Source: a virus. Taken from it: a stretch of DNA of 59,321 nucleotides. The stretch spans positions 1 through 59,321 of IMG/VR virus record IMGVR_UViG_3300022719_000028; one strand, given 5' to 3'. This document shows, piece after piece, positions 1 through 59,321 of the stretch; positions within the stretch are counted from its first letter, which is position 1, and the number at the start of each line of letters is the position of its first letter. The translations under genes and the position numbers were made by a program. Below the pieces are notes generated by a model that saw only the letters and a list, made by a program, of their open reading frames with translations, was not told where the DNA came from and made no database searches.

Positions 1-2
1 GC

Positions 3-293
3 GGCGGCGGAACCACCACGACCACGACCACGACAACGACAACGACAACCACGACAACAACGACAACGACAACTTCAACTTCAAGCGGCGGCGGAAGCGG
101 AAGCGGAAGCGGCGGCGGAACCACCACGACCACGACCACGACAACGACAAGTTCAACATCGGGCGGCGGCGGAACCACAACAACCACCACAACCACAACA
201 ACAACTTCAACAACATCAGGCGGCGGAAGTTCAAGTTCAAGTTCAACAACGACAAGTTCAACATCAGGCGGCGGATCTCCAACGCTACCATAA
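3..293 (+). CDS. C-terminal end of tail-tip/host-specificity protein (3' part of the ORF that leaves the window at 59321)
   Basis: Frame +3 is open from the first bases (GGG, poly-T, STSS, GGGSGSGSGGG, poly-T ... SPTLP). Stop TAA 291-293. Nt 12-137 are identical to nt 59196-59321 in the same codon phase. Confidence 0.7.
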   Translation, partial: GGGTTTTTTTTTTTTTTTTTTTTTSTSSGGGSGSGSGGGTTTTTTTTTTSSTSGGGGTTTTTTTTTTTSTTSGGGSSSSSSTTTSSTSGGGSPTLP

Positions 294-320
294 AAAGCAA
301 AACTGAAAGGGCGCTATCCG

Positions 321-1823
321 ATGGAGTTTTATTTGAGAGTTACCGGGCAAAAAGGCGATGCAACTTATGTGGGCGAATGCGTTCAAAAGTTTCATGAAAC
401 GAACGGGCTGGAACCGTTGGAAGTTGATGAAGCTTTTTCGAAAGCGATGGACGAATACGGCGAAGTTCGATTGATCATCAGCCGGGAAAGAATCGCGGGC
501 ATGATTACGGTTGCGCATTACGGGCAACCAAAAGAGAACATCGGCCGCATTCGGTTTCTTTGGGTTGATGAAGCGTTTCGCGGTCAAGGCTTGGCGTATA
601 ACGCGATTCTTCACATTATGCGCGGTTATCCCTTCAAAAATTGGGTTGCCGATACGGGGCAAAATGAAGCGGCACGGAACCTATTCAAAAAGCATGGGTT
701 CGAATCGTTTGATGAATCGCCGGATATGATGATTCGGAAGATTGACGAAGATCCGAATTTGACTTGCGTTCATCGCGGCGAACCGGTTGCAAACATCTAT
801 TGCAAACCATGCAAATCGAAAACAGGCCGGGGCCGAATGGTAACGGTTTTCGGTTGCGAACTTCACGAACATTGCACGTTGAACAATGAAATGGTTCGGT
901 ATAACAAAAAGCGTTCAACCGCATGTTCAACTTGCGAAGATCGGCAAGAGGTAAAACGCGATTTTCGTTTAGATATCGGCATGGCTTGTTTCGACGATTA
1001 CGAAGGCGTTTGGTTTACGATTCAGGCGATGCGGCTGGAAGCGCGGGCAAGAAACATTCCGGCCGATATCCGATTCATCATCATTGACAATCATCCGGTT
1101 TCGGCGCATGGGCGGCTTCTGAATGAATTCGCCGATCAATGTGAAGACGTTCGTTATGTGGCTTATACGGATCGGCAAGGAACATCCGGGCCGCGCGATG
1201 AAGTTTTCAAACGGTCGGATGCCGATGCCGTTGTTTGCGTTGATTCGCATATTTTGCTTTGGCCGGGAAGCTTGGCGGCGCTGGTTGAATACTTTGTTGA
1301 AAATCCGGAATCAAAAGATTTGGTTCAAGGCTTATTGCTTTGGGATAATTTGATTCCGGATCATGGCGCAACGCATATGGATCCGGTTTCTTGGGATGCG
1401 AATATGTGGGGGAAGTGGGCGCATGATGAACGCGGGGCGAAGCTTGGCGGCGAACCGTTTGATATTCCGATGCAAGGGTTATGGTTGTTCGGATGCCGGC
1501 GCGAAGCTTGGCTTGGCTTCAACGAATATCAACGCGGCTTCGGAAGTGAAGAAGGATACATTCACGAAAAGTTTCGACAAGCGGGCCGGCGAACTTTGAT
1601 GTTGCCTTCCGTTCGCGGCGTTCATAAATTCGGAAAGCCGGAAGGCGTAAAGTATCCGAACAACTTGCCGGATATTTGCCGGAACTATGTTATCAGTCAT
1701 TACGAACTTGGATTGCCGATGGAACCAATTCAAAAACATTTCGTTGATGAACTGAACTTGCCAATTGATATGTTTGAACTTTTCATTTCGGAAGCCAAAA
1801 GGATCTACAATGCCAAAAGTTAG
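321..1823 (+). CDS. GNAT N-acetyltransferase / Cys-rich linker / GT-A (family 2-like) glycosyltransferase fusion protein
   Basis: N-term RIRFLWVDEAFRGQGLA...LFKKHGF (GNAT motif A). Cys-rich segment CVHR..CKPCKS..CELHEHC..CSTC. C-term IRFIIIDNHP, VVCVDSH (DxH) and GFGSEEGYIHEKFRQAG...P..RGVHKF typical of GT-A enzymes. GAAAGGG RBS upstream. Confidence 0.75.
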   Translation: MEFYLRVTGQKGDATYVGECVQKFHETNGLEPLEVDEAFSKAMDEYGEVRLIISRERIAGMITVAHYGQPKENIGRIRFLWVDEAFRGQGLAYNAILHIMRGYPFKNWVADTGQNEAARNLFKKHGFESFDESPDMMIRKIDEDPNLTCVHRGEPVANIYCKPCKSKTGRGRMVTVFGCELHEHCTLNNEMVRYNKKRSTACSTCEDRQEVKRDFRLDIGMACFDDYEGVWFTIQAMRLEARARNIPADIRFIIIDNHPVSAHGRLLNEFADQCEDVRYVAYTDRQGTSGPRDEVFKRSDADAVVCVDSHILLWPGSLAALVEYFVENPESKDLVQGLLLWDNLIPDHGATHMDPVSWDANMWGKWAHDERGAKLGGEPFDIPMQGLWLFGCRREAWLGFNEYQRGFGSEEGYIHEKFRQAGRRTLMLPSVRGVHKFGKPEGVKYPNNLPDICRNYVISHYELGLPMEPIQKHFVDELNLPIDMFELFISEAKRIYNAKS

Positions 1824-2592
1824 TTGCCTATGCCCAACGTTCAGACGGCCGAAAGCCGTTGCGAATGCGGTTGCCTGTTTTTTGATGCAAGATTTTGAGG
1901 ATTCCGAATTGATCGTTTTCGATGATGAAGGCGATTTCATTCCGGGAGTTATCGCGGGCCGCGTAAAAGTTGTTTCGATTCCGTTTCGGTTTCGTTCGCT
2001 TCCGGAAAAGTTCAATGCGTGCGCCGGGCTGGCAAGCGGCGATTCTGAATTTCTAATCGTTTGGGAAGATGATGATGTGTATCTTCCAACGCATATCAAA
2101 AATCATGTTGACGTTTTGAGTTCAACGGCTGACATTTCAGTTACCGGAAAACTCTACGATGAAAAAGGCGATGCCGGAAACATTCGCGTTCGCGACAATA
2201 CGATTTCGTTTCATTCGGGTTGGGCATACCGGCGCGATTTCTTCGATTTGATTGATGGTTATCGAATCACAAAGGCGCTGAACTTCGATCAACAGACATT
2301 CAACAAATTCATTGAAAACGGCGCGGGGTTGGATTCAACGCCGGAAGCTTCGCATGTTTATACTTGGCTGACTTCCGGTTATACGAACGGATCCGCATTG
2401 CATGGGGAAAAGGCCGATTCGGGCGAATGGTGGGAAGCGGCCGGCCGGCTGGATTACAACGACAAGCCGGAAGGGCCGATCAAACTTGAACCGAAACTTT
2501 CGGAACAATCTGAAACAATCTTTTCCGAGTTGTTCCCGAAACATCTGGAAAAATTTCAGAATAAAAATAAAAAAAGTGAATTCAGTTATTGA
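1810..2592 (+). CDS. family-2 (GT-A) glycosyltransferase
   Basis: VSCLCPTFRRPKAV...SELIVFDDEGD and WEDDDVY (DxD). ATG 1810 is preferred to 1765 because it abuts the end of the upstream gene. Confidence 0.75.
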   Translation: MPKVSCLCPTFRRPKAVANAVACFLMQDFEDSELIVFDDEGDFIPGVIAGRVKVVSIPFRFRSLPEKFNACAGLASGDSEFLIVWEDDDVYLPTHIKNHVDVLSSTADISVTGKLYDEKGDAGNIRVRDNTISFHSGWAYRRDFFDLIDGYRITKALNFDQQTFNKFIENGAGLDSTPEASHVYTWLTSGYTNGSALHGEKADSGEWWEAAGRLDYNDKPEGPIKLEPKLSEQSETIFSELFPKHLEKFQNKNKKSEFSY

Positions 2593-2680
2593 CGGGGCCG
2601 ATTATTGTGATATCATTTAAGCATGAACGGAAGGCAAGGCCGTTCGATATCACTTACTCAATTCTGAAAGGCACGGAACT
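2576..2680 (+). promoter_or_regulatory. early promoter/operator/leader cassette, copy 1
   Basis: Dyad TGAATTCA 2577-2584. -35 TTGACG 2589-2594, 16-nt spacer, TGA-TATCAT extended -10 2608-2616 (contains TGATATCA). Leader hairpin GAACGG/CCGTTC 2625-2645 with loop AAGGCAAGG. GAAAGGCACGGAAC before ATG 2681. Confidence 0.7.
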
Positions 2681-2878
2681 ATGCGTTGGATTATTCAAAG
2701 CGAACCTCACAAAAGCGGAACTCGTTGGGAAGGGAATGTTGTTGTTGTTCGCGGCGGCGGCGACTATCGGATCCCGGTTCAACATTGCGAACTTGTGGAA
2801 ATGAGTTTGCGGCTTCACGGGCGCGTTTTTGGAAGTTACTTGGAAACCGTTCGCGATTTAATGCTTGCGGGATTCTGA
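2681..2878 (+). CDS. hypothetical early protein (65 aa)
   Basis: First ORF after cassette promoter 1. GAAAGG RBS 9 nt upstream. Followed directly by an intrinsic terminator. Confidence 0.6.
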   Translation: MRWIIQSEPHKSGTRWEGNVVVVRGGGDYRIPVQHCELVEMSLRLHGRVFGSYLETVRDLMLAGF

Positions 2879-2884
2879 AACAAC

Positions 2885-2916
2885 GCGGGCCGTCAAACCG
2901 GCGGCCCGTTTTTTTC
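2885..2916 (+). terminator. intrinsic terminator
   Basis: GGGCCG 2887-2892 / CGGCCC 2902-2907, then T7 2909-2915. Part of a ~65-nt module repeated at 4532 and 26966. Confidence 0.75.
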
Positions 2917-2938
2917 TTCAACTGAAAGGCAAGGCAAG

Positions 2939-3955
2939 ATGAAGATCAAACAAAATTCAACCGACATTCCGAACAACATCATTCGCAAGGCGTGCGCGTT
3001 CGTTGCGGGCGAACTGGAAAATTTCAGTTTGAAAGATGTTCGCGTTCTGAAAGTCAAGAACACAAAGCGGCGATTCACCGGTTACGCTTATTATGATGGG
3101 CATGAAGTTGTTATTCGTATCGGGCCGGCAAATCATTTCCCTGTTGAAAGCAAACGACTCGGCGTGAAATTCAGAGTTGAATCGCGCGTTGAAGGATTGG
3201 TTGCAATCATCGCGCATGAATTCGGTCACGTTTGGCAAGGCAAGAAACATCAAACAAGCCGGCGGCCCGGAACTTCGCAAGAGGTTGAACGGCAATGCGA
3301 ACGATTTGAAAAATTGATCCTGAAAGCATTCCGCGAACGCTCGGAAGAATTCCTTGAAGCTTGGGGCATCGGCCCGGATTGCAAACCAAAGGCCGAACCG
3401 GAAGCGCCGGTTTCTGATATCGTTGCCGAACGGGCGGCGAATGTTGAATCAAAGGTTGCCGAATGGGAAGCCGAGATTGTGAAACGCGAACGGGCGTTGA
3501 AGCGGGCAAAGAAAACGTTGACGAAATGGAAAGCGAAACGCCGATACTACCAAAAGAAACTTTCGGAACCGGGCCGGCAACTTGCGGCGAAGGGAAGCAA
3601 ACCGCGAAAACTGAAACCGGAAACGGTTTTGAAAAACAAGATCGCAAAGTTCATTCGGCTTTACCTGCGCGACCGATACGGCATTCAATCCGGAACGCAT
3701 GAACTTTCTTTTTCCGAGTTCATCAACCGGGAAGGCGAACCATGTTTGACGCGGCCCGCGCCGGATGTTGTTGAAGATCCGTTCGTTGATTTCTTTGAAT
3801 GGAAGGATATGAAAAAGCTGGTTGCGCTGGGCGATGTTCTGGAAGTTCACGCATACAATCGACGAACCGGCGAACGCGATGGAATGGGCGAAGATGTTCC
3901 GATCCCTGAAACCGAAGAAAAGCTTGAACAAGAAATTGAAAGGTTTGCGAAATGA
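2939..3955 (+). CDS. SprT-like HExxH zinc-metallopeptidase-like protein with charged coiled-coil C-terminal half
   Basis: RFTGYAYYDGHEVVIRIG ... LVAIIAHEFGHVWQ (HExxH). RBS GAAAGGCAAGGCAAG-ATG. Confidence 0.5.
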   Translation: MKIKQNSTDIPNNIIRKACAFVAGELENFSLKDVRVLKVKNTKRRFTGYAYYDGHEVVIRIGPANHFPVESKRLGVKFRVESRVEGLVAIIAHEFGHVWQGKKHQTSRRPGTSQEVERQCERFEKLILKAFRERSEEFLEAWGIGPDCKPKAEPEAPVSDIVAERAANVESKVAEWEAEIVKRERALKRAKKTLTKWKAKRRYYQKKLSEPGRQLAAKGSKPRKLKPETVLKNKIAKFIRLYLRDRYGIQSGTHELSFSEFINREGEPCLTRPAPDVVEDPFVDFFEWKDMKKLVALGDVLEVHAYNRRTGERDGMGEDVPIPETEEKLEQEIERFAK

Positions 3956-4200
3956 CGAGGCCACCGAAGAAACGATTGGCGGCGGAAAAACTTTTTGAAA
4001 CGTTGGCAACCGGGCCAATATCAATCGACGATATAACAAAAGGCCGTTCGCATTCCGAACCGGAACGGCTTCGCGAGAATTACGATCTTTGGTTTCGTTC
4101 TTGGGTACGCAATCAATTGATTGATTTGATTCCGCAACTATCGAAAGAAGCGGCGGAACGGATCGAAGAAAAACTTTCAGAAAAACAAAAAAAAGAGTGA
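3952..4200 (+). CDS. hypothetical protein (82 aa)
   Basis: ATGA start/stop overlap with the upstream gene. Its stop lies inside the cassette-2 dyad. Confidence 0.5.
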   Translation: MTRPPKKRLAAEKLFETLATGPISIDDITKGRSHSEPERLRENYDLWFRSWVRNQLIDLIPQLSKEAAERIEEKLSEKQKKE

Positions 4201-4298
4201 TATCAGAATTGACCGAACGCCGATAAGTGATATCATATAAACATCGACGGAAGGCAAGGCCGTCAAACATCACTCGAAACTTTGAAAGGCACGGAATT
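4197..4298 (+). promoter_or_regulatory. early promoter/operator/leader cassette, copy 2
   Basis: TGATATCA 4198-4205. -35 TTGACC 4209-4214. TATCAT 4231-4236 (TGATATCA 4228-4235). Hairpin GACGG/CCGTC 4246-4264 with loop AAGGCAAGG. GAAAGGCACGGAAT before ATG 4299. Confidence 0.7.
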
Positions 4299-4535
4299 AT
4301 GACAGTCACAAAAACAGTTGATATCAAAACCGATTTGATTGAAAGCTTGGTTGAGCTTCGCGAGAAGATGGAAGCCGGCAAAACAACGGATGCCGGATAC
4401 ATTCTTTCGGAAGTTCTCGATGCGGTTTCATCATCATCGGTTTCGGTTACTTGCGAACGGGTTGTTCGCGACGATAAGCAACCGGGCGCGTTGCCGGAAG
4501 GCGAAACCAACTACGCGGCATACAACATCGACTGA
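4299..4535 (+). CDS. hypothetical early protein (78 aa)
   Basis: An internal ATG of ORF 4227-4535 is chosen because the upstream part of that ORF is the promoter/leader. Canonical RBS spacing. Terminator follows. Confidence 0.6.
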   Translation: MTVTKTVDIKTDLIESLVELREKMEAGKTTDAGYILSEVLDAVSSSSVSVTCERVVRDDKQPGALPEGETNYAAYNID

Positions 4536-4540
4536 AACAA

Positions 4541-4570
4541 CGCGGGCCGTTTCGGCGGCCCGTTCTTTTC
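4541..4570 (+). terminator. intrinsic terminator
   Basis: GGGCCG 4544-4549 / CGGCCC 4556-4561 followed by a T-rich run. Confidence 0.7.
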
Positions 4571-4593
4571 TCTTATCACTGAAAGGCAAGGCA

Positions 4594-4920
4594 ATGAAGA
4601 ATCAAATCAAGGCATGCGGTTTGGAAGCAATCGAAATGATTTACGAAGGCGATACGGTTGCGGCGCATTCGATGGAATCGGAAAGCCGGGAATGCGAAGG
4701 CCCGCAAGCGAACTATGTTGTTGGGCAAGTTATGAAAACCGTTCAACCGGGCGAAGATCGCTTTTGCAAACATGCGGTTGAATGCTATCAAATCCGAATC
4801 ATGCTGGAAGTTAAAAAAGGCAAAACGAATTTTCGGCGTTCTGGTTTTCTTCATTATGTTCCGGTTAATGGAACAACCAACGTTTTCGGAAAGCCGAACA
4901 ACTTGGTTCATACGATCTGA
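4594..4920 (+). CDS. hypothetical early protein (108 aa)
   Basis: GAAAGGCAAGGCA-ATG RBS. The upstream part of ORF 4339-4920 overlaps the previous gene and a terminator. Confidence 0.6.
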   Translation: MKNQIKACGLEAIEMIYEGDTVAAHSMESESRECEGPQANYVVGQVMKTVQPGEDRFCKHAVECYQIRIMLEVKKGKTNFRRSGFLHYVPVNGTTNVFGKPNNLVHTI

Positions 4921-4927
4921 AACAACG

Positions 4928-4957
4928 CGGCCCGGAAACGGGCCGTTTCCTTTTTTT
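4928..4957 (+). terminator. intrinsic terminator
   Basis: CGGCCCG 4928-4934, GAAA loop, CGGGCCG 4939-4945, then TTTCCTTTTTTT. Confidence 0.75.
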
Positions 4958-4971
4958 GAAAGAACTATTCA

Positions 4972-5325
4972 ATGAATTACGATCCTGAAAAATTTGACTT
5001 TGGCGAACGCACGAATGAAGAAATTGCGGCGGCGGCTTTGGAAGTTGCCGAAGTGATGCGAAATCATTTCGGGCCGGATTGCAAGCCGGAACATATCGTT
5101 GGAATGTTGGCAATGATTGCGCTTCAATATCAAATGAATTGCGGAACGGGCGCGGATTCGCTTCATGCGATTATTCACAACGCCGGCGTTTGTTGGAACG
5201 CAATGTTGGAACATCAGGGTTTCATGGATCCGGACGAATCAACTCCGGGCTTCATGAATCCGGATGATGATGATGATGATGATGAACTTGGCGGCTTTGA
5301 TCGTCACGGATTTTCACAAAACTGA
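4972..5325 (+). CDS. hypothetical acidic protein (117 aa, C-terminal poly-Asp run)
   Basis: ORF with a GAAAGA RBS-like element. No family recognised. Confidence 0.55.
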   Translation: MNYDPEKFDFGERTNEEIAAAALEVAEVMRNHFGPDCKPEHIVGMLAMIALQYQMNCGTGADSLHAIIHNAGVCWNAMLEHQGFMDPDESTPGFMNPDDDDDDDELGGFDRHGFSQN

Positions 5326-5336
5326 AAGGCGGAAAA

Positions 5337-6005
5337 ATGGGAAGGCTAAAAAATGGCGCTTGCCGATGCGGGTTATCCTCAAAGATTCATTGCGTTGATT
5401 GCGGCAAGGGAAAGGCCGAAGCGAAAAAACTTTTCGTTCATCTTGGCGAATCCGGGCCGTTCGCTTCCGGGAAATTCATTGACGAACAAACGGAAGCAAT
5501 CGCGTTCAGCTATCCGAGAGGGCCGGCAACGGGCGCAATCTTTTCCGAATGCCGGAATCATCGGTTCGCGCTTTGGCGGATATGGGACAGACGAAAGCCG
5601 TTCGTTTGTTTCATCGGCTTGAATCCCTCGACGGCTGACGAAACCAAAAACGATAATACGGTTTCGCGTTGCGTTCGCTTCGCCGAAGATTTTGGCGGCG
5701 GCGGATTGGTTATGCTGAATGCGTTTTCATACCGGGCAACCGATCCGGAAGAAATGAAGCGGCAAGCCGTTCCGAATTTGATGGAAAATATCGATTGGAT
5801 TTCGGCGTTCGTTGGCTTGGCGGCGCTATCAGTTGCGGCTTGGGGAACGCATGGAACGTTCGCGAATCAAAGCGATTTCATTGCCTATCGAATGCGGAAG
5901 GATCTGCGAATGCTTCATTGTCTCGGAACGAACAAAGACGGAACGCCGAAACATCCGTTGTATTTGAAAGCCGATACGAAACCGGTTTTATGGTGCGAAC
6001 CGTAG
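5337..6005 (+). CDS. DUF1643-family protein with N-terminal Cys-rich extension
   Basis: NHRFALWRIWD..FVCFIGLNPSTADE..NDNTVSRCVRFA..GGLVMLNAFSYRATDP..WGTHG..LHCLGTNKDGTPKHPLYL matches the DUF1643 signature as I remember it. Confidence 0.7.
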   Translation: MGRLKNGACRCGLSSKIHCVDCGKGKAEAKKLFVHLGESGPFASGKFIDEQTEAIAFSYPRGPATGAIFSECRNHRFALWRIWDRRKPFVCFIGLNPSTADETKNDNTVSRCVRFAEDFGGGGLVMLNAFSYRATDPEEMKRQAVPNLMENIDWISAFVGLAALSVAAWGTHGTFANQSDFIAYRMRKDLRMLHCLGTNKDGTPKHPLYLKADTKPVLWCEP

Positions 6006-6087
6006 GAACGCGAAATTTCGATTCTGACGGCTTCGGGCGGTTCGGCGTAGGTTGAACCGTTTCGGGCCGTCAAAACGGCACGGCGCA

Positions 6088-6120
6088 ACGCTCCGGGATT
6101 TCTCCGGGGCGTTTTTCTTT
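6088..6120 (+). terminator. intrinsic terminator
   Basis: ACGCTCCGG 6088-6096 / CCGGGGCGT 6104-6112 (one G-U pair), then TTTTTCTTT. Confidence 0.65.
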
Positions 6121-6685
6121 GGGCGTTGCCTACAACCGGGCGGGCATCCGAAAAAGTTTATTTCAGTTTTTTATTTCGGCGGATCTATATTTTGTGGATG
6201 ACTCCCGCAAAAAACGGAAATGCACGGAAATTCCGGGAATTCAAACACAAGATATAGGGGTTGCCGGGCGGCCCGAATGGATCTGGTTGCGGTTTTGGGT
6301 ATTGAGGCCGGCGGAATGGATCCGATATCTTCGCAAACGCAACGAACGAAATTGAACCTTTCAGGCTTTCGCCGTATCCTGTTGATAACCGGCAAGCGCC
6401 GATTGGTTCACGTTCGTTGCAGTTCGTTGAATGGATACGCCGTTGCCGGTTTTTTCGTGCGCGGATATTCGTTGCAACGCGGCGTTGGGGCGAATGATTG
6501 CGAACGCCGTTACAAAGGAACCGCGCAATCAACGGCAATCGACCGAATGACGGGAACACGCAAGTTTTCGTTTTGGGGGGTAGGGGGGCTACGGCTTCTC
6601 TCCCTCATTCTGGGATCCGCAAGAGGGGTTTGATTCAAAGTTGAATGATTAAACTTGAAACTGAATTCACAAAAGGATCTAATCA
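6121..6685. other. 565-nt non-coding, highly structured region (candidate long leader/ncRNA or replication origin)
   Basis: Only Arg-rich, low-quality ORFs. Long hairpin 6339-6358/6405-6420. Hairpin 6480-6486/6503-6509. Five GATC sites. Shares 17-mer and 11-mer strings with the 13.5-kb non-coding segment. Confidence 0.55.
6571..6590 (+). promoter_or_regulatory. G-rich box TTTTGGGGGGTAGGGGGGCT upstream of the 6686 operon
   Basis: A near-copy CTTTGGGGGTATGGGGGCGGGTT lies at 32367-32389 upstream of the next long operon. Confidence 0.3.
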
Positions 6686-6892
6686 ATGAACCAACAAAGG
6701 CCGTTTTTGTATGGGAAAGTTAAGCGGGTTGATTGCTTTTGTGGAAAAACAACAATCCGGACAGTTAGAGGAAAAAGAGAAATAGAAATTTGCGACGGTT
6801 GCAAGCGCGACGTTCAACCGCATGAAATTTCGATTGACGATACCGGGCGAATGCTTCGGGAGTTGGACAAAAAAAACAAAGGCGCGGAATGA
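6686..6892 (+). CDS. small zinc-ribbon protein (68 aa)
   Basis: CFCG ... CDGC pairs. AAAGGA RBS. ATGA overlap with the next gene. Confidence 0.5.
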   Translation: MNQQRPFLYGKVKRVDCFCGKTTIRTVRGKREIEICDGCKRDVQPHEISIDDTGRMLRELDKKNKGAE

Positions 6893-7437
6893 ATCATCTG
6901 CCGGGATTGCGGAAAAAGTTCAAAACGATTTATGCGGATCCACCGTGGCAGTTCAACAACCGAACGGGCAAGGTAGCGCCGGAACATTCGCGGCTTCACC
7001 GTTATTCAACAATGACGTTCAACGAAATTTGCGAAATGCCGGTTGCGAATCATGCGGAAGAAAACGCGCATTTGTATCTTTGGATTCCGAACGCATTGTT
7101 GCCGGAAGGCTTGACCGTTCTTGACGAATGGGGATTTCGTTACGTTTCAAATCTTGTTTGGTTGAAGACTCGAAAAGACGGGCAACCGGACGGGCGCGGC
7201 GTTGGTTTTTACTTCCGGAATACAACCGAAATTTTATTGTTTGGAGTTCGCGGGAAATTGCGAACGCTTCAACCGGGGCGTTCTCAAGTCAACGCGATAA
7301 TGAAAGCGAAGCGGGAACATTCGCGCAAGCCGGATGAATTCTATGATTTGATTGAATCATGTTCGCCGGGGCCGTTTCTGGAATTGTTCGCGCGACACAA
7401 ACGGAAAGGCTGGCGGCAATGGGGCAACGAAATTTGA
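6889..7437 (+). CDS. MT-A70-family N6-adenine DNA methyltransferase
   Basis: IYADPPWQF (DPPW at 6937-6948), LYLW, EHSRKPDEFY. Confidence 0.85.
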   Translation: MNHLPGLRKKFKTIYADPPWQFNNRTGKVAPEHSRLHRYSTMTFNEICEMPVANHAEENAHLYLWIPNALLPEGLTVLDEWGFRYVSNLVWLKTRKDGQPDGRGVGFYFRNTTEILLFGVRGKLRTLQPGRSQVNAIMKAKREHSRKPDEFYDLIESCSPGPFLELFARHKRKGWRQWGNEI

Positions 7438-7976
7438 TCTTGCCGGAAGGGTTTGAATACACCGAAGCCGGGCATGTTGTAACGGAAATCGGTTTGCATA
7501 AACTTCAACTTGCGGCGAAAGCCGGCGTTGCAAGGCAAATCGAATCATATGCCAGAAAATCAAAACCGGCATACGGGGCCGATCATTCTTTGAATTGGCA
7601 AATCGCAATTGAAGGCGTTATTGGCGAATGGATTATTTCAAGAATGTTGGGCATCGAATGGCATGGCAAAGGCGTTCTTGGCGGCCCGGATGTTGGCGAA
7701 GATCTGGAAGTGAGAACATCAGCATACAACAACGGCCGTTTGATACTTCACCCGTTCGACGGGAAACGCGGCGATGATCCGAACCGAATCTTTTGGCTTG
7801 TTACAGGATCGCAACAAACATATTTTGTTCGGGGATGGATTCGGGCGGCTGACGGTCAACGTCAAGAATTCTGGACGAATCCAACGGGCAAAAAGGGGCG
7901 CGATGCGTTCTTTGTTCCGCAAAGCGAATTAAACTTGCCGGGAACTTTTGAGAGGGAAAAAGCAAATGCAATATGA
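7419..7976 (+). CDS. PD-(D/E)XK nuclease-like protein
   Basis: GGPDVGEDLEVRTS resembles the D...ExK/R core of restriction-fold/VRR-NUC nucleases. Overlaps the methyltransferase by 19 nt. Start is ambiguous (7359 or 7419). Confidence 0.4.
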   Translation: MGQRNLILPEGFEYTEAGHVVTEIGLHKLQLAAKAGVARQIESYARKSKPAYGADHSLNWQIAIEGVIGEWIISRMLGIEWHGKGVLGGPDVGEDLEVRTSAYNNGRLILHPFDGKRGDDPNRIFWLVTGSQQTYFVRGWIRAADGQRQEFWTNPTGKKGRDAFFVPQSELNLPGTFEREKANAI

Positions 7977-8148
7977 TCCGAATGAACCGTATCCGATGGA
8001 AGTGATTGATGCGGCCGTGAAACTTCGAAATGAAAAAGGTTGGGGCATGAAAAAGATTGCCCGCAAACTCAAAGTTGATGAAAGCAAATTGCGGCATGAT
8101 TATATGGAATTATTGATTCGCCAACGGGCGGCGGTTCAAGAAAAATGA
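7966..8148 (+). CDS. small helix-turn-helix protein
   Basis: GWGMKKIARKLKVDESKLRH resembles a resolvase/Hin-type HTH. Start 7948 or 7966. Confidence 0.45.
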   Translation: MQYDPNEPYPMEVIDAAVKLRNEKGWGMKKIARKLKVDESKLRHDYMELLIRQRAAVQEK

Positions 8149-8174
8149 TTTGAACTTTTTGAAAGGCTGACACA

Positions 8175-9023
8175 ATGGCAAATCCTCTAAAATGGCACGG
8201 CGGCAAAACGTATCTTGCCGGCGAAATCATCAAACGCTTTCCCGCGCATACGCGCTACGTTGAACCTTACTTCGGCGGCGGGGCCGTTCTCTTTGCAAAG
8301 CCGTTCGAAGGCGTTGCCGAGTATGCGAACGATCTGGATCTTGAGTTGATGAATTTTTGGCGCGTTCTGCAAAACGAATTTCTTGGGCCGTTGTTGATTC
8401 GGCGGTTGAACCTTGAACCGTTTTCAAAGCCGGGGTTCACGGTTGCAAATGCAAAATCGCAATATGCGGATCCGAATTCTTCGCCGGTTTTACGGGCGGC
8501 GAATTTCTTTGTTCGATACCGTCAAAGCCGGCAAGGCTTGGGGAAGGATTTCGCAACGCCAACATCGCGAACGCGGCGCGGAATGAACGAACAAGTTTCG
8601 GCATGGCTTTCGGCGGTTGATGGATTACCGGAAGCGGCGGAACGATTGCGACGGGTTGAAGTTCGCAACGAATCCGCGATTGATTGCATTACCGAACTCG
8701 ATTCGCCGGAAGCTTTGTTCTATCTGGATCCGCCATATCTTCCAGAAACTCGGAAAGCAAAAAAGACATACGGCGAATTTGAAGCAACGGTTGAACATCA
8801 TGAATTGCTTTTGAAAACGTTGGCGGGTATCAAAGGCAAATTCATTCTTTCCGGTTATCCTTCAACGATGTATCGAAAAGCGGCGAAGGCGAACAAATGG
8901 AAATGCGACAAAATAGAAATCGACAACAAAGCAAGTTCGGCGAAGAAAAAAGAAATCAAAACCGAATGCCTTTGGTTTAATTTCAGCCGGCGGGAATTCG
9001 GGAAGGGATTGAAAGCGGAATGA
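8175..9023 (+). CDS. Dam-type (D12 class) N6-adenine DNA methyltransferase
   Basis: KWHGGKTYLAGEI..YVEPYFGGGAVLF (SAM pocket) and FYLDPPY (DPPY at 8727-8738). RBS GAAAGGCTGACACA-ATG. Confidence 0.9.
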   Translation: MANPLKWHGGKTYLAGEIIKRFPAHTRYVEPYFGGGAVLFAKPFEGVAEYANDLDLELMNFWRVLQNEFLGPLLIRRLNLEPFSKPGFTVANAKSQYADPNSSPVLRAANFFVRYRQSRQGLGKDFATPTSRTRRGMNEQVSAWLSAVDGLPEAAERLRRVEVRNESAIDCITELDSPEALFYLDPPYLPETRKAKKTYGEFEATVEHHELLLKTLAGIKGKFILSGYPSTMYRKAAKANKWKCDKIEIDNKASSAKKKEIKTECLWFNFSRREFGKGLKAE

Positions 9024-9778
9024 GAATTTTGATAGTCGGCGCGCCGAAAACAGGAACAACGGCATTGATGGATTCAATCGCCGGAAGTTTAGGTTTCAAA
9101 TGGGAGTTCGAAAAAACCGATTGCGGTTCGGATAATCTTGTGAGAAAAATTCTATTTCATCAATTTGCGGATCGGATGATTGATGAATTTGATCGAATCA
9201 TTTTCACTTGCCGGGATCCTCGCGATAGGTTGATTTCGGCGTTTGTTTATTTCTTGGCGTTCGGGCCGGCAAACATGAAGGGGCCGTTCATCGCGCTTGA
9301 TCTTTTGCAGCGGAAAGAATTCGAACGCGAACTTCCGTTTCATATTTTGTTGCGGGAAGCTTCGCGGCATTGCTTTTTTCATTACTCGTTTTCTGAATTT
9401 GTTGATCGGGATTCGCTGGCGATGATTCGCCGGCATCGCGACAATCCGAAAGTTTGCGTTTTTCATTATCACGATTTAATCAAAACAAACTTTGAAACCG
9501 TTTCGGAGTTGATCGGAAAAAAGATCAAACCGTTTTCCGGGCATTGGTCGCCTATTGCATACCGGGCCGGCGGTTGTGAGTATTGGCGGCGATGGTTCAC
9601 GGAATCGGATCTTGATTATTTTACCGATATCGCGAACGATTGGGCGCGAACTTTTGGATTCGGTTTGGATTGGCGGCTTTCGGATGAAGGCGCGAACGCG
9701 GCGGAAGGATCTGAATGGTTCAAGATCGGCGCGAACAAATGGCGAAAGATAAACGGCGTTCCCGAACTGGAATTTTGA
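9020..9778 (+). CDS. sulfotransferase-family protein
   Basis: GAPKTGTTAL (5'-PSB loop, PKxGTT) and FTCRDPRDRLISAF (3'-PB, RDPxDRxxS). Confidence 0.7.
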   Translation: MRILIVGAPKTGTTALMDSIAGSLGFKWEFEKTDCGSDNLVRKILFHQFADRMIDEFDRIIFTCRDPRDRLISAFVYFLAFGPANMKGPFIALDLLQRKEFERELPFHILLREASRHCFFHYSFSEFVDRDSLAMIRRHRDNPKVCVFHYHDLIKTNFETVSELIGKKIKPFSGHWSPIAYRAGGCEYWRRWFTESDLDYFTDIANDWARTFGFGLDWRLSDEGANAAEGSEWFKIGANKWRKINGVPELEF

Positions 9779-9779
9779 A

Positions 9780-10568
9780 ATGAAAAAAGCGGCTTGCGTT
9801 TTCACGATTGTTCAAGATGAAAGTTTTTTCTTGCGGCTTTGGTTTGAACATTATCTTCAACATTTCGACGCAACCGATCTTTTTGTTATCGATCATAATT
9901 CCATCGAACCGGTTCAAGTTCCGGAAGGCGTGAACGTTATTCGGCTGGAATATGAAACATCGTGGGCGCATGATTGGCTTTGCGAGACGGTTGAAAACTT
10001 CAATCGTTTTTTGCTTGGAACTTATGAAACCGTTTTGTTCGCGGAAGCCGATGAATACTATATCGCGAATCCTCTTTTGACTTCGGCCGCAAAGCTTCCG
10101 GAAGTATTGAACGCGGAACATATCGCAAAGAAACCGGTTTTGCGTTCTCAGGGATTTGATATCGTTCAGATGGTCAACGAAGATCCGCCGGTCGATCCTT
10201 CAAAGCCGATGTTGGGGCAACGTCAATTGATGTTCGCTTCCGATGCCTATTGTAAGCCGTGCGCGGTTCGCGTTCCCGTTCGATGGAATTACGGCTTTCA
10301 TACTTTGAGATCTCGCGATATGGTTACGTTCGTTCCCGAATTGGTTCTTTGTCATTTTCATTACTTTGATGAAGACATTTTGAACGAACGGAACGCATTG
10401 CGGCTTGAACGCAAATGGTGCGAAAAAGCTTTATACGATAACCTCGGAAAACAAAACCGAAACAGTTGCACGGAAGTTCGGAAGGAATTTTTGGAATGGA
10501 AAAAAAAGCGAACAATCATGCGGCCGATTCCGGACGAATGGAAATCGTTGATTCCCGCGTTGCGATAG
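9780..10568 (+). CDS. GT-A glycosyltransferase (Glyco_tranf_2_4 / GT92-like)
   Basis: ACVFTIVQDESFFLRLWFEHYLQHFDATDLFVIDHNS and EADEYY motifs. Confidence 0.5.
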   Translation: MKKAACVFTIVQDESFFLRLWFEHYLQHFDATDLFVIDHNSIEPVQVPEGVNVIRLEYETSWAHDWLCETVENFNRFLLGTYETVLFAEADEYYIANPLLTSAAKLPEVLNAEHIAKKPVLRSQGFDIVQMVNEDPPVDPSKPMLGQRQLMFASDAYCKPCAVRVPVRWNYGFHTLRSRDMVTFVPELVLCHFHYFDEDILNERNALRLERKWCEKALYDNLGKQNRNSCTEVRKEFLEWKKKRTIMRPIPDEWKSLIPALR

Positions 10569-11566
10569 TTGTTCCGTCGAATCGCGTTGATGAAATGTGG
10601 AAGTTCAAAAGCGAATGGGAAAGCGAACACGCAACAATCTTTTGCGTTTGGGATAAGGAAACCAAGCCGGGCCGGTTTACAGATTCGAAAACATTCCGTT
10701 CAATTTCGCATCGCGAAATCAAAGAACAATACGGCGAAGTTTCAAAAATCTTTTCAACCAATGACGGCGGGATCCGCATCGCTGGATTCTTGGAAGCGGC
10801 GCGGGCCGGGGCCGAAGTGATTATTGTTTTAGATGATGATACGCGGCCGCATGGTAGCGTTGCCGATTTCATTGAAGGGCATTGCCAAAACTTACGCGGC
10901 GGATTCCCGCGTTGGATTTCGAGCGCTCCGGGAATTCATCAACGCGGCTTGCCGTATCTTCCGGATATAAAAATTCAAAGGCCCGTTCTTTTGTCCGTTG
11001 GATTATGGCAAGGCGTTCCGGATGTTGACACAATCGAAACGTTCGCGGCATTGCGCCGGAAAATATCGCTTCATTACATACCACCAAAGGGAACGCGCAT
11101 CGTTCCGGCCGGGCAACTGGTAACGCTTTCGGGCATGAACTTCGCTTTCCCTGTTGAGTTTCTACCGGCCGCGTTTTGGCCGAAGCAATCGTTGGAAACG
11201 TTTCAAAGATTTGACGACATTTGGGGCGGCTTCTCAATGCAACTAATCATTGAACAGTTCGGCGGAATTGTGACAACGGGCGAACCGTTCGTTTTGCACG
11301 AACGAAGATCCAGCGCATACGCGAACTTGAAAAAAGAAACGCGCGGCATCATTGCGCATGATGAAGTTTCGCAATTGATCGACGGTTTCGAGAGTCAAGA
11401 AACATCGATTGCAAGAACGGCGTTCGCGTTCGTTGAACATCTGAGAAGAAAAGCCGGAATGATGGATTCGGATGTTGCCGAATACGTCAAGCAATGGGCA
11501 ACGGACTTTGAAGCATGGCTTGAACTATGCAAAAAACTTTTCCAAAAACTTTCCAAAAAAGAATGA
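10538..11566 (+). CDS. GT75 / reversibly-glycosylated-polypeptide (RGP)-like protein
   Basis: VAIVVPSNRVDEMWKFKSEWESEH..IFCVWD and IIVLDDDTRP resemble the RGP/UDP-arabinopyranose-mutase family N-terminus and DDD motif. Start 10496 or 10538. Confidence 0.5.
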   Translation: MEIVDSRVAIVVPSNRVDEMWKFKSEWESEHATIFCVWDKETKPGRFTDSKTFRSISHREIKEQYGEVSKIFSTNDGGIRIAGFLEAARAGAEVIIVLDDDTRPHGSVADFIEGHCQNLRGGFPRWISSAPGIHQRGLPYLPDIKIQRPVLLSVGLWQGVPDVDTIETFAALRRKISLHYIPPKGTRIVPAGQLVTLSGMNFAFPVEFLPAAFWPKQSLETFQRFDDIWGGFSMQLIIEQFGGIVTTGEPFVLHERRSSAYANLKKETRGIIAHDEVSQLIDGFESQETSIARTAFAFVEHLRRKAGMMDSDVAEYVKQWATDFEAWLELCKKLFQKLSKKE

Positions 11567-11649
11567 TATCACATTGACGGGCGGCCGATAAGTGATATCA
11601 TACAGTTGTTGAAGGCAAGGCAACAAAACAAAACGAAAGGCACGGAATT
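11563..11649 (+). promoter_or_regulatory. early promoter/operator/leader cassette, copy 3
   Basis: TGATATCA 11564-11571. TTGACG 11574-11579. TATCAT 11596-11601. Hairpin TTGTTG/CAACAA 11606-11626 with the same AAGGCAAGG loop. GAAAGGCACGGAAT before ATG 11650. Confidence 0.7.
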
Positions 11650-11877
11650 ATGTTTTATATGGTTGGCGGCAAAGTTCCCGTTCAGTACGAAACCGGATAC
11701 AAAGGTTTTCAATTCAAAGTTCTTGAAGTTGTTACAACCGAATCGGCTTCACTGGAAGGAATGAAAGCATACGTTGAACTCGGATACAAAGGCGTTTGCC
11801 GACGCATCGCAACCGCAAACGAATTCTTCGAATTCAGCGAAAACGGCGGCGAAAACTTAACTTTCCAAAAAGTTTGA
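11650..11877 (+). CDS. hypothetical early protein (75 aa)
   Basis: Sits between cassette promoters 3 and 4. Canonical RBS. Confidence 0.6.
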   Translation: MFYMVGGKVPVQYETGYKGFQFKVLEVVTTESASLEGMKAYVELGYKGVCRRIATANEFFEFSENGGENLTFQKV

Positions 11878-11883
11878 AAAAAA

Positions 11884-11971
11884 GTGATATCAGGATTGAC
11901 GGCGGGCCGATAAGTGATATCATATAAACATCTGGCAAACGGCAAGGCAAACAAACGAAAGGCACGGAAAG
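11884..11971 (+). promoter_or_regulatory. early promoter/operator/leader cassette, copy 4
   Basis: TGATATCA 11885-11892. TTGACG 11896-11901. TATCAT 11918-11923. The leader contains GGCAAGGCAA 11941-11950 but has no clean hairpin. Confidence 0.65.
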
Positions 11972-12280
11972 ATGAAAACGGCATTCAGCGAAACTCAAGA
12001 GTTCAAAAAAGTTCAGGCGCTCAAAGCGGCAATTGATTTCGTTCGCGACGAAACGAAAGAAATAACTTCGGACGGTTCGGATATGTCGCCGGAACTTTGC
12101 GTTGTTGAATTCAAAGTTTGTTTCGCTGGCGATGCAAATTCATTTTGCGTTGATTGGTTTCAAGGCGCTGTCACAATGGATCGCGGATTTGAAGGCCGGC
12201 CAACGATTCGCATGTTCGTTCAAACGACACGTTCGGGCGGCTTCTCAGTCAAACGCGAACGCATTAAATCAATGGCATGA
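11972..12280 (+). CDS. hypothetical early protein (102 aa)
   Basis: GAAAGGCACGGAAAG-ATG RBS. Confidence 0.6.
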   Translation: MKTAFSETQEFKKVQALKAAIDFVRDETKEITSDGSDMSPELCVVEFKVCFAGDANSFCVDWFQGAVTMDRGFEGRPTIRMFVQTTRSGGFSVKRERIKSMA

Positions 12281-12291
12281 AAGGCGCGGCA

Positions 12292-12585
12292 ATGACGGTT
12301 GAACTCAACAATCTTTTTGAATTTGAACTTCCGGAATCAATCACAATCAAAACAGGCAAGGCAATGAAACTTTCAAAAGAACAATACAAAGAAACGCTTT
12401 CGGGTTTGGGCGATGCGTTGAACTCTTTTCGTTCGGCGCGTGAACATGAACGCGAAGCGGAAGCGAAGCGGGTTCAATTCTGGATTGATGAATTGGAACC
12501 GGCGGAAATGAAACGCAAAGATCAACGTTTGATCGAAGCGGCAACTCGGAAAATCCGGGAAGCGCGAAAAGCAATTTCAAACTGA
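12292..12585 (+). CDS. hypothetical protein (97 aa, charged/helical)
   Basis: GAAAGGCGCGGCA-ATG places the start at 12292 rather than 12277. Confidence 0.55.
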   Translation: MTVELNNLFEFELPESITIKTGKAMKLSKEQYKETLSGLGDALNSFRSAREHEREAEAKRVQFWIDELEPAEMKRKDQRLIEAATRKIREARKAISN

Positions 12586-12598
12586 AAGGCACGGAAAG

Positions 12599-12940
12599 AT
12601 GATTGACAGAAACGCAAGAATCGTTCGGGCGATTGAAAAAAAGATCGTTCGAAACTTACTGGAAACGATGAAGGCCGAACATGGTTATTGGTTTCGGGTT
12701 TATGATCCGGAACCGGCAACAACGGCAACGCAAAACGTTGATGATGCGATGAACGCGATTTTTGCCGTTGACTCAGCAACCGTTCGTTTTACTGACAATC
12801 CCGAAAGCGGGTATCGCGGTTCGGTTTTGTTGGTTCTCGGAAATGACGGTTGGGATGTTATCTGCGATTATTCGGTTCGGCTTGAAGATGAAATGAAGCC
12901 GATCAACGAATTCGCCGACAACATCGAACAACATATTTGA
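12599..12940 (+). CDS. hypothetical protein (113 aa)
   Basis: GAAAGGCACGGAAAG-ATG RBS. Terminator follows. Confidence 0.6.
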   Translation: MIDRNARIVRAIEKKIVRNLLETMKAEHGYWFRVYDPEPATTATQNVDDAMNAIFAVDSATVRFTDNPESGYRGSVLLVLGNDGWDVICDYSVRLEDEMKPINEFADNIEQHI

Positions 12941-12947
12941 ACGAACG

Positions 12948-12975
12948 CGGCCCGGTTCGCCGGGCCGTTCTTTTA
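12948..12975 (+). terminator. intrinsic terminator
   Basis: CGGCCCGG 12948-12955, TTCG loop, CCGGGCCG 12960-12967, then TTCTTTT. Confidence 0.75.
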
Positions 12976-13006
12976 CTCTCGAATTTATTTTGAAAGGCTG
13001 GCAAAG

Positions 13007-13447
13007 ATGGACGGGCAAAACGGAACGCGAAAAACGCCGAACGTTATGACACAAGAAAACGCGATTGCAATGGCGGCGGCGGCGCTGGCGAATCAATCCG
13101 AAATCCGAAATCGCGCTTGGTTGAACGCGGCGGAAATCGGAAACTTCATTGCCGGTAAAGCGGGGATTGAACCGGATGATTTCAGACCGGCGGCGCATCA
13201 TGTTCACAAAATCTTGAAAGGCGTGAACATCGAATTCACGGCGTTAAACGTCAAGCAAACGGGCGGCGTTGAAACTCGCAAGCGAAACGCGGTTGCATCG
13301 GAACATCTGGATCTTCTCGCGGGGATGTTCAAGGCGTTGCCGAAGCAACAAAAAGAACAGGCCGATTTGTATTTTCGCGAACGCAACGGCGGGAAAGGCG
13401 TTGCCGAATTTCTCGGCATTTCTCAAGATACGCTTTTTCCGAATTGA
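13007..13447 (+). CDS. hypothetical protein (146 aa), possible C-terminal HTH
   Basis: GAAAGGCTGGCAAAG-ATG RBS. GKGVAEFLGISQDTLF looks HTH-like. Confidence 0.55.
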   Translation: MDGQNGTRKTPNVMTQENAIAMAAAALANQSEIRNRAWLNAAEIGNFIAGKAGIEPDDFRPAAHHVHKILKGVNIEFTALNVKQTGGVETRKRNAVASEHLDLLAGMFKALPKQQKEQADLYFRERNGGKGVAEFLGISQDTLFPN

Positions 13448-13459
13448 CAAACGGCAAGT

Positions 13460-13593
13460 TGACGGGAAGAATTGAAACCGTCAGCCGGCGGCGCTTGCCT
13501 TGCCAGAATAGCGCCGTTGCCGTTGCCGGAAGGGGGATTGCTTTGGGGATTCTATTTCCTCAACATTCCGTGCCTACCCTTCCGGCTTTTTTT
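13460..13593 (+). ncRNA. candidate anti-leader small RNA
   Basis: Three hairpins, the last a 10-bp stem 13525-13534/13577-13586 plus T7. Loops carry CTTGCCTTGCC (13494-13504) and CATTCCGTGCCT (13564-13575), exact reverse complements of the two conserved RBS leaders. No credible ORF. Confidence 0.45.
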
Positions 13594-13638
13594 CTGCGCT
13601 GGCGAAAAAGTTTATTTCAAAATCTTTTTGGTTTTTAT

Positions 13639-13746
13639 GTGAATTCACATTGACGGGCGGCCGATAAGTGATATCATTGGCGGCGTTGACAACAGGCGCG
13701 GAAGCCGAATTTCTTTATATGAATCTTTTACGAAAGGCGCGATGCA
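13639..13746 (+). promoter_or_regulatory. early promoter/operator cassette, copy 5 (drives the RHH-csrA-recombination operon)
   Basis: TGAATTCA 13640-13647. TTGACG 13650-13655. TATCAT 13672-13677 (TGATATCA 13669-13676). The leader differs from the other copies (GGCGCGGAAGCC). Confidence 0.65.
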
Positions 13747-14001
13747 ATGGCGAAAGGCCGGGACACAACAACGCTTCACACTCCGGAAGGCTATCTTTCG
13801 GCGGTTGATGAAAATCTTTTGATTGAAGGCGAAAGCCGGGGCGCATTCATCCAACGAATCCTTTGGTTGTTACTGACGGAACGGCTGGAAGTTATTCGCG
13901 ACGATGAAGGCGAAATCATCGACATACAAAAAACGGATCGGAAGCGTTTCAAAAATTATCCGGAACCATTAGTTCGGGGCCGGGCGAAAAAAACGAAGTG
14001 A
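13747..14001 (+). CDS. ribbon-helix-helix (CopG/Arc/MetJ-like) DNA-binding protein candidate
   Basis: TTTLHTPEGYLSAVDENLLIEGESRGAFIQRILWLLL fits a strand-helix-helix pattern. First gene behind promoter 5. Confidence 0.45.
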   Translation: MAKGRDTTTLHTPEGYLSAVDENLLIEGESRGAFIQRILWLLLTERLEVIRDDEGEIIDIQKTDRKRFKNYPEPLVRGRAKKTK

Positions 14002-14048
14002 GCGTTTCACTTTGAATTGATGGATTAGTTTTTTTGAAAGGGAATTCA

Positions 14049-14330
14049 ATGTTAGTTTTATCTCGAAAAGCGAATGAACGAATTTTGATCGGCGATGATG
14101 TTGAAATTGTTGTTGTTGAAGTTCGCGGCAAGCGGGTTCGGCTTGGCATCAAAGCGCCGGGCGAAACTCGGATCATTCGCGCAGAATTAAAGGCGGCTGA
14201 CAATGATGGAAACAATGACGAACTCGGAATTCAACCATTTGAAAAAGACGTTGAAGAAAACCGACAACGCGACAAAAACGATCTTCAACATGCGGAAGAT
14301 GATCGAACAGGCGTTGCCGGAAGATCTTGA
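14049..14330 (+). CDS. csrA: CsrA/RsmA-family RNA-binding translational regulator with acidic C-terminal extension
   Basis: MLVLSRKANERILIGDDVEIVVVEVRGKRVRLGIKAPGETRIIRAEL aligns residue by residue with canonical CsrA (E. coli MLILTRRVGETLMIGDEV..VRIGVNAPKEV.VHREEI). Confidence 0.85.
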   Translation: MLVLSRKANERILIGDDVEIVVVEVRGKRVRLGIKAPGETRIIRAELKAADNDGNNDELGIQPFEKDVEENRQRDKNDLQHAEDDRTGVAGRS

Positions 14331-14535
14331 CGAACTACGCGAAGCGGTCAAACATCATCGGATCCCGGTTGAAATCAAAACGGTTTCGCCGGGGCCGTTG
14401 AATCTTCCGTTCTATTACGAAGATCCGGTTTCGCGGGAATGCTTTCGCTTCCGGACGATCAAAGCGGCGGCGATTCATTGCAATCGTTTTTATGATGCCG
14501 TTAATCCGGAAGGGCAAAAGATAGTTGAAATCTGA
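14203..14535 (+). CDS. hypothetical protein (110 aa)
   Basis: AAAGGCGGCTGACA-ATG RBS of the common family. Overlaps the csrA tail by 128 nt in another frame. Confidence 0.5.
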   Translation: MMETMTNSEFNHLKKTLKKTDNATKTIFNMRKMIEQALPEDLDELREAVKHHRIPVEIKTVSPGPLNLPFYYEDPVSRECFRFRTIKAAAIHCNRFYDAVNPEGQKIVEI

Positions 14536-14578
14536 AAACGCAAAAACTTGAAACAAAACTTTTTGAAAGGCTGACACA

Positions 14579-16114
14579 ATGGCGAAGAAAAAGACGGCGC
14601 GGGCAAAAAACAAAAAGCCGGCTGACGGAATCGATGTAGAATCAATCGGCCCGGTTGATCAAATTCATATTCCTATTCCGGAAGGCGGCGGCGTTGTCGC
14701 ATTGAAGGGGCCGAACGGGGCCGGGAAAACGAAAACGCTGGAAGCGGCGGAAGCTTTGGTTTCTGGCAACGCTCGCATTCTCTCGGCTTCTGACGGGGCC
14801 GATGCGGGGCTTGTGGATGGATTCGGCGCTTTGATCCGGGTTGGACGAACAAGCCGGAAGGCGGGCGAACTGGAAGCCGTATCGATCATCGGGAAGTTCT
14901 CAGTTGCCGATTTAGTGGATCCGGGCTTCAAAGATGAAAACGCATGCGATGCGGCGCGGGTGAAAGCATTGATTCAACTTGCCGGGAAAACGGCGGAAGA
15001 ATCCGATTTCAAAGGTTTGTTCAATTCCGATGAACAGTTCAAAGAAATCGTTGGCGATGAACTCAAAGATCTTTCGTCGATGGTCGATATGGCCGGCAAA
15101 GTCAAACGGCAATGCGAAAGCGCGGCCCGGAAGCTTGAAAGCCAAGCCGACAAAAAAGAAACGGAAGGGCAAGGCATCATTGACGCGGCCGAACCGGAAC
15201 TTGAAAACTTGCCGGAAGGATCGCTTGAAGATTCGCAAGCCGAGTTGAACCGGGCGATTCGCGAACAATCGCGGCTTGAAGGCGTTCTTGAATCGCTGGA
15301 ATCCGGAAGGCAACAACGCGAAAGCGCGGCAAAGCAAATTGAAGAATTGCGAAAGAATGCCGGCGATGTTGAAAAGCTTGAAACGCTGGCAGACGCGAAA
15401 GCCGATATCGTTGCCGAAGCGAACGATAAAGTTGAACGGTTGAAAAAAGAGTTGGCCGAAGCCGAAACCGAAGCGAAAGATGCACAACGCGATTATCGGC
15501 AAGCTTGCGAAGCGAAAGATAACGCGATTTCGGCGAATGAAGAAATCGAAAAGCTTGAAAAGATTCTTTCAACTCAAAGAGAGGGTTCGGAAGATGATGT
15601 TCGCGAACAACTGGAAACCGCGAAACAAACGGCCGATGAATTGACCGATAAGGTTTCATCACTCAAAGGCGCGGAACGCATTCGCGAACGTTACGAAAAA
15701 GGGAAGGCGTTGAAAATCGAAGCCGACGATTTGAACGCCGAAGCGGAAGCGCTTCGCGATATCGGGTATTCAACCGATGATGTTCTTTCGGAAGCCGTAA
15801 GCGGCATCACAACGGCCGATCTGAAAATTGAAGGCGGCCGGCTGGTAACGGAAACGAAACGCGGAACAACGCTATTTCATGAACTCTCGCACGGCGAACG
15901 CTGGAAGATCGCGATTCAAGTTGCAATCGATATCGTCAAACAGGCGGCCGAAGAATCCGGAAAACCACCGTTGTTGATTTGCCCGCAAGAGGCATGGGAA
16001 GCTTTGGATCCGATCAACCGGGGCGAAGTCAACGAAGCTTTGAAGGGAACCGGAATCGTTATGCTGACGGCGCTTGCCGATGTTGGCGAACTCCGGGCGG
16101 AAAGCTTAGAATAA
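14579..16114 (+). CDS. SMC/RecN/Rad50-like ABC ATPase with central coiled coil
   Basis: Walker A GPNGAGKT. Long E/K/A-rich coiled coil. LSHGERWK signature-like motif. LLICPQEAWEALD Walker B-like. Confidence 0.7.
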   Translation: MAKKKTARAKNKKPADGIDVESIGPVDQIHIPIPEGGGVVALKGPNGAGKTKTLEAAEALVSGNARILSASDGADAGLVDGFGALIRVGRTSRKAGELEAVSIIGKFSVADLVDPGFKDENACDAARVKALIQLAGKTAEESDFKGLFNSDEQFKEIVGDELKDLSSMVDMAGKVKRQCESAARKLESQADKKETEGQGIIDAAEPELENLPEGSLEDSQAELNRAIREQSRLEGVLESLESGRQQRESAAKQIEELRKNAGDVEKLETLADAKADIVAEANDKVERLKKELAEAETEAKDAQRDYRQACEAKDNAISANEEIEKLEKILSTQREGSEDDVREQLETAKQTADELTDKVSSLKGAERIRERYEKGKALKIEADDLNAEAEALRDIGYSTDDVLSEAVSGITTADLKIEGGRLVTETKRGTTLFHELSHGERWKIAIQVAIDIVKQAAEESGKPPLLICPQEAWEALDPINRGEVNEALKGTGIVMLTALADVGELRAESLE

Positions 16115-16124
16115 ATCTCTCGCG

Positions 16125-16179
16125 CTCGGCATCGGCAAAAATGGATTGAACGGGCGCACGATGCCGGGCGTTTTATTTT
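16125..16179 (+). terminator. probable intrinsic terminator
   Basis: CGGCATCG 16127-16134 / CGATGCCG 16159-16166, then GGCGTTTTATTTT. The loop is long. Confidence 0.45.
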
Positions 16180-16203
16180 CTCGAAACTTTGAAAGGCTGA
16201 CAA

Positions 16204-17211
16204 ATGATTGATTCAAAGATTGCAGTTGAAGGGCCGAAGGCGCATTCTCCCGAATGGTACGATATCCGGTTTTTCGATCCGGATCGGGAAAGGCCGGTTG
16301 TGATAACGGCAAGCGAATCGGCGGCGGCTTGCGGCGCTTCGCCGTATCAAACCGCGCTTGAACTCTACATGACGAAGCGGCGCGAAATGGAAGCTTGGGA
16401 ACCGGACGACGAACAAAAAGAGCGCATGCGATTCGGTCAACGGATGGAATCGGTTGTTATCGACGAATACAAAAATCAAAACGATTGCGAAGTTGAAACC
16501 GATTTGCCGTTGTATCTTTCAAATCGATTTGAATTCTTGGGCGCAACTCCGGATGCGTTCGCGCGGAAAGATGAAGACGTTTGGGAACTGGAAGCCAAAA
16601 ACTCGAATTGGCGAATGTTCGATCAAAGCGGCGAAGATGAAAACAAATACGGCGAAGCCGGAACGGATCAAGTTCCCGCGTATATGATGTTTCAAGCGCA
16701 ACAACAAATGATCGTTCTTGGTTTGAACCGGGTTGATTTTCCCGTTCTGCAAAACGGGAATCGAATGTTGATTTACCGGGTTGAAGCTTATGAAGCTTTG
16801 CAAAATAAAATCATTGAATGCGGGAAAGAACTTGCCGAACGCATCATCAACGGCGAACCGCCGGATCCGGATTACACGCATGACGGAACCGCGAAATTGC
16901 TTCAAGAAATGTACGGCGTTTCGGTCGGAACCGTTATTGAACTCGATGTTGATGCCGAAGAACTTTGGTTTCGTCAAATTGAGATTGCCGAGAAGATCAA
17001 AGAACTTGAAGCGGAAAAAAAGGCAATCAAAAACAAGATGTTGGATATGATGGGCGATGCTGAGATTGCCCGTTTTCCGGGGCGAAATTTCAAATTGAAG
17101 CGAACCGCTATTGATGATTCGTATTGGACGGAACAAGATGTTCAAAAGATTGTGATCGGAGATATAAAGCGGCGCGGACATATCCGCATCACAAAATCAA
17201 AAGACAAATAA
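16204..17211 (+). CDS. YqaJ / lambda-Exo-type recombination exonuclease
   Basis: ITASESAAACGASPYQTALELYMTKR (YqaJ N-terminal signature). GATPDAF ... WELEAKNS (PD-ExK). Confidence 0.8.
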   Translation: MIDSKIAVEGPKAHSPEWYDIRFFDPDRERPVVITASESAAACGASPYQTALELYMTKRREMEAWEPDDEQKERMRFGQRMESVVIDEYKNQNDCEVETDLPLYLSNRFEFLGATPDAFARKDEDVWELEAKNSNWRMFDQSGEDENKYGEAGTDQVPAYMMFQAQQQMIVLGLNRVDFPVLQNGNRMLIYRVEAYEALQNKIIECGKELAERIINGEPPDPDYTHDGTAKLLQEMYGVSVGTVIELDVDAEELWFRQIEIAEKIKELEAEKKAIKNKMLDMMGDAEIARFPGRNFKLKRTAIDDSYWTEQDVQKIVIGDIKRRGHIRITKSKDK

Positions 17212-17220
17212 ACATTTCTT

Positions 17221-17280
17221 CGCGTTGCCCGGTTCGGATTATCGTTTTCCGTCATTGAAGCCGGGCGGCGCGTTTCTTTA
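17221..17280 (+). terminator. probable intrinsic terminator
   Basis: CGCGTTGCCCGG 17221-17232 / CCGGGCGGCGCG 17261-17272 (two G-U pairs), then TTTCTTT. Confidence 0.45.
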
Positions 17281-17302
17281 CTCGAAAGCGAAAGGCTGAC
17301 AA

Positions 17303-18454
17303 ATGGCAAGCGGAAATCAAATGCTGACACAAGATCAAATCGACGCGCAACGCGGAATGAGTTTGCGCAAATGGTTGAACAAGCCGGAAGTTCTTGAAGA
17401 TCTCGAATCTTCATTGACGGGTTGGATTTCAGCCGAACAATTCAAATCGCAAATTTTAGTTGATATCAATTCGGAAACTCTCGCGCGTTGTTCTCCCGAA
17501 TCAAAGTTTGCGGCGGTTCTCAAATGCGCAACGCTTCAACTGTTACCGTCATTGAATCACGTTGCGTTGATTCCTTCCAAAGTTCGCGAAGACGGCGTTG
17601 TTGTCAAAACCGAAGTTCGCGTTACGGTTCAATGGCAAGGCTATCAAGCTTTGATGCTTCGGCATCCGGACGTTAAAGATGTGAACGCTTACTTGGTTCA
17701 CGAATCGGATTCGTACAAATACGATCAATTAAATAAACGAATCGTTGAACATTCTTTTGATCCGTTGGATCCGCAACGAACTTTCAACAACTTCAATGAC
17801 GTTCGCGGCGGGTATGTAGTTGTTGAGTACAAAGATCCGAACCGGGCTGATAAACATCATTTCGTTACATGCGAAACAATCCGCAAGGCGCGGGGATGCG
17901 CAGAAACCGGCACGATTTGGGAAGCATGGTTTTTCGAAATGTGTATGAAAACTCTCTATCGCAACGCATACGCGCGGCGGGTTGTTCCGATGGATCCAAT
18001 GCTTGCGCGACGAATGGAAGAATTGAACCGGCATGAAGACGAACAACTCGGCAACGATCCGAAGCGAATCATTGATTCAACCGCAACCGCGATTGATCGA
18101 AAGCCGGAAAAACAGAAACCGCAAAGCCGGGCCGCGCAATTGGCTTCGGACGATTCGCCGGAATCTTCGCCGGTGGAACCGGAACCGAAAGCAACGGAAC
18201 CGGAACCGATGAACGAACCGGAACCGGAACCGGAACTTCCAGAAACGCCAACGGATGAACCAAGGCGCGAAACATCGGACGAACGCGGGCATTTCCAACG
18301 GCTGAAAGAAAAGGCCGAATGCGCAACAACCGTGAAAGAAATCGATTCGCTGAATGATGAAGCCGGCGAATTGGTTTCAAGCGGGGAACTGACGAACGGC
18401 GAATTCGGAATTCTGGTACAGTTGTTTTCGGAACTTGCAATGAAACTCGATTGA
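17303..18454 (+). CDS. recT: RecT-family single-strand annealing protein with Pro/Glu-rich C-terminal region
   Basis: SPESKFAAVLKCATLQLLPSLNHVALIP ... VQWQGYQALMLRH ... TLYRNAYARR. Adjacent to the YqaJ exonuclease. Confidence 0.8.
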   Translation: MASGNQMLTQDQIDAQRGMSLRKWLNKPEVLEDLESSLTGWISAEQFKSQILVDINSETLARCSPESKFAAVLKCATLQLLPSLNHVALIPSKVREDGVVVKTEVRVTVQWQGYQALMLRHPDVKDVNAYLVHESDSYKYDQLNKRIVEHSFDPLDPQRTFNNFNDVRGGYVVVEYKDPNRADKHHFVTCETIRKARGCAETGTIWEAWFFEMCMKTLYRNAYARRVVPMDPMLARRMEELNRHEDEQLGNDPKRIIDSTATAIDRKPEKQKPQSRAAQLASDDSPESSPVEPEPKATEPEPMNEPEPEPELPETPTDEPRRETSDERGHFQRLKEKAECATTVKEIDSLNDEAGELVSSGELTNGEFGILVQLFSELAMKLD

Positions 18455-18467
18455 AGGGATTCATCAA

Positions 18468-19079
18468 ATGGCGTTAATGATTGACGCGAAGATCTGGTTT
18501 GATATCACAAGCAACGAACCGGCCGGCGTTCGGGGATTGATGATTGATATTTTGGCGGCCGGCGATTTGTTGAACGGTTCGGATATTATTACCGAAGCGA
18601 TGATTCAACAAAAAGTTTCCGATCAACGTTCGGTTGAACTGTATTGGGAACGTGCGATTGAAGCTTTGGAAACGAACGGATTGATCAAAATCGAACGCGG
18701 TTTGATTGATTCGGAAATTGTATTTCCCGATTCGCCGGTTGGCGAACTTCGCGAATGGCTGGAATGGTGGAACCGGTTGCATGATGAAGGCATTGTTCCG
18801 GCATCCTATCGAACGAACAAAGTTTCAACCGGGATTCGCAACGCATGGCGGCGGGTTCAACGTTCATCGGAATTGATGGAACTATTGGCAAGGCGCGATG
18901 AAATAGAAACGCAAATTCGCAATTCGGAATTTTGTCGCGAACGCTGGTTTTGTCTCGAAAAGCTTTTTGGCGGAAAGAACAAAACCGGTTGTTTTATTTT
19001 GGCTGAACTTCTCAGGGGCGCATATGACACAACAAAGGCAAACGGCAAACGAATCGCTTCCGAAAAAGTTTTCGGTTGA
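18468..19079 (+). CDS. hypothetical protein (203 aa), possibly winged-helix
   Basis: ORF with GAAGGGA RBS. No motif recognised with confidence. Confidence 0.5.
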   Translation: MALMIDAKIWFDITSNEPAGVRGLMIDILAAGDLLNGSDIITEAMIQQKVSDQRSVELYWERAIEALETNGLIKIERGLIDSEIVFPDSPVGELREWLEWWNRLHDEGIVPASYRTNKVSTGIRNAWRRVQRSSELMELLARRDEIETQIRNSEFCRERWFCLEKLFGGKNKTGCFILAELLRGAYDTTKANGKRIASEKVFG

Positions 19080-19674
19080 TGATGAACATCGGAAACTTTC
19101 GCATGATGCGTTCAAGGCTGGCATGAAGTTCTTGGCGGAATCGTTGGGGTTGATTGATTCAAACGGCGAAACGGAAATTCCACCGAATCAAATTGCGGCG
19201 TATGAAATCATTCTTCGCGACATTCCGAACGATGCGTTTCGTTGGGCCGTTTACGAACTCGCAAGTTCGCATCGTTATCCGAAGCTTCCAACGGCGGGCG
19301 AAATTCGGGCAAGGGCCGTTGAATACATTATCGGCTTTGAACCGCCGGCTTTGGTTGTCTGGAATGAGGCGTTGCATTATCTGAAAGAACGCCGGAAATT
19401 CTGGAATGAATTCGACGGTTGGAAATCGAAAGAACTTCAACATAAGTTTGAAACGTTTATTTCGGAACAAATGGATCCGGACGTTCGGCGAATTATTGAA
19501 TTGATCGGCTGGAAAGATTTGAAGAAATCCGAAAAACAATTTGTTACTCTATTAGAAGAATCGCGAGAATTGAAACGCGAACGGTTGATGAAGCCGGCCG
19601 GATATTCTCAGGCGCAACAAAAACGTATTTCAAAAAAAGGGAAGGAATTAAGCGATGAATCAAAAGCAACTTGA
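19024..19674 (+). CDS. hypothetical protein, possible replication-organiser/helicase-loader-like
   Basis: The segment PPNQIAAYEIILRDIPNDAFRWAV ... YPKLPTAGEIRARA is reminiscent of phage loader/replisome-organiser N-domains. Start ambiguous (19024 or 19123). Confidence 0.35.
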   Translation: MTQQRQTANESLPKKFSVDDEHRKLSHDAFKAGMKFLAESLGLIDSNGETEIPPNQIAAYEIILRDIPNDAFRWAVYELASSHRYPKLPTAGEIRARAVEYIIGFEPPALVVWNEALHYLKERRKFWNEFDGWKSKELQHKFETFISEQMDPDVRRIIELIGWKDLKKSEKQFVTLLEESRELKRERLMKPAGYSQAQQKRISKKGKELSDESKAT

Positions 19675-20173
19675 AGGGATGGAAGATCCGCCAGTTCCCG
19701 ACGAAGTGAAGCAAGCGGCGGAAGAATATGATGCGGCGCACAAAGCGAAGGGCAAAGCGGCGAAGCGATTCAACAACGCAAAAACGAAGTTGTTGGAAGC
19801 GATGGAAGAACACGGCGTTGAACGGGTCAAGATTCGCAACGGCGAAAAGTTTCTTGAACATGAAGTTACCGACAAGATCAATTACAAGAAACCGGAAGAT
19901 CTGAAACCGAAACTTCGCCGAAGCAACGGCAACAAAGAGGGTTTCACCGATGCCGAAATTGCATCAATCCCGGATGTTGAAATCAAAGAAATCGGTTTGA
20001 CCGATTCGCAAATGAAACCGTTGACCGAAGCCGGAATCAAAACGACTTCCGAACTCGGCGAAAAGATCGATTCCAACAAAACGAATTGGCATGAAGAAAT
20101 TACCGGGTTGAACAAACAACAGGCAACGCGGATTGCGCGCAAGCTTGACTTGTGGCGCGAAGATCAACTTTGA
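19655..20173 (+). CDS. hypothetical protein (172 aa) with helix-hairpin-helix-like C-terminus
   Basis: GLTDSQMKPLTEAGIKTTSELGE and GLNKQQATRIARKL motifs. Confidence 0.45.
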   Translation: MNQKQLEGMEDPPVPDEVKQAAEEYDAAHKAKGKAAKRFNNAKTKLLEAMEEHGVERVKIRNGEKFLEHEVTDKINYKKPEDLKPKLRRSNGNKEGFTDAEIASIPDVEIKEIGLTDSQMKPLTEAGIKTTSELGEKIDSNKTNWHEEITGLNKQQATRIARKLDLWREDQL

Positions 20174-20269
20174 GATTTCGCACGGAAGCGAATTAGGTTG
20201 TTTGCGATAGGCAACCGGGCCGACATGATGCCGGCTTTTTATTTTAGGCTGACAACGAAAGGCGCGGAA

Positions 20270-20806
20270 ATGTTCTTTGGCATCGATCCTTCATTGACTG
20301 GAACGGCAATTTGTTTCGGCAACGATCCGGAACCGGAAAAACATGAAATGAAAGTTTTCGGCAATGAATCACGCGGAAAGTTATTGCCGGGGCGAATTGA
20401 ACGGGTTGTTGATCTGGCGTTGATGGTTCAATCTGAAATCGCGAGAAACGCGGAAGGCGACGATTCGATTTTTATTGAAGCGTATTCCTACGGATCGAAA
20501 AACAACAGTGAGAAGCTTGCCGAGTACGGCGGAATTCTCCGGATGTTGTTGTTGGAAATGACACCGAAAATTTACGAAGTAGCGCCAACAACTCTAAAGA
20601 AATTCGCAACGGGCAAGGGCAAGGGCAAAAAACATTTGGTTGCGGGTTCGGTCGGCAAGCGGTTCGGGCTGGCGTTTGAAACGGACGATGAAACCGATGC
20701 CTTTTGCCTTTGGCGGTTCGGCATGGTTTTCGGCGAAGCCGTTCCGGATGCGCGGGCATACGAAAAAGAAACTGTTGAATCATTCAAGAAAAGGTTGAAT
20801 TCGTGA
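20270..20806 (+). CDS. RuvC-like Holliday-junction resolvase
   Basis: MFFGIDPSLTGTAI (first catalytic Asp), IFIEAYS (Glu), ETDDETDAFCL (C-terminal Asp pair). GAAAGGCGCGGAA-ATG RBS. Confidence 0.75.
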   Translation: MFFGIDPSLTGTAICFGNDPEPEKHEMKVFGNESRGKLLPGRIERVVDLALMVQSEIARNAEGDDSIFIEAYSYGSKNNSEKLAEYGGILRMLLLEMTPKIYEVAPTTLKKFATGKGKGKKHLVAGSVGKRFGLAFETDDETDAFCLWRFGMVFGEAVPDARAYEKETVESFKKRLNS

Positions 20807-21093
20807 TTGGATATGATATTGACGGCGTTTTGACAAAACAAAAACTTCCGGATGATTGCGATGTTGTTATTTCCGGGCGAACGCTTGCCGAATATGATCA
20901 AACATGCCGGAACCTCGCATGCCGCGTTCCGGTTTACATTCGCGGTTCTGGAAATTACGGAAACAGGGAAGCCGCCGGGCGGTTCAAATCAATGATGATC
21001 AATCATTTGGGCGTGAAAGTTTTCTATGAAGATGATCCGGTTCAAATAAAAATCATCCAAGAAAAAACAAATTGCGAAGTAAGGAAAGTTTAG
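20803..21093 (+). CDS. small HAD-like protein (96 aa)
   Basis: N-terminal GYDIDGVLT resembles HAD motif I. GTGA start/stop overlap. Confidence 0.35.
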   Translation: MIGYDIDGVLTKQKLPDDCDVVISGRTLAEYDQTCRNLACRVPVYIRGSGNYGNREAAGRFKSMMINHLGVKVFYEDDPVQIKIIQEKTNCEVRKV

Positions 21094-21737
21094 TGACGGG
21101 TACAATCGATCAAATCATTTTGGGCCGATACTTTCGCGGGTTGGCAGAATCGGAAGCAATGCGGGCAATCGTTCAAGAGGGGTTGAAACCAAGCCGGTTG
21201 CGGGTTGAAGGCGATAGGGTCTTTTATGTTATGCCGGATCAACTCGAAGAAATCGAACTTTGCCGTTGCCGTTCGGCTTATGAAGCGGCAACCGTTGCGA
21301 ACGAAATCAACGATAAGCTTGAACTTCAACAGGCGCTTCAAACGTTGACGGCCGAACTTGCCGGTTTGCTTCGGGCGTATTCGGCGGCCGTTTATTACTT
21401 CGCGCATCACGAAACCGATTTGAGCATTGACGAACAACAACAGTTGAACGCGGTTGCGGATCGCATGGAACTTTGTTGCGAATACGGCGATGATCTTTTC
21501 AACGAAATCGTTTTGCCGTTCTTGCATCAAAACAAATTTTCGGTTGCGAACATCACATTGAACCGCGAAAAGACGCGAACGGTCAAAATGTTGAACGCGG
21601 CCGAAAAACTTTTATACGAATTAAATCTTTCCGTTGCGGCCGGGCAAGAGTTCTCGGAAGGAATCGTTGACGCGGCGGCCGAACTTGAACAATCAATGAA
21701 TCTTTCGGACGAAGGGCAAGCCGATGAAAATGAATGA
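21093..21737 (+). CDS. hypothetical protein (214 aa)
   Basis: GTG 21093 preceded by AAGGAAAG. An alternative ATG at 21072 would overlap the previous gene. Confidence 0.45.
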   Translation: MTGTIDQIILGRYFRGLAESEAMRAIVQEGLKPSRLRVEGDRVFYVMPDQLEEIELCRCRSAYEAATVANEINDKLELQQALQTLTAELAGLLRAYSAAVYYFAHHETDLSIDEQQQLNAVADRMELCCEYGDDLFNEIVLPFLHQNKFSVANITLNREKTRTVKMLNAAEKLLYELNLSVAAGQEFSEGIVDAAAELEQSMNLSDEGQADENE

Positions 21738-21894
21738 ATTCGTTACTATGGTTGCGGATATGTTGGAAACGCAACAACGATATTTCAAAACGCGAAGCCG
21801 GGAAGTTCTGCAAGAGTCGAAGCGAAAAGAAGCCGAAGTTCGCAAGGCAATCAAAGAATATAACGGCGGGCAACAATCGCTTTTTGATGACTGA
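21730..21894 (+). CDS. small hypothetical protein (54 aa), not in the supplied ORF track
   Basis: MNEFVTMVADMLETQQRYFKTRSREVLQESKRKEAEVRKAIKEYNGGQQSLFDD. More protein-like than the overlapping 21734-21949 frame. Start overlaps the upstream stop. Confidence 0.45.
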   Translation: MNEFVTMVADMLETQQRYFKTRSREVLQESKRKEAEVRKAIKEYNGGQQSLFDD

Positions 21895-21993
21895 CGGGAG
21901 AAATCCCCTTTCGCGAAACATTCGAAAAGATTACCTTTCGGAACTATGATTTCGGTAACGGAACCGAAACGTTTTTCCCGAAAGGTTTTTTTC

Positions 21994-22290
21994 ATGGATG
22001 GAATACTTGCACAAGCGGCACAAGCGGCGGAACCGGAAGGCTTCGGATTCGCCGAAATCTCTATGATCATCGGCGCGTTCGCCGGCTTGGTTTCGATTCT
22101 TGGCGTTGGATTGGCTGGCGTTTGGCGGCTGGCAACGATCAACACAAAAATTGAAACGCTCAAATCCGAAGATATACCGTTCATCAAAAGCGAACTTTCA
22201 ACGCTTCGGACGGATCATAAAACGCAAACGAATTTGCTTCACGAAAAGATCAACGAAAACTCGGAACGCATTACGCGGCTTGAAAAATGA
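21994..22290 (+). CDS. membrane protein with coiled-coil tail (holin/spanin-like candidate)
   Basis: One TM segment ISMIIGAFAGLVSILGVGLAGVW. GAAAGG RBS 8 nt before ATG 21994. Confidence 0.5.
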   Translation: MDGILAQAAQAAEPEGFGFAEISMIIGAFAGLVSILGVGLAGVWRLATINTKIETLKSEDIPFIKSELSTLRTDHKTQTNLLHEKINENSERITRLEK

Positions 22291-22904
22291 ACGGCTTGAA
22301 TAATTACATTACGCCGGAAGCGGCGGCCGAAAGAATTCAAAACGGTTGGTTGATTCAATACCGGGGCGCGGCGGGTATCTTTTCAAATGCGATTCGATGG
22401 GCGGCAAGCGGGCAACCGCATACGCATTCCGCAATGGCGCATGTTTTCGAGAACGGTCAAAAGAATATCAACGTTTTGGAAATGCGAGAATTCCGGGGCG
22501 GGCGTTCGCTTCCGTTTGAATATCACGTTGAAAAATACGCCGGGCGAATGGATGTTTTTTCGATCAACGTTGAACGCTTTCCGGAATACAATGCCGAACA
22601 AGCCGTTGCCGAAATGCGGCATCTTGTGACAAAAGAATACGGATATGCGGGCGCGTTCGGTTTGGGGCTTCGGCATTTGCCGTTCATATGGCGATTGTTT
22701 CCGGTCGATGTTACGGACGTTCTAGATCCGGATGAAGCAACAAACGTTCGGCCGTTTTGTTCGCATGCGATAGCGCTGGCGCTTCAACTTGGCGGCATGG
22801 TGGATCCGGTTTTGAGGCTTCCGGCATACTTGGTTGAACCGGCGCATTTGACGAACTCGCATCTTTTTAATTACGAATTCTCAATTCAAAAAAAGAGGAA
22901 ATGA
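22287..22904 (+). CDS. permuted papain-fold (YiiX/C92, NlpC/P60-related) peptidase; endolysin candidate
   Basis: The order His (HTHSAMAH) before Cys (RPFCSHAIALAL) is typical of the permuted family. Lies in the lysis-like neighbourhood. Confidence 0.45.
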   Translation: MNGLNNYITPEAAAERIQNGWLIQYRGAAGIFSNAIRWAASGQPHTHSAMAHVFENGQKNINVLEMREFRGGRSLPFEYHVEKYAGRMDVFSINVERFPEYNAEQAVAEMRHLVTKEYGYAGAFGLGLRHLPFIWRLFPVDVTDVLDPDEATNVRPFCSHAIALALQLGGMVDPVLRLPAYLVEPAHLTNSHLFNYEFSIQKKRK

Positions 22905-22908
22905 AGAA

Positions 22909-23775
22909 ATGGCGCAATCGGATTACGGAAGCAAATTGGAAAAAGAAGCGGTTCGGAATTTTTTGAAGAAATGGGCAAAGCGAATCGGCGTTTTGATTGC
23001 CGGGGCGATTGCGGGCGGCGGGGCCGTTGAAGTGAGTCAAAGCGGTTTTGATCCGGGGCAATACTTCCAAGCGGCCGAAGCCGAAGCCGAACCGGTTGAA
23101 GAATGGGCGCAACCACAAGCGATGATTGCGGGGCCGTCTGAAATTGACGCGGGCCGGTTGTTGACTTTGAGCGCCGAAGATTCAATTGGCGATTCGGTTC
23201 AATGGGATCCGATCAACTTGCCGAATCCAACGGATTTCAAAGTTTGCGGGCGGGAATTGATTTGCGCGATTGATAGGCCGGGAACATACGAATTCAGGCT
23301 TTGGGCGTCGAATTGCAAAGATGGGAAGCCGATCTTTGATAAGGCAACGCATACGGTTCGCGTTGGCGGCAACGAACCGGACGAACCAACGAAACCGGAT
23401 GAACCAACGAAGCCGGAACCGGATGAACCGGACGAACCAACGAAGCCGGAACCGCCGGCCCGCTATGGCTTGGCGGAATACGTTCGCGGGTTGGCTGAAA
23501 CGGTCGATAAAAAAGAACGCGGGCGGGCGGGCGAAGTTGCCGATGTTTTTGAATTGGCGGCCGATGGGAACCATTCGACACCGCAAGCGCTCGTTTCCGC
23601 AACGCTGGAAGGCTTGCGTTCAACTCTCGGAAGCGATGTTGATGAATGGCGGGATTGGTACGCGGCAACGGCGAAGCGATTGGATGAACTGGAAGCGGCC
23701 GGAAAAATGGTTTCAATGAATGACTTCCGGCAAGCTTGGAAAGAAATTGCAAACGGTTTGAATTCTCTTAACTGA
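22909..23775 (+). CDS. membrane-anchored protein with Ig/PKD-like segment and EPDEPTKP repeats
   Basis: TM IGVLIAGAIAGGGAV. The repeat EPDEPTKPDEPTKPEPDEPDEPTKPEPP is encoded around 23380-23460. Confidence 0.5.
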   Translation: MAQSDYGSKLEKEAVRNFLKKWAKRIGVLIAGAIAGGGAVEVSQSGFDPGQYFQAAEAEAEPVEEWAQPQAMIAGPSEIDAGRLLTLSAEDSIGDSVQWDPINLPNPTDFKVCGRELICAIDRPGTYEFRLWASNCKDGKPIFDKATHTVRVGGNEPDEPTKPDEPTKPEPDEPDEPTKPEPPARYGLAEYVRGLAETVDKKERGRAGEVADVFELAADGNHSTPQALVSATLEGLRSTLGSDVDEWRDWYAATAKRLDELEAAGKMVSMNDFRQAWKEIANGLNSLN

Positions 23776-23786
23776 AAGGCGCGATT

Positions 23787-24683
23787 GTGTCAGTTGAGCA
23801 AATCATCAAAGAAACGGATGCCGAAGTTTCGCTTTTTGATATGGTTCGGTTTTTATACCGATATGGATATTTCAACGGAATCATTGACGGTTTGAAAAGC
23901 AAATCGTTTGATGATGTTGTGAAGTTCGTTCGGAAGCAAATGCCCGAATTCAAAGAGGGAATCAAACGCTTTCAATCGTTCTACAATTTGACGGTTGATG
24001 CCGATCCGGGGCCGCAAACGCAACGGGCGATGATGGAACCGCGATGCGGTTGCCCGGATATCATACCGGAAGGCGCGGAAGCGGCGGGCCGTTGCCGTTG
24101 GCCGATTGAAAAGATGCAAGGCGTTTCGTATTCCTGCAACTTTGATGAACTCAATATTTCAACGGCCGAAGCAACCAAGATCTTTCAAGATGCGGCGGAA
24201 GCTTGGAACAAAGTTTGTAACATTCAATTGCGCTACGTCAATCAATACGGAAGCGCGAACATCAATGCGGAAACCGCGCGGATTGATTCACGCGGCGGAA
24301 CGTTGGCTTGGTCATATTTGCCTTGTCAGAACTCGGCAACGCAACGGCTTCAACAACGATATGACACGCGGGAAAATTGGAACTATCGGTTTTTGTTGGC
24401 CGTTGCCATTCACGAACTAGGGCATGCGCTCGGCTGGAATCATGCGAACACGCGGGCAAGTATTCTTTGGCCGTCATATCAAAGCAACATTTGGGAACCG
24501 CAAAAATTTGATATCGCGCGGGCCGAAGATACTTACGGCAAGCCGATCATTCCGGAACCGAAGCCGGATCCGAAACCGGATGATCCGAACGTTCCAAGCG
24601 CGGAAGGCATCATCAACTTTAGAATCAACGGGCGAACGTTCCCGATGAAACTTGTTTCTGTTACTGATAAAGGGAGTCTTTGA
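23787..24683 (+). CDS. matrixin (M10, MMP-like) zinc metalloprotease with PG-binding-like prodomain and cysteine switch
   Basis: GTG start after GAAAGGCGCGATT. PGPQTQRAMMEPRCGCPD (cysteine switch, 24039-24059). HELGHALGWNH (HExxHxxGxxH, 24411-24443). SILWPSY at the Met-turn position. Confidence 0.8.
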   Translation: MSVEQIIKETDAEVSLFDMVRFLYRYGYFNGIIDGLKSKSFDDVVKFVRKQMPEFKEGIKRFQSFYNLTVDADPGPQTQRAMMEPRCGCPDIIPEGAEAAGRCRWPIEKMQGVSYSCNFDELNISTAEATKIFQDAAEAWNKVCNIQLRYVNQYGSANINAETARIDSRGGTLAWSYLPCQNSATQRLQQRYDTRENWNYRFLLAVAIHELGHALGWNHANTRASILWPSYQSNIWEPQKFDIARAEDTYGKPIIPEPKPDPKPDDPNVPSAEGIINFRINGRTFPMKLVSVTDKGSL

Positions 24684-24684
24684 A

Positions 24685-25497
24685 ATGCGATGGTTTTACT
24701 ATCATTCGAAATTTGTTTTGGCGGCATCGATCTTTTTGGTTTGTTCCGTTGCATCGGCAACGAACTTCGGAACGCTTCAAGATGTGGACTTCGGCGAATT
24801 GAGTTCGCCGGCAATGGCGAACGTTGACTTCTCGGAACTTTCGTTTGAAGATCTTTCGGCCGATGCGCAACCGACACCGCATGCGGAAGTTCATCGAATT
24901 CTTTCCGAACTGAGATTGAAGCCGGGCGAAACGTTCGTTGATTACGGATGCGGATACGATGCCCGGTTTTGTATCGCGGCGGCTTCGCTTTATGGCGTTG
25001 ACGCAATCGGCGTTGAAATCGATCCGGGCCGGGCGGAATCGGCAAAGCGGCGGGTTGCGGCGCTTGGCTTGTCCGATAAGGTTACGATCATTGAAGGCGA
25101 TGCAACGGCGGTTGATGTGGATGCCGATGTTGGCGTTGCGTATTTATGGCCGGAAACTTTGAAGGCGTTACGGCCGAAACTCGAAAGGCTGGATCGGTTC
25201 GCTTCGGTCAATCATCGCGTTCCCGGTTTGGAAATGAAACCGAACGGCGATGCGTTCGTTTGGACGAAGCCGGAAGATCCGCCGGAACTGCAAACGGTTT
25301 CGATTCCGTTTCCAGAATACGCAAGTTATTCCGCGCCGGTTTGCAACAAAGCGAATTGTTCGATGTGCAATAAAATCCGGGCGAACAACGCGGCAAGGCA
25401 ACGGGCAACCGAACCGGAAAAACAGAAATCCGGCGGGCGTTGGGTGAACTACTATTGCAACGGCCGCGTTTGCCGGCGGGCTTGGGTGGCAAATTAG
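24685..25497 (+). CDS. class I SAM-dependent methyltransferase with N-terminal signal/anchor and Cys-rich C-terminus
   Basis: MRWFYYHSKFVLAASIFLVCSVASA hydrophobic N-terminus. FVDYGCGYDARF..GVEID..IIEGDA SAM motifs. C-terminal CNKANCSMCNK ... YYCNGRVCRR. Confidence 0.6.
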   Translation: MRWFYYHSKFVLAASIFLVCSVASATNFGTLQDVDFGELSSPAMANVDFSELSFEDLSADAQPTPHAEVHRILSELRLKPGETFVDYGCGYDARFCIAAASLYGVDAIGVEIDPGRAESAKRRVAALGLSDKVTIIEGDATAVDVDADVGVAYLWPETLKALRPKLERLDRFASVNHRVPGLEMKPNGDAFVWTKPEDPPELQTVSIPFPEYASYSAPVCNKANCSMCNKIRANNAARQRATEPEKQKSGGRWVNYYCNGRVCRRAWVAN

Positions 25498-25550
25498 ATA
25501 TTGCGAACTCATTCAAGAAACGTTTGAATGAATCAACCGGAAGTTGAACG

Positions 25551-25578
25551 GGCGGCCCGGAAACGGGCCGTTTTTTAT
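25551..25578 (+). terminator. intrinsic terminator
   Basis: CGGCCCG 25551-25557, GAAA loop, CGGGCCG 25562-25568, then TTTTTTATTT. Confidence 0.75.
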
Positions 25579-25602
25579 TTACCTTTTGAAAGGCGCAAGA
25601 AA

Positions 25603-26040
25603 ATGAACAGGGAATTTGAATTGAACCGATTGGAACTGAAACAAAACTCGAATCCGGTTGTTTCCGAATTCGCGAAACGCATTGATGACAATCTTGCGGC
25701 CGTTGATTACTCCGGGCCGTCAATGTTGTTCGGTCAAGATCTCATTGCGTTGATGATGGAACTTTTGCTTTCGGTTTTGGAAGGCTGCATTTCGCAACGC
25801 TCGAAACCGGAAATGATCGAATCAATGAAAGCGCCTTCAATCTGGCAACGGATGTTGTTACGGCGAAGAATGAAGCGCGAATTGTACGGCGGAAATAAAC
25901 GCTTTGAATCATTGGACGGCGAAGGCGTTTATCAGGCTTTCATGAAGACAACGGCGGAAGCCGAACCGAACGAACTTTCAGAATTGATTGATTACGTTGA
26001 AGGCGAATCAATTCCGGATGTTGATTTTGGTTCGCTTTGA
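25603..26040 (+). CDS. hypothetical protein (145 aa)
   Basis: GAAAGGCGCAAGAAA-ATG. The longer ORF from 25528 would read through the terminator. Confidence 0.55.
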   Translation: MNREFELNRLELKQNSNPVVSEFAKRIDDNLAAVDYSGPSMLFGQDLIALMMELLLSVLEGCISQRSKPEMIESMKAPSIWQRMLLRRRMKRELYGGNKRFESLDGEGVYQAFMKTTAEAEPNELSELIDYVEGESIPDVDFGSL

Positions 26041-26058
26041 TGAACGAAAGGATCCCGG

Positions 26059-26316
26059 ATGAATAGCAAAAACCGCGAATACGTTGTTACGGTTGCAACA
26101 TCAACCGGCGGCCGTGATGAATCGATTGATCATCATTCGCCGAACGGCGCGGCGCATATGGCGCAACGGCTATTTCCGGGATCCGTTATTCTTGACGTTC
26201 GGACGCGATGGAAAGTCATTGGAGATTGCGAGAAATGCGGGGCCGTCATTCTCGACAACGAAAACTTCAAAGAAATTTCAAACGATCTTTTTGAATGTGA
26301 AAGTTGCAAGGCATGA
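26059..26316 (+). CDS. hypothetical protein (85 aa) with C-terminal CxxC...CxxC
   Basis: GAAAGGATCCCGG-ATG. CEKCG ... CESC. Confidence 0.5.
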   Translation: MNSKNREYVVTVATSTGGRDESIDHHSPNGAAHMAQRLFPGSVILDVRTRWKVIGDCEKCGAVILDNENFKEISNDLFECESCKA

Positions 26317-26684
26317 ACGAACCGAATAACGAAATCGGTTTGCCGAACGAAATGCGGGAACGCATCGAAGCGCAAGGCATGGAAGTTCCGGCGGGCGTTG
26401 ATTTGTTTCAACTCGCGCGGAAGATCAACAAAGGCGAAGTTGATCCGGGCAACGCTTGCATCCGTTTTGACGATGAATCGCTTGGTCGGCATTCATACGA
26501 AATAACGGTTCAAGCTTCGCGAAAAGCGCCGGGGCCGGGCGTTCGGCCGGATTACCGATTCCCACCGGGAAGCGCGGCGGAATATATCAATCAAACGAAC
26601 AAACAGTTCGGCGGCGTTCTACCGGGTTCACCCTCGGAAAAAGTGATTTCAGAAAAAACAAAAAAAGTTTGCAGAAAACATTGA
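26304..26684 (+). CDS. hypothetical protein (126 aa)
   Basis: Overlaps the upstream gene by 13 nt. Its stop lies inside the -35 of cassette 6. Confidence 0.5.
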   Translation: MQGMNEPNNEIGLPNEMRERIEAQGMEVPAGVDLFQLARKINKGEVDPGNACIRFDDESLGRHSYEITVQASRKAPGPGVRPDYRFPPGSAAEYINQTNKQFGGVLPGSPSEKVISEKTKKVCRKH

Positions 26685-26768
26685 CGGACGGCCGATAAGT
26701 GATATCATATAAACATCGACGGAAGGCAAGGCCGTCAAGAACGAAACTCAAAACAAAGGCACGGAATC
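26681..26768 (+). promoter_or_regulatory. early promoter/leader cassette, copy 6
   Basis: TTGACG 26681-26686. TATCAT 26703-26708 (TGATATCA 26700-26707). Hairpin GACGG/CCGTC 26718-26736 with loop AAGGCAAGG. The distal dyad is absent. Confidence 0.65.
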
Positions 26769-26969
26769 ATGATCGTTACGGCAAAAGCAAAGAATAAAGC
26801 GGAAACTCGCAAGGTTGTTCAATGGTGCGAAAAGTTCGCGGCGGTTGCATGCGGGCGATTGCATCGCGGATATTGCACGGTTCACTTTTCAAGCGCTCCG
26901 GCGTATGCACGGCAAGAAATGCTTGAAGCATACGAAGCCGATGGAATACCGGTTATTTCAATCGACTGA
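26769..26969 (+). CDS. hypothetical early protein (66 aa)
   Basis: AAAGGCACGGAATC-ATG. Terminator follows. Confidence 0.6.
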   Translation: MIVTAKAKNKAETRKVVQWCEKFAAVACGRLHRGYCTVHFSSAPAYARQEMLEAYEADGIPVISID

Positions 26970-26975
26970 AACAAC

Positions 26976-27009
26976 GCGGGCCGTCAAGCCGGCGGCCCGT
27001 TTTTTTTTC
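26976..27009 (+). terminator. intrinsic terminator
   Basis: GGGCCG 26978-26983 / CGGCCC 26993-26998, then T9. Near-identical to 2885-2916. Confidence 0.75.
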
Positions 27010-27029
27010 TTCAACTGAAAGGCAAGGCA

Positions 27030-27245
27030 ATGATCATTCACAGTGAACAGGCAAGCGGCAAATGCGATTCATGCGGCAAAGGCAACGCAACGCTTGGTTG
27101 CGTAGCGCAAGGCGCAACGGGCCGTTGGTGCGAAGTGATGTGGATTTGCGAAGATTGCGGCCCGGAAGATCCGGCGGCAATCAAAACCGCAAAAGAGGCG
27201 CGGGCGGAAATTGAGGCATCCGGGAACGGTTGGCCGGAATTTTAA
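27030..27245 (+). CDS. Cys-rich small protein (71 aa)
   Basis: CDSCGK ... C ... C ... CEDC. RBS GAAAGGCAAGGCA-ATG. Confidence 0.55.
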   Translation: MIIHSEQASGKCDSCGKGNATLGCVAQGATGRWCEVMWICEDCGPEDPAAIKTAKEARAEIEASGNGWPEF

Positions 27246-27272
27246 TTGATTTCAGATTTTTTTTGAAAATGA

Positions 27273-27378
27273 GTGAATTCACATTGACGGCGGGCCGATA
27301 AGTGATATCATTAAAAATGTAAGGCGAACGGCAAGGCGATTCGCCAACAATCAAAACTTTTTTGAAAGGCACGGAACT
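27273..27378 (+). promoter_or_regulatory. early promoter/operator/leader cassette, copy 7
   Basis: TGAATTCA 27274-27281. TTGACG 27284-27289. TATCAT 27306-27311. Hairpin GGCGAA/TTCGCC 27323-27345 with loop CGGCAAGGCGA. Confidence 0.7.
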
Positions 27379-28272
27379 ATGATTTTTTCTTCAATTGCAA
27401 CTGACACTCGCGAAGCTTTGGAAACGGCTTTCCCTTTTTCGGTTGACAAGTTTCCGGTTTCATTCCCGGAAGGCATCAAAGCGCCGTTTTACGGTTTGCT
27501 TCGATCTGACGGCGTTCCCGTTGGCAAATCATCCGTTGGGGCCGGCTATCATCCGCATACTTTGGAAGATGTTGCGGCGTTGGTCGAATCGGCAAAATCG
27601 GCGTTCGCGGATGTTGAAGGCGAAACGCAATTTGAATTCGAATGCTTTTGGAATGATGGGCATGTTGTGAACTTGCAACCGGGCGCAGAGTATCGCCGGG
27701 AAGTTGCCCGCAACGATTTGATTTATCCGAAGCTTTCGATTTCCGCCGGATATGACGGTTCGCCGTTCGTTGGAACTCTCGGCATGTTCCGGGAAGCTTG
27801 CGAAAATTTGATGTTCCCGAAAATGGTTTCGGGTACAACCGTTCGGATTAAGCATACGAAATCGATGCCCGAACGGCTGGAAGAATTGAACGCGAAGTTC
27901 CGACGCATGCGGGCCGGTTGGGATGGAATCGTTGCCGAAGCCGAAGAAATGGAACAACGCGAAGTTCGCGTTTCTGAAATCCTCCAAGCCGTTTACGGCG
28001 ATATTCCGGAAGGGGCGTCAAAAACGGTTGCGAAAAATCATACCGAACGAACGAAAGAAATCGTTCAACGGATGTTTGAAGAGCGCGACCGATTAGGCCG
28101 GCGGGATATGGGGAAAGATAAGGCAACCGGTTGGGAGTTGTTCAACGCAATTCAAGGTTACGAACAACATGATCGGCGGCGCAACTCGAATCCATCCGAT
28201 TTTGAACGGGCCGTTCTTGCGGCTGGCGAAGATTCGGTTCGCGATGCCGAACGGTTGATTCTGGCAAGCTGA
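27379..28272 (+). CDS. DUF932/DUF945-family protein (phage/plasmid-associated)
   Basis: Size and motifs (GYHPHTLEDV, FECFWNDGHVV, VRIKHTKSM) match my memory of the DUF932 family. Not verified by search. Confidence 0.6.
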   Translation: MIFSSIATDTREALETAFPFSVDKFPVSFPEGIKAPFYGLLRSDGVPVGKSSVGAGYHPHTLEDVAALVESAKSAFADVEGETQFEFECFWNDGHVVNLQPGAEYRREVARNDLIYPKLSISAGYDGSPFVGTLGMFREACENLMFPKMVSGTTVRIKHTKSMPERLEELNAKFRRMRAGWDGIVAEAEEMEQREVRVSEILQAVYGDIPEGASKTVAKNHTERTKEIVQRMFEERDRLGRRDMGKDKATGWELFNAIQGYEQHDRRRNSNPSDFERAVLAAGEDSVRDAERLILAS

Positions 28273-28280
28273 CAACCAAC

Positions 28281-28320
28281 GCGGGCCGGCGATGTTGCCG
28301 GCCCGTTTCTTTTTATTTTT
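28281..28320 (+). terminator. intrinsic terminator
   Basis: GGGCCGGC 28283-28290 / GCCGGCCC 28297-28304, then TTTCTTTTTATTTTTT. Confidence 0.8.
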
Positions 28321-28336
28321 TGCGAAAGGCTGGCAA

Positions 28337-28540
28337 ATGTTTAACGTGAATGCTGACGGGAAAGAAGTTGATTGCGATTTGATTGCCGGGTTGTTGGGTC
28401 AATTGATCGAAGCTTCAAACGAACTTTCCGTTCTCTCGGAAACGATTGAACTGGACGAAGCGGCGAAGCGAACGTTTCAACAAACGGCGAATCTTGTGAT
28501 CGATAACTTGGCAAACGTTGAAGGGAATTTGAACGGATGA
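28337..28540 (+). CDS. hypothetical protein (67 aa)
   Basis: GAAAGGCTGGCAA-ATG. The longer ORF from 28292 includes the terminator T-run. Confidence 0.55.
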   Translation: MFNVNADGKEVDCDLIAGLLGQLIEASNELSVLSETIELDEAAKRTFQQTANLVIDNLANVEGNLNG

Positions 28541-28965
28541 AGTTGATTCAAGAACTCGGAATTCGATTAAAGCGGGTTGCGGGAACGATGGATCCGAATC
28601 ATCCGGGCTGGAACGATTTAACTTCGGCATGGGCGATTTATCAAAAGTTGGCGGATGAATCGCCTTGCCGAATCGATTCAAAAAGGGATCTTGAAATGAA
28701 TACGCGGCTTCGATGTCAATTTGAATGGGTCAAAAGCGAATGCGATGCCGATGAATTCGTGATTCGCGATATTGGCCCGCACAACGTTTTCTTGACGGTC
28801 ACGAATGACGTTGAAGCCGTTGTTCGGTATTTGATCGAACTCGGCGAAATCGGCGATTCAAAGCCGGGCCGGCGTTTGTTCTATTACGATTCGGAAGGGT
28901 ATCGCGACGAAATCAACTTTTCGGGCGATGGGACGTTTTTAGGTTTTACAGTAGGGGAACGATAA
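28537..28965 (+). CDS. hypothetical protein (142 aa)
   Basis: ATGA start/stop overlap. Confidence 0.5.
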   Translation: MKLIQELGIRLKRVAGTMDPNHPGWNDLTSAWAIYQKLADESPCRIDSKRDLEMNTRLRCQFEWVKSECDADEFVIRDIGPHNVFLTVTNDVEAVVRYLIELGEIGDSKPGRRLFYYDSEGYRDEINFSGDGTFLGFTVGER

Positions 28966-28966
28966 G

Positions 28967-29608
28967 ATGAAAAAGATGATCTTGTTTTTTTGTTTGTTGC
29001 CGGCAATTTGTTCGGCTGAATTGAAACCGGATGATTTCGAAAGCCGGGCAACCGGGCGTTCGGTTCGCGAGTATTTGCGGGCGAAGCAAAAAGCGGCGGA
29101 TGATTTTACCGACGCGAAAGATAAGGCGGCCGAATCTTACGAAGCCGAAGTTCAAAAATTGCGGGCCGAACTTTTGGCCGATCTTCGAAAGCATTTGAAA
29201 GCGGCGATTGAAAAAGATGAATTGAAAGAATCGCTTCGGCTTCAAATGGCAATCGCGAAGCTTGAAGAAAACAACGTTGAACCGCCAACGGGGCAAGAGT
29301 TCTTGCAAGGCGTTTGGGAAATCAATTGGTTGAATCATCCGTCAAGTTGTTTTCAATCATTCCAGCAATCCGGGCGGGGCATGTTGATCGAACGCCGGCA
29401 AAGCATGAACGGCGAAACGCTTCAAAAAGGGCCGGCGATAATGGTTCAAGGCAAAGTTGCGTTCAAGTATTTGAAAGGGGCGCGGCTTGACGTTTACACT
29501 CCAACATCTGACGGCCGGCTTTATGTTGAACAATGGGATCTCTCCATCGATAAGGCGGCAACCGGAAAGCCGATGATTCACGGCATCGCGAAAAAGGTAA
29601 AGCAATGA
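28967..29608 (+). CDS. secreted protein (signal peptide) of unknown function
   Basis: MKKMILFFCLLPAICSA-ELK is a signal-peptide-like N-terminus. AGGGGA RBS. Confidence 0.55.
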   Translation: MKKMILFFCLLPAICSAELKPDDFESRATGRSVREYLRAKQKAADDFTDAKDKAAESYEAEVQKLRAELLADLRKHLKAAIEKDELKESLRLQMAIAKLEENNVEPPTGQEFLQGVWEINWLNHPSSCFQSFQQSGRGMLIERRQSMNGETLQKGPAIMVQGKVAFKYLKGARLDVYTPTSDGRLYVEQWDLSIDKAATGKPMIHGIAKKVKQ

Positions 29609-29964
29609 AAAATGTTGACGGCTTCGGCATACAGTTCGGCGGCAAAGTTGTCGATGTTCTGGACGGCGACACAATCGAAATTGAAGTGAAGCGAAAAGTT
29701 CGCGTTCGGCTTCTCGATTGTTGGGCGGCTGAAACAAGAACAACGGATCCGGAAGAAAAGAAACGCGGGATGCAAGCGAAAGATTTCATGAAGGAATTGG
29801 CGCTTGGAAATGATGCGGTTGTTTTCGTTCCGATTGAAGGCGATGCCCGGTTTGGTCAATCGCTTTCGTTCGGGCGGGTTCTCGGATTCGTTGAAGTGAA
29901 CGGCGCGGATTTGTCGGAAGCGATGGTTGCGGCTGGAATGGCAACGGAAGAAAAGCGGGATTGA
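29605..29964 (+). CDS. staphylococcal-nuclease (SNase/thermonuclease)-like nuclease
   Basis: VVDVLDGDTIEIEV...VRVRLLDCWAAE ... FGRVLGFVEVNGADLSEAMVAAGMA follows the SNase pattern DGDT..vRL.gidaPE..ygR.la.v..g.d....lv..G.A. Confidence 0.7.
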   Translation: MKNVDGFGIQFGGKVVDVLDGDTIEIEVKRKVRVRLLDCWAAETRTTDPEEKKRGMQAKDFMKELALGNDAVVFVPIEGDARFGQSLSFGRVLGFVEVNGADLSEAMVAAGMATEEKRD

Positions 29965-30027
29965 TTTGTTTCGCGCGTTGTTGTGCAATCCGAACGCATC
30001 ATTGTTTTACTTGGAGAGATTTTAGAA

Positions 30028-30345
30028 ATGGATTTCAACATGATTTTCGCGCCGATGTTCTGGTTTCTTTGCGGGGCGTTTTTCACGGTTTCGGTTTTGG
30101 GAACAACTTATTTTTTTCGCGTTTGGCAATTACGAAAGCGGGCTGAAACAGTTGAAGGCGTTTCGAGAATCGACGGAACGCGATACTTGAAAATTATTAT
30201 CAATCCGGCGGAACTATCGCACGAAGGCTTGAAAGCGATTGTTCGCGAACTGGAGTTGATCGAACAAAGGGACGGCGCAAAATGTTCGGAAGCGATGCGG
30301 AAAGATACAAACGATTCAGAGAACGAACGGCGTTCAGACGAATGA
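30028..30345 (+). CDS. small membrane protein
   Basis: TM IFAPMFWFLCGAFFTVSVLG. GGAGAG RBS before ATG 30028. An alternative GTG lies at 29983. Confidence 0.5.
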   Translation: MDFNMIFAPMFWFLCGAFFTVSVLGTTYFFRVWQLRKRAETVEGVSRIDGTRYLKIIINPAELSHEGLKAIVRELELIEQRDGAKCSEAMRKDTNDSENERRSDE

Positions 30346-30746
30346 TGATTCATCCGCGATTTGAAATTGACCGTTGGCAAGTTCAATTTGCGTTCGGTTA
30401 TGTTGTGGAAGAATCGAAACGGCACGCGGGCAAATATCCGATCATTCATTTCGACGGCGGCCCGTTGGACGGCACGGAATTCGTTACGCGGGATGATCAT
30501 AATTATTTCACGTTTCTGGTTTGTGAGGATCCGCCGGGCGTTGAATACGAAAGGCCGAATCATCCGCGTTCGATCTTTCCGCCGGGGTTGTTCGCGGTTT
30601 ATGCGCGGGCGTATCCTCGCGACGAACGGCCGCATATCGGGCGCGTTCCGATGTGGTTTCAAGGCTTGTTTCATTCAACGAATCCGATGATCTTTCAAGA
30701 TGTTCGTTCGCCGTATGCGATGAATCCCGAAAAGTATTTTCAATGA
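30342..30746 (+). CDS. hypothetical protein (134 aa)
   Basis: ATGA overlap with the upstream stop. Confidence 0.5.
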   Translation: MMIHPRFEIDRWQVQFAFGYVVEESKRHAGKYPIIHFDGGPLDGTEFVTRDDHNYFTFLVCEDPPGVEYERPNHPRSIFPPGLFAVYARAYPRDERPHIGRVPMWFQGLFHSTNPMIFQDVRSPYAMNPEKYFQ

Positions 30747-30857
30747 CTCACGCGGGTTCGGCTGGCAAAGTGGAGTTCTAGGCGCGGGAATGGATGCAAG
30801 GCAATGGCGGCCCGCGCGGTCGGCCCGTTTTTATTTTTATGATCGAAAGGCAAAAAG

Positions 30858-32297
30858 ATGATTCAGGAATTTTTGGACGATATTGAAGCCGAGATTGCGA
30901 GAATTTCGGCAAATTACCTATTGCGGAACGAAGGGCCGATTCCACCGCATATCGGGTTAGTTCTCGAATTATGGGCAACGATCCGCGATGAAGTATCAAA
31001 TTCGGCCCGGATCTTGGGGCAAGGCGGCGATTCGACGGGCGAAGATGATAAAACGGGCGCAGAAACGCCGGAAGCCGATACGGGCGAATCTGGGGCTTCT
31101 GACGGCGAGTCGCAAAAAGTTGAACGATTGACGTTATACGGGGCATTCATTACGCATTGCCCGAAATGCAAGAAGCGAACGCCGTTTGATGTTCATTTTG
31201 TGGATCTGGAAAGATTCGTGAAATTCTCGATTGATCTTGAATCGTTTCGGATTGTCGCGAGAACAGGCCGGAACGCTGGTTTTCAAGTCATTTCGGCTTA
31301 TCCGGAAGAATACTATTGCGGCGAATGCTGCACGAAATTCGAAATCGACGATTTCAACCGGGCTTACAAATGGGAACTTCCAACGGCGGGAAGCTTGGAA
31401 CGGTCGGAACCGGCGAACGCGATACACTCGGCAAAACACGCAAAGCATTCGATCAAATGCCCGTCATGCGGGAAGAATAAGAAGTTTGAAGCGATATGGG
31501 AAAAGCCGATTGCCGGGGCGGAACGGCTGGAGTTCAATGACGGCGGCATTCCGACATATTACGGCGATGTTTGGCAATACGTTCCGGAAAAGATGAAATG
31601 CCCGCAATGCGAATATCTTGTTTCAACCGAAGCGTTTTGCGCGGGGAAATCCGAACCGGATGATTTCTTTGAAGGAATCAAAAAGCTGGATGAAATCTTG
31701 GCCGAAACCAACGCAACAAACGAAAAGCCGGCGGAAGGCAATGAAGGAACCGGCGAAGCGAAACCGCCGGAAGGCGCTATTTCGCATGAAATCGGGGAAG
31801 GGATACCGGCAAGCGAACCGGGCCGGGCAAGCAAAGGCGCAAAAGGCGACGATGAAGGCGCGGAAATCTTGCCGGCGTATTCAAGCCGATGCCGTCATTG
31901 TGGAAGCGAAAACGCCGATACCGGGAAAAAGATACCTGTTGAAACTTGGAACGGAAAGGAAATGGTTTCCGATGAAGCGATTGCGGTTTTACCGCATTCG
32001 TTTTTGACTTGCATAGAATGCGGGGCGGTTTACAAACAGGAAATTCCAAAACCGGCAACGCTCGAAAGGTTATCGAATAAGATTCAAACAACGAAAACGC
32101 CGGAAGCTATGGCGGTTGTTCTCTCGAAAACTTTTTTCCGATATCTCACGGAACCTTATCAGGGAACAACAACGCGCGAAAGTTCCGATATGTATCAAAG
32201 ATCGGTTTTTCGAGTTTGCCGAATCATCAACGATTTGTTTGATGGGCGGATTGAATTCAAAGTTCCGGAAAGCAAAACACCGGATCGGATCGATTAG
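30858..32297 (+). CDS. protein with three tandem double-CxxC (zinc-ribbon) modules
   Basis: CPKCKK..CGEC, then CPSCGK..CPQC, then CRHCGS..CIEC, each pair about 40-50 residues apart. GAAAGGCAAAAAG-ATG RBS. Confidence 0.6.
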   Translation: MIQEFLDDIEAEIARISANYLLRNEGPIPPHIGLVLELWATIRDEVSNSARILGQGGDSTGEDDKTGAETPEADTGESGASDGESQKVERLTLYGAFITHCPKCKKRTPFDVHFVDLERFVKFSIDLESFRIVARTGRNAGFQVISAYPEEYYCGECCTKFEIDDFNRAYKWELPTAGSLERSEPANAIHSAKHAKHSIKCPSCGKNKKFEAIWEKPIAGAERLEFNDGGIPTYYGDVWQYVPEKMKCPQCEYLVSTEAFCAGKSEPDDFFEGIKKLDEILAETNATNEKPAEGNEGTGEAKPPEGAISHEIGEGIPASEPGRASKGAKGDDEGAEILPAYSSRCRHCGSENADTGKKIPVETWNGKEMVSDEAIAVLPHSFLTCIECGAVYKQEIPKPATLERLSNKIQTTKTPEAMAVVLSKTFFRYLTEPYQGTTTRESSDMYQRSVFRVCRIINDLFDGRIEFKVPESKTPDRID

Positions 32298-32366
32298 AAA
32301 AAGGCTTGAACAACTGAATTCAGTTCAGTAAGAATAAGGGCCGAACATGCCCGTTCGCTTTTACCT

Positions 32367-32389
32367 CTTTGGGGGTATGGGGGCGGGTT
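32367..32389 (+). promoter_or_regulatory. G-rich box CTTTGGGGGTATGGGGGCGGGTT at the head of the 32390-43458 gene string
   Basis: Similar to 6571-6590. Its 3' 11-mer GGGGGCGGGTT recurs at 48184-48194. Confidence 0.3.
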
Positions 32390-32551
32390 ATGTTTTTACG
32401 GCGATATTTGATTGAAACGGCTGACGGCAAACAAAGCGAAATCGTTGCGCGGGATTGGATCGAAGCGGAATTGATAATTGAAATCCGCAACCGGGGCGAA
32501 CGAATCGTTCGGCTTGTCTATCGGCCGGAAGAAATGAAAGGCGCGGAATGA
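32390..32551 (+). CDS. hypothetical protein (53 aa)
   Basis: ATG 32390 within ORF 32369-32551. Confidence 0.4.
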   Translation: MFLRRYLIETADGKQSEIVARDWIEAELIIEIRNRGERIVRLVYRPEEMKGAE

Positions 32552-33231
32552 TGAATGATGCGACTGAAAACAAACGGCTTGAATCTTTGTTGAAGGCCGT
32601 TCGGACGTTGGCGAACTCGATTACCGAAGATCCCGTTTCTGCGCCGGATGGTTGTTATTGCAATCCGGGCGAATGCACGGATGAAGATCCGAGTTGCTTG
32701 GAACGGGCGGCGCGGGTTGCAATTGACGAAATCAAAAAGGCGTTTGAATTTGAAGTTCGATCAACAACGCCGGGGCGGCTTTCAAACTTTCCCGAATTTG
32801 TTTTTGTCGATGAATGGGACAAACAGAACAAGCGGGAACCGGGAATCAATTACGGAATCCGAACGCTTGAATTTCTTGGGGCGATGCAAGGCGAAACGCA
32901 TCGAATCATTACGCAACGCGAAGCCGATATTGCAACGGCCGTTTTGCAATGGCTTGGAACCAATTGCGGCGGGGCGTTTCTGGCAACATGCGAAAGGCGG
33001 ATTCGGGATGCCCGCGATTCTCAGTCAATAACATGGGACGCGCAGCGGCGGCGTTATGTGAGGGAAGGGGCGAACGCAAAGCCGGATCGAATTGCAGTTG
33101 AAGCCGAACGCATCGCGGTTCAGTATATCAATTCTGCGAGTAAAACCGACAAAGGCGCGAACGCATCGTTTCTTTCGCTTGCCGAAGATATTGAAGCGGC
33201 AATGCGGGCCGTCATTGAAAGCGAACGATGA
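32548..33231 (+). CDS. hypothetical protein (227 aa)
   Basis: GAAAGGCGCGGA-ATG RBS. Confidence 0.55.
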   Translation: MMNDATENKRLESLLKAVRTLANSITEDPVSAPDGCYCNPGECTDEDPSCLERAARVAIDEIKKAFEFEVRSTTPGRLSNFPEFVFVDEWDKQNKREPGINYGIRTLEFLGAMQGETHRIITQREADIATAVLQWLGTNCGGAFLATCERRIRDARDSQSITWDAQRRRYVREGANAKPDRIAVEAERIAVQYINSASKTDKGANASFLSLAEDIEAAMRAVIESER

Positions 33232-33401
33232 ACGAAACGACCGAACCAACGGAACCGAAGCTTTCGGTTGAACAGGCGAAGATCCTGCAAGATGCAATGA
33301 AGCGGCTTCGCGATAAACAAGAAAACTTGAAACGAATGAATTCCGGCACGTTGCCGAATTCGCTTGGTAGTTTACTCGGAAAAGGGAAAAAGGCGCAATG
33401 A
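33228..33401 (+). CDS. small hypothetical protein (57 aa), not in the supplied ORF track
   Basis: MNETTEPTEPKLSVEQAKILQDAMKRLRDKQENLKRMNSGTLPNSLGSLLGKGKKAQ. ATGA overlaps at both ends fill the gap exactly. Confidence 0.5.
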   Translation: MNETTEPTEPKLSVEQAKILQDAMKRLRDKQENLKRMNSGTLPNSLGSLLGKGKKAQ

Positions 33402-34039
33402 GTGATTTGGTTACGAAGGCGGCGCAAGATGCCGTTGATTTGCAAGATTTGTTTTGGTTGTTGGTTGATCAACATTCCGACATTCGCGGGCATATGGAAA
33501 CGCTATCGAACGCGGCGGCGAACTCCGGAAACGTTACGGAACTTGGCGTTCGTTACGGCGTTTCAACCGTTTGTTTTCTTCATGGCTTATCATGCCGGGG
33601 CAATGGAACGTTGCGTTCTTACGATGTGAATGATTGGCCGGCGATGGATTTGATCAAACCGTTCATTCCGGCGGGCGTTGATTTCCATTTTGAAAAGGCC
33701 GATTCGCGTGAAATCGAAATCGATCAAACGAATACGTTGTTCATCGATACGCGGCACGATGCGGAAATTGCGATGATCGAACTTCAACGGCATGCGTTCA
33801 AAGTCAATCAAACGATCATCATGCACGATACGGAACCGTTCGGCATCAACGGCGAAACGGAAGGGCCGGGGCATGGCTTGAAATTGGCGGTTGGCGATTT
33901 CCTGTTGAACAATCATATTGAATGGGAGATCTTCAAACATTTGACGAACGATAACGGGCTGACGATTTTCAACCGATGCGATTTCAATCCGGGGCGATTG
34001 TCCGAAAAAGAGTTGCGGGAACGGGCCGGCTTGGAATAG
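33398..34039 (+). CDS. class I SAM-dependent methyltransferase (Methyltransf_24/O-methyltransferase-like)
   Basis: VTELGVRYGVST..., LRSYDVN, LFIDTRHD, IIMHD pattern. Confidence 0.55.
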   Translation: MSDLVTKAAQDAVDLQDLFWLLVDQHSDIRGHMETLSNAAANSGNVTELGVRYGVSTVCFLHGLSCRGNGTLRSYDVNDWPAMDLIKPFIPAGVDFHFEKADSREIEIDQTNTLFIDTRHDAEIAMIELQRHAFKVNQTIIMHDTEPFGINGETEGPGHGLKLAVGDFLLNNHIEWEIFKHLTNDNGLTIFNRCDFNPGRLSEKELRERAGLE

Positions 34040-34071
34040 GCTGACGGCGGGCGGAATTGAAAGGCGAATGA

Positions 34072-34443
34072 ATGCAAGGCTTTATTGTGGAATCGAATGA
34101 CGGCGAACCGGTCAAGATACCGATTCAAAACATCGTCATTCATTTCACGCTTTCAACGCAACCATTGACGGAAGCGATTGAAAAGGCCCGCAAGGCTTTC
34201 GAATCTTTTGCCGTTCAAATATCGGCTTCCGAGTTGGAACGCATCAACGAAGCGATGCGGGCGATTCTCGAAAGGCTGGAAAAGCAACGGGCGATAATTC
34301 AAGAGGATCCCGAATTCCTCGCATACCAACGTTCGCTTTGGATACAACCGCGCGAAGTGAAGCCGGCGCGGCAATGGACGCATCCGCAAGCCGGCGAATA
34401 TCTGAGATTGAAAAAACAAGTTCCGAATCTTGGGAAGCCTTAG
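34072..34443 (+). CDS. hypothetical protein (123 aa)
   Basis: GAAAGGCGAATGA-ATG RBS. Confidence 0.5.
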   Translation: MQGFIVESNDGEPVKIPIQNIVIHFTLSTQPLTEAIEKARKAFESFAVQISASELERINEAMRAILERLEKQRAIIQEDPEFLAYQRSLWIQPREVKPARQWTHPQAGEYLRLKKQVPNLGKP

Positions 34444-34557
34444 CGCCTGCAAGGCCCGGACGCGGGCCGCATGGCGTTTCTTTATTGAAAGGGAAGATAT
34501 GCTGGAAAACTGAAATGGGTTGTTTATGCGGCGTTTGGGGGCGTTGTCGCAATCGCG

Positions 34558-34782
34558 ATGAATGTTGTTGCCGTTCTGGTTTGGAACTTGGCAACCAAGA
34601 TTTCAACCGCGTTGTTCGGCAACATTGACGGCTTCGCATTATTCGCTTCGAATGTAATGGTTGAAGTTGCGATTCTGGCAATGCTTCTCGGCGTATCATT
34701 AACCGGGTTGGTTATGGTGTTGTTCGTTCGCGAGTTCCGAAAAGAATTAAATAAATCAAAGGCGCAAAAATCCGATGAATGA
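34558..34782 (+). CDS. small membrane protein (2 TM)
   Basis: Hydrophobic segments VVAVLVWNL.. and VAILAMLLGVSLTGLVMVLFV. The frame is open and hydrophobic upstream to 34489 without a canonical start. Confidence 0.45.
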   Translation: MNVVAVLVWNLATKISTALFGNIDGFALFASNVMVEVAILAMLLGVSLTGLVMVLFVREFRKELNKSKAQKSDE

Positions 34783-35050
34783 AAAAACTGAAACAAGAGA
34801 ATTGCAACCGGTTCATCTTTGCCGGCATACGAAGTTCCGAAGCAATGCGAATATCAACGTTGCACGCGCTTCGGATGATGGGCCGGCGGAAGCGTTACAA
34901 GCGAACGTTTCCATATGGTGCGTTGATTGCGGGCATTTCTTTGATATCGCTTCGGCTTCGCCTTATACGCGGGGCGTGATGTTGGATCTTGAATTGCCCG
35001 AACAACCGAATTTGAAATTTGAAGGGCCGGAACCTCGCGTTGAACAATGA
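34775..35050 (+). CDS. hypothetical protein (91 aa) with split Cys pairs
   Basis: 8-nt overlap upstream and ATGA overlap downstream. Confidence 0.45.
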   Translation: MNEKTETRELQPVHLCRHTKFRSNANINVARASDDGPAEALQANVSIWCVDCGHFFDIASASPYTRGVMLDLELPEQPNLKFEGPEPRVEQ

Positions 35051-35526
35051 CAAAAAAGAAACAACAAACAGAAACCGAAATCATTGACGTTAAGGGTTCA
35101 CGCGATGCAACGCGGCTTTTGCAAGCCGTATCGGATCCGCGCTTTGAAATGCCCGATGCGTTTTATAAGGAAGGGCCGCGCAAGGTTTGGGAGATTGTGC
35201 AAAAGATGCTTTCGGGCGAATGGAAAGGCCCGAATGATCGGCCCGCAAGCGCTTCGGCGATTCGTCGAATGATGGGCGTATTGCTGGAAATGGATGCCGT
35301 GAACAGGGGCAAACATCGCAACGGCGTTCCATCGATTGATGATGATTCGGAAGCCGTTACGCAAATTCGGGCTGACGTTGATTTGAAAGTTGCTGTATCA
35401 TTGGTTTCTGAATTGCCGGAAACGGAAAGGGAACTTCTATCGAAAGCGGCCGAATTGATGGATCGCTTACAACAACAGGCAATCGAAAACGAAGGGGCGA
35501 ACATCGAACAAAAAACGGAAGGGTAA
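35047..35526 (+). CDS. terminase small subunit candidate
   Basis: Called by position only (immediately upstream of TerL, 159 aa, basic N-terminus). Confidence 0.4.
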   Translation: MTKKKQQTETEIIDVKGSRDATRLLQAVSDPRFEMPDAFYKEGPRKVWEIVQKMLSGEWKGPNDRPASASAIRRMMGVLLEMDAVNRGKHRNGVPSIDDDSEAVTQIRADVDLKVAVSLVSELPETERELLSKAAELMDRLQQQAIENEGANIEQKTEG

Positions 35527-35529
35527 GGC

Positions 35530-37305
35530 ATGGCAACGGATTCGCTTGAAGCTTTACAACAACCGTTTTCGGCTGACATTCTTACGGCGATAAGGTTAGC
35601 GCCGGCAATCCAACAATGCCGGGAAGGAAAGCCGTTGCCGTTGATCCGGGAACTATGGCCGAAGATTCGCTTGGACGATTTTCAAGTTGATGCGATTGAA
35701 TCGCTTTTCAATCCGAAGATTCGCGAAGTTTTCATCAAAGGCAATACGGGTTGCGGGAAAACCGCGATTGCCGGAATTGCCGTTTGTCTTTACTTCCAAG
35801 TTTTTGATGATGCCCGGATTGTTTTGACTCGCGACAAATTCGATACGGCGAAGAAAATTCTTTTCGGCGAATGCGTTTCATGGTGGAAGCGAATGCGTTT
35901 CACGCTGACGGATGCCGTTGTTCTGGCGAATGAAATTTACGATCCGAACAACCGCGAAGGGCATTACGTTTTGATTGCAAATCCGAAAACGCCGGAAGGA
36001 TTTCAAGGCGTTCACTCTCCGCATGTTTTGCACGTTTACGATGAAGCAACGGCCGATGTTCTGCAACCGCGCTACAAACTCAGTTCAACGCAAGCAACTT
36101 CATTCTTGGCTATGGGGAATCCGCGCGTAACAAGCGGCGAATTTTACCGGGCATTTCCAAAGGGCCGGGAGAATGAAACGCATACGTTCAACGGGCCGAA
36201 CGGACGGCGGCGGCTGATTACCGTTGACGGCGAAGATTGCTTGAACGTTCGGAAGAAATGTTTGAAGAAATCGATTGCGCCGATGGGCGGCATTATTATC
36301 GACGGGCGGGAATACAAAGCCGGCGAAGATATCGAACCGGAAGATTTCAAAAAGGCATCGCCGATCATTCCGGGGCAAACTTGTTTTGATGAATATATTG
36401 CTTTGCTGGCGAATCCGGATCCTGATTTCGTTGCCTGTTATGCGCATGGGAAGTTTCCGGAAGCCGATACCGAAGTTCAACTTTTCGTTCGCAAATGGAT
36501 CTCGCATGTTCAACAACAACATTCGCGATTCATGCGGCTTTTGGAACGGGCCGAAAAAGATCATACAAACGTTTTTAATTGGTTGTTGAATAAGCGGTTG
36601 CCTGTTGAGGCGTTCGGGCTGGACGTTGCGGCAAGCGAAGTCAAAGGCGATTGGAGCGTTTTAACGGCCGGCGGCCGGCATGGCGTTCGTAAGCAACATC
36701 GAACGCAAAAGGCGAACGTGATGCGAACAACGGCTTGGACAATCAAAACCATTCGCGACGAATACGGCATTGATATCACGGACGGCAACGAACCGATTTG
36801 CATTGACTACGGCGGCGGATACGGGCGGGGCGTTGGCGATAGGCTGGAAGAATTGGGCGCGTTCGTTATTAAGTTCGTTCCGAATGCGACAAGCGAAATC
36901 AATCCGAAGAAATATAAGAATTTGAGAGTTGAGGCATACGCCGAACTCGCGAACCGGTTGGATCCGGATGCGATTCAAGCCGGCGAAGTTTCGGAAGAAT
37001 TGCTTGAACGGATCGATGCGGAAAAAGATGATTCAAGAATTTTGCGGATGCCTGATTTCCTATTGCCGGAATCAAATCGATTGTTCGAAGATCTTGCCGT
37101 TCTCGAAAAGATCTATGATTCCGATGCCTTTAAGTTTAATCTGACACCGAAGCGAACCGCGCCGGGGCATGAAGAAAAGATTGAATCAATCGAAAAGCGG
37201 CTTGGGCGTTCTCCGGATGACGGGGATTCGGTTTCTTATATGTTTCATGCGTTACCGCATATCAAAGATTCGCTTTCGGAATGGTTGGATGCCGGGGCGT
37301 TTTAA
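35530..37305 (+). CDS. terL: terminase large subunit
   Basis: Walker A IKGNTGCGKTAI. Walker B VLHVYDEAT. Size 591 aa. C-terminal nuclease-like half. Confidence 0.85.
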   Translation: MATDSLEALQQPFSADILTAIRLAPAIQQCREGKPLPLIRELWPKIRLDDFQVDAIESLFNPKIREVFIKGNTGCGKTAIAGIAVCLYFQVFDDARIVLTRDKFDTAKKILFGECVSWWKRMRFTLTDAVVLANEIYDPNNREGHYVLIANPKTPEGFQGVHSPHVLHVYDEATADVLQPRYKLSSTQATSFLAMGNPRVTSGEFYRAFPKGRENETHTFNGPNGRRRLITVDGEDCLNVRKKCLKKSIAPMGGIIIDGREYKAGEDIEPEDFKKASPIIPGQTCFDEYIALLANPDPDFVACYAHGKFPEADTEVQLFVRKWISHVQQQHSRFMRLLERAEKDHTNVFNWLLNKRLPVEAFGLDVAASEVKGDWSVLTAGGRHGVRKQHRTQKANVMRTTAWTIKTIRDEYGIDITDGNEPICIDYGGGYGRGVGDRLEELGAFVIKFVPNATSEINPKKYKNLRVEAYAELANRLDPDAIQAGEVSEELLERIDAEKDDSRILRMPDFLLPESNRLFEDLAVLEKIYDSDAFKFNLTPKRTAPGHEEKIESIEKRLGRSPDDGDSVSYMFHALPHIKDSLSEWLDAGAF

Positions 37306-37316
37306 GGGAAGATCAA

Positions 37317-37601
37317 ATGACGATCAAAGCAAAGTTGACGGATGATGCAAGCGCGGATAACCGGGCCGGCGTTTATCAGTTCTCACAAAATAAAGACGGC
37401 GGCAAAGCCGGGTTGATTTTGCGTTGTCCGGGATGCAAAGAACTTTCGTTTCTTCCGTTTCGTTCTGGCATTCACTCGGAAGAATGGGATTTGTTGAATG
37501 AAGATCCGATTGAAATAACGCCGTCGATCAATCACGATAAAGCGCTTGGCGGTTGCGGCTGGCATGGCTGGTTGAAGAATGGGGAATTCACGCGGGTTTG
37601 A
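37317..37601 (+). CDS. DUF6527-like small Cys/His protein (paralogue of 40990-41325)
   Basis: CPGC ... EWDLLNEDPIEITPSIN ... GCGWHGWLKNGEF. Confidence 0.45.
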   Translation: MTIKAKLTDDASADNRAGVYQFSQNKDGGKAGLILRCPGCKELSFLPFRSGIHSEEWDLLNEDPIEITPSINHDKALGGCGWHGWLKNGEFTRV

Positions 37602-37603
37602 TC

Positions 37604-37873
37604 ATGGGCCGGAATCCACCACCACCACCGAAAAGGGAAAGCATGGGCGCAAGAATTCCACCGATGGAAGGCATCACATTTCAACCGTTGGGAAGGCCGG
37701 CGAATTGTCCGGGTTGCGGCGCGCCGACTCCGGACGCGGGCGGTTGTAAGTATTGCGGCCGTTCAATGATTCAATCGGCCGATATGATCGAAAAGACGAA
37801 ACAGGAATTTTATAAACGATACGGAATCCCGAAACGCTTGGTTGATGGTACAACTTCGGGCGGGCCGGGATAG
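37604..37873 (+). CDS. Pro-rich / zinc-ribbon small protein (89 aa)
   Basis: NPPPPPK, then CPGCG ... CKYCG. Confidence 0.45.
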   Translation: MGRNPPPPPKRESMGARIPPMEGITFQPLGRPANCPGCGAPTPDAGGCKYCGRSMIQSADMIEKTKQEFYKRYGIPKRLVDGTTSGGPG

Positions 37874-37896
37874 CTTCAACAAACGAAAGGCACGGA

Positions 37897-38238
37897 ATGA
37901 AAACCATTATCACGCATCCGAACAACGTTAAGTTTTTGAGGGAACAACTTGAAGGCGGTTCGCTATTTGAAGGGCAACCGTTGTTCGGGATCCCGATTCA
38001 AACAAATCCGTTCATCAAAGAAACTCGTTTGACTGGCAATTACATTTTGCCGAACGGCGATGTTGTTGAACCTTTCAGCGAATGGAAGATTGAAACGCGG
38101 TTCATTGATTACGGGCCGGAAGATCTCGATTATCTTCTGAAAGCTGGTATTGTGAAGCCGGAACGGGTTCGCGAATACTACGTTGCCGATACGAACGGAT
38201 TCGATTTGATCCGTTCGCCATTTATGCAATTGACTTGA
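37897..38238 (+). CDS. hypothetical protein (113 aa)
   Basis: Early-type RBS GAAAGGCACGGA-ATG. Confidence 0.55.
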   Translation: MKTIITHPNNVKFLREQLEGGSLFEGQPLFGIPIQTNPFIKETRLTGNYILPNGDVVEPFSEWKIETRFIDYGPEDLDYLLKAGIVKPERVREYYVADTNGFDLIRSPFMQLT

Positions 38239-38251
38239 AAGGCGCAAAAAG

Positions 38252-38896
38252 ATGAATTCAGAGTTTCCACAAATCACCGCATCAAATCGGGATTGGTTGA
38301 AATTTCAAAAGTATCTTCCGGAAGAAAAGCGGCAGAATCATGTTTATATCGCTTTCAAAAATCCAATGCCCGAACAACTTACCGGGCAATTTCTTCGCGT
38401 TCATATGACGCGGGAACGGCTGGAAGATTCGGAGGAAAATTTCTATAAGCCGGAAATTTTTCAACCGACGCGAACGAAAGAAAAAGTTCTTTGCCCGGAA
38501 TGCGGTCAAGCCGAAGAGCGCGTTGATCCGAACCTTTCGTTTTGTCGAAATCCGAAATGCAAGTTTCAAAATCGCGGGCATGTTGCCGGGCCGGTTCGCG
38601 GCGTTACCGAAGTTCTTACGTTTCCGGATCATGTTGCAACCGTTGCCAAGAAAACGATTGATGTTCCCGTTATCGATAGTCAAACGGCATTCTTCTCGGA
38701 TGTTCTGGAAGGAAAGAAAAGCGTTGACGAAATATCGAAGCGGGCAACCGAATTCCAAAAAGAAACGATTGACGTTCCAATGATGAACGCTTGCGTTTTG
38801 CTTTTGGATCGGCGTTACGATGAAGCGGCGTTGATTGAAATCATTCACACTTGCGGCCTATTGTGTGATGAACTCGGCTATCCGATGAAGAATTGA
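38252..38896 (+). CDS. hypothetical zinc-ribbon protein (214 aa)
   Basis: CPECGQ ... CRNPKC. GAAAGGCGCAAAAAG-ATG RBS. Confidence 0.55.
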   Translation: MNSEFPQITASNRDWLKFQKYLPEEKRQNHVYIAFKNPMPEQLTGQFLRVHMTRERLEDSEENFYKPEIFQPTRTKEKVLCPECGQAEERVDPNLSFCRNPKCKFQNRGHVAGPVRGVTEVLTFPDHVATVAKKTIDVPVIDSQTAFFSDVLEGKKSVDEISKRATEFQKETIDVPMMNACVLLLDRRYDEAALIEIIHTCGLLCDELGYPMKN

Positions 38897-38902
38897 ATCC
38901 GC

Positions 38903-39169
38903 ATGGTTGTTGATTTGAATGATTATGATGTTCCGTATTTCCCGGATCCTGACGAACCGCATCTTGTGGAGTTCGCCGGCGGCCCGCGATGCGGGGAACA
39001 ATGGTGGATTCGCGGATTGCCGATGGTGCTTTATGTCAACGCTTGCAAATGCGTTTCGATGGATGAAGCGGGAACAATGATCAAACCAAAGTTTTCGGTT
39101 CACGTTTACCGGCGGCGCGAAGTTGAATTCAATCGTTTTGTTTATCGATATGAAGGGGAACGGGGCTAA
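38903..39169 (+). CDS. hypothetical protein (88 aa)
   Basis: ORF only. Confidence 0.4.
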   Translation: MVVDLNDYDVPYFPDPDEPHLVEFAGGPRCGEQWWIRGLPMVLYVNACKCVSMDEAGTMIKPKFSVHVYRRREVEFNRFVYRYEGERG

Positions 39170-39170
39170 C

Positions 39171-39470
39171 ATGGCGCGACGGCGAAAGAAGAAAAAGTTC
39201 AGTTTGAAAGAAATGTTGCGGGCATGGATCGAACCGAAAGCGATGTTGCGTTATCGGTTGCGACGGGCCGAAGCCAAGCGGCGGGCGGCTGAAAATGCCT
39301 TGAAACTGAAAGAACAGGAAAACGCCGGGCTGCGAATTCAACTTGAAAGTTTTGTTGATTTCGTCGATGCTTTCGCATGGCGACAACGGGCGGCCGGGGC
39401 CGAAGATAAAACAATTGCCGAATCAATTAAAAAAGCCGGGGAGTTGGAACGCAAACAATCCCCGCAATGA
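39171..39470 (+). CDS. hypothetical basic coiled-coil protein (99 aa)
   Basis: MARRRKKKKF N-terminus. ATG 39171 follows the previous stop directly. Confidence 0.45.
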   Translation: MARRRKKKKFSLKEMLRAWIEPKAMLRYRLRRAEAKRRAAENALKLKEQENAGLRIQLESFVDFVDAFAWRQRAAGAEDKTIAESIKKAGELERKQSPQ

Positions 39471-39484
39471 ACGGGGATGTTTGA

Positions 39485-40993
39485 ATGAGTTGGTTATCTG
39501 AAACGGCCGTTCCGACATTGGAACGGCAAGCCGTATCCGGCAAATCAATCGGGGCAATCGCGGATCTCATTGTTACCGATTCAATGAAGGGGCAACGGGC
39601 CGGCGGCGAAGATCGAACCGCGCGTGAACAAACGAAGTATTTCCGTTATTGGAATTATGTTGCGCTTTCCCGAATCGCAAAGTATTGTTCAAATTTCTTT
39701 CCGAATCTTTCGTATCAACCGGGCGCGGCACGTTCTACGGATAGGGGCGGCAATCAAACGTTCTATCAACGCAATTCGCTTCAATGGCTGAAACGGAACT
39801 ATCGGCAACGTATCACGCAAGGCGCAATCGATGTTCAGGAATTGAAACCGATTCCGGAAGATCATCAAATGATTTCGTTGTTGTCGAATCCGAATGATTA
39901 CGCCGGTTATTCGATGTTGGCGCAAGAGTTCACATACAACAAACGAATGACGGGCCGCGCTTATCTTTGGGTTATTCCGAACCGGATCCGAACTCAGTTT
40001 TCGCCGAACGGGTTGCCGGCTGAATTGCACGTTATCCCAACGCAATGGGTTGAACCGCAATTTGCAGACAATGGAACGCTTGCGCATTACCTCGTTACAC
40101 CGGAAGGCGATACGCGGCGGCAAATGAAGATTCCGCCGGAAGATATCATCAAACAAACCAACGTTCATCCGGTCGATAAGTTGAACGGGCAATCGGAAGT
40201 TCAGGCCGGGGCGCGTTGGATTGAAAACGCGGAAGATATTGAAAAAAGCCGGCGGGCGTCTTTCATCAACGGGCGGAATCCGGATGTTATCGTTTCGCTT
40301 GACGAAGATAAGTTCAAAGGGGCCGAAACGCATCTTTCAAAAGATGAATTGATTTTGCGAATCAAAGAACGATTTCGGCAAAGAACACGCGGCGTTGAAA
40401 GGCATGGGGATCCATTGGTTCAACCGCCGGGCGTTGATATTTCGCCGTGGTCAATGACACCGCAAGAAATGGATTATCCGAGTTCGGCGGATGCGATGCG
40501 CGATAACATTCTCGCATTGTACGGCGTTCATCATATCATTGCCGGGCTGTCAACGGATTATAACCGCGCGACAAGTGAAGCGGCATGGGCCGTCTTCTGC
40601 GAGATTTCAGCGAATCCCGAATTGAACGAATGGGCGGAATCGCTTCAAGAGTTGGCGAACCGATGGGATCCGCGAATTGTTGTTTGGTTTGACGATTGCA
40701 CTCCGGAAAATGCCGAACAGGCATTCAACCGCATGCGGGCCGGCGTTGATACCGGGGCCGTTACGCTCGATGAATTCCGCATGTTCTTGAACCTTGAACC
40801 GATGAAGTTGCCGGAATACGAAACGGCTTATATGCCAAGCGCTCGATTGCCGGTTGCGTTGGCGCTGGAACCGGAACCGTTGGAAGATGAACCGGATCCG
40901 GAAGATGATGAAGTTGATGAAGACGAACCGGACGATTCCGAAGATGATGAAGCCGACGAATCCGACGATGAAGAATCGGAAGATGATGAATGA
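39485..40993 (+). CDS. portal protein
   Basis: 502 aa. Position between terminase and MuF/protease/capsid. Acidic C-terminal tail (EDEPDPEDDEVDEDE...). Confidence 0.75.
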   Translation: MSWLSETAVPTLERQAVSGKSIGAIADLIVTDSMKGQRAGGEDRTAREQTKYFRYWNYVALSRIAKYCSNFFPNLSYQPGAARSTDRGGNQTFYQRNSLQWLKRNYRQRITQGAIDVQELKPIPEDHQMISLLSNPNDYAGYSMLAQEFTYNKRMTGRAYLWVIPNRIRTQFSPNGLPAELHVIPTQWVEPQFADNGTLAHYLVTPEGDTRRQMKIPPEDIIKQTNVHPVDKLNGQSEVQAGARWIENAEDIEKSRRASFINGRNPDVIVSLDEDKFKGAETHLSKDELILRIKERFRQRTRGVERHGDPLVQPPGVDISPWSMTPQEMDYPSSADAMRDNILALYGVHHIIAGLSTDYNRATSEAAWAVFCEISANPELNEWAESLQELANRWDPRIVVWFDDCTPENAEQAFNRMRAGVDTGAVTLDEFRMFLNLEPMKLPEYETAYMPSARLPVALALEPEPLEDEPDPEDDEVDEDEPDDSEDDEADESDDEESEDDE

Positions 40994-41325
40994 TTTGCGA
41001 ACCTTTGAAGCAAACGGAAACCGGGCGTTTTTCATGCGAACCGCAAGAGGCAACGCATTTAAGATTGAAGATCGGGAATCGTTTGGAATCGCAACTTCCA
41101 GTTCAATTGAAGGGAAGCCGGGCCGGAACTGAAAATTGGAGTTGGAACGGCAACGTTGAAAAGCCAACATTGAAGCCAAGTATCCGGGCGGAATACTACG
41201 ATTGGAAAGAAAAAGGAATGCGGGTTTGTCATGTTTGGCTGAATGATGGGATTGTTCAACATCTTTCGGATTGCACTTGCGGCAAAGCCGGAACGAAGGA
41301 ACCGTTGAAAGAACTCGATGAATGA
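40990..41325 (+). CDS. DUF6527-like small Cys/His protein (paralogue of 37317-37601)
   Basis: NWSWNGNVEKPTLKPSIRA ... VCHVWLNDGIVQHLSDCTCGKAG. Confidence 0.45.
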   Translation: MICEPLKQTETGRFSCEPQEATHLRLKIGNRLESQLPVQLKGSRAGTENWSWNGNVEKPTLKPSIRAEYYDWKEKGMRVCHVWLNDGIVQHLSDCTCGKAGTKEPLKELDE

Positions 41326-43225
41326 TTTGCCTTTTGGATTACTCGCGAGAAACCGCCGGGCCGAACAACGTTCAGATTCAAATTTGAACCGAGTTGCGGC
41401 CCGTTGGCGTGCGCTTCATTCGCGACAAGAACGAATCACGTTCAACGGCAATCGGCGTTTCTTTCGCGGCGTTTCAAAATCGATCATGCGGCGTTTCGAA
41501 GAATCACGCGGGAACGCATCGGTTGAAGATCTTTTCAAGCCGGCGGATTGGCGGGATGAATTCAACAGTTTCATGATTCCCGAATGGAACCGAACGATTT
41601 GGACGGGGATCCAATTTGAATTTGATTGGATTGAAGCGGCCGGCGCTGGCGATGATGTTGAACAGGCAATCAATCCGGAAGCCGAACGCATTCTTTTAGA
41701 GGGGGATCCACCACCGTCAATTTATGTTGAACCGGATGAAGTAACAAAGGCGCGGGTTCGATCATGGTTACGCGGCCGGGCCGTTGGCGTTTGGAATTCC
41801 ATTGGAGAAACAACCAAGCGGCGAATTCGGCGTTCGATCAACAAAGGCATCCGGGAAGGCTTGAAGTTTAACGAAATGGCGGATTTGCTTCGCCGGGATC
41901 TGACGAACTACACGCGGGCGCAAGCGCGGCGGGTTGCGAGAACTGAAACAACGGGCGGCATCAATAACGGTCAATATCTTGAACGCAAAGAACTTGGTAT
42001 TGAAAAAAAGATCTGGATTATGCGGCAAGATGTGAAAGTTCGGCAACCGCCAAAATCCGAATTCAATCATTGGAAAGCGCATAGGCAAGTTCAGTTGAAC
42101 GATGAACCGTTTATCGTTTCGCGTGAACGGTTGATGTATCCGGGGGATCCGGCGGGTTCGGCGGGCAACGTTATCAATTGCCGTTGTTCCGGGTTGTCTC
42201 ATTTTGAGGATAAGCCGACGAAACGAACGCCGAAAACGCGGCCCGTTCAAGCGCCGGCAAACTCTCCCGAAAAGTTAGTTCCAAAAAGCGGCCCGGATTT
42301 CTCAACACCGGTTGCCGAACGCATCCGCAAGAACGCGGCGTTGAAAGAAATGCGGGAACAAATTACGGCGAATTATAAATCATTGAATGCCGAAGCGAAC
42401 AAAGCGAAACGCAAAGCCATTGATGAATACTGGGATGCCAAGAAAAAAGAAACGGCAAAGCGCATCGAACGAACCGATCCGGAAGGATTGATTGCGGCCC
42501 GCAACGAAAAGAACGCGGCGTTTGATCGATACGTTGAAGCCGAAAAGGCGGCAAGCGCAGCCGACGAACTTTCATATCAACAAAGCCAAAAGATGTTTTC
42601 CGAATTGGCCGTTCCGCAAAACCGGCGGGGAAATATCGGAATGGATCTTTCGGGCATCAAAAACAAAACCACAATTCGCAAGGCGAACGAAGCCGAAGAT
42701 TTTCTTCGCAAGGTTATCGATCAAAGAAACTTGCCCGATGATCATGTTATGACATTCCGGCAAATCCGGAAGAATCAACGCGCGTATGCAAGCCGGCGGG
42801 GAAGTTCAAAAACTTCCGTGAACTTATCGATTCATGATGATCTTGGAACGTACGCGCACGAAATGGCGCATACGATTGAAATGCGGGATCCGGATGTTCT
42901 TAGATCATGCGTTGAGTTCATCGAATACCGAACGAAAAAAGCGGGAACCGGGAAGGAACGATTGAAAAGCTTGTTTCCGAATCATGGATTCGACGGGGCC
43001 GAATACGGCAACAAAGATGGTTTTCTTGAATTGGTTCGGGCAATGGGGCGTTCGGATTCCTCGGCATACTATATCGGCAAAACATACAAGCGGGGCGGCA
43101 TCATCGATTCAACCGAAGTTCTATCGATGGGCGTTGAATTCCTCTTTTCCGATCCGGTAACATTCGCAAGGGTGGATCCGGAATTCTTTGATTTCATCGT
43201 TGGCGTATTGAGGGGCGTAGTATGA
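41318..43225 (+). CDS. MuF/SPP1-gp7-like head morphogenesis protein fused to a C-terminal HExxH domain
   Basis: The MuF core ends at GNVINCRCSG (NCRC 42176-42187). A 340-aa extension follows, with a coiled coil and YAHEMAHTIE (HEMAH 42857-42871). Confidence 0.7.
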   Translation: MNDLPFGLLARNRRAEQRSDSNLNRVAARWRALHSRQERITFNGNRRFFRGVSKSIMRRFEESRGNASVEDLFKPADWRDEFNSFMIPEWNRTIWTGIQFEFDWIEAAGAGDDVEQAINPEAERILLEGDPPPSIYVEPDEVTKARVRSWLRGRAVGVWNSIGETTKRRIRRSINKGIREGLKFNEMADLLRRDLTNYTRAQARRVARTETTGGINNGQYLERKELGIEKKIWIMRQDVKVRQPPKSEFNHWKAHRQVQLNDEPFIVSRERLMYPGDPAGSAGNVINCRCSGLSHFEDKPTKRTPKTRPVQAPANSPEKLVPKSGPDFSTPVAERIRKNAALKEMREQITANYKSLNAEANKAKRKAIDEYWDAKKKETAKRIERTDPEGLIAARNEKNAAFDRYVEAEKAASAADELSYQQSQKMFSELAVPQNRRGNIGMDLSGIKNKTTIRKANEAEDFLRKVIDQRNLPDDHVMTFRQIRKNQRAYASRRGSSKTSVNLSIHDDLGTYAHEMAHTIEMRDPDVLRSCVEFIEYRTKKAGTGKERLKSLFPNHGFDGAEYGNKDGFLELVRAMGRSDSSAYYIGKTYKRGGIIDSTEVLSMGVEFLFSDPVTFARVDPEFFDFIVGVLRGVV

Positions 43226-43458
43226 TCAGGCTGAAACGGGACGGCGAAACGTTGGCGGCTTTGAACTCGGAATTGGTTTGGAAATCTTCGGATGATGAAC
43301 TTGCCGATTCGCTGAATGAGGCAACGCAAGTATTGCTTCCAGTCAAACCGCAAGACGGGGATCCGGGGTTGTACGTTGCGAATCAATTGGTTGCACGGCT
43401 GGAATTGCCGGCAACCGTTGAAGATTCCCGCAAAAAGATTCCGAGAAAAGTTTTCTAA
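43222..43458 (+). CDS. hypothetical protein (78 aa)
   Basis: ATGA overlap. Confidence 0.45.
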   Translation: MIRLKRDGETLAALNSELVWKSSDDELADSLNEATQVLLPVKPQDGDPGLYVANQLVARLELPATVEDSRKKIPRKVF

Positions 43459-43472
43459 AAATCTGAAAAAAA

Positions 43473-43575
43473 GTGATATCAACTATTTACTTCGCCGATA
43501 AAAGTGATATCATTAAAACATCGACGGAAGGCAAGGCCGTCACAAACAAAACAACATTCTGAAAGGCACGGAATT
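43473..43575 (+). promoter_or_regulatory. early-type promoter/operator/leader cassette, copy 8 (inside the head module)
   Basis: TGATATCA 43474-43481. -35 TTTACT 43486-43491. TATCAT 43508-43513. Hairpin GACGG/CCGTC 43523-43541 with loop AAGGCAAGG. Confidence 0.65.
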
Positions 43576-44013
43576 ATGACTACTCTCGAAATTTTGAATC
43601 CCTGTTGCAAACTGACAACCGAAGCGGAAATCAATCGCGTTCGCGGCGAAATGGAAATTGATGAATTGTTCGCCGATTGGACGGATGAAAAGAAAAACGA
43701 ATTCGCTGCAAATTACGAATCGATTCTTCGGATGCAAGATGCTCTTGAAACGGCCGGCGTTGAAGTCAACGTTGAACATCATCTTGAGAAAATGACGAAC
43801 GTTCAAACGGTTTGGGGCGGGCATTTGAAAGATGCAACTTTGCATTACCGTTGGCGGGTTGTTGTTTCGGGCAATACCTTTCCGATCAAAGATCTTTTGA
43901 AATCGCTTGGTTTCAAATGGGAACGGTTTGAAAAGCAATGGGTTCGCAACGCGAAAAAAGCCGTTGGCAAAGAGGCGAATGAAGTTCGCAAAGCAATCGC
44001 GGCGGCAATCTAA
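43576..44013 (+). CDS. hypothetical moron protein (145 aa)
   Basis: GAAAGGCACGGAATT-ATG. Has its own promoter and terminator. Confidence 0.6.
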   Translation: MTTLEILNPCCKLTTEAEINRVRGEMEIDELFADWTDEKKNEFAANYESILRMQDALETAGVEVNVEHHLEKMTNVQTVWGGHLKDATLHYRWRVVVSGNTFPIKDLLKSLGFKWERFEKQWVRNAKKAVGKEANEVRKAIAAAI

Positions 44014-44019
44014 TCAGGC

Positions 44020-44049
44020 GGGGCCGGTCGAAAGGCCGGCCCGTTTTTC
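44020..44049 (+). terminator. intrinsic terminator
   Basis: GGGCCGG 44021-44027 / CCGGCCC 44036-44042, then TTTTT. Confidence 0.75.
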
Positions 44050-44072
44050 TCTCAACTCGAAAGGCTGACACA

Positions 44073-44438
44073 ATGGAAAATCCAACGATTACACTGGCAG
44101 AAAATTACGTTCAAGAAATCGGCGAAGATGGGCCGTTCACTTCGCAACGTTTCAACGTTGAAGCCGTTTATCCGGACGGCCGGCGTTTCCATCATTTCAA
44201 AGCGTATCGTTCAATTGATGATGCGGCGGCGTTGGCGGGCCGTATCGAACGGGCCGTTTTCAATGGCGAATGCAATCCGGCGGATTCCGAATACTGGAAT
44301 CGCGGCTTTGATGTTTACGGTTCGGAAGCTTATCAACGCAACGGCGGCGAACATGAACTTCAAAAAGCCGATGTTGAAGCCGAGTACGGGCCGGGAACGT
44401 ATCAACCGGGCGGGCCGGGTTATCTTCACCGGGCATAA
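44073..44438 (+). CDS. hypothetical protein (121 aa)
   Basis: GAAAGGCTGACACA-ATG RBS. Confidence 0.55.
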   Translation: MENPTITLAENYVQEIGEDGPFTSQRFNVEAVYPDGRRFHHFKAYRSIDDAAALAGRIERAVFNGECNPADSEYWNRGFDVYGSEAYQRNGGEHELQKADVEAEYGPGTYQPGGPGYLHRA

Positions 44439-44463
44439 TCGAAACGCGATACGGGCGAAATGG

Positions 44464-44490
44464 GCGCTTCTCACGAAGCGCCTTTTTTTA
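44464..44490 (+). terminator. intrinsic terminator
   Basis: GGCGCTTC 44464-44471, TCAC loop, GAAGCGCC 44476-44483, then T7. Confidence 0.8.
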
Positions 44491-44591
44491 TGCGCTGGCG
44501 TTTCGGGTTGCGAAAAATTGCCGAAGCGGCTTACATTGTGGCAAGTCAACAAACTTTGTTTCAACTTTTTAAGAACTGAAAGGCGTTTCAA

Positions 44592-44876
44592 ATGACAAGC
44601 CGAATCAACAAAGTTGCGTTCAAGATCAAAGGCGGCCCAACGCAACTGAAAAACTTTTCTGGCATCGAATCCAATTACGATCCGGATAAAGGGCTTTCGC
44701 ATGCCAACAAAAAAGAGATCCGGAAGATCGTTGCCGAAGAATACGATTGCACGGAATCCGATGTGATGTTTTCGGATGAATTCGAAAAGGCGCGGAAAGA
44801 AGCCGAGAAAAAAGCCGAAAAAGAATCGGATGAAAAAGAATCCGACGAAAACAAAGGCGGCGGCGGAAATTCCTGA
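44592..44876 (+). CDS. hypothetical protein (94 aa), Lys/Glu-rich C-terminus
   Basis: GAAAGGCGTTTCAA-ATG RBS. Possible promoter TTGCGA 44509-44514 / TACATT 44533-44538. Confidence 0.5.
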   Translation: MTSRINKVAFKIKGGPTQLKNFSGIESNYDPDKGLSHANKKEIRKIVAEEYDCTESDVMFSDEFEKARKEAEKKAEKESDEKESDENKGGGGNS

Positions 44877-44932
44877 AACTAAAGTTTCTTGACCGGACAA
44901 ACTTCAACGCAAAGTGAATAAGGATTTCAAAA

Positions 44933-46195
44933 ATGACGAAGCGAAATTTCGATGAAGAATACGAATCGAATGAACCGCTAATCGGTCAAGCGGCGCTTGC
45001 CGAAGTTGCGGAATTGCAACCGGGAATCATTACACCGCGCGGCGAAGTTTGTTCGGTCGAAACTCAGGCCGTCAAACAGGAACAAAACGAATCGGAAGGA
45101 TCCGCATCGTTCGTTGTTGTTACGCGGGGCAAAGAGGAAAACCGGCACGGCAACAAAGTTCAAATCAAACCGAACAAATACGGCGAAGGCTTACGGCTTG
45201 AACAGTACGAACAAAATCCGATTGTTCTTTTCGAGCATGGTCACGTTACGCCGATACCGATGGGCATGGCGCAAAAAGAAAAAGGCGGGAACGTCGAATT
45301 CCGCATGAACTCGAAAAAAGCGATTTCAAAAGTTTATTTCAATCAGGGAATTCAAATCGTTGAAGATGTCGCGAACTTGGTTTTCTCGGATCGGATCCGA
45401 ATGGCATCAATCGGGTTCAACGTTCAAAAGGTTATGAAGCTTCAACGCAAAGCGCCGAACCTACCGGAAGGCGTTGAAGATGTTACGCAATACTTCGGCG
45501 GGTTCGATTTCGTTGAAGCGATGTTGATGGAATGGAGCATTACCGTTCTTGGGGCCGATCCGGGCGCGTTGAAGCAATCGGCAAGCCAACGGAAAGCGAA
45601 CGGGCATAAGCTTTCGGAACGAATGGTTCAATACCTATCGGCGGCGGCCGGGCCGTTGGTCAAACAAAATCAGGCCGGTTTCAATGGATGGTCGGCATTG
45701 TGGGAACCGGGCAAATCGATTCATGAACAATCATCGTATTGGATGCCGGAAGATGATGAACCGGAAGGCGGCGGAACCGTTCAAACGCAAGCGGCGGATC
45801 CGGAAGTTCTGACGTTCACAAAAGAGGAATTCCGGCAAACGATTCGCGAGATTGCGCAAGCCGAAATTCAAAAGTTTATTCCGGGCGGAAGCCGGGAAGG
45901 GGCCGAATCCGGCGAACAACAATCAACGCAATCCGGGGCCGGGGTTGACAATAATCCCGGAAACGCGGAAATTCAGCAAAGCCAAGATGAAGAAATCATT
46001 CCATTTGAAAAATTGGAACAACAATTTTTGCAACGACAACAGGCGGAAACCGAAACGGTTACGCCGGAACAAATCGCGGCGGCCGTTACTCAACAGGTGA
46101 ATGCGGCATTGGAACCGCGATTTGAAAAGCTGGAACAATCGGCGGAACAGTTTGAACAACAATTGCGGCAAACAACCGGGCAACTTCCGGAGTGA
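44933..46195 (+). CDS. HK97-type prohead serine protease (S78) with Gln/Glu-rich scaffold-like C-terminal half
   Basis: NRHGNKV, PIVLFEHGH, RMASIGFNV motifs. Position directly upstream of the capsid gene. Confidence 0.7.
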   Translation: MTKRNFDEEYESNEPLIGQAALAEVAELQPGIITPRGEVCSVETQAVKQEQNESEGSASFVVVTRGKEENRHGNKVQIKPNKYGEGLRLEQYEQNPIVLFEHGHVTPIPMGMAQKEKGGNVEFRMNSKKAISKVYFNQGIQIVEDVANLVFSDRIRMASIGFNVQKVMKLQRKAPNLPEGVEDVTQYFGGFDFVEAMLMEWSITVLGADPGALKQSASQRKANGHKLSERMVQYLSAAAGPLVKQNQAGFNGWSALWEPGKSIHEQSSYWMPEDDEPEGGGTVQTQAADPEVLTFTKEEFRQTIREIAQAEIQKFIPGGSREGAESGEQQSTQSGAGVDNNPGNAEIQQSQDEEIIPFEKLEQQFLQRQQAETETVTPEQIAAAVTQQVNAALEPRFEKLEQSAEQFEQQLRQTTGQLPE

Positions 46196-46362
46196 CTCAA
46201 CAGGAAATTGAAGCCGAAGCGAACAAAGCTTTGGAACAAATAAAAATCAAATTGATCGAACGGCTAAAGGCCGGGCATGGTCAAGTTGAAGCCAACATCA
46301 AAATTCATGAATCGCGGATTGCGATGTTGGACGTAAAAGACGTTTCGCGATTCAAGTTCTAA
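46192..46362 (+). CDS. small hypothetical protein (56 aa, GTG start), not in the supplied ORF track
   Basis: GTGA overlap with the protease stop. (M)TQQEIEAEANKALEQIKIKLIERLKAGHGQVEANIKIHESRIAMLDVKDVSRFKF. Confidence 0.4.
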   Translation: MTQQEIEAEANKALEQIKIKLIERLKAGHGQVEANIKIHESRIAMLDVKDVSRFKF

Positions 46363-46402
46363 AATACGTTTATACCGATATACGGTTATCGGACGAACCG
46401 AA

Positions 46403-46452
46403 GCCGTCAACAAAGATCCTGAAAACGGGGTTTTTGTTGGCGGCTTTTTTTT
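46403..46452 (+). terminator. probable intrinsic terminator/attenuator between protease and capsid genes
   Basis: GCCGTCAACAAA 46403-46414 / TTTGTTGGCGGC 46433-46444 (one G-U pair), then T8. Confidence 0.55.
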
Positions 46453-46473
46453 ATGTTTCGGAGGATCCTAGAA

Positions 46474-48156
46474 ATGAATTTGCAGAGAAAAACGAATCCC
46501 GGTTTCTCCGGGGCGCAACTTATCGGGCTTCGCTTGTTTGGCCTTCCACCGTTGTTCGATGAAGAAAACGGCGAAGGCGCTCCGGCGGGTTCAGCCGGCG
46601 GCGGCGAAGGGGGCGGCGAAGGCGGCGGAACCGCAACGCAAGATCCCCCCAACGGTCAACAACAGAACGCCAACGGCGGCGGGAATGTTCCGGCGGGGAT
46701 GACGCAAACGCAACTTCAAGCGCTCGGCGGAATTGTTGCCGGTCAAGTTCAACAATCGGTCAACAACCGATTGGATCAAATGGAACAACGGCAAAATCAG
46801 TTCAACGAAACGCTGGAAGAATTGCGGAAGCCACAAAATCAAAACGGCTTCGGCGGGTTCTTTGTTCGTCAAGGCGAAGATCCGTTGTCTTCACGCGGTT
46901 ACGAATTTTGGCGTTTGATGTCGATGAAGCAAGGCATCATTGCCGAAGATCAATGCAAAGTTGAAATGGACATTCACAATTCGCTGCATGAGGCGTATGT
47001 GAAACACGGCTTCGAAAAGCACGATGCGAAATCGATTTTGATCCCGATTTCCTCGCAAGCTTTGGGGAACGTGGATCTTGGATTGAAGATGGAAATTCGC
47101 CAACGCATGATTCAAGGCGTTGCCGGTTTCGATCCGGATCATGCGGCTTGGACGTTGCAACGTTCCGGCGGAATGACGCGCCAACAGGCGCTTTCCACCG
47201 TTGACGATACCGGGCTTGGCGTTTTCCTCGGCCCGACGCAAATGGGCGAAATGATTGATTTGCTTCGCGCGAAAGAAGTTTTCAGCCGCGCCGGCGCAAC
47301 TCAAATCACGTTGCCACCGAACGGCCGAATCAAATTCAGCAAGCAAACCGGATCGGTTACGGCTGGATGGATCGGCGAAACCGCCGGCAACGAAACGACT
47401 CCCGCGATGTCGCATTCGGAACCGTCAACGGGTTCTTTGAACATGCAAGCGAAAAAGCTTTATGTTCTGACGAAGTTGCCGAACGAACTGTTGCGGTTCG
47501 GCAATAGTTCCGTTGAAGCGTTCTTGCGAAACGATATGGCGATTTCGGCCGCGTTGAAACTCGATTCGACTTCGCTGGAAGGCATTTCGACGGGCGATGC
47601 GCCTACCGGGTTGATCAATTATTCGGGCGTTCTCACGCGAAACGCCGGAACGTTGGCAACCGATGGGAACACGTTGGAACCGGAAGATCTGCAATTGTTG
47701 ATTTCCGACTTGGAACAACAAAACCACGATCCGGAAGCTGACGGGCTGACGTTCGTTATGCGGCCCGAACTTCACGCGCAAATCATGAATCGGCGCGCAT
47801 CGGTTTACGATGGAAGTTCAACTTCGGAAGTTGGTCAATTCCTTTTCCGAGTGAATCGCGACGATATCAGCCGGGGCATGCCGACGATGATCAACGGCTA
47901 TCCCTCTTTGAAATCAACGCAAATTTCCAAAACGCGAACGAAGGGAAGCGGAACCGATCTGACGTATTTGCTTGCCGGAATCTTCCGTCATTGGATCATT
48001 GCACGTTCGGGCGTTGCGGAATTCGCAACCACCGATTCGGGCGATACCGCATTCACCACCGATCAAACGTGGATGCGAATGATTCAGCATGTGGACGTTG
48101 GGCCGCGTTATGAAAACGCTTTCGTTTACATTGATGATCTTTTGCGTGAAATCTGA
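46474..48156 (+). CDS. major capsid protein, HK97 fold
   Basis: 560 aa. Gly/Gln-rich N-terminal region, then HK97-like core (LPNELLRFGNSSVEAFLRNDMA..., FTTDQTWMR). Follows the protease. Confidence 0.8.
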   Translation: MNLQRKTNPGFSGAQLIGLRLFGLPPLFDEENGEGAPAGSAGGGEGGGEGGGTATQDPPNGQQQNANGGGNVPAGMTQTQLQALGGIVAGQVQQSVNNRLDQMEQRQNQFNETLEELRKPQNQNGFGGFFVRQGEDPLSSRGYEFWRLMSMKQGIIAEDQCKVEMDIHNSLHEAYVKHGFEKHDAKSILIPISSQALGNVDLGLKMEIRQRMIQGVAGFDPDHAAWTLQRSGGMTRQQALSTVDDTGLGVFLGPTQMGEMIDLLRAKEVFSRAGATQITLPPNGRIKFSKQTGSVTAGWIGETAGNETTPAMSHSEPSTGSLNMQAKKLYVLTKLPNELLRFGNSSVEAFLRNDMAISAALKLDSTSLEGISTGDAPTGLINYSGVLTRNAGTLATDGNTLEPEDLQLLISDLEQQNHDPEADGLTFVMRPELHAQIMNRRASVYDGSSTSEVGQFLFRVNRDDISRGMPTMINGYPSLKSTQISKTRTKGSGTDLTYLLAGIFRHWIIARSGVAEFATTDSGDTAFTTDQTWMRMIQHVDVGPRYENAFVYIDDLLREI

Positions 48157-48179
48157 TTAAGGATTTCGCGGATTGACTT

Positions 48180-48240
48180 CGCGGGGGGCGGGTTGTTCCC
48201 GGATAGCGCCTGCAACTCGTTTCCCCGCGTTTTTATTTTT
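48180..48240 (+). terminator. intrinsic terminator after the capsid gene
   Basis: CGCGGGG 48180-48186 / CCCCGCG 48223-48229, then TTTTTATTTTT. Confidence 0.6.
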
Positions 48241-48289
48241 AGTGGCGCATTCAAACCAACAATCAAATTCCAGTTCGGGAGTTATCAAA

Positions 48290-48697
48290 ATGGATTACAA
48301 CGATTTAAGAACAAACATTTCCATCCAACATTCTATTGATCCGGGAACGAATCAATCGGGCGATGGAACCGTGAACGGCGATGCCGTTGACTGTCAAGGA
48401 ATTTCAAACGATCCCGTTGTTCACGCGGCTTGCGATGATGCGCAAGCTTCGGGATCTCCAACATCATTTACGATTGATTGGAAGATCCAAGAATCCGATG
48501 ACGGATCAACCGATTGGACGGATTGCGTTCAGAATCGCGCAACGCAAGTTACGGCCGATCAATCCCCGCAAATCATCCAAGCGCGACGTTCCAAACGATA
48601 CGTTCGGGTTGTTGCAACCGTTGCGTTCGTTGGCGGAACTTCGCCGGCAATCGACTTGGGGGCCGATATCCTGTTGAAGAAACGTTCGGCGGAATGA
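48290..48697 (+). CDS. hypothetical head-associated protein (135 aa; decoration-protein candidate)
   Basis: Called by position after the capsid gene. Start moved to ATG 48290, downstream of the terminator. Confidence 0.4.
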   Translation: MDYNDLRTNISIQHSIDPGTNQSGDGTVNGDAVDCQGISNDPVVHAACDDAQASGSPTSFTIDWKIQESDDGSTDWTDCVQNRATQVTADQSPQIIQARRSKRYVRVVATVAFVGGTSPAIDLGADILLKKRSAE

Positions 48698-48740
48698 TCG
48701 GCGTTTGACTGGTTTTTGATTTTTATTCCGGATCGCTTCA

Positions 48741-49355
48741 ATGGCGCTTTTCACTCTCGCGGAACTGAAAACATATCTCAACATTGACGGAACCGATGAA
48801 GATGAACAACTTCAATTCATCGTTGACGGCGTGAATGCTGCGGTTGTTGAACAGTTGGAACGTGAGATTGAAAGCGCCGAAGCGACGGAATACTACGATG
48901 GTCACGATGAAAAACTTTTGATGTTAAGGCGGCGGCCCGTTACGGCCGTTGCGGGCGTTTGGGTCGATCCCACCGGATACGCCGGGCAAGGATCCAACGC
49001 ATTCGCATCAACAACGGAATGGACGCAAGGCACGGATTTCTTTATTCGCGAAACGGAAGAATCCGAAGACAACGGCGGGATTCTGGAAGCCATTGCGCGG
49101 GCATGGCCGTTCGGTCGGAAGAATATCAAAATCACTTATACGGCGGGTTATGCAACCGTTCCGGATGATCTGAAACTTGCGTTGTTGAAGACGGCGGCGA
49201 TTGCCCGGAAAAAGATCGATATCGTTGGGGATATCACCGGGGAATCAATCGGTTCATATTCTTATTCGGTTGCGCAAAACGTTTCAACCGATCCTTTGTT
49301 GTCAGAGGTTGCGGCGGTTCTTTCACATTACGCGGAAAAAACGATTGGCTTTTGA
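48741..49355 (+). CDS. head-tail connector protein (gp6-like)
   Basis: LAELKTYLNIDGTDEDEQLQFIVDGVNAAV is the typical gp6-like N-terminus. Confidence 0.65.
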   Translation: MALFTLAELKTYLNIDGTDEDEQLQFIVDGVNAAVVEQLEREIESAEATEYYDGHDEKLLMLRRRPVTAVAGVWVDPTGYAGQGSNAFASTTEWTQGTDFFIRETEESEDNGGILEAIARAWPFGRKNIKITYTAGYATVPDDLKLALLKTAAIARKKIDIVGDITGESIGSYSYSVAQNVSTDPLLSEVAAVLSHYAEKTIGF

Positions 49356-49358
49356 TCG

Positions 49359-49718
49359 ATGTCTTTTAATTCGATGCTGAAACACAAATGCACGATCTTT
49401 CGACCGAATGACACCTACGATTCGGGCGAACTTGTGAAGGATACGCCAACGACCGTAAAAACAAATCAAAAATGTTTGCTTCAAGAAAAACCGGGCATGA
49501 TCGTTCATCATGAATCGGGGCAAGAATTGAAGTTTGATGCAACGCTTTTCCTTCCAAAGAACACGGATATCAAACCGCAAACCGGCGATGATGTGAACGA
49601 TTCAATACAAATGACGGGCAACAAATCCGGATATTATGAAGTTGTTTGGGTGGGCGATATTTCCGGGCAAAATCATCATCTTGAAGCAAAGTTGAAACGA
49701 ATTAAAAAGATCGATTGA
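49359..49718 (+). CDS. head-closure / head-tail adaptor protein
   Basis: Size, position, and the LKHKCTIFRPN start typical of SPP1 gp16-like proteins. Confidence 0.55.
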   Translation: MSFNSMLKHKCTIFRPNDTYDSGELVKDTPTTVKTNQKCLLQEKPGMIVHHESGQELKFDATLFLPKNTDIKPQTGDDVNDSIQMTGNKSGYYEVVWVGDISGQNHHLEAKLKRIKKID

Positions 49719-49720
49719 AC

Positions 49721-50218
49721 ATGAAAGCTGAATTCGGAAATCAATTGATTCAGGATACCGAACAACTCGCGTTGCGCTTGGGAACATGGGGAAAGCATAC
49801 GGCGATGAACGCGCAAAAGATCTTGCGAATCATCGGCGTTGATTGGCGGGATAGGGCAAAAGAGCGCGTTCCGGTTTCCAATACCGAAAACACCGGGCGG
49901 CTTGAACGTTCGATCTTTTCCAACGTTTACAAAAGCGGCGTTCACGCGCTGACGTTGGAAGTTGGATCCAATATGGAATACGCGGTTTTTGTTGAGTTCG
50001 GAACGCGATACATTGCCGGCGGCGATGTTATGGCGCTCGGCTTCGGCCCGGAAGTTACCGACGCGGAAGCGGTTGAAGAATGGCAAGCGAAATCGGAAAG
50101 AACGCAAGGCGGTTCGATGTCGAATGATCAGCAAATGCCGTGGCTTCGGCCGGCTTGGTTCGCGATTGAAAAACGGGCGCTTGGGATGCTGGCAGATATT
50201 CACGAACCGCCGGAATAG
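49721..50218 (+). CDS. HK97 gp10-like tail-attachment protein
   Basis: RAKERVPVSNTENTGRLERSI ... EVGSNMEYAVFVEFGT. A TTG alternative start lies at 49715. Confidence 0.6.
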   Translation: MKAEFGNQLIQDTEQLALRLGTWGKHTAMNAQKILRIIGVDWRDRAKERVPVSNTENTGRLERSIFSNVYKSGVHALTLEVGSNMEYAVFVEFGTRYIAGGDVMALGFGPEVTDAEAVEEWQAKSERTQGGSMSNDQQMPWLRPAWFAIEKRALGMLADIHEPPE

Positions 50219-50230
50219 GGGGCGGCATCA

Positions 50231-50680
50231 ATGGCCGATTACGATTTAGATTCAATGCTGAAAGCGATTGTTGACGCATACAATGCGGATGCAACGCTTG
50301 TTTCATTGCTTGGCGGGGCGCAATCCGTTTGGACGGAACAACCGCAAACCGATGTTTCATATCCGATGATTTATATGCGGTTTTCTCAGTTGAGCGCATC
50401 CGATATCACCGTTGGCGGGAAGCTTTACCGGGGCGAAGTTCGGCACGAAATTTTCGCAAAGAAGCCTTCAGCGGCCGTAAAGATCGCAACATACCTTGCA
50501 CAAAAATTCAAAATACCGGAAGCTTTACCGGCGGGAATAAGTTCAAGCGAATTCGACTTGACGATTTTCCGTGAATCAAACTCTTTCGCTATGCCGGGCG
50601 CTGTCAAACCGATATGGGGAAGCGAAAGTTTGAACATGCACATTTCAAACTTTGATTGCCGGATTGTCGGCAAACAGTAA
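50231..50680 (+). CDS. tail completion/terminator protein candidate
   Basis: Called by position and size (149 aa). Confidence 0.45.
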   Translation: MADYDLDSMLKAIVDAYNADATLVSLLGGAQSVWTEQPQTDVSYPMIYMRFSQLSASDITVGGKLYRGEVRHEIFAKKPSAAVKIATYLAQKFKIPEALPAGISSSEFDLTIFRESNSFAMPGAVKPIWGSESLNMHISNFDCRIVGKQ

Positions 50681-50713
50681 ACACGTTCCCGGAAAAATGG
50701 AAGGAATTTAATT

Positions 50714-51223
50714 ATGTCAACTCCCAACGTTGATAATGTTCTTGGCGGGCCGGCAAAAATTCAACTTGCCGATGCGGATGTTGGTCACACTCAAGGCGGA
50801 ATGACGGTCACGATTTCACCGCAAACGCGGCCCGTTATCGTTGACCAATACGGTTCATCCGAAATTCAAATTCGGCATACCGGCGACAATGTGAGAGTTT
50901 CGGCGGCGTTCGCTGAATGGTCGGCCGATACCGTCAAAAACACTTACCACCTCGGAACCGATTCAACTTCGGGTTCGGCTGGCGCATATCTCGGAATCGG
51001 GGCAACCGCCGGCGCGTTGTACGGAACGCAAGATCTCAAAGTCATTCCGTTCTTGACTGCCGACGCGGCAAAGTTGATTCAGATGTTTGCGGCAACTCCT
51101 ATCGGAGAACTCGCAATCAACTTCAACAACGATGATGATCGGTTATTTGAAACCGAATTCGCTTGTTTGCTTGACGAAGCGCAAACAGACGGCGAATGGC
51201 ATGGCAAGATTTTCCTGAACTGA
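50714..51223 (+). CDS. major tail (tube) protein candidate
   Basis: Position upstream of the chaperone pair and tape measure. Strong AAGGAA RBS. Followed by a hairpin. Confidence 0.55.
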   Translation: MSTPNVDNVLGGPAKIQLADADVGHTQGGMTVTISPQTRPVIVDQYGSSEIQIRHTGDNVRVSAAFAEWSADTVKNTYHLGTDSTSGSAGAYLGIGATAGALYGTQDLKVIPFLTADAAKLIQMFAATPIGELAINFNNDDDRLFETEFACLLDEAQTDGEWHGKIFLN

Positions 51224-51257
51224 TTATTCTTTTTCGGGTGTGTGGAAGTTCGGAAAG

Positions 51258-51287
51258 GGAACGGGCCGTTGGCATGCGGCCCGTTCC
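51258..51287 (+). terminator. hairpin after the tail tube gene (weak terminator, no clear U-tract)
   Basis: GGAACGGGCCG 51258-51268 / CGGCCCGTTCC 51277-51287. Confidence 0.35.
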
Positions 51288-51313
51288 TTCATTAGAAAAC
51301 GAAAGGCGATTCA

Positions 51314-51715
51314 ATGGCCGATTCACGATTGCAATCAAGCGAACGTTCGCCGAAGCCGGCGTTTACTCAAAAGAAAAACAAAGCGGCGGAAGAAGCCGAA
51401 AAGCGGGTTGTTCAAACCGCGAAAAAGCTTCGCGATGCCGGGTTGAATATTGGCGATGATCTCGATCCGAAAGCGGTTGCGGAACTGCAAAGGCTTTATG
51501 CCGATTACCTGCGAACGCAACGCGGCAAACTGAAAGATGAACCGCGAATTGCATGGAAGGGATTCTTGCACGGCGTTCAGAACGGCGAAAAAACAAAGGC
51601 GTTGAATTCCCTCGAATCATTCGTTCAACTGATTTCGTTGGATCATAAGCTTGGGGAAGCGGCGAAAGCTTCAACAACGCAATCCACAACGACCGAAAAG
51701 AAGAAAAGCAAATAA
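51314..51715 (+). CDS. hypothetical protein (133 aa)
   Basis: GAAAGGCGATTCA-ATG RBS. Confidence 0.5.
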   Translation: MADSRLQSSERSPKPAFTQKKNKAAEEAEKRVVQTAKKLRDAGLNIGDDLDPKAVAELQRLYADYLRTQRGKLKDEPRIAWKGFLHGVQNGEKTKALNSLESFVQLISLDHKLGEAAKASTTQSTTTEKKKSK

Positions 51716-51764
51716 GCTTTTTTGATCCGGGAACTTTGAATTTTAATTTCTGAAAGGCGCAATC

Positions 51765-52319
51765 ATGGCGGAAGTAAGTAACGAAGTGGAAGAAACCAAA
51801 GAACAGGCACGGCCGCGAACGGTTGTTGTTCGCTTGGAATCGCCGGCGATGGAAGGCCGGGAAGTAACGATTGGCGTTGTCAAATACGGCCGTTGGAATG
51901 AGTTCAAAAAAGTTTTGACCGATCCGATGGTTTCGGCGATTACCGGCATCATGAAAACGATGATGGGCGGTTTCGAAGAAAACGAAAAAGGGCAAGAACT
52001 TTCGGATGCCGAAGTTCAAGAAAAGATTGCCGAAGCGCAGAAAACCGGCGGCGGCGATTTCATCGATATCTTGGATCCGGCTATCGGTTCAACTTTGGAA
52101 TCGCTTGACTCGGCAACTCCCGAAATCGTCAAGATGTGTTTGACGAAAGGGGAACTTCCGGAATCGTTCGATGAACTGGATGCGCTGGACGTTGCCAAGC
52201 TTCGGGAAGCCGTTGACGAAACCAACGATCTTGAAAAGTTGATGAACGCGGAAAAAAAGTTTTTGGCGCACACGTTGGGAACTCTAATCAACGTGATGAA
52301 CTCGATGACGGGGATCTAA
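51765..52319 (+). CDS. tail assembly chaperone (gpG-like)
   Basis: Acidic 184-aa protein upstream of the tape measure. Contains slip site A_AAA_AAG near its 3' end. Confidence 0.6.
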   Translation: MAEVSNEVEETKEQARPRTVVVRLESPAMEGREVTIGVVKYGRWNEFKKVLTDPMVSAITGIMKTMMGGFEENEKGQELSDAEVQEKIAEAQKTGGGDFIDILDPAIGSTLESLDSATPEIVKMCLTKGELPESFDELDALDVAKLREAVDETNDLEKLMNAEKKFLAHTLGTLINVMNSMTGI

Positions 52320-52837
52320 TCAATGAAGCGCCGGAAACTCACGGCATCGCTTTGATTGCCGGCGCTTATCATTGGTCATATTCCGAGATCTTTAATCTTC
52401 CCACCGATCGCGCCTTTGCGTTCGTTTATTGGATAAAAGAAGCCGAACGCGGCGAACAATTGTTTGCGTTGCAAGCGGCGGATTTTCCGTGGATGAAAAA
52501 GGCGGATCGGCGGATGATTCGCAATCGAATCGCTTCCAGCGGCGGCGGCCGCGTGAAAAAATCGGCATACGATTACGCCGATTCAGATGAAGAAATGTTG
52601 CGGATGATCGGCGATGCGCTGAAGACGGGCGGCGATGAATGGGCGCGGAAACATCCGAAACGCATGGCATGGATTCGCCGAAAAGGCTACACTCCGCAAG
52701 ATGCGATTGATGCCGTTGATGAATTCACGCAAGAGCGCTTAGAGATTTTGAAACGGCCGCGTTCGTTCAAAAGCGCAACCGGGAACGTTGGGGAAGTAAG
52801 CCGACAAGATGAAGATTTCGGAGACGCAAACAAATGA
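51765..52837 (+). CDS. gpGT-like -1 frameshift fusion product (slip at 52253-52259)
   Basis: The -1 frame is open from 52259 through the annotated ORF 52352-52837 (VFGAHVGNSNQRDELDDGDLINEAPETHGIA-LIAGAYHW...). Confidence 0.5.
52253..52259 (+). promoter_or_regulatory. -1 programmed ribosomal frameshift heptamer A_AAA_AAG
   Basis: The zero frame reads GAA AAA AAG TTT (E K K F). This is the classic X_XXY_YYZ slippery sequence. Confidence 0.55.
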
Positions 52838-53220
52838 GTTCAACGATCAAATTCGACAACGGCGCGGGAACTGTGATCAATATCACCGGGCCGGCCGGTC
52901 GAACGAATATCAATCATCTGGCGTTGTACGCAACCGGCATCAATGGGAATGGTGATCGTTGGTCATACAAATACAGTTCGCAAAAAAAATACCGATGGAA
53001 CATGACGTTGCCGAATCTGACGGCAACCATGAAAAATCAACTTGAGGATTTTTATTACAACACGGCTGACGGGCCAACAAATACTTTCACTTATACGCAT
53101 ACTGACGGAACCGAATACACTGGCGCAAGATTTGTGAATGATGATCTTCAATTCTCGCGCGTGAACGATAACGAATTTTCCGTTTCGATTGTGATTGAAC
53201 ACGAAACGCAACTAAGTTGA
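52834..53220 (+). CDS. hypothetical structural protein (128 aa)
   Basis: ATGA overlap. Beta-rich composition. Unusual position between the chaperone and tape measure genes. Confidence 0.45.
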   Translation: MSSTIKFDNGAGTVINITGPAGRTNINHLALYATGINGNGDRWSYKYSSQKKYRWNMTLPNLTATMKNQLEDFYYNTADGPTNTFTYTHTDGTEYTGARFVNDDLQFSRVNDNEFSVSIVIEHETQLS

Positions 53221-53292
53221 CCAACGCCGTTTTCCGGGAATGGCTTTGAGGCATAGGCGCAAACGGATCCGAAAAATCCGAAGGCCGAAAAT

Positions 53293-56200
53293 ATGTCTCG
53301 AAAAATTCATGAACTTCGCGGAATCCTTACGCTGAATTCAAAGGGATTCGTGAACGGCGTAAAAAAAGCCGTTGGGGCAACGAAAGAACTTCGGCAAGCT
53401 TGGGGCAAGGCTGGCAAAGATATCGGGCGGGCGGCCGTTCGGATGGGCGCGGCAACGGCTGGATTCGCCGGTTTCGCTGTAAAAGAATTCGCCGATTTTG
53501 AATCGGTTATGGTTCGCGTTCGCGGCGTTACCAATACGCTCGGAGAACAGGGGGCGAAATCTTTTAATCGGTTGGCGAAGCGCGCAAAAGAAATGGGCGC
53601 AACAACTCGATTCACCGCAACCGAAGCGGCGGAAGCGATGGAAAACTTGGGGCTTGCCGGGCTTGAAGTTCAAGAGATTTATGACGCATTACCGGGCGCG
53701 TTGCAATTGGCTTCGGCGGCGCAAGTTGATATTGCGACGGCGGCGGATGTTGCGGCGAAAACAATGCGTTCGTTCGGTCTGGAAGCAACGGATCTCGGAA
53801 GGATCAACGATACATTAGTTGGAACGTTCACGCGGGCGAATACCGATCTTCGGCAATTGGCGGAAGCAATCAAACCGGTTGGGCCGGTTGCGGCTTCTCT
53901 CGGCATCGAACTCGAAACCGTTACGGCTGCGCTCGCGAAACTTTCCGATGCCGGCTTTCAGGGAAGCGAAGCGGGAACCGCATTGCGAAACATTCTTTCG
54001 CGTTTCGCCGGGGCCGTTCCGGAAGTATCGGCGAAGCTTCGCAAGCTTGGCATCGATATCGAATACACCGATTCGGGCGCAATGGATTTCATTGCGACGA
54101 TGCGAAACATGGAAGCGGCCGGGTTGGAAGCCGGCGAAGTTATGGCGTTGTTCGGCATGCGTGGCGGGCCGGGAATGGCCGCATTGCTTCAAGTTGGAAC
54201 CGATGCACTTGCAGAGTTTGAAGCCGGTACGCGGGATCTGGAAGGCATTGCGAAGAAACTGGAACAGGCGCAATTGGATACGATTGCCGGTCAATTCGAT
54301 TTGTTGAAATCCGCAATTTCCGGCGTTGTTCTCGAAATCGGCGAAAGGCTTGCGCCGGTTACTCGAAACATGATGCAAAACTTCATGGAACTTACGCGGG
54401 AACAAGGCCCGCAAATGGCGCAAACGTTTGTTGATGCGGCGGAAGCTTTGGGCAAATTCGGGATGTCAGTTATTACTTGGCTTCGCGACAACAAACAAAT
54501 CGTTCAAGAGTTCGTTGGGGCGTTGTTCGGAATCGTTCGTTGGATCGGCGAATTCTTGGCGCAACATCCGCGATTGATGGTTGCGCTTGCGGCGTTCAAA
54601 ACTACCGGATTGCTTGGCATAAATCAGGCGATTGCTTCAACGCTTACGGCGCTCAAAGTTACCGTTTCGTTCATCTGGACTTCGCTAATTCCGGCGCTTG
54701 GGAAAGGGGCGGCGGCATTCTTCGCGATGGGTACGGCGGCGCAAGCGGCATGGGCGGCGGCAACTCTTGGGATTTCTTTGTTGATCGTTGGAATCATTAA
54801 GTTGATTCAGCATTTCGACAAAGTGAAAGCATACTTCAAAACGGGCGGCGGTTCGAAGATCTTCAAGCCGTTCATTGATGCGGCGATTCGCTTGCGGGAT
54901 ATCGTTGTAAACGCGGCGCAAAAAATCATCGCGGCTTTCACTCCGGTTGCAACAAAAATTTCAACGTTGATCCGAAACGATTTGCTTCCGGTTCTCAAAA
55001 GAATCGGCGCATCGGTTGAAGTCATATGGGGTTGGTTCAAAAAGCTTGGGGAATTGTTCGCCGAACTTGCGGGCGGGGCGTTCGATTTGATGCTGGGCGC
55101 GGCTTCCGAGTTGGCGGAAATCGGCTTTGTTGCGTTGGAAGTTGCGCTTGAAGCTTTGGTTTTGGCGTTGACGGCATTCGCGAAAGGCTTAGAAACCGCA
55201 ATCAACTTATTGCAAAAAGCGGTTGATCTGGCGAAAGAAGCTTTCACGTTGGGACTTGCCGAACCGGAACGAACGCGCGAATTGGATAAGCAAGTTGCGG
55301 CGTTGCAGGAACGATTGAAGGCGCGGGCGGCTGAAAACGCGGAAGCCGAAAAGCTTGCCGAGAACTTGAACAAAGCGGCGGAAGGGCAAGAAAAATTAAA
55401 TCAAAAAACTCAAGAGGGTAAAACGGCGGCGGATGAATTGGCCGCGCAAATTAAGCGGGGCGAAGTTGGCGGCGGAATGCCGGGCGCTGGCGGGGCCGGC
55501 GGCATGGGCGGGGCCGGCGGGGATCCGGCTGCAAATCAGGATCTTGCAAACAAGATTGCGGATGCGATTCAAGCGAAACGCGATATGCGTTTAGATTCCG
55601 AAGTTGCCGGAACAAGCGAATTGACGGGATTCATTCAACAGTTGATTCAGGCGCAAGGAACCGGGGCGCTTTCACCGGATCAAGTTGTTCAAAGCTTGGG
55701 GCAATACACCGCGAACATTCCGGGCGCAACTCCACAAGCTTCGGCGCAATTGGCGGCCGGGTTAAATCAGGCCGGGCAAAATGGAAATCTTACGCCGGAA
55801 CGAATTACGCAATTGGTTCAAACGTTTCTTTCGGGAATCCAAGAAACCGAAACCAAAATGCAAACGGCGAAAGAGGCAACGAAAAACTTGGGGCAACGCT
55901 TCCAAGAACTTCGCCAAAAATTCCCGAACATCGAATTGCAGGAACTCGGCACGAAGTTCGTCAACATCCGCAAAGCATTTATGCAAGGCAAGATTTCAAG
56001 CGAACAATTCGGAAAAGCAATGGAAGGCTTGAAGAAACAAACCGATGAAGCCGTTAAGGCGGCGAAGCGAAAAGAAATGCAAGAACGGCGCGAAATGATG
56101 ATGCGCGTTCTTTCAGGCCGGGCAACGCAAGCGGATCGCGAAGCGGTTGCGAGAATGCGAAACGCGCGTTCGATGGAAATCTTTGATCGTCAACTTGAAA

Positions 56201-56784
56201 ACGCTTTCAATAATTTCATCGGATTGAATCGGCAAGTTGGAAACGTGAACAACAACTTCCAGAATCTTTCGAATCAAATGCAAAACTTCGGGCAAGGTTT
56301 TCAAGGCGGGTTCGGCGGCGGCGCTGGCGGATTCGGCGGGTTCGGCGGGTTCGGCGGCGGCGGCGGGTATGGCGGTTATAACGTAGGAACGGGAAGCGGC
56401 GGCCCGACACAACAACAAATGATGCAAGCTTTGAATTCAACGGCCGGTCAAGTTGCGGCGGCATACGCGGAAATTCAAACGCTTCAAAATGCGTTGTTGT
56501 TCTTGGGGCCGAACTCGGAAAAATCGGAAGATATCGAAGGCCGGATTCAACAGTTGTTGAACCTCATTGCCGAAATCCAAAATCAACCACCGCAATTCGT
56601 TGGGCGTTCGGGCGATATTCCCTTTGAGGATCCCGGACTTGCCGAAGATGGAAGATCCGGGAACAATGGCACGCAAACGGTTACGGTTGAAGCGCCGAAT
56701 CTTACGCGGATGGGAAATCAGGAAGTTCAAGATCTCGCGGCGGCGATTCGCGAACTTGAACGCCGGGAAGGGCAATCGATATGA
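53293..56784 (+). CDS. tail tape measure protein
   Basis: 1163 aa. Ala/Leu-rich helical protein with hydrophobic central segments and a Gly-rich tract (GFGGGAGGFGGFGGFGGGGGYGGY). Canonical position. Confidence 0.85.
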   Translation: MSRKIHELRGILTLNSKGFVNGVKKAVGATKELRQAWGKAGKDIGRAAVRMGAATAGFAGFAVKEFADFESVMVRVRGVTNTLGEQGAKSFNRLAKRAKEMGATTRFTATEAAEAMENLGLAGLEVQEIYDALPGALQLASAAQVDIATAADVAAKTMRSFGLEATDLGRINDTLVGTFTRANTDLRQLAEAIKPVGPVAASLGIELETVTAALAKLSDAGFQGSEAGTALRNILSRFAGAVPEVSAKLRKLGIDIEYTDSGAMDFIATMRNMEAAGLEAGEVMALFGMRGGPGMAALLQVGTDALAEFEAGTRDLEGIAKKLEQAQLDTIAGQFDLLKSAISGVVLEIGERLAPVTRNMMQNFMELTREQGPQMAQTFVDAAEALGKFGMSVITWLRDNKQIVQEFVGALFGIVRWIGEFLAQHPRLMVALAAFKTTGLLGINQAIASTLTALKVTVSFIWTSLIPALGKGAAAFFAMGTAAQAAWAAATLGISLLIVGIIKLIQHFDKVKAYFKTGGGSKIFKPFIDAAIRLRDIVVNAAQKIIAAFTPVATKISTLIRNDLLPVLKRIGASVEVIWGWFKKLGELFAELAGGAFDLMLGAASELAEIGFVALEVALEALVLALTAFAKGLETAINLLQKAVDLAKEAFTLGLAEPERTRELDKQVAALQERLKARAAENAEAEKLAENLNKAAEGQEKLNQKTQEGKTAADELAAQIKRGEVGGGMPGAGGAGGMGGAGGDPAANQDLANKIADAIQAKRDMRLDSEVAGTSELTGFIQQLIQAQGTGALSPDQVVQSLGQYTANIPGATPQASAQLAAGLNQAGQNGNLTPERITQLVQTFLSGIQETETKMQTAKEATKNLGQRFQELRQKFPNIELQELGTKFVNIRKAFMQGKISSEQFGKAMEGLKKQTDEAVKAAKRKEMQERREMMMRVLSGRATQADREAVARMRNARSMEIFDRQLENAFNNFIGLNRQVGNVNNNFQNLSNQMQNFGQGFQGGFGGGAGGFGGFGGFGGGGGYGGYNVGTGSGGPTQQQMMQALNSTAGQVAAAYAEIQTLQNALLFLGPNSEKSEDIEGRIQQLLNLIAEIQNQPPQFVGRSGDIPFEDPGLAEDGRSGNNGTQTVTVEAPNLTRMGNQEVQDLAAAIRELERREGQSI

Positions 56785-59321
56785 CGAGAACAATTTCGGC
56801 GGCATCGCAAACCGAACTCGCAAAACAGAACGGGGCCGAACCGCGATACGTTCTTGAAATCCAATGGGGCGGCGTTACGGGAACGAAGTATTATTCCGAT
56901 GAAGAATTCACGCCAACGGGCGGCGGCTTTACAACCGATGATCGGGTTAATCGTTGGGGCAATCTGAAAGTTCAAGGCAAGCCGGCAAAAGTTGGTTCAA
57001 CAAATTCGTTCAATCTTTCGTTGCGCGATAACGATTTAAGTTTGCGAACGTTGTTCAACTCGAAGCCGGGCGTTCAAGGCAAGATCGCTTACATTCACGT
57101 TTGGTTCAATGGCACGGCTTGGACGGATGCCGTTACCGTTTTCGCCGGGATTATGACTGCGCCGTTTAAGTTCAACGAACGTTCGGTTGATTGGCAAGTT
57201 ACGTTGACGGGCATCGAAAAACATTTTGATCGTTCGATTGGCTTTCCAATTACGCGGCAAGTTTTCCCGGAAGTTGTTTGCGATGATTGCGAAGGAAAAA
57301 TCATTCCTATCGTTTACGGGAATCCGGTCAATCGCGTTCCGGCATGTTTGATCGATAGGCCGGGCAAAGGTTTTTTATCTCAAGTTTTCCGGCATACTGA
57401 CACCGCGCTTTATCTGAGTGATACGGCGGCGAACCTCGGCTTCACTTCCGGAACGTCAATTGATTTGATGATTGGCTATCCGAACAATTATGAAATCGTT
57501 ACCGGAAGCTTTGCCGATGGAAATACAAATGAATTCATCTGGACTTCGCGAAGTAAGATTTTGCAGGCCGGAACATCGGACGGCGATGTAAACGTTGACG
57601 GCTTCACTCATTCGGCCGTTCCGAAAAGCGATTTTTCAAATCCGCATATTTCGCGGGCCGGGCATTTGATTTCTTGGTATCTCGACAACGACAACGGCGG
57701 CGAAGAATGGTTTACGTTTTTCATTACGAAATGGAAAGCGCCGTTCAATATCAACATTGCCGTTCATCCGGAACCGGACATTCCAAGCGGCGGAACCGGG
57801 GCCGGGGATCCTTATCGCGTTTGGGCGGATCCGGGCGTTGTTCCATATTGGCCGGCCGGAACTCCGGTTTTCGAAACAGGCGATTGGAAATACGTTGTCA
57901 ATTTCTTTCCGTCAAAAGAAGTTCAAAAAGTTGAAGCGCGCGGAAGCGAACAAAGCGCAAACGAAAGCGAACAAGTTTATCACGAATACAATTCATCGAC
58001 TTATACCGTCAATTTGAACGATACGGATTACAATACCGATCTTGGACGGGCGGGATCCGATCCGGGAATCACAACGATTTCTGTGAACTCTCCACCGTCA
58101 CAACTCGGATTCAATGAAGAAACGATATGGGTAACACTGGTCGGAACAACCGATGATGAAACCGATACCGGAACGCCGTTGGAAAAAGGCCCGGAAATCA
58201 TCGAACATATTTTAACTTCGGAATGGTTGGGCAACATCGGCGCGGGGTTCATTGATTCGGCGGCATTCGCGGCGGCAACAACGGCCGTTGCCGAAAAAAT
58301 GCAAATGGCAATTTTGGATGAAGTAAACATTCATAAGCTTGCCGGGGATCTCGCGTTTCAAAGTTTCTGTTTATACTTTTGGGATCTTGGTCAAGCTTCG
58401 ATCAAACAAATCAAAAACGATTTGAGCGCGGAAACATCGGAAGCAACTTACACGCAAACCGATAAAACGCACGCAAGCGAATCGCCTTTAGTTCTCTCGC
58501 AACCGTCAATCGAAAACATTTATACCGAACTTCTCGCGACGATGAAGACGGCTATCAGTTCGCCGGAATCGAAATTGTTCCGGCGTTCTCCGGATGCAAT
58601 CGCGGCGTTCGGGAAGCGGCGAAAAACTATTGATCTTTGGGCGTATCAAAACGCCGAATACGTTTCGGATATCGCGGAAGATTGGCTTTCGTATTATCTC
58701 GGATTTCAACAAATGGTTGAATTCACGGCGCGGCTGAATGCGTTGGAACGGCAACCGGGCGACGTTATCACCGCGAACTTTTCCGATGGGAATTCAAACA
58801 ACATCATCAACGAAAAAGTTCGAATCGTTGGCGTTTCTCACACGTTCGGCAAAGCCGGCGAATCAACGGATCGAATCAAACTGGATTGCGAATATGCGCT
58901 TTGGTCATATTCGATTGAAGCCGTTACCTATACGAACGAAGATTGCAACGTTGAAGTTCCGGTTGAAACTTCGGATCCATCAACAACAACAACTTCAAGT
59001 TCAACAGACTCGACAACGACAACGACAACGACAACAACAACAACAACTTCGGAAACCACCGAATCAACAACGACCGAATCAACAACTTCGGGCGAAGAAA
59101 CAACGACCACAACAACGACAACCACCACCACAACAACGACAAGTTCAACATCGGGCGGCGGCGGAACCACAACGACCACAACAACGACAACCACCACCAC
59201 CACGACCACGACCACGACAACGACAACGACAACCACGACAACAACGACAACGACAACTTCAACTTCAAGCGGCGGCGGAAGCGGAAGCGGAAGCGGCGGC
59301 GGAACCACCACGACCACGACC
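56781..59321 (+). CDS. tail-tip / host-specificity protein (gpJ-like), 5' part; continues at 138-293 if the genome is circularised
   Basis: ATGA overlap with the tape measure stop. Open for 847 codons to the last base of the window. N-terminus TELAKQNGAEPRYVLEIQWGG is typical of tail-tip proteins. The C-terminus becomes poly-Thr/Ser/Gly. Confidence 0.7.
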   Translation, partial: MTRTISAASQTELAKQNGAEPRYVLEIQWGGVTGTKYYSDEEFTPTGGGFTTDDRVNRWGNLKVQGKPAKVGSTNSFNLSLRDNDLSLRTLFNSKPGVQGKIAYIHVWFNGTAWTDAVTVFAGIMTAPFKFNERSVDWQVTLTGIEKHFDRSIGFPITRQVFPEVVCDDCEGKIIPIVYGNPVNRVPACLIDRPGKGFLSQVFRHTDTALYLSDTAANLGFTSGTSIDLMIGYPNNYEIVTGSFADGNTNEFIWTSRSKILQAGTSDGDVNVDGFTHSAVPKSDFSNPHISRAGHLISWYLDNDNGGEEWFTFFITKWKAPFNINIAVHPEPDIPSGGTGAGDPYRVWADPGVVPYWPAGTPVFETGDWKYVVNFFPSKEVQKVEARGSEQSANESEQVYHEYNSSTYTVNLNDTDYNTDLGRAGSDPGITTISVNSPPSQLGFNEETIWVTLVGTTDDETDTGTPLEKGPEIIEHILTSEWLGNIGAGFIDSAAFAAATTAVAEKMQMAILDEVNIHKLAGDLAFQSFCLYFWDLGQASIKQIKNDLSAETSEATYTQTDKTHASESPLVLSQPSIENIYTELLATMKTAISSPESKLFRRSPDAIAAFGKRRKTIDLWAYQNAEYVSDIAEDWLSYYLGFQQMVEFTARLNALERQPGDVITANFSDGNSNNIINEKVRIVGVSHTFGKAGESTDRIKLDCEYALWSYSIEAVTYTNEDCNVEVPVETSDPSTTTTSSSTDSTTTTTTTTTTTTSETTESTTTESTTSGEETTTTTTTTTTTTTTSSTSGGGGTTTTTTTTTTTTTTTTTTTTTTTTTTTTTTTSTSSGGGSGSGSGGGTTTTTT
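58978..59321 (+). repeat. low-complexity coding repeat (ACN/TCN/GGN; poly-Thr blocks separated by Ser/Gly linkers), continued at 3-280
   Basis: Runs of ACG ACA ACC ACT codons interrupted by AGC GGC GGC GGA AGC GGA AGC units. Confidence 0.9.
59196..59321. repeat. 126-bp terminal direct repeat (identical to nt 12-137)
   Basis: By-eye alignment of the two window ends. Consistent with a circularised or terminally redundant phage contig broken inside the poly-Thr repeat. Confidence 0.75.

Follow-up and report, generated by a model that had tools for sequence, protein, structure and literature searches.

The GT75 or reversibly glycosylated polypeptide (RGP) family contains the bacterial GDP-L-galactose/fucose pyranose-furanose mutases MtdL and Hyg20, encoded in antibiotic clusters, and the plant RGPs, which include UDP-arabinopyranose mutases (UAMs) and form a cytosolic complex. 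Autoglycosylation of an arginine occurs in the family, and mutase activity is missing from some of its plant members; the inactive AtRGP5 is missing the equivalents of R257 and H287 of MtdL (PMC9937993).

Several phages also carry genes for glycan modification. Serotype-conversion cassettes (gtrABC, Oac) occupy a variable cargo slot, and cyanomyoviruses have glycan islands such as gp104-gp119 of Synechococcus phage S-T4. Virion glycosylation in mycobacteriophages of the Che8/Corndog type was reportedly described by Freeman et al. in 2023. Here we describe a phage cassette in which a GT75 gene is paired with a Glyco_tranf_2_4 glycosyltransferase gene and a sulfotransferase gene.

The locus and its transcription unit

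The window is the whole 59,321-nt stretch of IMG/VR record IMGVR_UViG_3300022719_000028, the contig of a siphovirus-like phage. Three tightly packed genes on the + strand (9020-11566) encode a sulfotransferase, a GT-A glycosyltransferase and a GT75/RGP protein (Table 1). The initial annotation had described this gene set, and its open reading frames, motifs and junctions were all borne out. The junction sequences confirmed that the stop codon of the Dam gene and the start of the sulfotransferase gene overlap as ATGA, that 1 nt separates the sulfotransferase and glycosyltransferase genes, and that the glycosyltransferase and RGP-like genes overlap by 31 nt if the latter starts at 10538. The third frame had been listed from a TTG at 10466 (10466-11566). 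The ATG at 10538, which gives MEIVDSRVAIVVPSNR, fits the N-termini of homologues best; the ATG at 10496 is a possible alternative.

The hairpin upstream of the MT-A70 gene is probably the upstream boundary of the transcription unit. A second strong intergenic terminator-like hairpin lies at 12947-12968, and between the two only weak terminator-like hairpins at chance level were found. The first copy of a 28-nt promoter-like element, which would start the next unit, begins 8 nt past the RGP stop codon. Five copies of this element were identified (11574, 11896, 13650, 26681 and 27284), with an expectation of 0 in shuffled sequences. Co-transcription of the cassette with the two DNA methyltransferases is plausible from this arrangement.

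Table 1. Features of the window that bear on the cassette.
Feature	Position	Strand	Evidence or remark
End part of the poly-Thr tail protein	1-293	+	positions 1-29 repeat 59293-59321
GNAT acetyltransferase fused to GT2 glycosyltransferase, directly 3' of the poly-Thr protein	321-1823	+	Acetyltransf_1 34.8 bits; Glycos_transf_2 31.5 bits
Second GT2 glycosyltransferase	1810-2592	+	Glycos_transf_2 34 bits; ORF listed from TTG 1765
Strong terminator-like hairpin, intergenic	6087-6113	+	11-bp stem, 7 GC pairs, T tract
MT-A70-family DNA methyltransferase, same gene string as cassette	6889-7437	+	PF05063 106 bits; phrog_359 match
D12-class (Dam-like) N6-adenine DNA methyltransferase	8175-9023	+	PF02086 77.2 bits; phrog_56 2.7e-64
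PAPS-dependent sulfotransferase, 252 aa, soluble	9020-9778	+	Pfam, motifs, fold
GT-A glycosyltransferase, Glyco_tranf_2_4 family, 262 aa	9780-10568	+	relatives' profile matches, invariant residues, gene context
GT75/RGP-family NDP-sugar pyranose-furanose mutase (predicted), 342 aa	10538-11566	+	PF03214, PDB profile search, model; alternative starts 10466 (TTG), 10496 (ATG)
28-nt promoter-like element, first copy	11574-11601	+	TTGACG-16-TATCAT, extended -10
Methyltransf_24 (sugar O-methyltransferase-like) protein	33398-34039	+	PF13578 26.7 bits, cut-off 26.3
Tail protein right after tape measure: N-terminal 730 aa and start of poly-Thr/Ser/Gly mucin-like C-terminus	56781-59321	+	runs over contig end

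The three enzymes

The first protein matched Sulfotransfer_1 in a Pfam profile search with 32.3 bits (cut-off 22), and the N-terminal loop of Sulfotransfer_3 also matched. The two PAPS-binding signatures reported initially, GAPKTGTT (5'-PSB, residues 7-14) and RDPRDRLIS (3'-PB, residues 65-73), are present. K10, G12, T13, T14 and RDPRDR.IS are invariant across the family, whose invariant motifs are MRILI.G..K.GTTA, RDPRDR.IS and W..WF, and the protein has a third PAPS motif, G..W[RK].WF. The AlphaFold model has a pLDDT of 80, and its best 50 fold matches in the PDB are all sulfotransferases (50/50). No transmembrane segment was found in the protein. A misread P-loop NTPase is ruled out by the score above the Pfam cut-off, the third PAPS motif and the sulfotransferase-only fold matches. 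Sulfotransferases had been called rare in phages. This holds for the subfamily in the window, for which tblastn gave no match among 50,697 deposited phage records, but not for sulfotransferases at large, since annotated ones exist in cyanophages, phiRSL1 and giant viruses.

The middle protein by itself scores 14.8 bits with Glyco_tranf_2_4, below the cut-off of 27.5. It has 1483 representative relatives; among 51 that were aligned, 47 matched PF13704 and three matched GT92. D91-E92, K159, H174 and H192 are invariant in the family, and the identity to the partner enzyme of another locus (L002) is 35% (E 2e-38). The GT-A assignment is thus upheld as a member of the Glyco_tranf_2_4 family, whereas the "GT92-like" part of the label finds weak support. 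The enzyme is a putative furanosyltransferase.

The third protein carries IVVPSNRVDEMW and LDDDTRP and matches RGP (PF03214) with 74.4 bits (cut-off 23.8). A profile search of the PDB returned MtdL (1e-34) and rice UAM (9e-28). The model (pLDDT 82) aligns with TM scores of 0.76 to MtdL and 0.74 to OsUAM2, so that profile and structure both lend strong support to the RGP similarity proposed earlier. The residue matches to MtdL are D99-D101 to D109-111, R136 to R159, D162 to D195, R224 to R257, D227 to D260 and H254 to H287 (MtdL residues as in PMC9937993). Judged by this alignment, the phage protein has the full set of catalytic residues known from the MtdL/UAM NDP-pyranose-to-furanose mutases. 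Across the family H254 does not vary and R224 hardly does. GT75 homologues occur at 122 or more loci in IMG/VR.

Conservation of the gene pair and trio

Of 83 RGP-bearing loci (80 viral), 10 have a Glyco_tranf_2_4 gene directly 5' of the GT75 gene and in the same orientation, as do 19 of 78 genomic loci. By gene order, the glycosyltransferase and the putative mutase form a conserved two-gene unit. A non-orthologous sulfotransferase adjoins the pair in one other phage lineage (L029, L054-56, L058, L063 and L069), where the trio sits among recombination genes. In three loci of soil bacteria (Acidobacteriota, L095-L097), the gene order is methyltransferase, epimerase, sulfotransferase, glycosyltransferase and GT75. 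Because the pair is conserved, and because both the other phage lineage and Acidobacteriota add to it a sulfotransferase from another subfamily, the trio is a functional module. Synthesis of a sulfated furanoside is the reading that suits it best.

In bacteria and viral contigs, GT75 genes are usually found in glycan islands, together with genes for epimerases, glycosyltransferases and methyltransferases. Methyltransf_24 genes adjoin GT75 genes not only in viral loci but also in the Acidobacteriota module and one Planctomycetota locus. The Methyltransf_24 protein of the window is similar to part of an 873-aa protein of an unrelated phage (L006), and is possibly a further member of the glycan toolkit. 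Two features escaped the initial annotation: the pair and trio modules conserved in other phages and bacteria, and a sister phage in which the slot after Dam holds a different sulfotransferase-glycosyltransferase pair.

A candidate acceptor

The tail protein runs over the contig end, and the 29-nt terminal repeat preserves its reading frame upon circularisation. Its C-terminal poly-Thr tract of ~230 residues makes it a candidate glycan acceptor. In the sister phage the protein is 83% identical, and its Thr-rich tail of ~190 aa is contiguous and ends in a stop codon. The second GT2 enzyme is 81% identical in the sister phage and 29% identical to the product of an L006 gene beside a sulfotransferase gene. 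L006 also has a homologue of the GNAT-fused GT2 domain (E 4e-21). This GT2, which has a Methyltransf_24-like part, comes after a Thr-rich tail-module protein that is not homologous to the one in the window; downstream lie a sulfotransferase of the window's subfamily and the homologue of the second GT2. Further GT2 relatives (L256/257 and L258-260) come after proteins of 1081-1286 aa with a T18 tract, S/T-rich stretches or (TP)n tracts; those in L257 and L258 are S/T-rich structural proteins. Minor tail proteins on one side and the central tail fibre J on the other flank the sulfotransferase of L090. A rough control was provided by the 80 viral GT75 loci, which all lack a Thr-rich ORF at distances up to 8 kb. 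The independent lineages sampled are few, 4 to 5. Transmembrane segments are absent from all six enzymes, and neither a flippase nor a transporter was seen, which fits a cytoplasmic protein substrate.

Proposed function and alternatives

Our best reading, held tentatively and with a little less than even confidence, is that the cassette tailors O-glycans of the mucin-like tail protein in the cytoplasm. The GT75 enzyme would convert a host NDP-pyranose into a scarce NDP-furanose, with Mn2+ and an arginine-sugar intermediate as in MtdL and the plant UDP-arabinopyranose mutases. In the presumed order of steps, the adjacent Glyco_tranf_2_4 enzyme would use this donor to add a furanose residue, and the sulfotransferase would add sulfate from host PAPS. 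The likeliest acceptor would be an O-glycan begun by the two GT2 enzymes on the poly-Thr C-terminus. If so, the tail tip of the virion would carry a sulfated glycan brush, possibly acetylated and methylated. Glycans on this protein were among the substrates suggested earlier, and L006, L090, L256-260 and the sister phage lend comparative support, with the acceptor still presumptive. Several observations count against it. The cassette lies ~9 kb from the tail genes, with the DNA methyltransferases and outside the late operon, and a position after tail genes is also classic for host-conversion morons. In the other trio-bearing phage lineage, no Thr-rich ORF lies closer than 8 kb. The poly-Thr protein and both GT2 genes persist in the sister phage, which has neither the mutase nor the Glyco_tranf_2_4 gene, so the cassette is dispensable and variable.

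The main rival stays live, and we consider it rather unlikely: the cassette would modify host envelope polysaccharide (O-antigen, capsule or EPS) from the cytoplasmic side during infection, and a sulfated furanose would alter the cell surface, leading to superinfection exclusion, less re-adsorption of progeny or serotype conversion. A cellular relative of the sulfotransferase belongs to an ABC-type O-antigen cluster rich in glycosyltransferases, where it adjoins Wzm/Wzt. In a set of 38 metagenomic loci at least 6 kb long, GT2 relatives occur in 9 and Wzt relatives in 5. The usual placement of GT75 genes in glycan islands points the same way, as does the slot after Dam, which differs between sister phages like conversion cassettes. 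However, the scanned ORFs include no integrase, membrane components such as GtrA, GtrC or Oac are absent and all enzymes are soluble. Modification of host polysaccharide also leaves unexplained the recurrent tie of related GT2 and sulfotransferase genes to Thr-rich structural proteins or tail modules.

It is improbable that the GT75 protein is not a mutase but a self-glycosylating protein, a protein-arginine glycosyltransferase or an inactive scaffold like AtRGP5/OsUAM2, the cassette then modifying another cytoplasmic target (host protein, lipid or small molecule). The autoglycosylation and the inactive plant members described above would allow this, and the loop around R136 (residues 125-144) is modelled at low confidence (pLDDT <50). 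Yet R224 and H254, the equivalents of which are missing in AtRGP5, are kept, and the conserved glycosyltransferase directly upstream fits donor supply. Hypermodification of phage DNA, a glycosylated and sulfated base acting against restriction together with the two methyltransferases, seems very improbable to us. It would agree with the tight linkage and probable co-transcription with the MT-A70 and Dam genes, with the trio among recombination genes in the other lineage, and with a sulfotransferase beside RNR-like and NUDIX genes (L004). But the scanned ORFs of the window contain no thymidylate-synthase-like hydroxymethylase, dNMP kinase, DNA polymerase or other base-modifying gene; the initial annotation, which had suggested modified bases as a substrate, had seen none either. 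The Acidobacteriota trio adjoins an epimerase and an O-methyltransferase, which is a sugar-pathway context. To our knowledge, DNA glycosyltransferases belong to other families, and we know of no case of sulfated DNA.

Comparison with known systems

The phage GT75 protein shares Pfam family and fold with MtdL, Hyg20 and the plant RGPs (TM 0.74-0.76). Identity in the structural alignment is just 18-19%. The Mn2+ site retains its DXD motif and its histidine, and the catalytic aspartates are retained along with two arginines, the one that is autoglycosylated and the one that binds phosphate. The sugar-site motif is GMN, which we take to be the plant form, instead of SQN as in MtdL. The protein also differs in being phage-encoded and paired with Glyco_tranf_2_4 and sulfotransferase genes.

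The window resembles the Che8/Corndog mycobacteriophages in its phage-encoded cytoplasmic glycosyltransferases, with O-methyltransferases, and in Ser/Thr-rich C-terminal extensions of structural proteins as acceptors. Here the candidate acceptor sits at the tail tip, in contrast to a capsid or tail-tube subunit, and its poly-Thr tract is much longer; the predicted toolkit further includes a sulfotransferase, an NDP-furanose mutase and a GNAT domain. With the gtrABC and Oac cassettes it has in common that the phage carries genes for glycan modification in a slot whose cargo varies; the enzyme families differ, and no GtrA/GtrC-type membrane protein, acyltransferase_3 or integrase was found here.

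The S-T4 island encodes a GT75 homologue, the hypothetical protein gp110 (E 2.9e-23 against the family profile), with epimerase, heptose-pathway, methyltransferase and glycosyltransferase genes as neighbours. It is 24% identical to the GT75 protein of the window and has no adjacent Glyco_tranf_2_4 partner or sulfotransferase; an annotated sulfotransferase lies elsewhere in the genome. The five-gene module of the Acidobacteriota (Thermoanaerobaculia) has the sulfotransferase, Glyco_tranf_2_4 and GT75 genes in the same order on one strand, and its GT75 proteins are the closest genomic relatives of ours (35% identity). Its sulfotransferase is of the Sulfotransfer_3 type, different from the subfamily in the window, and the module is chromosomal, with its own SDR epimerase and Methyltransf_24 gene.

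Gene context of the cassette

The window, a single 59.3 kb tailed-phage contig, carries nearly all of its genes on the + strand. The three open reading frames (ORFs) that the initial annotation placed at 9020–11566 are present as described there. The stop codon of the Dam-like methyltransferase gene lies within the start codon of the sulfotransferase gene (ATGA), and a single base separates the sulfotransferase and middle glycosyltransferase genes. The GT75 gene, when started at ATG 10538, overlaps the middle gene by 31 nt; this is the start that best matches the N-termini of its homologues. An MT-A70 methyltransferase gene and a DUF1643 gene also lie upstream of the cassette.

Features of the window, listed by position
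Feature	Position	Strand	Remark
29-nt direct repeat	1–29, 59293–59321		within the poly-Thr coding tract
GNAT–GT2 fusion	321–1823		directly downstream of the tail protein
Second GT2	1810–2592		after the GNAT–GT2 fusion
338-aa ORF	2939–3955	+	zinc-metalloprotease-like motif
Longer ORFs	2957–3295, 3449–4510	−	probably spurious
Terminator-like hairpins	6087–6113, 12947–12968		strong, intergenic
MT-A70 methyltransferase	6889–7437		5′ of the cassette
phrog_18407 gene	7359–7976		205 aa
Dam-like methyltransferase	8175–9023
Sulfotransferase (predicted)	9020–9778	+	cassette
Middle glycosyltransferase (predicted)	9780–10568	+	cassette
GT75/RGP protein	10538–11566	+	cassette
28-nt promoter-like element	11574–11601, 11896–11923, 13650–13677, 26681–26708, 27284–27311	+	at most two mismatches
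CsrA homologue	14034–14330		PF02599
RecE-like and RecT-like genes	16204–18454
Peptidase_M10 metalloprotease	23787–24683		matrixin type
CMAS-like SAM methyltransferase	24652–25497
Methyltransf_24 gene	33398–34039
Large terminase	35530–37305
Portal	39485–40993
Major head protein	46453–48156
Tape measure	53293–56784

Strong terminator-like hairpins flank this gene string, and between them the hairpins are weak and at chance level only. A 28-nt promoter-like element, TTGACGGGCGGCCGATAAGTGATATCAT, with GATATC palindromes and an extended −10, occurs five times in the window (expected, 0); its first copy lies 8 nt past the GT75 gene. The element is probably a phage-specific promoter or operator set that delimits middle or early transcription units. 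With strong hairpins only at the flanks and a promoter-like element past the third gene, co-transcription of the cassette with the DNA methyltransferases is plausible from the sequence. A nucleotide search of deposited phages with the cassette gave no match, and the phage thus has no close cultured relative among them. Neither NCBIfam nor PHROGs matched any of the three cassette proteins.

Several other genes of the contig were noted. The CsrA homologue scored 75 bits, and in eight further viral contigs small CsrA-like genes are found close to GT75 loci. The 338-aa ORF contains the motif HEFGH and had no match in Pfam; it is a real gene, since 69% identity is kept in the sister phage described below. 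The combination of a Peptidase_M10 protease with a peptidoglycan-binding domain is uncommon among lysis and structural genes of phages, and the CMAS-like gene comes next.

The third gene encodes a predicted NDP-sugar mutase

The product of the third gene matched PF03214 with 74.4 bits (cut-off 23.8) over profile positions 52–339 of 342. When the family profile was searched against the PDB, MtdL (1e-34) and a plant UDP-arabinopyranose mutase (9e-28) were found. The predicted structure (pLDDT 82, pTM 0.86) contains the GT-A domain together with the core and helix domains of the GT75 family. It gave TM scores of 0.76 to MtdL (7xps) and 0.74 to rice OsUAM2 (8cid), and the next-best folds were generic GT-A enzymes at ≤0.44. 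Profile and structure thus bear out the resemblance to reversibly glycosylated polypeptides (RGP) that had been noticed in the sequence.

The mutase activity of MtdL requires D109–D111, H287, R159, R257, D195 and D260. The DXD motif and the histidine coordinate Mn2+, R257 binds phosphate, D260 and D195 are catalytic, and R159 (R158 in OsUAM1) is the autoglycosylated arginine (PMC9937993). In the phage protein, the Mn2+ site is represented by D99-D100-D101 and H254, which are invariant in the family and align to MtdL D109–D111 and H287. R136 (in QRGLPY), also invariant, is aligned with the MtdL RGFPF motif and is the equivalent of R159. R224 and D227 (RFDDIW) correspond to R257 and D260, and D162 (PDVD) to D195; in the GT75 family alignment D227 and D162 are invariant, and R224 is nearly so. 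The inactive plant protein AtRGP5 has lost the equivalents of MtdL R257 and H287 (PMC9937993), both of which the phage protein keeps as R224 and H254. Since every residue required in MtdL is kept, including those lost from AtRGP5, we conclude that the product is, by prediction, an active NDP-pyranose-to-furanose mutase. A role other than that of a mutase is unlikely, given the conservation of these residues. Near MtdL S86/D87 the alignment allows a shift of one residue and does not separate UDP from GDP.

The characterised GT75 enzymes of bacteria number only two (PMC9937993), and neither viral or phage members of the family nor the trio of genes were the subject of any paper that our literature search turned up. 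Many GT75 homologues are found on metagenomic viral contigs; among deposited phages, five records matched, none of them annotated as GT75. The "hypothetical protein" gp110 of the cultured cyanomyovirus Synechococcus phage S-T4 (NC_048049.1; locus L254, 8923–9831) is a GT75 homologue. It lies in an island of epimerase, heptose-pathway, methyltransferase and glycosyltransferase genes, a setting in which the donor may be an NDP-heptofuranose or similar.

The first gene encodes a predicted PAPS-dependent sulfotransferase

The first cassette protein matched PF00685 (Sulfotransfer_1) with 32.3 bits (cut-off 22) over residues 52–164, and its N-terminal loop matched Sulfotransfer_3 below the threshold of that profile. 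The 5′-phosphosulfate loop (PKxGTT type) is GAPKTGTT, residues 7–14, with K10, G12, T13 and T14 invariant in the family alignment. The 3′-phosphate motif (RxPxDxxxS type) is RDPRDRLIS, residues 65–73. Across the protein and six relatives, the stretches MRILI.G..K.GTTA, RDPRDR.IS and a C-terminal W..WF are invariant. A third cofactor motif reads GGCEYWRRWFT in the window and RKGEPGDWKNWF in the relative P0014, with W189, W192 and F193 invariant. The P0014 version is close to GxxGxW(K/R)xxF, which we take to be the canonical C-terminal motif of the cytosolic sulfotransferases (SULTs). The best 50 PDB matches of the AlphaFold model (pLDDT 80) were all sulfotransferases, with a probability of 1.00 and moderate TM scores (0.36–0.50). 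With the Pfam cut-off passed, three motifs present and fold matches to sulfotransferases only, a misread P-loop NTPase, the error that the initial annotation had allowed for, can be dismissed. Sequence and model together identify the product as a predicted PAPS-dependent sulfotransferase with the SULT fold. The catalytic base is a histidine in cytosolic SULTs and a glutamate in heparan-sulfate sulfotransferases. There is no invariant histidine in the family alignment; E31 is invariant and may be the catalytic base.

No member of this subfamily was found in 50,697 deposited phage genomes; sulfotransferases in general have been annotated before, in a few phages and giant viruses among others. 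The metagenomic neighbourhoods of the subfamily are mixed, with Wzt in 5 of 38 long loci and with no GT75, Glyco_tranf_2_4 or Thr-rich ORF, and they tell little of the target of the phage enzyme. One phage-like contig (L004, 5703–7092) carries a tandem of two different sulfotransferase-like genes past RNR-like and NUDIX genes. The genes 3′ of its sulfotransferase were considered as Glyco_tranf_2_4 and GT75 partners and rejected, one of them being the second sulfotransferase-like protein.

The middle gene

A word-indexed search with the middle protein returned the query alone, and an exhaustive search gave 1483 representative relatives; the protein is not an orphan. Its own score against PF13704 (Glyco_tranf_2_4) was 14.8 bits (cut-off 27.5), and 47 of 51 aligned relatives (25–38% identity) matched this profile, the best at 6.4e-14. 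An acidic DxD-type motif, D91-E92 (in AEADEY), is invariant in the family, as are K159, H174 and H192; H194 is almost so. Sequence and profile searches of the PDB gave nothing useful. By the family of its relatives, the middle protein is a predicted GT-A glycosyltransferase, and this part of its earlier description as a GT92-like GT-A enzyme stands. The GT92 label is loose: PF01697 was not matched by the window protein and was matched weakly by three of the 51 relatives (best 3.6e-4).

In galactofuranose systems, the mutase that makes the thermodynamically disfavoured donor adjoins a dedicated transferase. Because the layout of mutase beside transferase is the same here, we infer by analogy that the middle protein may be a furanosyltransferase.

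The glycosyltransferase–GT75 pair in other phages and in bacteria

A Glyco_tranf_2_4 relative lies directly 5′ of the GT75 gene, on the same strand, at 10 of 83 RGP-bearing loci (80 of them viral) and at 19 of 78 bacterial genome loci. The genomes with this pair belong to Acidobacteriota, Solirubrobacterales, other Actinomycetes, Planctomycetota and a Bifidobacterium MAG, and the pair is also found on the bacterial-looking contig L002 (35% identity, E 2e-38). In a Planctomycetota MAG (L147), a phage-integrase-family gene (5195–6418) lies just 5′ of the Methyltransf_24, Glyco_tranf_2_4 and GT75 genes, and the module there may sit on a mobile island.

In another phage lineage with the trio (L029, L054–L056, L058, L063 and L069), a sulfotransferase-like gene of a different subfamily adjoins the pair; the PDB matches of its profile are sulfotransferases only. 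The similarity of the two subfamilies is marginal (hhalign probability 25%), and they were therefore treated as non-orthologous. The closest genomic GT75 relatives, from Acidobacteriota (L095–L097), lie in the order Methyltransf_24, SDR epimerase, Sulfotransfer_3 (40 bits), Glyco_tranf_2_4 and GT75. That sulfotransferases of two unrelated subfamilies have joined the same pair argues for sulfation as part of its pathway. Our confidence is high that the three genes make up a module for glycan tailoring, in which the GT75 protein would supply an NDP-furanose, the middle enzyme would transfer the furanosyl residue and the sulfotransferase would add sulfate.

A sister phage (L089, IMGVR_UViG_3300017967_000079) is syntenic with the window, with identities of 95% for MT-A70 and 87% for Dam. 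After Dam (7947–9435), it has a sulfotransferase that is 32% identical and a 225-aa weak GT2-like ORF, with neither a mutase nor a Glyco_tranf_2_4 gene in that phage. Since different genes occupy the slot after Dam in these syntenic phages, it is a variable cargo site, at which the pairing of sulfotransferase and glycosyltransferase is kept and the sugar chemistry is changed. The phrog_18407 gene, between both DNA methyltransferase genes, is apparently missing in the sister phage and marks a second variable insertion point in this gene string.

The candidate acceptor

The repeat at the contig ends can be joined with preservation of the reading frame, and two related IMG/VR contigs likewise end in this poly-Thr tract. 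The repeat is probably where the assembly broke, the genome map being circular or permuted. The joined ORF encodes a tail protein of approximately 930 aa directly past the tape measure, and its last 230 or so residues are poly-Thr/Ser/Gly. The tract is real, since the counterpart in the sister phage (L089/L091; 83% identical) has a contiguous Thr-rich tail of approximately 190 aa with a stop codon. The combination of phage-encoded glycosyltransferases and a structural protein with a Ser/Thr-rich segment, a feature of virion O-glycosylation, is present here and recurs in the loci L006, L257 and L258. A Kyte–Doolittle scan found no transmembrane segment in any of the six glycan enzymes (the trio, the GNAT–GT2 fusion, the second GT2 and Methyltransf_24), and Pfam scans found none of the membrane flippase, glycosyltransferase or acyltransferase families of serotype conversion (gtrABC/Oac type).

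In the unrelated phage L006, a 640-aa tail-module protein with long Thr-rich linkers, non-homologous to the window tail protein, is followed by an 873-aa protein with a GT2 domain homologous to that of the window (E 4e-21) and another part that resembles the window Methyltransf_24 protein. Next come a sulfotransferase of the window subfamily and, in convergent orientation, a homologue of the second GT2. A member of this sulfotransferase subfamily in L090 is encoded between two genes for minor tail proteins, just 5′ of that for the central tail fibre J. The GT2 relative in L256/L257 follows a 1286-aa structural protein with a T18 tract, and in L258–L260 proteins of 1081–1202 aa with S/T-rich stretches and (TP)n repeats are encoded one to three genes 5′ of the GT2 relative. 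As a rough control, no Thr-rich ORF was found within 8 kb at any of the 80 viral GT75 loci. L006 also encodes a long (421 aa) thymidylate-synthase homologue (11188–12453, − strand) and a dCTP deaminase (12482–13258, − strand), and a modified pyrimidine in the DNA of that phage is possible.

We rank O-glycans on the poly-Thr tail protein first as the acceptor, at somewhat less than an even chance, because related genes repeatedly accompany Thr-rich structural proteins and tail modules, because the enzymes are soluble and because neither an integrase nor any membrane component turned up among the ORFs scanned. Against this placement, the cassette lies approximately 9 kb from the tail genes in the methyltransferase string, no Thr-rich ORF is found nearby in the other trio-bearing phage lineage, and the sister phage does without the mutase. 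The cassette might instead modify host polysaccharide, as a cellular sulfotransferase relative in an O-antigen context and the location of most GT75 genes in glycan islands would suggest; we consider this doubtful. For the third substrate proposed initially, hypermodified DNA bases, the one argument is gene linkage. Scans of approximately 45 window ORFs with Pfam or PHROGs found no thymidylate-synthase-like hydroxymethylase or other base-modifying enzyme, and the proposal was set aside as highly improbable.

Placing the glycan on the tail protein leads to a more specific picture, which we offer as speculative and rather unlikely in all its parts. The tail tip would bear a sulfated, furanose-containing, mucin-like O-glycan brush, made by a module shared among phages, Acidobacteriota and other bacteria, and exchange of genes at the slot after Dam would change its composition from one sister phage to another. 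If true, it would provide the first known example of a sulfated glycoprotein on a bacteriophage. A sulfated, mucin-like tail tip would also have consequences for the adhesion of phages to mucus, biofilm matrix or polysaccharide-rich hosts, and for the ways in which virions escape recognition.

If the module works as proposed, it would give a function to the widespread and uncharacterised bacterial pair of Glyco_tranf_2_4 and GT75 genes. Phage-encoded glycosylation is already known from mycobacteriophage virions and from serotype conversion, and sulfation and NDP-furanose supply would then join this repertoire.

Follow-up and report, generated by a model that had tools for sequence, protein, structure and literature searches.

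We found that positions 13444-13593 of this phage genome form a conserved and structured non-coding element that is read from the plus strand, that is complementary to the ribosome-binding leaders of genes dispersed over the same genome, and that changes together with those leaders in related phages. Because of this joint change, a switch-off of translation by base pairing is its most likely role, and we consider it probable that the segment encodes a small antisense RNA that acts in trans to keep ribosomes off the leaders of ~20 genes. Its discrete transcription, its pairing in vivo, and an effect by repression rather than activation are inferred, as there are no expression data.

The window, that is, the whole stretch of DNA that we analyzed (IMG/VR record IMGVR_UViG_3300022719_000028, 59,321 nt), is a complete phage genome of ~59.2 kb with the same 126 nt at both ends. 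Every plausible gene is encoded on the plus strand, and among the products are a portal protein, a Mu-F-like protein, an HK97-type capsid protein, YqaJ, RecT, and a CsrA homolog. Promoter-leader cassettes with the pattern TTGACG/C-16-TGATATCAT, in which GGCAAGGCAA comes before AGGCACGGAA, stand in front of many genes. The ribosome-binding site (RBS) regions are unusually uniform, consisting of GAAAGG followed by one of three spacers, by which we distinguish leaders of class A (GGCAAGGCAA), class B (GGCACGGAA), and class C (GGCUGAC). We counted 39 such GAAAGG-spacer-start motifs on the plus strand and, genome-wide, none on the minus strand. The leaders that concern us here are the following:

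2924-2941, plus strand: class-A target leader GAAAGGCAAGGCAAGAUG
4581-4596 and 27017-27032, plus strand: further class-A leaders
4284-4301, plus strand: class-B target leader GAAAGGCACGGAAUUAUG
2666-2683, 11635-11652, 11957-11974, 12584-12601, 26754-26771, 27364-27381, 37885-37899, and 43561-43578, plus strand: further class-B leaders
6877-6891 and 32536-32553, plus strand: class-B leaders of the G variant
14565-14581, plus strand: class-C target leader GAAAGGCUGACACAAUG
8161-8177, 16191-16206, 17290-17305, and 44059-44075, plus strand: further class-C leaders

Leaders complementary to the element precede genes of the structural region as well as early genes.

The element itself occupies the gap between the end of a gene for a 146-aa protein and the next cassette promoter. 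Its parts, on which the positions and sequences given in the earlier note all proved correct when we rechecked them, are:

13444-13449, plus strand: -35-like hexamer TTGACA at the left edge of the conserved element, overlapping the TGA stop codon of the upstream gene
13458-13485, plus strand: hairpin 1 of the predicted fold, which includes the stem 13460-65/13478-83
13467-13472, plus strand: -10-like hexamer AAGAAT, separated from TTGACA by a 17-nt spacer
13479-13487, plus strand: box 3, CGUCAGCCG with the core GUCAGCC, complementary to the class-C leaders GAAAGGCUGAC; it would form the 5' end of the RNA
13480-13593, plus strand: proposed small RNA of ~114 nt, its 5' end inferred from the -10 hexamer and its 3' end from the U-run
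13488-13517, plus strand: hairpin 2 of the predicted fold, with an 8-bp stem (13488-95/13510-17, which includes 13490-95/13510-15) and a 14-nt loop, UGCCUUGCCAGAAU
13494-13504, plus strand: box 1, CTTGCCTTGCC (as RNA, CUUGCCUUGCC), whose complements are the RBS spacers of class A, GGCAAGGCAAG, and the 5'-end motif of the cassette transcripts, AAGGCAAGGC
13525-13586, plus strand: compound terminator hairpin, made up of a basal 10-bp stem (13525-34/13577-86), a GGA/UCC helix, an internal loop, and an apical stem-loop
13564-13575, plus strand: box 2, CATTCCGTGCCT (as RNA, CAUUCCGUGCCU), complementary to the class-B leaders AGGCACGGAAU(G), where the matching stretch includes the spacer, some SD nucleotides, and, for certain genes, the AUG
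13587-13593, plus strand: U7 tail of the terminator

The promoter-like arrangement TTGACA-17-AAGAAT scores 10/12, with a weak -10 hexamer that agrees with the consensus at 4/6 positions. On the plus strand, the element folds with a minimum free energy of -67.1 kcal/mol (z = -4.8), and the minus strand folds as well (z = -3.8). The compound terminator hairpin alone reaches -31.8 kcal/mol (z = -3.8); a simple terminator scan misses it because its loop exceeds 8 nt. Box 2 had been placed in the loop of this hairpin, and it does lie within the hairpin, although not in a simple loop: its UCC pairs with GGA and its GUGCCUA falls in the internal loop. In the predicted fold, box 2 is thus partly sequestered and would have to be freed for pairing. 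If hairpin 1 is real, the transcript would have to begin before the proposed promoter, and box 3 would be buried in the hairpin.

The complementarity of the boxes to the leaders is not a matter of chance. Allowing up to one mismatch, GGCAAGGCAAG occurs 13 times in the 59-kb genome, against 0.9 expected; 12 of these copies are plus-sense, and box 1 is the sole minus-sense occurrence. Likewise, AGGCACGGAATG occurs 10 times against 0.31 expected, with nine plus-sense copies and box 2 as the sole minus-sense one. When all 150-nt plus-strand segments are ranked by their content of words complementary to the initiation regions (anti-TIR words), the element comes first, both for 9-mers (40 here, 17 in the next best) and for 10-mers (21 here, 10 in the next best). 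The match counts that the earlier note gave gene by gene are right, and its argument that two such matches would hardly arise by chance is upheld by these being the only minus-sense copies of the leader motifs and by the first rank of the segment. Box 3 emerged from the interaction calculation described below, in which it pairs with the leaders of the genes at 8175, 14579, and 16204; the same GGCUGAC leader also precedes 17303 and occurs at 44059. Taken alone, box 3 (7 nt) shows no significant enrichment. No complement was found in the phage for the invariant CAGAAU of the hairpin-2 loop or for the apical UUCUAU, and the RNA may therefore have another partner.

Pairing energies were calculated from a seed, a local extension of the duplex, and the opening energies on both partners, a procedure that replaced unrestricted RNAduplex, which gave meaningless long duplexes. 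Initiation regions of the window reached -8 kcal/mol or lower in 19 out of 64 cases, including all class-A and class-B leaders. Specifically, the three class-A leaders scored -12.6, -8.4, and -8.3 kcal/mol, and the class-B leaders -9.4 to -15.5 kcal/mol; the class-C leaders of 8175, 14579, and 16204 scored -7.3 to -9.2 kcal/mol, while the best-scored site of 17303 lies elsewhere and the leader at 44059-44075 was left unscored. The 12 best energies in the window sum to -144 kcal/mol, compared with -74 +/- 14 kcal/mol for random plus-strand segments and -93 +/- 17 kcal/mol for dinucleotide shuffles, and none of 300 controls reached this sum. The count of 19 initiation regions was equalled by 1 of 150 shuffles; since the targets share motifs, these 19 targets are not independent. 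The same calculation in a related lineage (lineage R, see below) gave -141 kcal/mol for its RNA with its own leaders, compared with -55 +/- 16 kcal/mol for controls, none of which (0/150) reached it. A comparison of predicted interactions with shuffled controls had been proposed in the earlier note, and its outcome is that the energy sums lie beyond all controls in both phages. Pairing energies across lineages revealed no clean specificity, and the lineage-R RNA is still predicted to pair strongly with the leaders of the window.

Related phages were retrieved by the cassette promoter pattern together with homologs of the ATPase gene (60-87% protein identity). A blastn search of 12000-16500 against public phage records found nothing, nor did searches for related loci with single proteins (the 146-aa protein and the ATPase), and a word-indexed search with the 146-aa neighbor protein gave no relative. 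In lineage R, short-word blastn located a homolog of the element at L015:1387-1538; L036 and eight more contigs (within L065-L074) carry the identical sequence. In lineage S, a homolog at L064:2201-2354 was reached via a conserved neighbor gene (12277-12585 in the window). The two score 85 and 70 bits, respectively, with the covariance model described below, and both lie at the same relative position as in the window, between the end of a gene and a cassette promoter; lineage R has an extra gene of 126 aa before the element. In all three lineages, homology starts exactly at ATTGACAAA, which overlaps the upstream stop codon, and reaches into the cassette promoter that follows. The protein encoded upstream shares only 35-36% identity between lineages (tblastn), so the conserved non-coding element is under tighter constraint than its coding neighbor.

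The RHH-csrA operon was said to follow the element directly. This holds for the window, but the arrangement is not conserved: in lineage R, a further cassette intervenes, and on contigs of lineage Q (L019/L020) a plain terminator precedes the operon. csrA lies 0.6-2 kb downstream in every lineage whose contigs extend so far (the window, R, and Q). Lineages S and Q are probably one phage, which we infer from their belonging to the same run series and from each being the sole third lineage found; their contigs do not overlap. IMG/VR scans with a degenerate promoter and with the GGCTAAC leader yielded no new element and no contig of lineage Q, so the link between S and Q remains an inference. The single metagenome scan yielded nothing beyond another contig of lineage R. 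An IMG/VR scan with a 16-mer of the loop gave 14 matches, all of which we judged to be chance, and weak covariance-model matches inside genes (16.9 bits in L002, L007, and L009; 19.6 bits in L115) were set aside as noise. The notion that the 146-aa protein ends in a truncated helix-turn-helix was likewise dropped, as the homolog in S ends similarly. No Rfam family reached its gathering score anywhere in the window, and a permissive Rfam search of 13300-13800 returned only noise (mir-1252 and Ysr49, far below threshold). The comparative evidence spans three lineages only, and R and S have the same box 2.

To align the three versions we used a covariance model built from the window alone, as RNAalifold on a MAFFT alignment mispaired hairpin 2. 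This structural alignment is fitted to the window's own fold, which favors the pairing counts. With this caveat, standard pairs fill 95.2% of the stem cells, and in nine base pairs both partners have changed; no structure measure was reached in any of 500 column shuffles, and slid partners pair in 33-53%. In hairpin 2, five stem pairs have changed on both sides and still pair, and the loop between them is invariant at 14/14 positions. The basal terminator stem has one pair changed on both sides and two G-C pairs turned into G.U, and three more pairs have changed on both sides in the inner terminator helices. Hairpin 1 is the weakest helix and has no compensated pair, which fits a start site inside it, near 13480; its pairing is kept through G.U changes. 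The structure is that of the plus strand: 100 out of 105 stem cells pair there, compared with 91 when the minus strand is read; the difference is due to the 10 wobble pairs, none of which is valid on that strand. The terminator hairpin and its U-run are kept in all three lineages (U6 in R, UUUUAUUAU in S). TTGACA is identical in R and S and is followed at the 17-nt spacing by AACAAT, where the window has AAGAAT; of the 29 columns of the promoter stretch, eight have diverged, mostly in the spacer, and the hexamers are kept. Indels of 1, 2, 1, and 3 nt break any common reading frame, so the overlapping open reading frames (ORFs) are not genes, in line with the earlier view that the gap holds no credible ORF.

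The boxes change with the leaders of their own phage. Box 1 is invariant in the three lineages. In the window, box 2 reads CAUUCCGUGCC (...CCGUGCC) against GGCACGGAAU, with a U opposite the A of nine GGCACGGAA leaders. In lineage R, it reads UUUCCGCGCC (...CCGCGCC) against GGCGCGGAAA, with at least 14 GGCGCGGAA leaders and none with A; lineage S has the same box and the same leader sequence, with two GGCGCGGAA leaders and again none with A. The position next to box 2 differs as well, with AUUCC/GGAAU in the window and UUUCC/GGAAA in R and S. For box 3 and the class-C leaders, the window and R share GUCAGCC/GGCUGAC (box 3 being 9/9 conserved in R), and S has GUUAGCC, to which GGCUAAC corresponds in three leaders on the Q contigs L019/L020. 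These differences provide natural allele sets: U/A versus C/G in box 2, A/U versus U/A at its neighbor, and C/G versus U/A in box 3. Conservation of both boxes in related phages, a check suggested at the outset, was therefore met by box 1 through invariance and by box 2 through following its own leader variant. Box 3, which the earlier note had missed, follows its leaders in the same manner.

We propose the following mechanism. The RNA would be transcribed from its own weak sigma-70-type promoter, TTGACA-17-AAGAAT, for which the support is a consensus match; alternatively, the upstream mRNA might release it from its 3' end. Transcription would end at the long compound hairpin and the U-run behind it. 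Three seeds would then act, each against the stretch between the SD, GAAAGG, and the AUG of one leader class: the 5'-terminal GUCAGCC against class C, the hairpin-2 loop seed CUUGCCUUGCC against class A as well as the promoter cassettes' 5' motif AAGGCAAGGC, and the terminator-hairpin seed CAUUCCGUGCCU against class B. As the predicted duplexes would occupy the spacer together with some of the SD and, at certain genes, the AUG, 30S subunits should be kept from binding and translation should fall. That the effect is repressive is an assumption based on where the pairing lies. Roughly 20 genes would be lowered at once in translation and probably also in mRNA stability. The earlier note had inferred an antisense RNA that masks the initiation regions of early genes; our results support such an RNA, but not its restriction to early genes, because structural-region genes are among the targets too.

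Could the element be merely a structured 3' UTR or terminator, which ends the upstream early transcript and insulates the next cassette promoter, with a leader complementarity that has no function in trans? In each of the three lineages, it does follow the end of a gene and precede a cassette promoter; it finishes in a hairpin plus U-run, plus-strand read-through is expected anyway, and the pairing of hairpin 1, kept via G.U changes, fits an RNA that starts upstream. We nevertheless consider this unlikely: the other terminators of these phages are all short GC hairpins, and a terminator has no need for an invariant 14-nt loop, a conserved TTGACA-17-AAnAAT, or boxes that track the lineage, nor for pairing energies beyond all controls in two phages. 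We also doubt, although we cannot dismiss it, that the RNA is real but has a different main partner, with leader pairing secondary or absent. Such a partner might be a host mRNA, or a protein that recognizes the invariant loops UGCCUUGCCAGAAU and apical UUCUAU, with CsrA of the phage or Hfq as possible candidates. In favor of it are the conserved nucleotides of the loops that fall outside the boxes and lack a phage complement, the presence of csrA 0.6-2 kb downstream where contigs reach, and the terminal hairpin, since a hairpin with a U-tail is a typical Hfq module. On the other hand, the plus-strand GGA triplets of the element sit in stems of the predicted folds, not in loops, and S keeps only one, in the terminator hairpin; there is no match to the CsrB/Rsm families of Rfam; and the co-variation of boxes 2 and 3 with the leaders would go unexplained.

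The remaining two explanations concern what the same DNA might otherwise encode. The minus strand reads GGUAGGCACGGAAUG and CUGGCAAGGCAAG and also folds, and a minus-strand mimic of leaders or RBSs (a decoy) would track leader variants just like an antisense RNA; the earlier note had itself raised the possibility of a decayed inverted cassette junction. We find either version very improbable. The order of the motifs is reversed relative to the cassettes, where GGCAAGGCAA comes before AGGCACGGAA, and in R and S no AUG follows the RBS-like motif on that strand. All 10 wobbles become A.C mismatches and the U-run becomes a 5' A-run. Besides the complete lack of GAAAGG-spacer-start motifs, the minus strand has no gene or terminator nearby, and its sole promoter-like match (9/12) lies inside the element. 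A decaying remnant, finally, would not be expected to have compensatory stems or to be better conserved than the flanking gene. As for a small protein, a 69-aa ORF (13444-13653) and a 56-aa ORF (13472-13642) exist, and a 62-aa ORF over the element of R is called a gene by some pipelines. Yet, owing to gaps of 1, 2, 1, and 3 nt, the conserved blocks do not share a frame among the three lineages, the ORFs traverse the terminator into the next promoter, and they lack a GAAAGG-type RBS, so that we see next to no chance of a coding function.

Returning to the antisense RNA, we tentatively raise a wider possibility, which we would not yet call likely, namely that it belongs to a genome-wide, RNA-based control of translation. 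Its three seeds would correspond to three 'address classes' of leaders, and the RNA would serve as a timer or shut-off, comparable, but at the RNA level, to T4 RegA/RegB. Uniform SD-to-AUG spacers in ~20 unrelated genes, and their change in concert between lineages, would then follow from the need for complementarity. The phage CsrA might take part; class-B leaders contain GGA triplets that are likely sites for it. If the proposal of an antisense RNA is true, one riboregulator coordinates the translation of many genes across a whole phage genome, and such a regulator can shape the spacer sequence of RBSs. The element also offers a new RNA family for the annotation of uncultured phages.

To our knowledge, few phage small RNAs are known to control phage genes, and the classical examples, c4, sar, and OOP, each act on one neighboring message. 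The c4 RNA, encoded in the immunity region, acts on a single mRNA (icd-ant) of its own operon, from which it is processed. In phages P1 and P7, the loop boxes of c4 pair around the RBS and block translation, and boxes and targets differ together, which is the basis of heteroimmunity (PMC12197685). Our element resembles c4 (Rfam RF01695) in being phage-encoded, in its similar size, in directing loop boxes at RBS sites, and in the joint change of box and target. It differs in having no similarity in sequence or structure (as there is no Rfam match, we place it outside the c4 family), in its three seeds for ~20 dispersed genes, and in what is apparently a promoter of its own. P22 sar and lambda OOP are phage RNAs that repress one phage gene by pairing at or near its RBS (PMC12197685). 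Each arises from the strand opposite its one target, to which it is complementary throughout, whereas the element lies far from its putative targets and on the same strand. In phage T4, the translational repressor RegA and the SD-cleaving nuclease RegB shut off many early phage mRNAs at their initiation regions (PMC3014915). Here, the analogy is one of function only, as these are proteins with loose motifs and we propose RNA-RNA pairing. CsrB, RsmY, and RsmZ are, like the element, small structured RNAs that end in a terminator, and the element lies near csrA; unlike them, it has no repeated GGA in hairpin loops and no Rfam match.

In its general build, the element shows two features of a trans-encoded small RNA, an intrinsic terminator at its 3' end and conserved, accessible seeds against the initiation regions of distant mRNAs; its own promoter is putative, and its expression as a discrete RNA with an effect on the targets is inferred. 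The multi-target small RNAs of enterobacteria (e.g., GcvB, Spot 42, and RybB) and those derived from 3' UTRs use several seeds and occlude the region from SD to AUG (PMC9438474). The element shares with them a terminator with a U-tail, short conserved single-stranded seeds, including a 5'-terminal one, and a possible origin from the 3' end of an mRNA. In contrast to these enterobacterial RNAs, it is encoded by a lytic-type phage and would target the phage's own genes, through perfect pairings of 10-12 nt with target spacers that are apparently uniform.

Approximately 39 sites in the window (for example at 2924, 4284 and 14565) combine the Shine-Dalgarno (SD) sequence GAAAGG with a spacer and a start codon, and the SD-to-AUG spacers, here and in related phage contigs (L002-L020 and L064), fall into three uniform classes (A, B and C). 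Between lineages, entire spacer classes have changed in concert (GGCACGGAA vs GGCGCGGAA; GGCTGAC vs GGCTAAC). The SD-AUG spacing is long (9-10 nt), which fits a host 16S tail ending in ...CCUCCUUUC.

Promoter-leader cassettes recur across the window:
2590-2646, 4210-4266, 11574-11625 and 11896-11953, cassette copies
13650-13700, 26682-26738, 27284-27312 and 43487-43543, further copies

Their promoters follow the pattern TTGAC(G/C)-16-TGATATCAT, and in several copies the promoter is followed by a 5' hairpin, GACGG-AAGGCAAGG-CCGTC. Because the loop of this hairpin is complementary to box 1 of the proposed antisense RNA element, a loop-loop kissing contact between the two is possible.

In every lineage, a phage-encoded CsrA homologue (PF02599) follows a small gene of 83-85 aa. 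Possible CsrA sites are the ACGGAA motifs within the class-B leaders. Upstream of the element lies a fast-evolving gene with 35-36% identity between lineages. Its protein has no Pfam domain, and the C-terminus (..LGISQDTLFP) resembles the beginning of a helix-turn-helix.
13747-14001 and 14049-14330, small gene and CsrA homologue
L012 1089-1592 and L019 110-624, the same region in relatives
13007-13447, L064 1752-2204 and L015 554-994, gene upstream of the element

Gene order around the element is rearranged in lineage R, where two copies of a 98-aa gene with an identical leader flank the element, one on each side; in L074 the order is permuted. In many assemblies the contig breaks off 1.4-1.6 kb upstream of the ATPase gene, suggesting strain-level variability there.
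L074 1-2059, L065 2489-2785 and 4421-4717, and L012-L018 left ends, rearrangement loci

The element's covariance model also gave weak matches (16.9 and 19.6 bits), which are probably noise; the first three listed below are one site, on the antisense strand within a conserved gene.
L002 3999-4149 (-), L007 4763-4913, L009 5111-5261 and L115 1637-1768, weak matches

The window ends (12-137 and 59196-59321) are identical over 126 nt, which makes the contig a phage genome that is either closed or terminally redundant. The shared stretch falls within a run of AAC/GAC/CAC codon repeats. Near the left end, 321-1823 encodes a 500-aa protein with a GNAT acetyltransferase and a family-2 glycosyltransferase domain.
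1-280 and 58978-59321, repeat tracts

Follow-up and report, generated by a model that had tools for sequence, protein, structure and literature searches.

The csrA gene described here lies on the plus strand of a 59,321-base window (the whole stretch of DNA that was analysed), which was found to be a complete tailed-phage genome assembled as a circle, with bases 12-137 identical to 59196-59321. Nearly all genes of the phage genome are on the plus strand. A large terminase, a portal protein, a major head protein and a tape measure are encoded in the window, as are several DNA methyltransferases and glycosyl/sulfotransferases. No tRNA genes were detected in the 59,321 bases, and no Rfam family reached its gathering score in the window. 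The portal protein showed 21-29% identity to those of isolated phages, and since no isolated phage exceeded 29%, the phage and its host are considered to be uncultured.

The open reading frame running from ATG 14049 to TGA 14328-14330 encodes the 93 residues that had been quoted in an earlier reading made from the letters alone (the sequence-only reading), and csrA was confirmed to be the second gene of the operon of cassette promoter 5 (13650-13677), which is the fifth of eight near-identical cassettes (Table 1). The cassette promoters are flanked by palindromes (GTGATATCA/GTGAATTCAC). The ATG of csrA starts 7 nt past GAAAGG, and the ribosome-binding site, GAAAGGGA(A/T)TT, is conserved in the L002 and L027 phages.

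The gene directly 5' of csrA, p84, had been called an RHH protein. No match in Pfam, PHROG or PDB bore this out, and what fits is a beta-alpha-alpha sequence pattern alone; the AF2 model of p84 (pLDDT 60) is without the N-terminal strand. Only four homologues of p84 were found, but the gene always accompanies csrA, directly on its 5' side, and the protein showed 79-86% identity and dN/dS values of 0.10-0.22 in three relatives. Downstream, orf110 overlaps the 3' part of csrA; an orthologue with 73% identity, likewise overlapping csrA, was found in L001-L005, and orf110 is absent from the L027-type phage. The next gene encodes an SbcC-like ATPase, p511, whose homologues carry PF13476 and one of which is labelled SbcCD ATPase subunit by one source. 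No FliW-like sequence was found within the 59,321-base window, and the neighbours of csrA are p84 and orf110.

Upstream of promoter 5, two strong hairpins with a U-run may be a small RNA or may terminate the operon that lies before them. A promoter-like site (13444-13472) lies 5' of these hairpins, and a bulge within them carries TTCCGTGCCT, antisense to AGGCACGGAA, which is the candidate "anti-leader" of the sequence-only reading. A co-varying TTCCGCGCC was sought on the sense strand in the fetched parts of the relatives, and none was found there; the antisense motif is likewise missing from these parts.

Table 1. Features of the csrA operon and candidate cis blocks, with positions in the 59,321-base window.
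Feature	Position	Strand	Basis or remark
Two strong hairpins and U-run (upstream-operon terminator or small RNA)	13486..13593	+	MFE -48.6 kcal/mol, z -2.68
Cassette promoter 5 (TTGACG, 16 nt, TG-n-TATCAT)	13650..13677	+	Drives p84-csrA operon; scan 10/12 with TG extension
p84, 84 aa, directly 5' of csrA	13747..14001	+	RHH-like by pattern only
csrA Shine-Dalgarno GAAAGG, overlapping GGA (14041-14043)	14036..14043	+	Sequence inspection
csrA CDS, 93 aa	14049..14330	+	Pfam, PHROG, PDB, AF2, Foldseek
CsrA core, residues 1-50	14049-14198	+	Within csrA CDS
orf110, sharing 128 nt with the csrA tail in a different frame	14203..14535	+	No family match
SbcC-like P-loop ATPase p511, next operon gene	14579..16114	+	Weak AAA_29 and ABC_tran matches
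YqaJ-type exonuclease	16204..17211	+	PF09588, 81.6 bits
RecT-like annealing protein	17303..18454	+	PHROG 148, E 1.2e-31
Candidate cis block AAAGGCACGGAA, cassette 1	2667..2678	+	Before ATG 2681, first gene of cassette 1
Candidate cis block AAAGGCACGGAA, cassette 2	4285..4296	+	Before ATG 4299
Candidate cis block AAAGGCACGGAA, cassette 3	11636..11647	+	Before ATG 11650
Candidate cis block AAAGGCACGGAA, cassette 4	11958..11969	+	Before ATG 11972
Candidate cis block AAAGGCACGGAA, internal gene without promoter	12585..12596	+	Before ATG 12599
Candidate cis block AAAGGCACGGAA, cassette 6	26755..26766	+	Before ATG 26769
Candidate cis block AAAGGCACGGAA, cassette 7	27365..27376	+	Before ATG 27379
Candidate cis block AAAGGCACGGAA, internal gene	37886..37897	+	Overlaps ATG 37897
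Candidate cis block AAAGGCACGGAA, cassette 8	43562..43573	+	Before ATG 43576
Variant block AAAGGCGCGGA, MT-A70 methyltransferase	6878..6888	+	Abuts ATG 6889
Variant block AAAGGCGCGGAA	20258..20269	+	Abuts ATG 20270; orthologous site kept in relatives
Variant block AAAGGCGCGGA	32537..32547	+	Abuts ATG 32548; relative has GGCGCGGACAATG

Family membership and conservation of the phage CsrA

A profile search showed a significant match of the csrA product to PF02599 (75.3 bits, E 3.7e-21; cut-off 27) that covers residues 1-49, corresponding to positions 1-49 of the 53 in the profile, and PHROG 9500 ("CsrA-like regulator") was matched with an E value of 1.8e-15. A phmmer search against the PDB returned CsrA, RsmA and RsmE chains only, all in gapless alignments; the top match was the Geobacillus CsrA from the FliW complex (5DMB_D), followed by B. 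subtilis CsrA (1T3O), the protein to which the sequence-only reading had likened it. An AF2 model was built for a single chain from an alignment of 30 homologues. The pLDDT was 86-93 over residues 1-40 of the CsrA core and below 55 from residue 50 onward, and all of the 15 top matches in a Foldseek search of the PDB were CsrA, RsmE or RsmA (TM on target about 0.7, rmsd about 2 A over 52 residues). Compared with the expected fold of five strands and a C-terminal helix, strands 1 and 5 were not formed in this monomer model, and the helix comprised residues 45-48 only. The 43 residues of the tail (51-93) are predicted to be disordered. The last 23 are a read-through extension, since a DNA alignment showed that the stop codon of a 70-aa version in a relative is lost in the window (GTGA to CCGA); the nearest homologues are 67-82 aa long.

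Residues L2, L4, S5, R6, R44 and E46 were invariant across the 30 homologues, including the phage copy. Among the results of an alanine scan of E. coli CsrA are two RNA-binding regions, 2-7 and 40-47, with L2, L4, R6 and R44 (as summarised in PMC3534301). The canonical VHRE motif is IIRA in the phage protein, in which V42I and I47L are conservative changes and H43 is replaced by Ile. Similar changes (V42I, H43L, I47L) are carried by the functional CsrA of C. jejuni (PMC3534301), and H43A was reported to weaken RNA binding in RsmQ (PMC9928087). Purifying selection acts on the core (dN/dS 0.22-0.52). The csrA product is a genuine CsrA-family protein that looks functional.

Relatives were found in IMG/VR by an alignment-based scan and by DNA-pattern scans. 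The gene order p84, csrA, (orf110), SbcC-like ATPase, YqaJ, RecT was found to be repeated in two related lineages (L001-type and L027-type). Besides, csrA is located directly 5' of genes for an SbcC-like ATPase and YqaJ in L087/L088, 5' of an SbcC-like ATPase gene in L090 and L098, between an HTH_3 gene and YqaJ in L034, and among exonuclease genes in Vibrio phage VvAW1. The ATPase gene lies downstream of csrA in L090/L098 and near csrA in L034 and L087/88. The more distant of these phages (L087/L088, L090 and L098) showed only 30-35% identity to the window in the ATPase and have a GC content of 59-66%. The location of csrA beside recombination genes in such deeply diverged phages argues against a recent acquisition, and csrA is judged to be a long-standing part of the early operon in this phage family.

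The nearest cellular homologues were Planctomycetota-type CsrAs, some encoded directly after fliW and others being orphan paralogues in cellular contigs. Two contigs with a fliW-csrA pair (L006 and L035) were considered as candidates for the phage host and rejected on their GC content (about 62%) and weak Shine-Dalgarno sequences. In B. subtilis, control of CsrA by its antagonist FliW requires N55 and D41 of CsrA (bioRxiv 10.1101/2020.07.02.184341). Position 41 is R in the window copy, R, K or P across the phage copies and S in the nearest cellular homologues; at position 55, N is found in the window copy and N, D or Q among the phage copies taken together.

The sequence-only reading pictured a virus with its own global translational repressor. 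Such viruses are already documented: phage csrA was surveyed in 2020 and 2021 at the level of a catalogue only (PMC7366521, PMC8450108), and knock-down of a phage csrA in 2025 gave smaller plaques, with targets not identified (PMC11879866). In our searches, E. coli CsrA matched 88 GenBank phage records, and more than 411 CsrA-like stretches were detected in IMG/VR by the alignment-based scan. A tblastn search of GenBank phage records with the csrA product of the window gave no match, which is attributed to divergence or filtering and not to an absence of csrA from these phages. Thus, phage-borne csrA is not new, and the gene in the window adds a member to a known class (PHROG 9500).

Phage homologues such as RsmM of Pseudomonas F116-like phages, gp26 of VvAW1 and gp28 of E. 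coli PTXU04 are likewise small CsrA-fold proteins encoded in an early or DNA-metabolism region. Compared to these, the window protein is Planctomycetota-like and of the FliW-type clade, has Ile43 and a 43-residue disordered tail overlapping the next gene, and is encoded in a genome whose ribosome-binding sites are highly modular. With FliW-partnered CsrAs (1T3O, 5DMB; Campylobacter) it has the MLVLSRK N-terminus, T5S and R7K in common, and with C. jejuni CsrA V42I, H43(I/L) and I47L (PMC3534301). It differs from the FliW-partnered proteins in that the phage has no fliW, D41 is replaced by R/K, N55 is variable and the predicted helix is limited to residues 45-48. Mobile elements other than phages also carry CsrA paralogues: RsmQ of plasmid pQBR103 (PMC9928087) and CsrT of Legionella ICEs (as cited in PMC7366521) are able to take over host translational control. 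RsmQ and CsrT belong to resident elements of Gammaproteobacteria with sRNA sponges, whereas in the window csrA is an early gene of a phage, and a search for RNA of the sponge kind found none.

The GGA-containing block at phage start sites

The sequence-only reading placed CACGGAA directly 5' of the start codon of nine genes as a possible target of the phage CsrA. We found this to hold: the motif is followed by NNATG at eight of the named genes (binomial p 8e-11) and overlaps the ATG at the ninth (37897). There are 21 copies of CACGGAA in the window against 14.1 expected, and 8 of the 17 copies on the plus strand are those followed by NNATG at the named genes. The motif was shown to be the tail of a longer block, GAAAGGCACGGAA(NN)ATG, the real unit being GAAAGGCACGGAANNATG; a 12-nt block (AAAGGCACGGAA) precedes NN-ATG at the eight genes. 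Three variant sites of the form AAAGGCGCGGA(A), at 6889, 20270 and 32548, bring the total to 12 start sites with the block, all with a GGA 3-7 nt before the AUG. The block occurs after seven of the eight cassette promoters, and among the 53 other start sites 2 have it (Fisher p 6e-7). Its 12 nucleotides are invariant, in contrast to the leader and to the two nucleotides that come next. It was also found twice within coding sequence. The spacers of the p84, orf110, ATPase, YqaJ and RecT genes in the window lack GGA, and the leader of the ATPase gene (14579) is a start site of the CTGACACA class.

The GAAAGG motif is complementary to the usual anti-Shine-Dalgarno tail, CCUUUC. The block therefore corresponds to a Shine-Dalgarno sequence plus spacer. 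Related start sites have GAAAGGCGC in common, after which they read GGCA, GATT or AA, which shows that GGA is not the sole continuation selected. An avoidance of GGA in the Shine-Dalgarno regions of the phage was also considered and rejected, as 34 of 61 start regions contain GGA, with 43 in total against 26.6 expected.

Several features expected of a CsrA target were not recovered. The A(N)GGA context was not conserved, since all copies in the relatives are CGCGGAA and only CGGAA is conserved, and the GGA of the block lies in unstructured RNA instead of in hairpin loops, the leaders folding like shuffled sequences (z about 0). The proposed ACGGAAGG at the stem/loop junction of the leader hairpin is present in four of the eight leaders but missing in the other four. 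The conserved part of the 5' leader hairpin is the loop AAGGCAAGG, which is without GGA, and the stems vary in sequence (GACGG/CCGTC, TTGTTG/CAACAA, GGCGAA/TTCGCC) or are absent. Canonical CsrA targets have two or more GGA sites, one of which overlaps the Shine-Dalgarno sequence or the start codon; here a second GGA was found in four of the eight leaders, so half of them carry one GGA only. In the non-coding region 6121-6685 the tandem ACGGAAA motifs are present at 6214-6230, but no enrichment of GGA was detected (14 against 12.3 expected). A CsrB-type sponge RNA was rejected on this count, on that for 13448-13746 (5 against 6.5 expected) and on the lack of an Rfam match.

No recurrent GGA block was found in the other csrA-bearing phages, which points to a conserved role of csrA that is independent of the block. 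The csrA of the L027-type phage lacks a separate promoter and is transcribed as part of a cassette. The transcript of this cassette begins with a gene that carries the block, and the pattern of an exempt csrA operon is not general. A pattern search of IMG/VR with GAAAGGCACGGAANNATG gave single, unrelated matches only. The position and invariance of the block and the different spacers of the csrA operon favour some sequence-specific constraint. The GGA is placed where a CsrA would occlude the ribosome, and the block is a candidate cis site.

Possible roles of the phage CsrA

The family fold, the RNA-binding residues, purifying selection, synteny and an early sigma-70-type promoter are all established for csrA. 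The most likely role of its product, to which we assign a probability of about one half, is that of a mimic of host CsrA that acts in trans and reprograms host mRNAs. From established CsrA biology, the protein would dimerise, and the dimer would block translation initiation by binding to single-stranded GGA located in ribosome-binding sites or next to them. The targets would be host mRNAs, including flagellin and the Csr regulon in hosts of the FliW type, and the phage protein may escape control by the FliW of the host; the replacement of D41 by R/K, the lack of conservation of N55, the short C-terminal helix and the absence of fliW from the phage suggest such an escape. For CsrA homologues of phages and plasmids, manipulation of host regulons has been proposed or demonstrated (PMC8450108, PMC9928087). 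As an additional effect, the protein may repress its own message via the GAAAGGGA site, and the CGGAA-class start sites of the phage, which the evidence does not require. Some observations fit the role of a host mimic less well. The phage protein has Ile in place of H43, a residue that takes part in the binding of RNA by RsmQ (PMC9928087), the residues of the B. subtilis and Geobacillus proteins on which the FliW argument is built are not strictly kept even in the nearest cellular homologues (S41), and a role in the host only would leave the position-specific GGA block at 12 phage start sites unexplained.

The block could be accounted for if the phage CsrA were to bind the GGA of GAAAGGC(A/G)CGGAA, together with ACGGAAGG where present, and so repress translation of the first genes of the cassette transcription units in an early-to-middle switch. 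Such targeting of the phage itself is in line with the close spacing of GGA and AUG at the 12 sites, with the concentration of the block behind cassette promoters and its invariance amid variable surroundings, and with the GGA-free spacers of the csrA operon in this window; besides, both phage lineages that bear the block carry csrA, and in four leaders a pair of ACGGA motifs is separated by about 40 nt, a distance over which a CsrA dimer can bridge two GGA sites. We nevertheless regard it as rather unlikely, given the GCGGAA of the relatives, the unstructured leaders with GGA outside loops and in half of the cases a single GGA, the alternative continuations after GAAAGGCGC, the two copies in coding sequence, the other csrA phages that lack a recurrent block and the L027-type csrA transcript that starts with a block-bearing gene. 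Still more doubtful is a two-level shut-off of the cassette genes, in which CsrA would act on the GGC(A/G)CGGAA block and p84 on the GTGATATCA/GTGAATTCAC palindromes; the block would then be part of a co-evolving, virus-owned regulon, reading CAC in the window and CGC in the L027-type phage, where RNA-binding region 2 of CsrA is different. That the CGGAA block is unrelated to CsrA has an even chance of being right. A mobile promoter-leader-RBS cassette, copied and made uniform inside each genome, would then end at its 3' side with the block, which would act as a recombination joint where small cargo genes are swapped, its strength as a ribosome-binding site being a by-product. The same leader and block were found to precede different genes in the window and in the L027-type phage, with orthologues behind different leaders, and within each genome all cassette copies agree at the one A/G position that differs between the phages, which amounts to concerted evolution. 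Five cassettes are self-contained, with a promoter, one gene and a terminator (families D4, D6 and D9), and the phage encodes its own RecT/YqaJ recombination system. A precedent is found in the PeSL cassettes of T4-type phages, in which repeated units of an early promoter and a stem-loop flank small ORFs of unknown function and mediate shuffling (PMC2839356, PMC4122927), a pattern matched by the eight cassettes and the swapped cargo genes described here. The carriers of PeSL are T4-type myoviruses, whereas the present phage is siphovirus-like with a genome of 59 kb, and its unit extends through the 5' leader element AAGGCAAGG and the 12-nt RBS block. Cassettes explain neither the sharp boundary of the block nor its presence at internal genes without a promoter (12599, 37897, 6889, 20270 and 32548), and they are compatible with binding by CsrA and not exclusive of it. 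Cassette biology explains the block at least as well as targeting of the phage by its own CsrA, and both may hold together.

Two further explanations concern the protein and not the block. The phage CsrA might act as a decoy that soaks up host FliW or forms inactive heterodimers with host CsrA, and would thereby alter host CsrA activity indirectly; fliW-linked CsrAs are among the nearest cellular homologues, N55 is present in the window copy, and mixed dimers could be allowed by an identity to such host-type proteins of 59% overall and of 72-75% in the aligned core. As N55 varies among the sister phage copies, position 41 is basic and the invariant RNA-binding residues would be needless for a pure decoy, we consider this improbable. 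Finally, the resemblance of the CsrA core to cellular proteins would also be expected of a captured host csrA without a role in the phage cycle. A recent capture of this kind is disfavoured by synteny, with the position of csrA kept in three lineages and related neighbours in deeply diverged phages, and by dN/dS values below 1, and the gene has its own phage-type ribosome-binding site; this explanation is hardly credible.

Mimicry of host CsrA stays the preferred role. This phage family shows that csrA adjoins genes for an SbcC-like ATPase or YqaJ even where the phages have diverged deeply, and it provides a clade that apparently derives from FliW-type CsrAs and is without the residues for control by FliW. 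Although the phage and its host are uncultured, the short and defined list of candidate cis sites can be tested in vitro. Should the phage CsrA indeed target these sites, they would make up the first CsrA regulon of a virus; otherwise the protein would be one more regulator that mimics that of the host.

Cassette promoters, leaders and start sites

The eight promoter-leader-RBS cassettes of the window are headed by near-identical sigma-70-type promoters with the extended -10 sequence TGATATCAT, in which the palindrome TGATATCA is contained. A second palindrome, GTGATATCA or GTGAATTCAC, was found to abut the -35 in seven of the eight promoters, an arrangement resembling a pair of operators to which a dimeric DNA-binding protein would bind. 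The cassette promoter was also present in metagenome contigs (L118, L120, L124 and L127-L129) without protein similarity to the window phage.

After each cassette promoter, the 5' leader element AAGGCAAGG was kept (e.g., 4245-4263, 11606-11624 and 27323-27345); the flanking stem sequence showed compensatory change or loss, while the loop element itself was retained. The loop of the leader hairpin resembles two Shine-Dalgarno (SD) cores in tandem, and its sequence doubles as the SD of three further genes (2939, 4594 and 27030). The spacers following GAAAGG fell into recurrent classes, CTGACA(C)A and CAAGGCAA (start sites 8175, 14579, 16204, 17303, 44073; 2939, 4594, 27030), with recombination genes among the users of the former. 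A C immediately 3' of AAGG was seen in 40 of the 60 SD-supported start sites in the window.

Features located in the window
Feature	Position	Remark
Cassette promoter -35 elements	2589, 4209, 11574, 11896, 13650, 26681, 27284, 43486	
Promoter-like site	start of 13444-13593	TTGACA, 17 nt, AAGAAT
orf110	14203-14535	start inside csrA tail, different frame
GT2 glycosyltransferase	1810	
DUF1643	5337	
MT-A70 methyltransferase	6889	
Dam-type methyltransferase	8175	
Sulfotransferase	9020	
RGP-like glycosyltransferase	10496	

Hairpin region and other parts of the window

Downstream of the promoter-like site at 13444, two highly stable hairpins followed by a U-run were found (z -2.7). A hairpin bulge in this region (13444-13593) exposes GUGCCUA, which belongs to UUCCGUGCCU, a sequence antisense to the GGA-containing RBS block. 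This element could be a small RNA, or it may simply terminate the upstream operon. The antisense motif was not conserved in the fetched portions of relatives.

Modification enzymes were abundant in the early region (1810-11566), and this set may constitute a DNA or surface modification module. Within the early region, a stretch of about 680 nt (6006-6685) starts with a terminator-like hairpin and contains no SD-supported ORF, only a 137-aa ORF (6220-6633) without an RBS; it could serve as an origin or attachment site, or give rise to a non-coding RNA. Long, imperfect AAC/GAC/CAC-rich repeats cross the assembly junction (1-320 and 58900-59321) and fall inside an ORF with its start at 56781 that is still open at the window end. 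In the encoded large protein, which is probably tail-associated, they correspond to a low-complexity segment rich in Asn, Asp and His.

csrA and its surroundings in the window and in other phages

Loss of the stop codon has lengthened csrA in the window by 23 codons, which are read across orf110. The csrA/orf110 overlap was kept in the related L001-type phage, and orf110 was absent from the L027-type phage. In Vibrio phage VvAW1, an isolated phage, the annotated CsrA-like regulator overlaps both the upstream DEDD exonuclease gene and the downstream HNH endonuclease gene (L130; 3403-4776), echoing the csrA-nuclease adjacency of the window phage.

Among the more distant csrA-bearing phages, the csrA start codon of the GC-rich L087 is embedded in GCAAGGAUG (9985-10005), which comes close to CARGGAUG, the core selected by CsrA in SELEX, and the csrA leader of L034, likewise GC-rich, contains three GGA motifs, ACGGGAAAGGGCGGAUAACGGAUUCG (330-380). 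The start-codon context in L087 and the leader GGAs in L034 each give a hint that phage csrA genes may be autoregulated.
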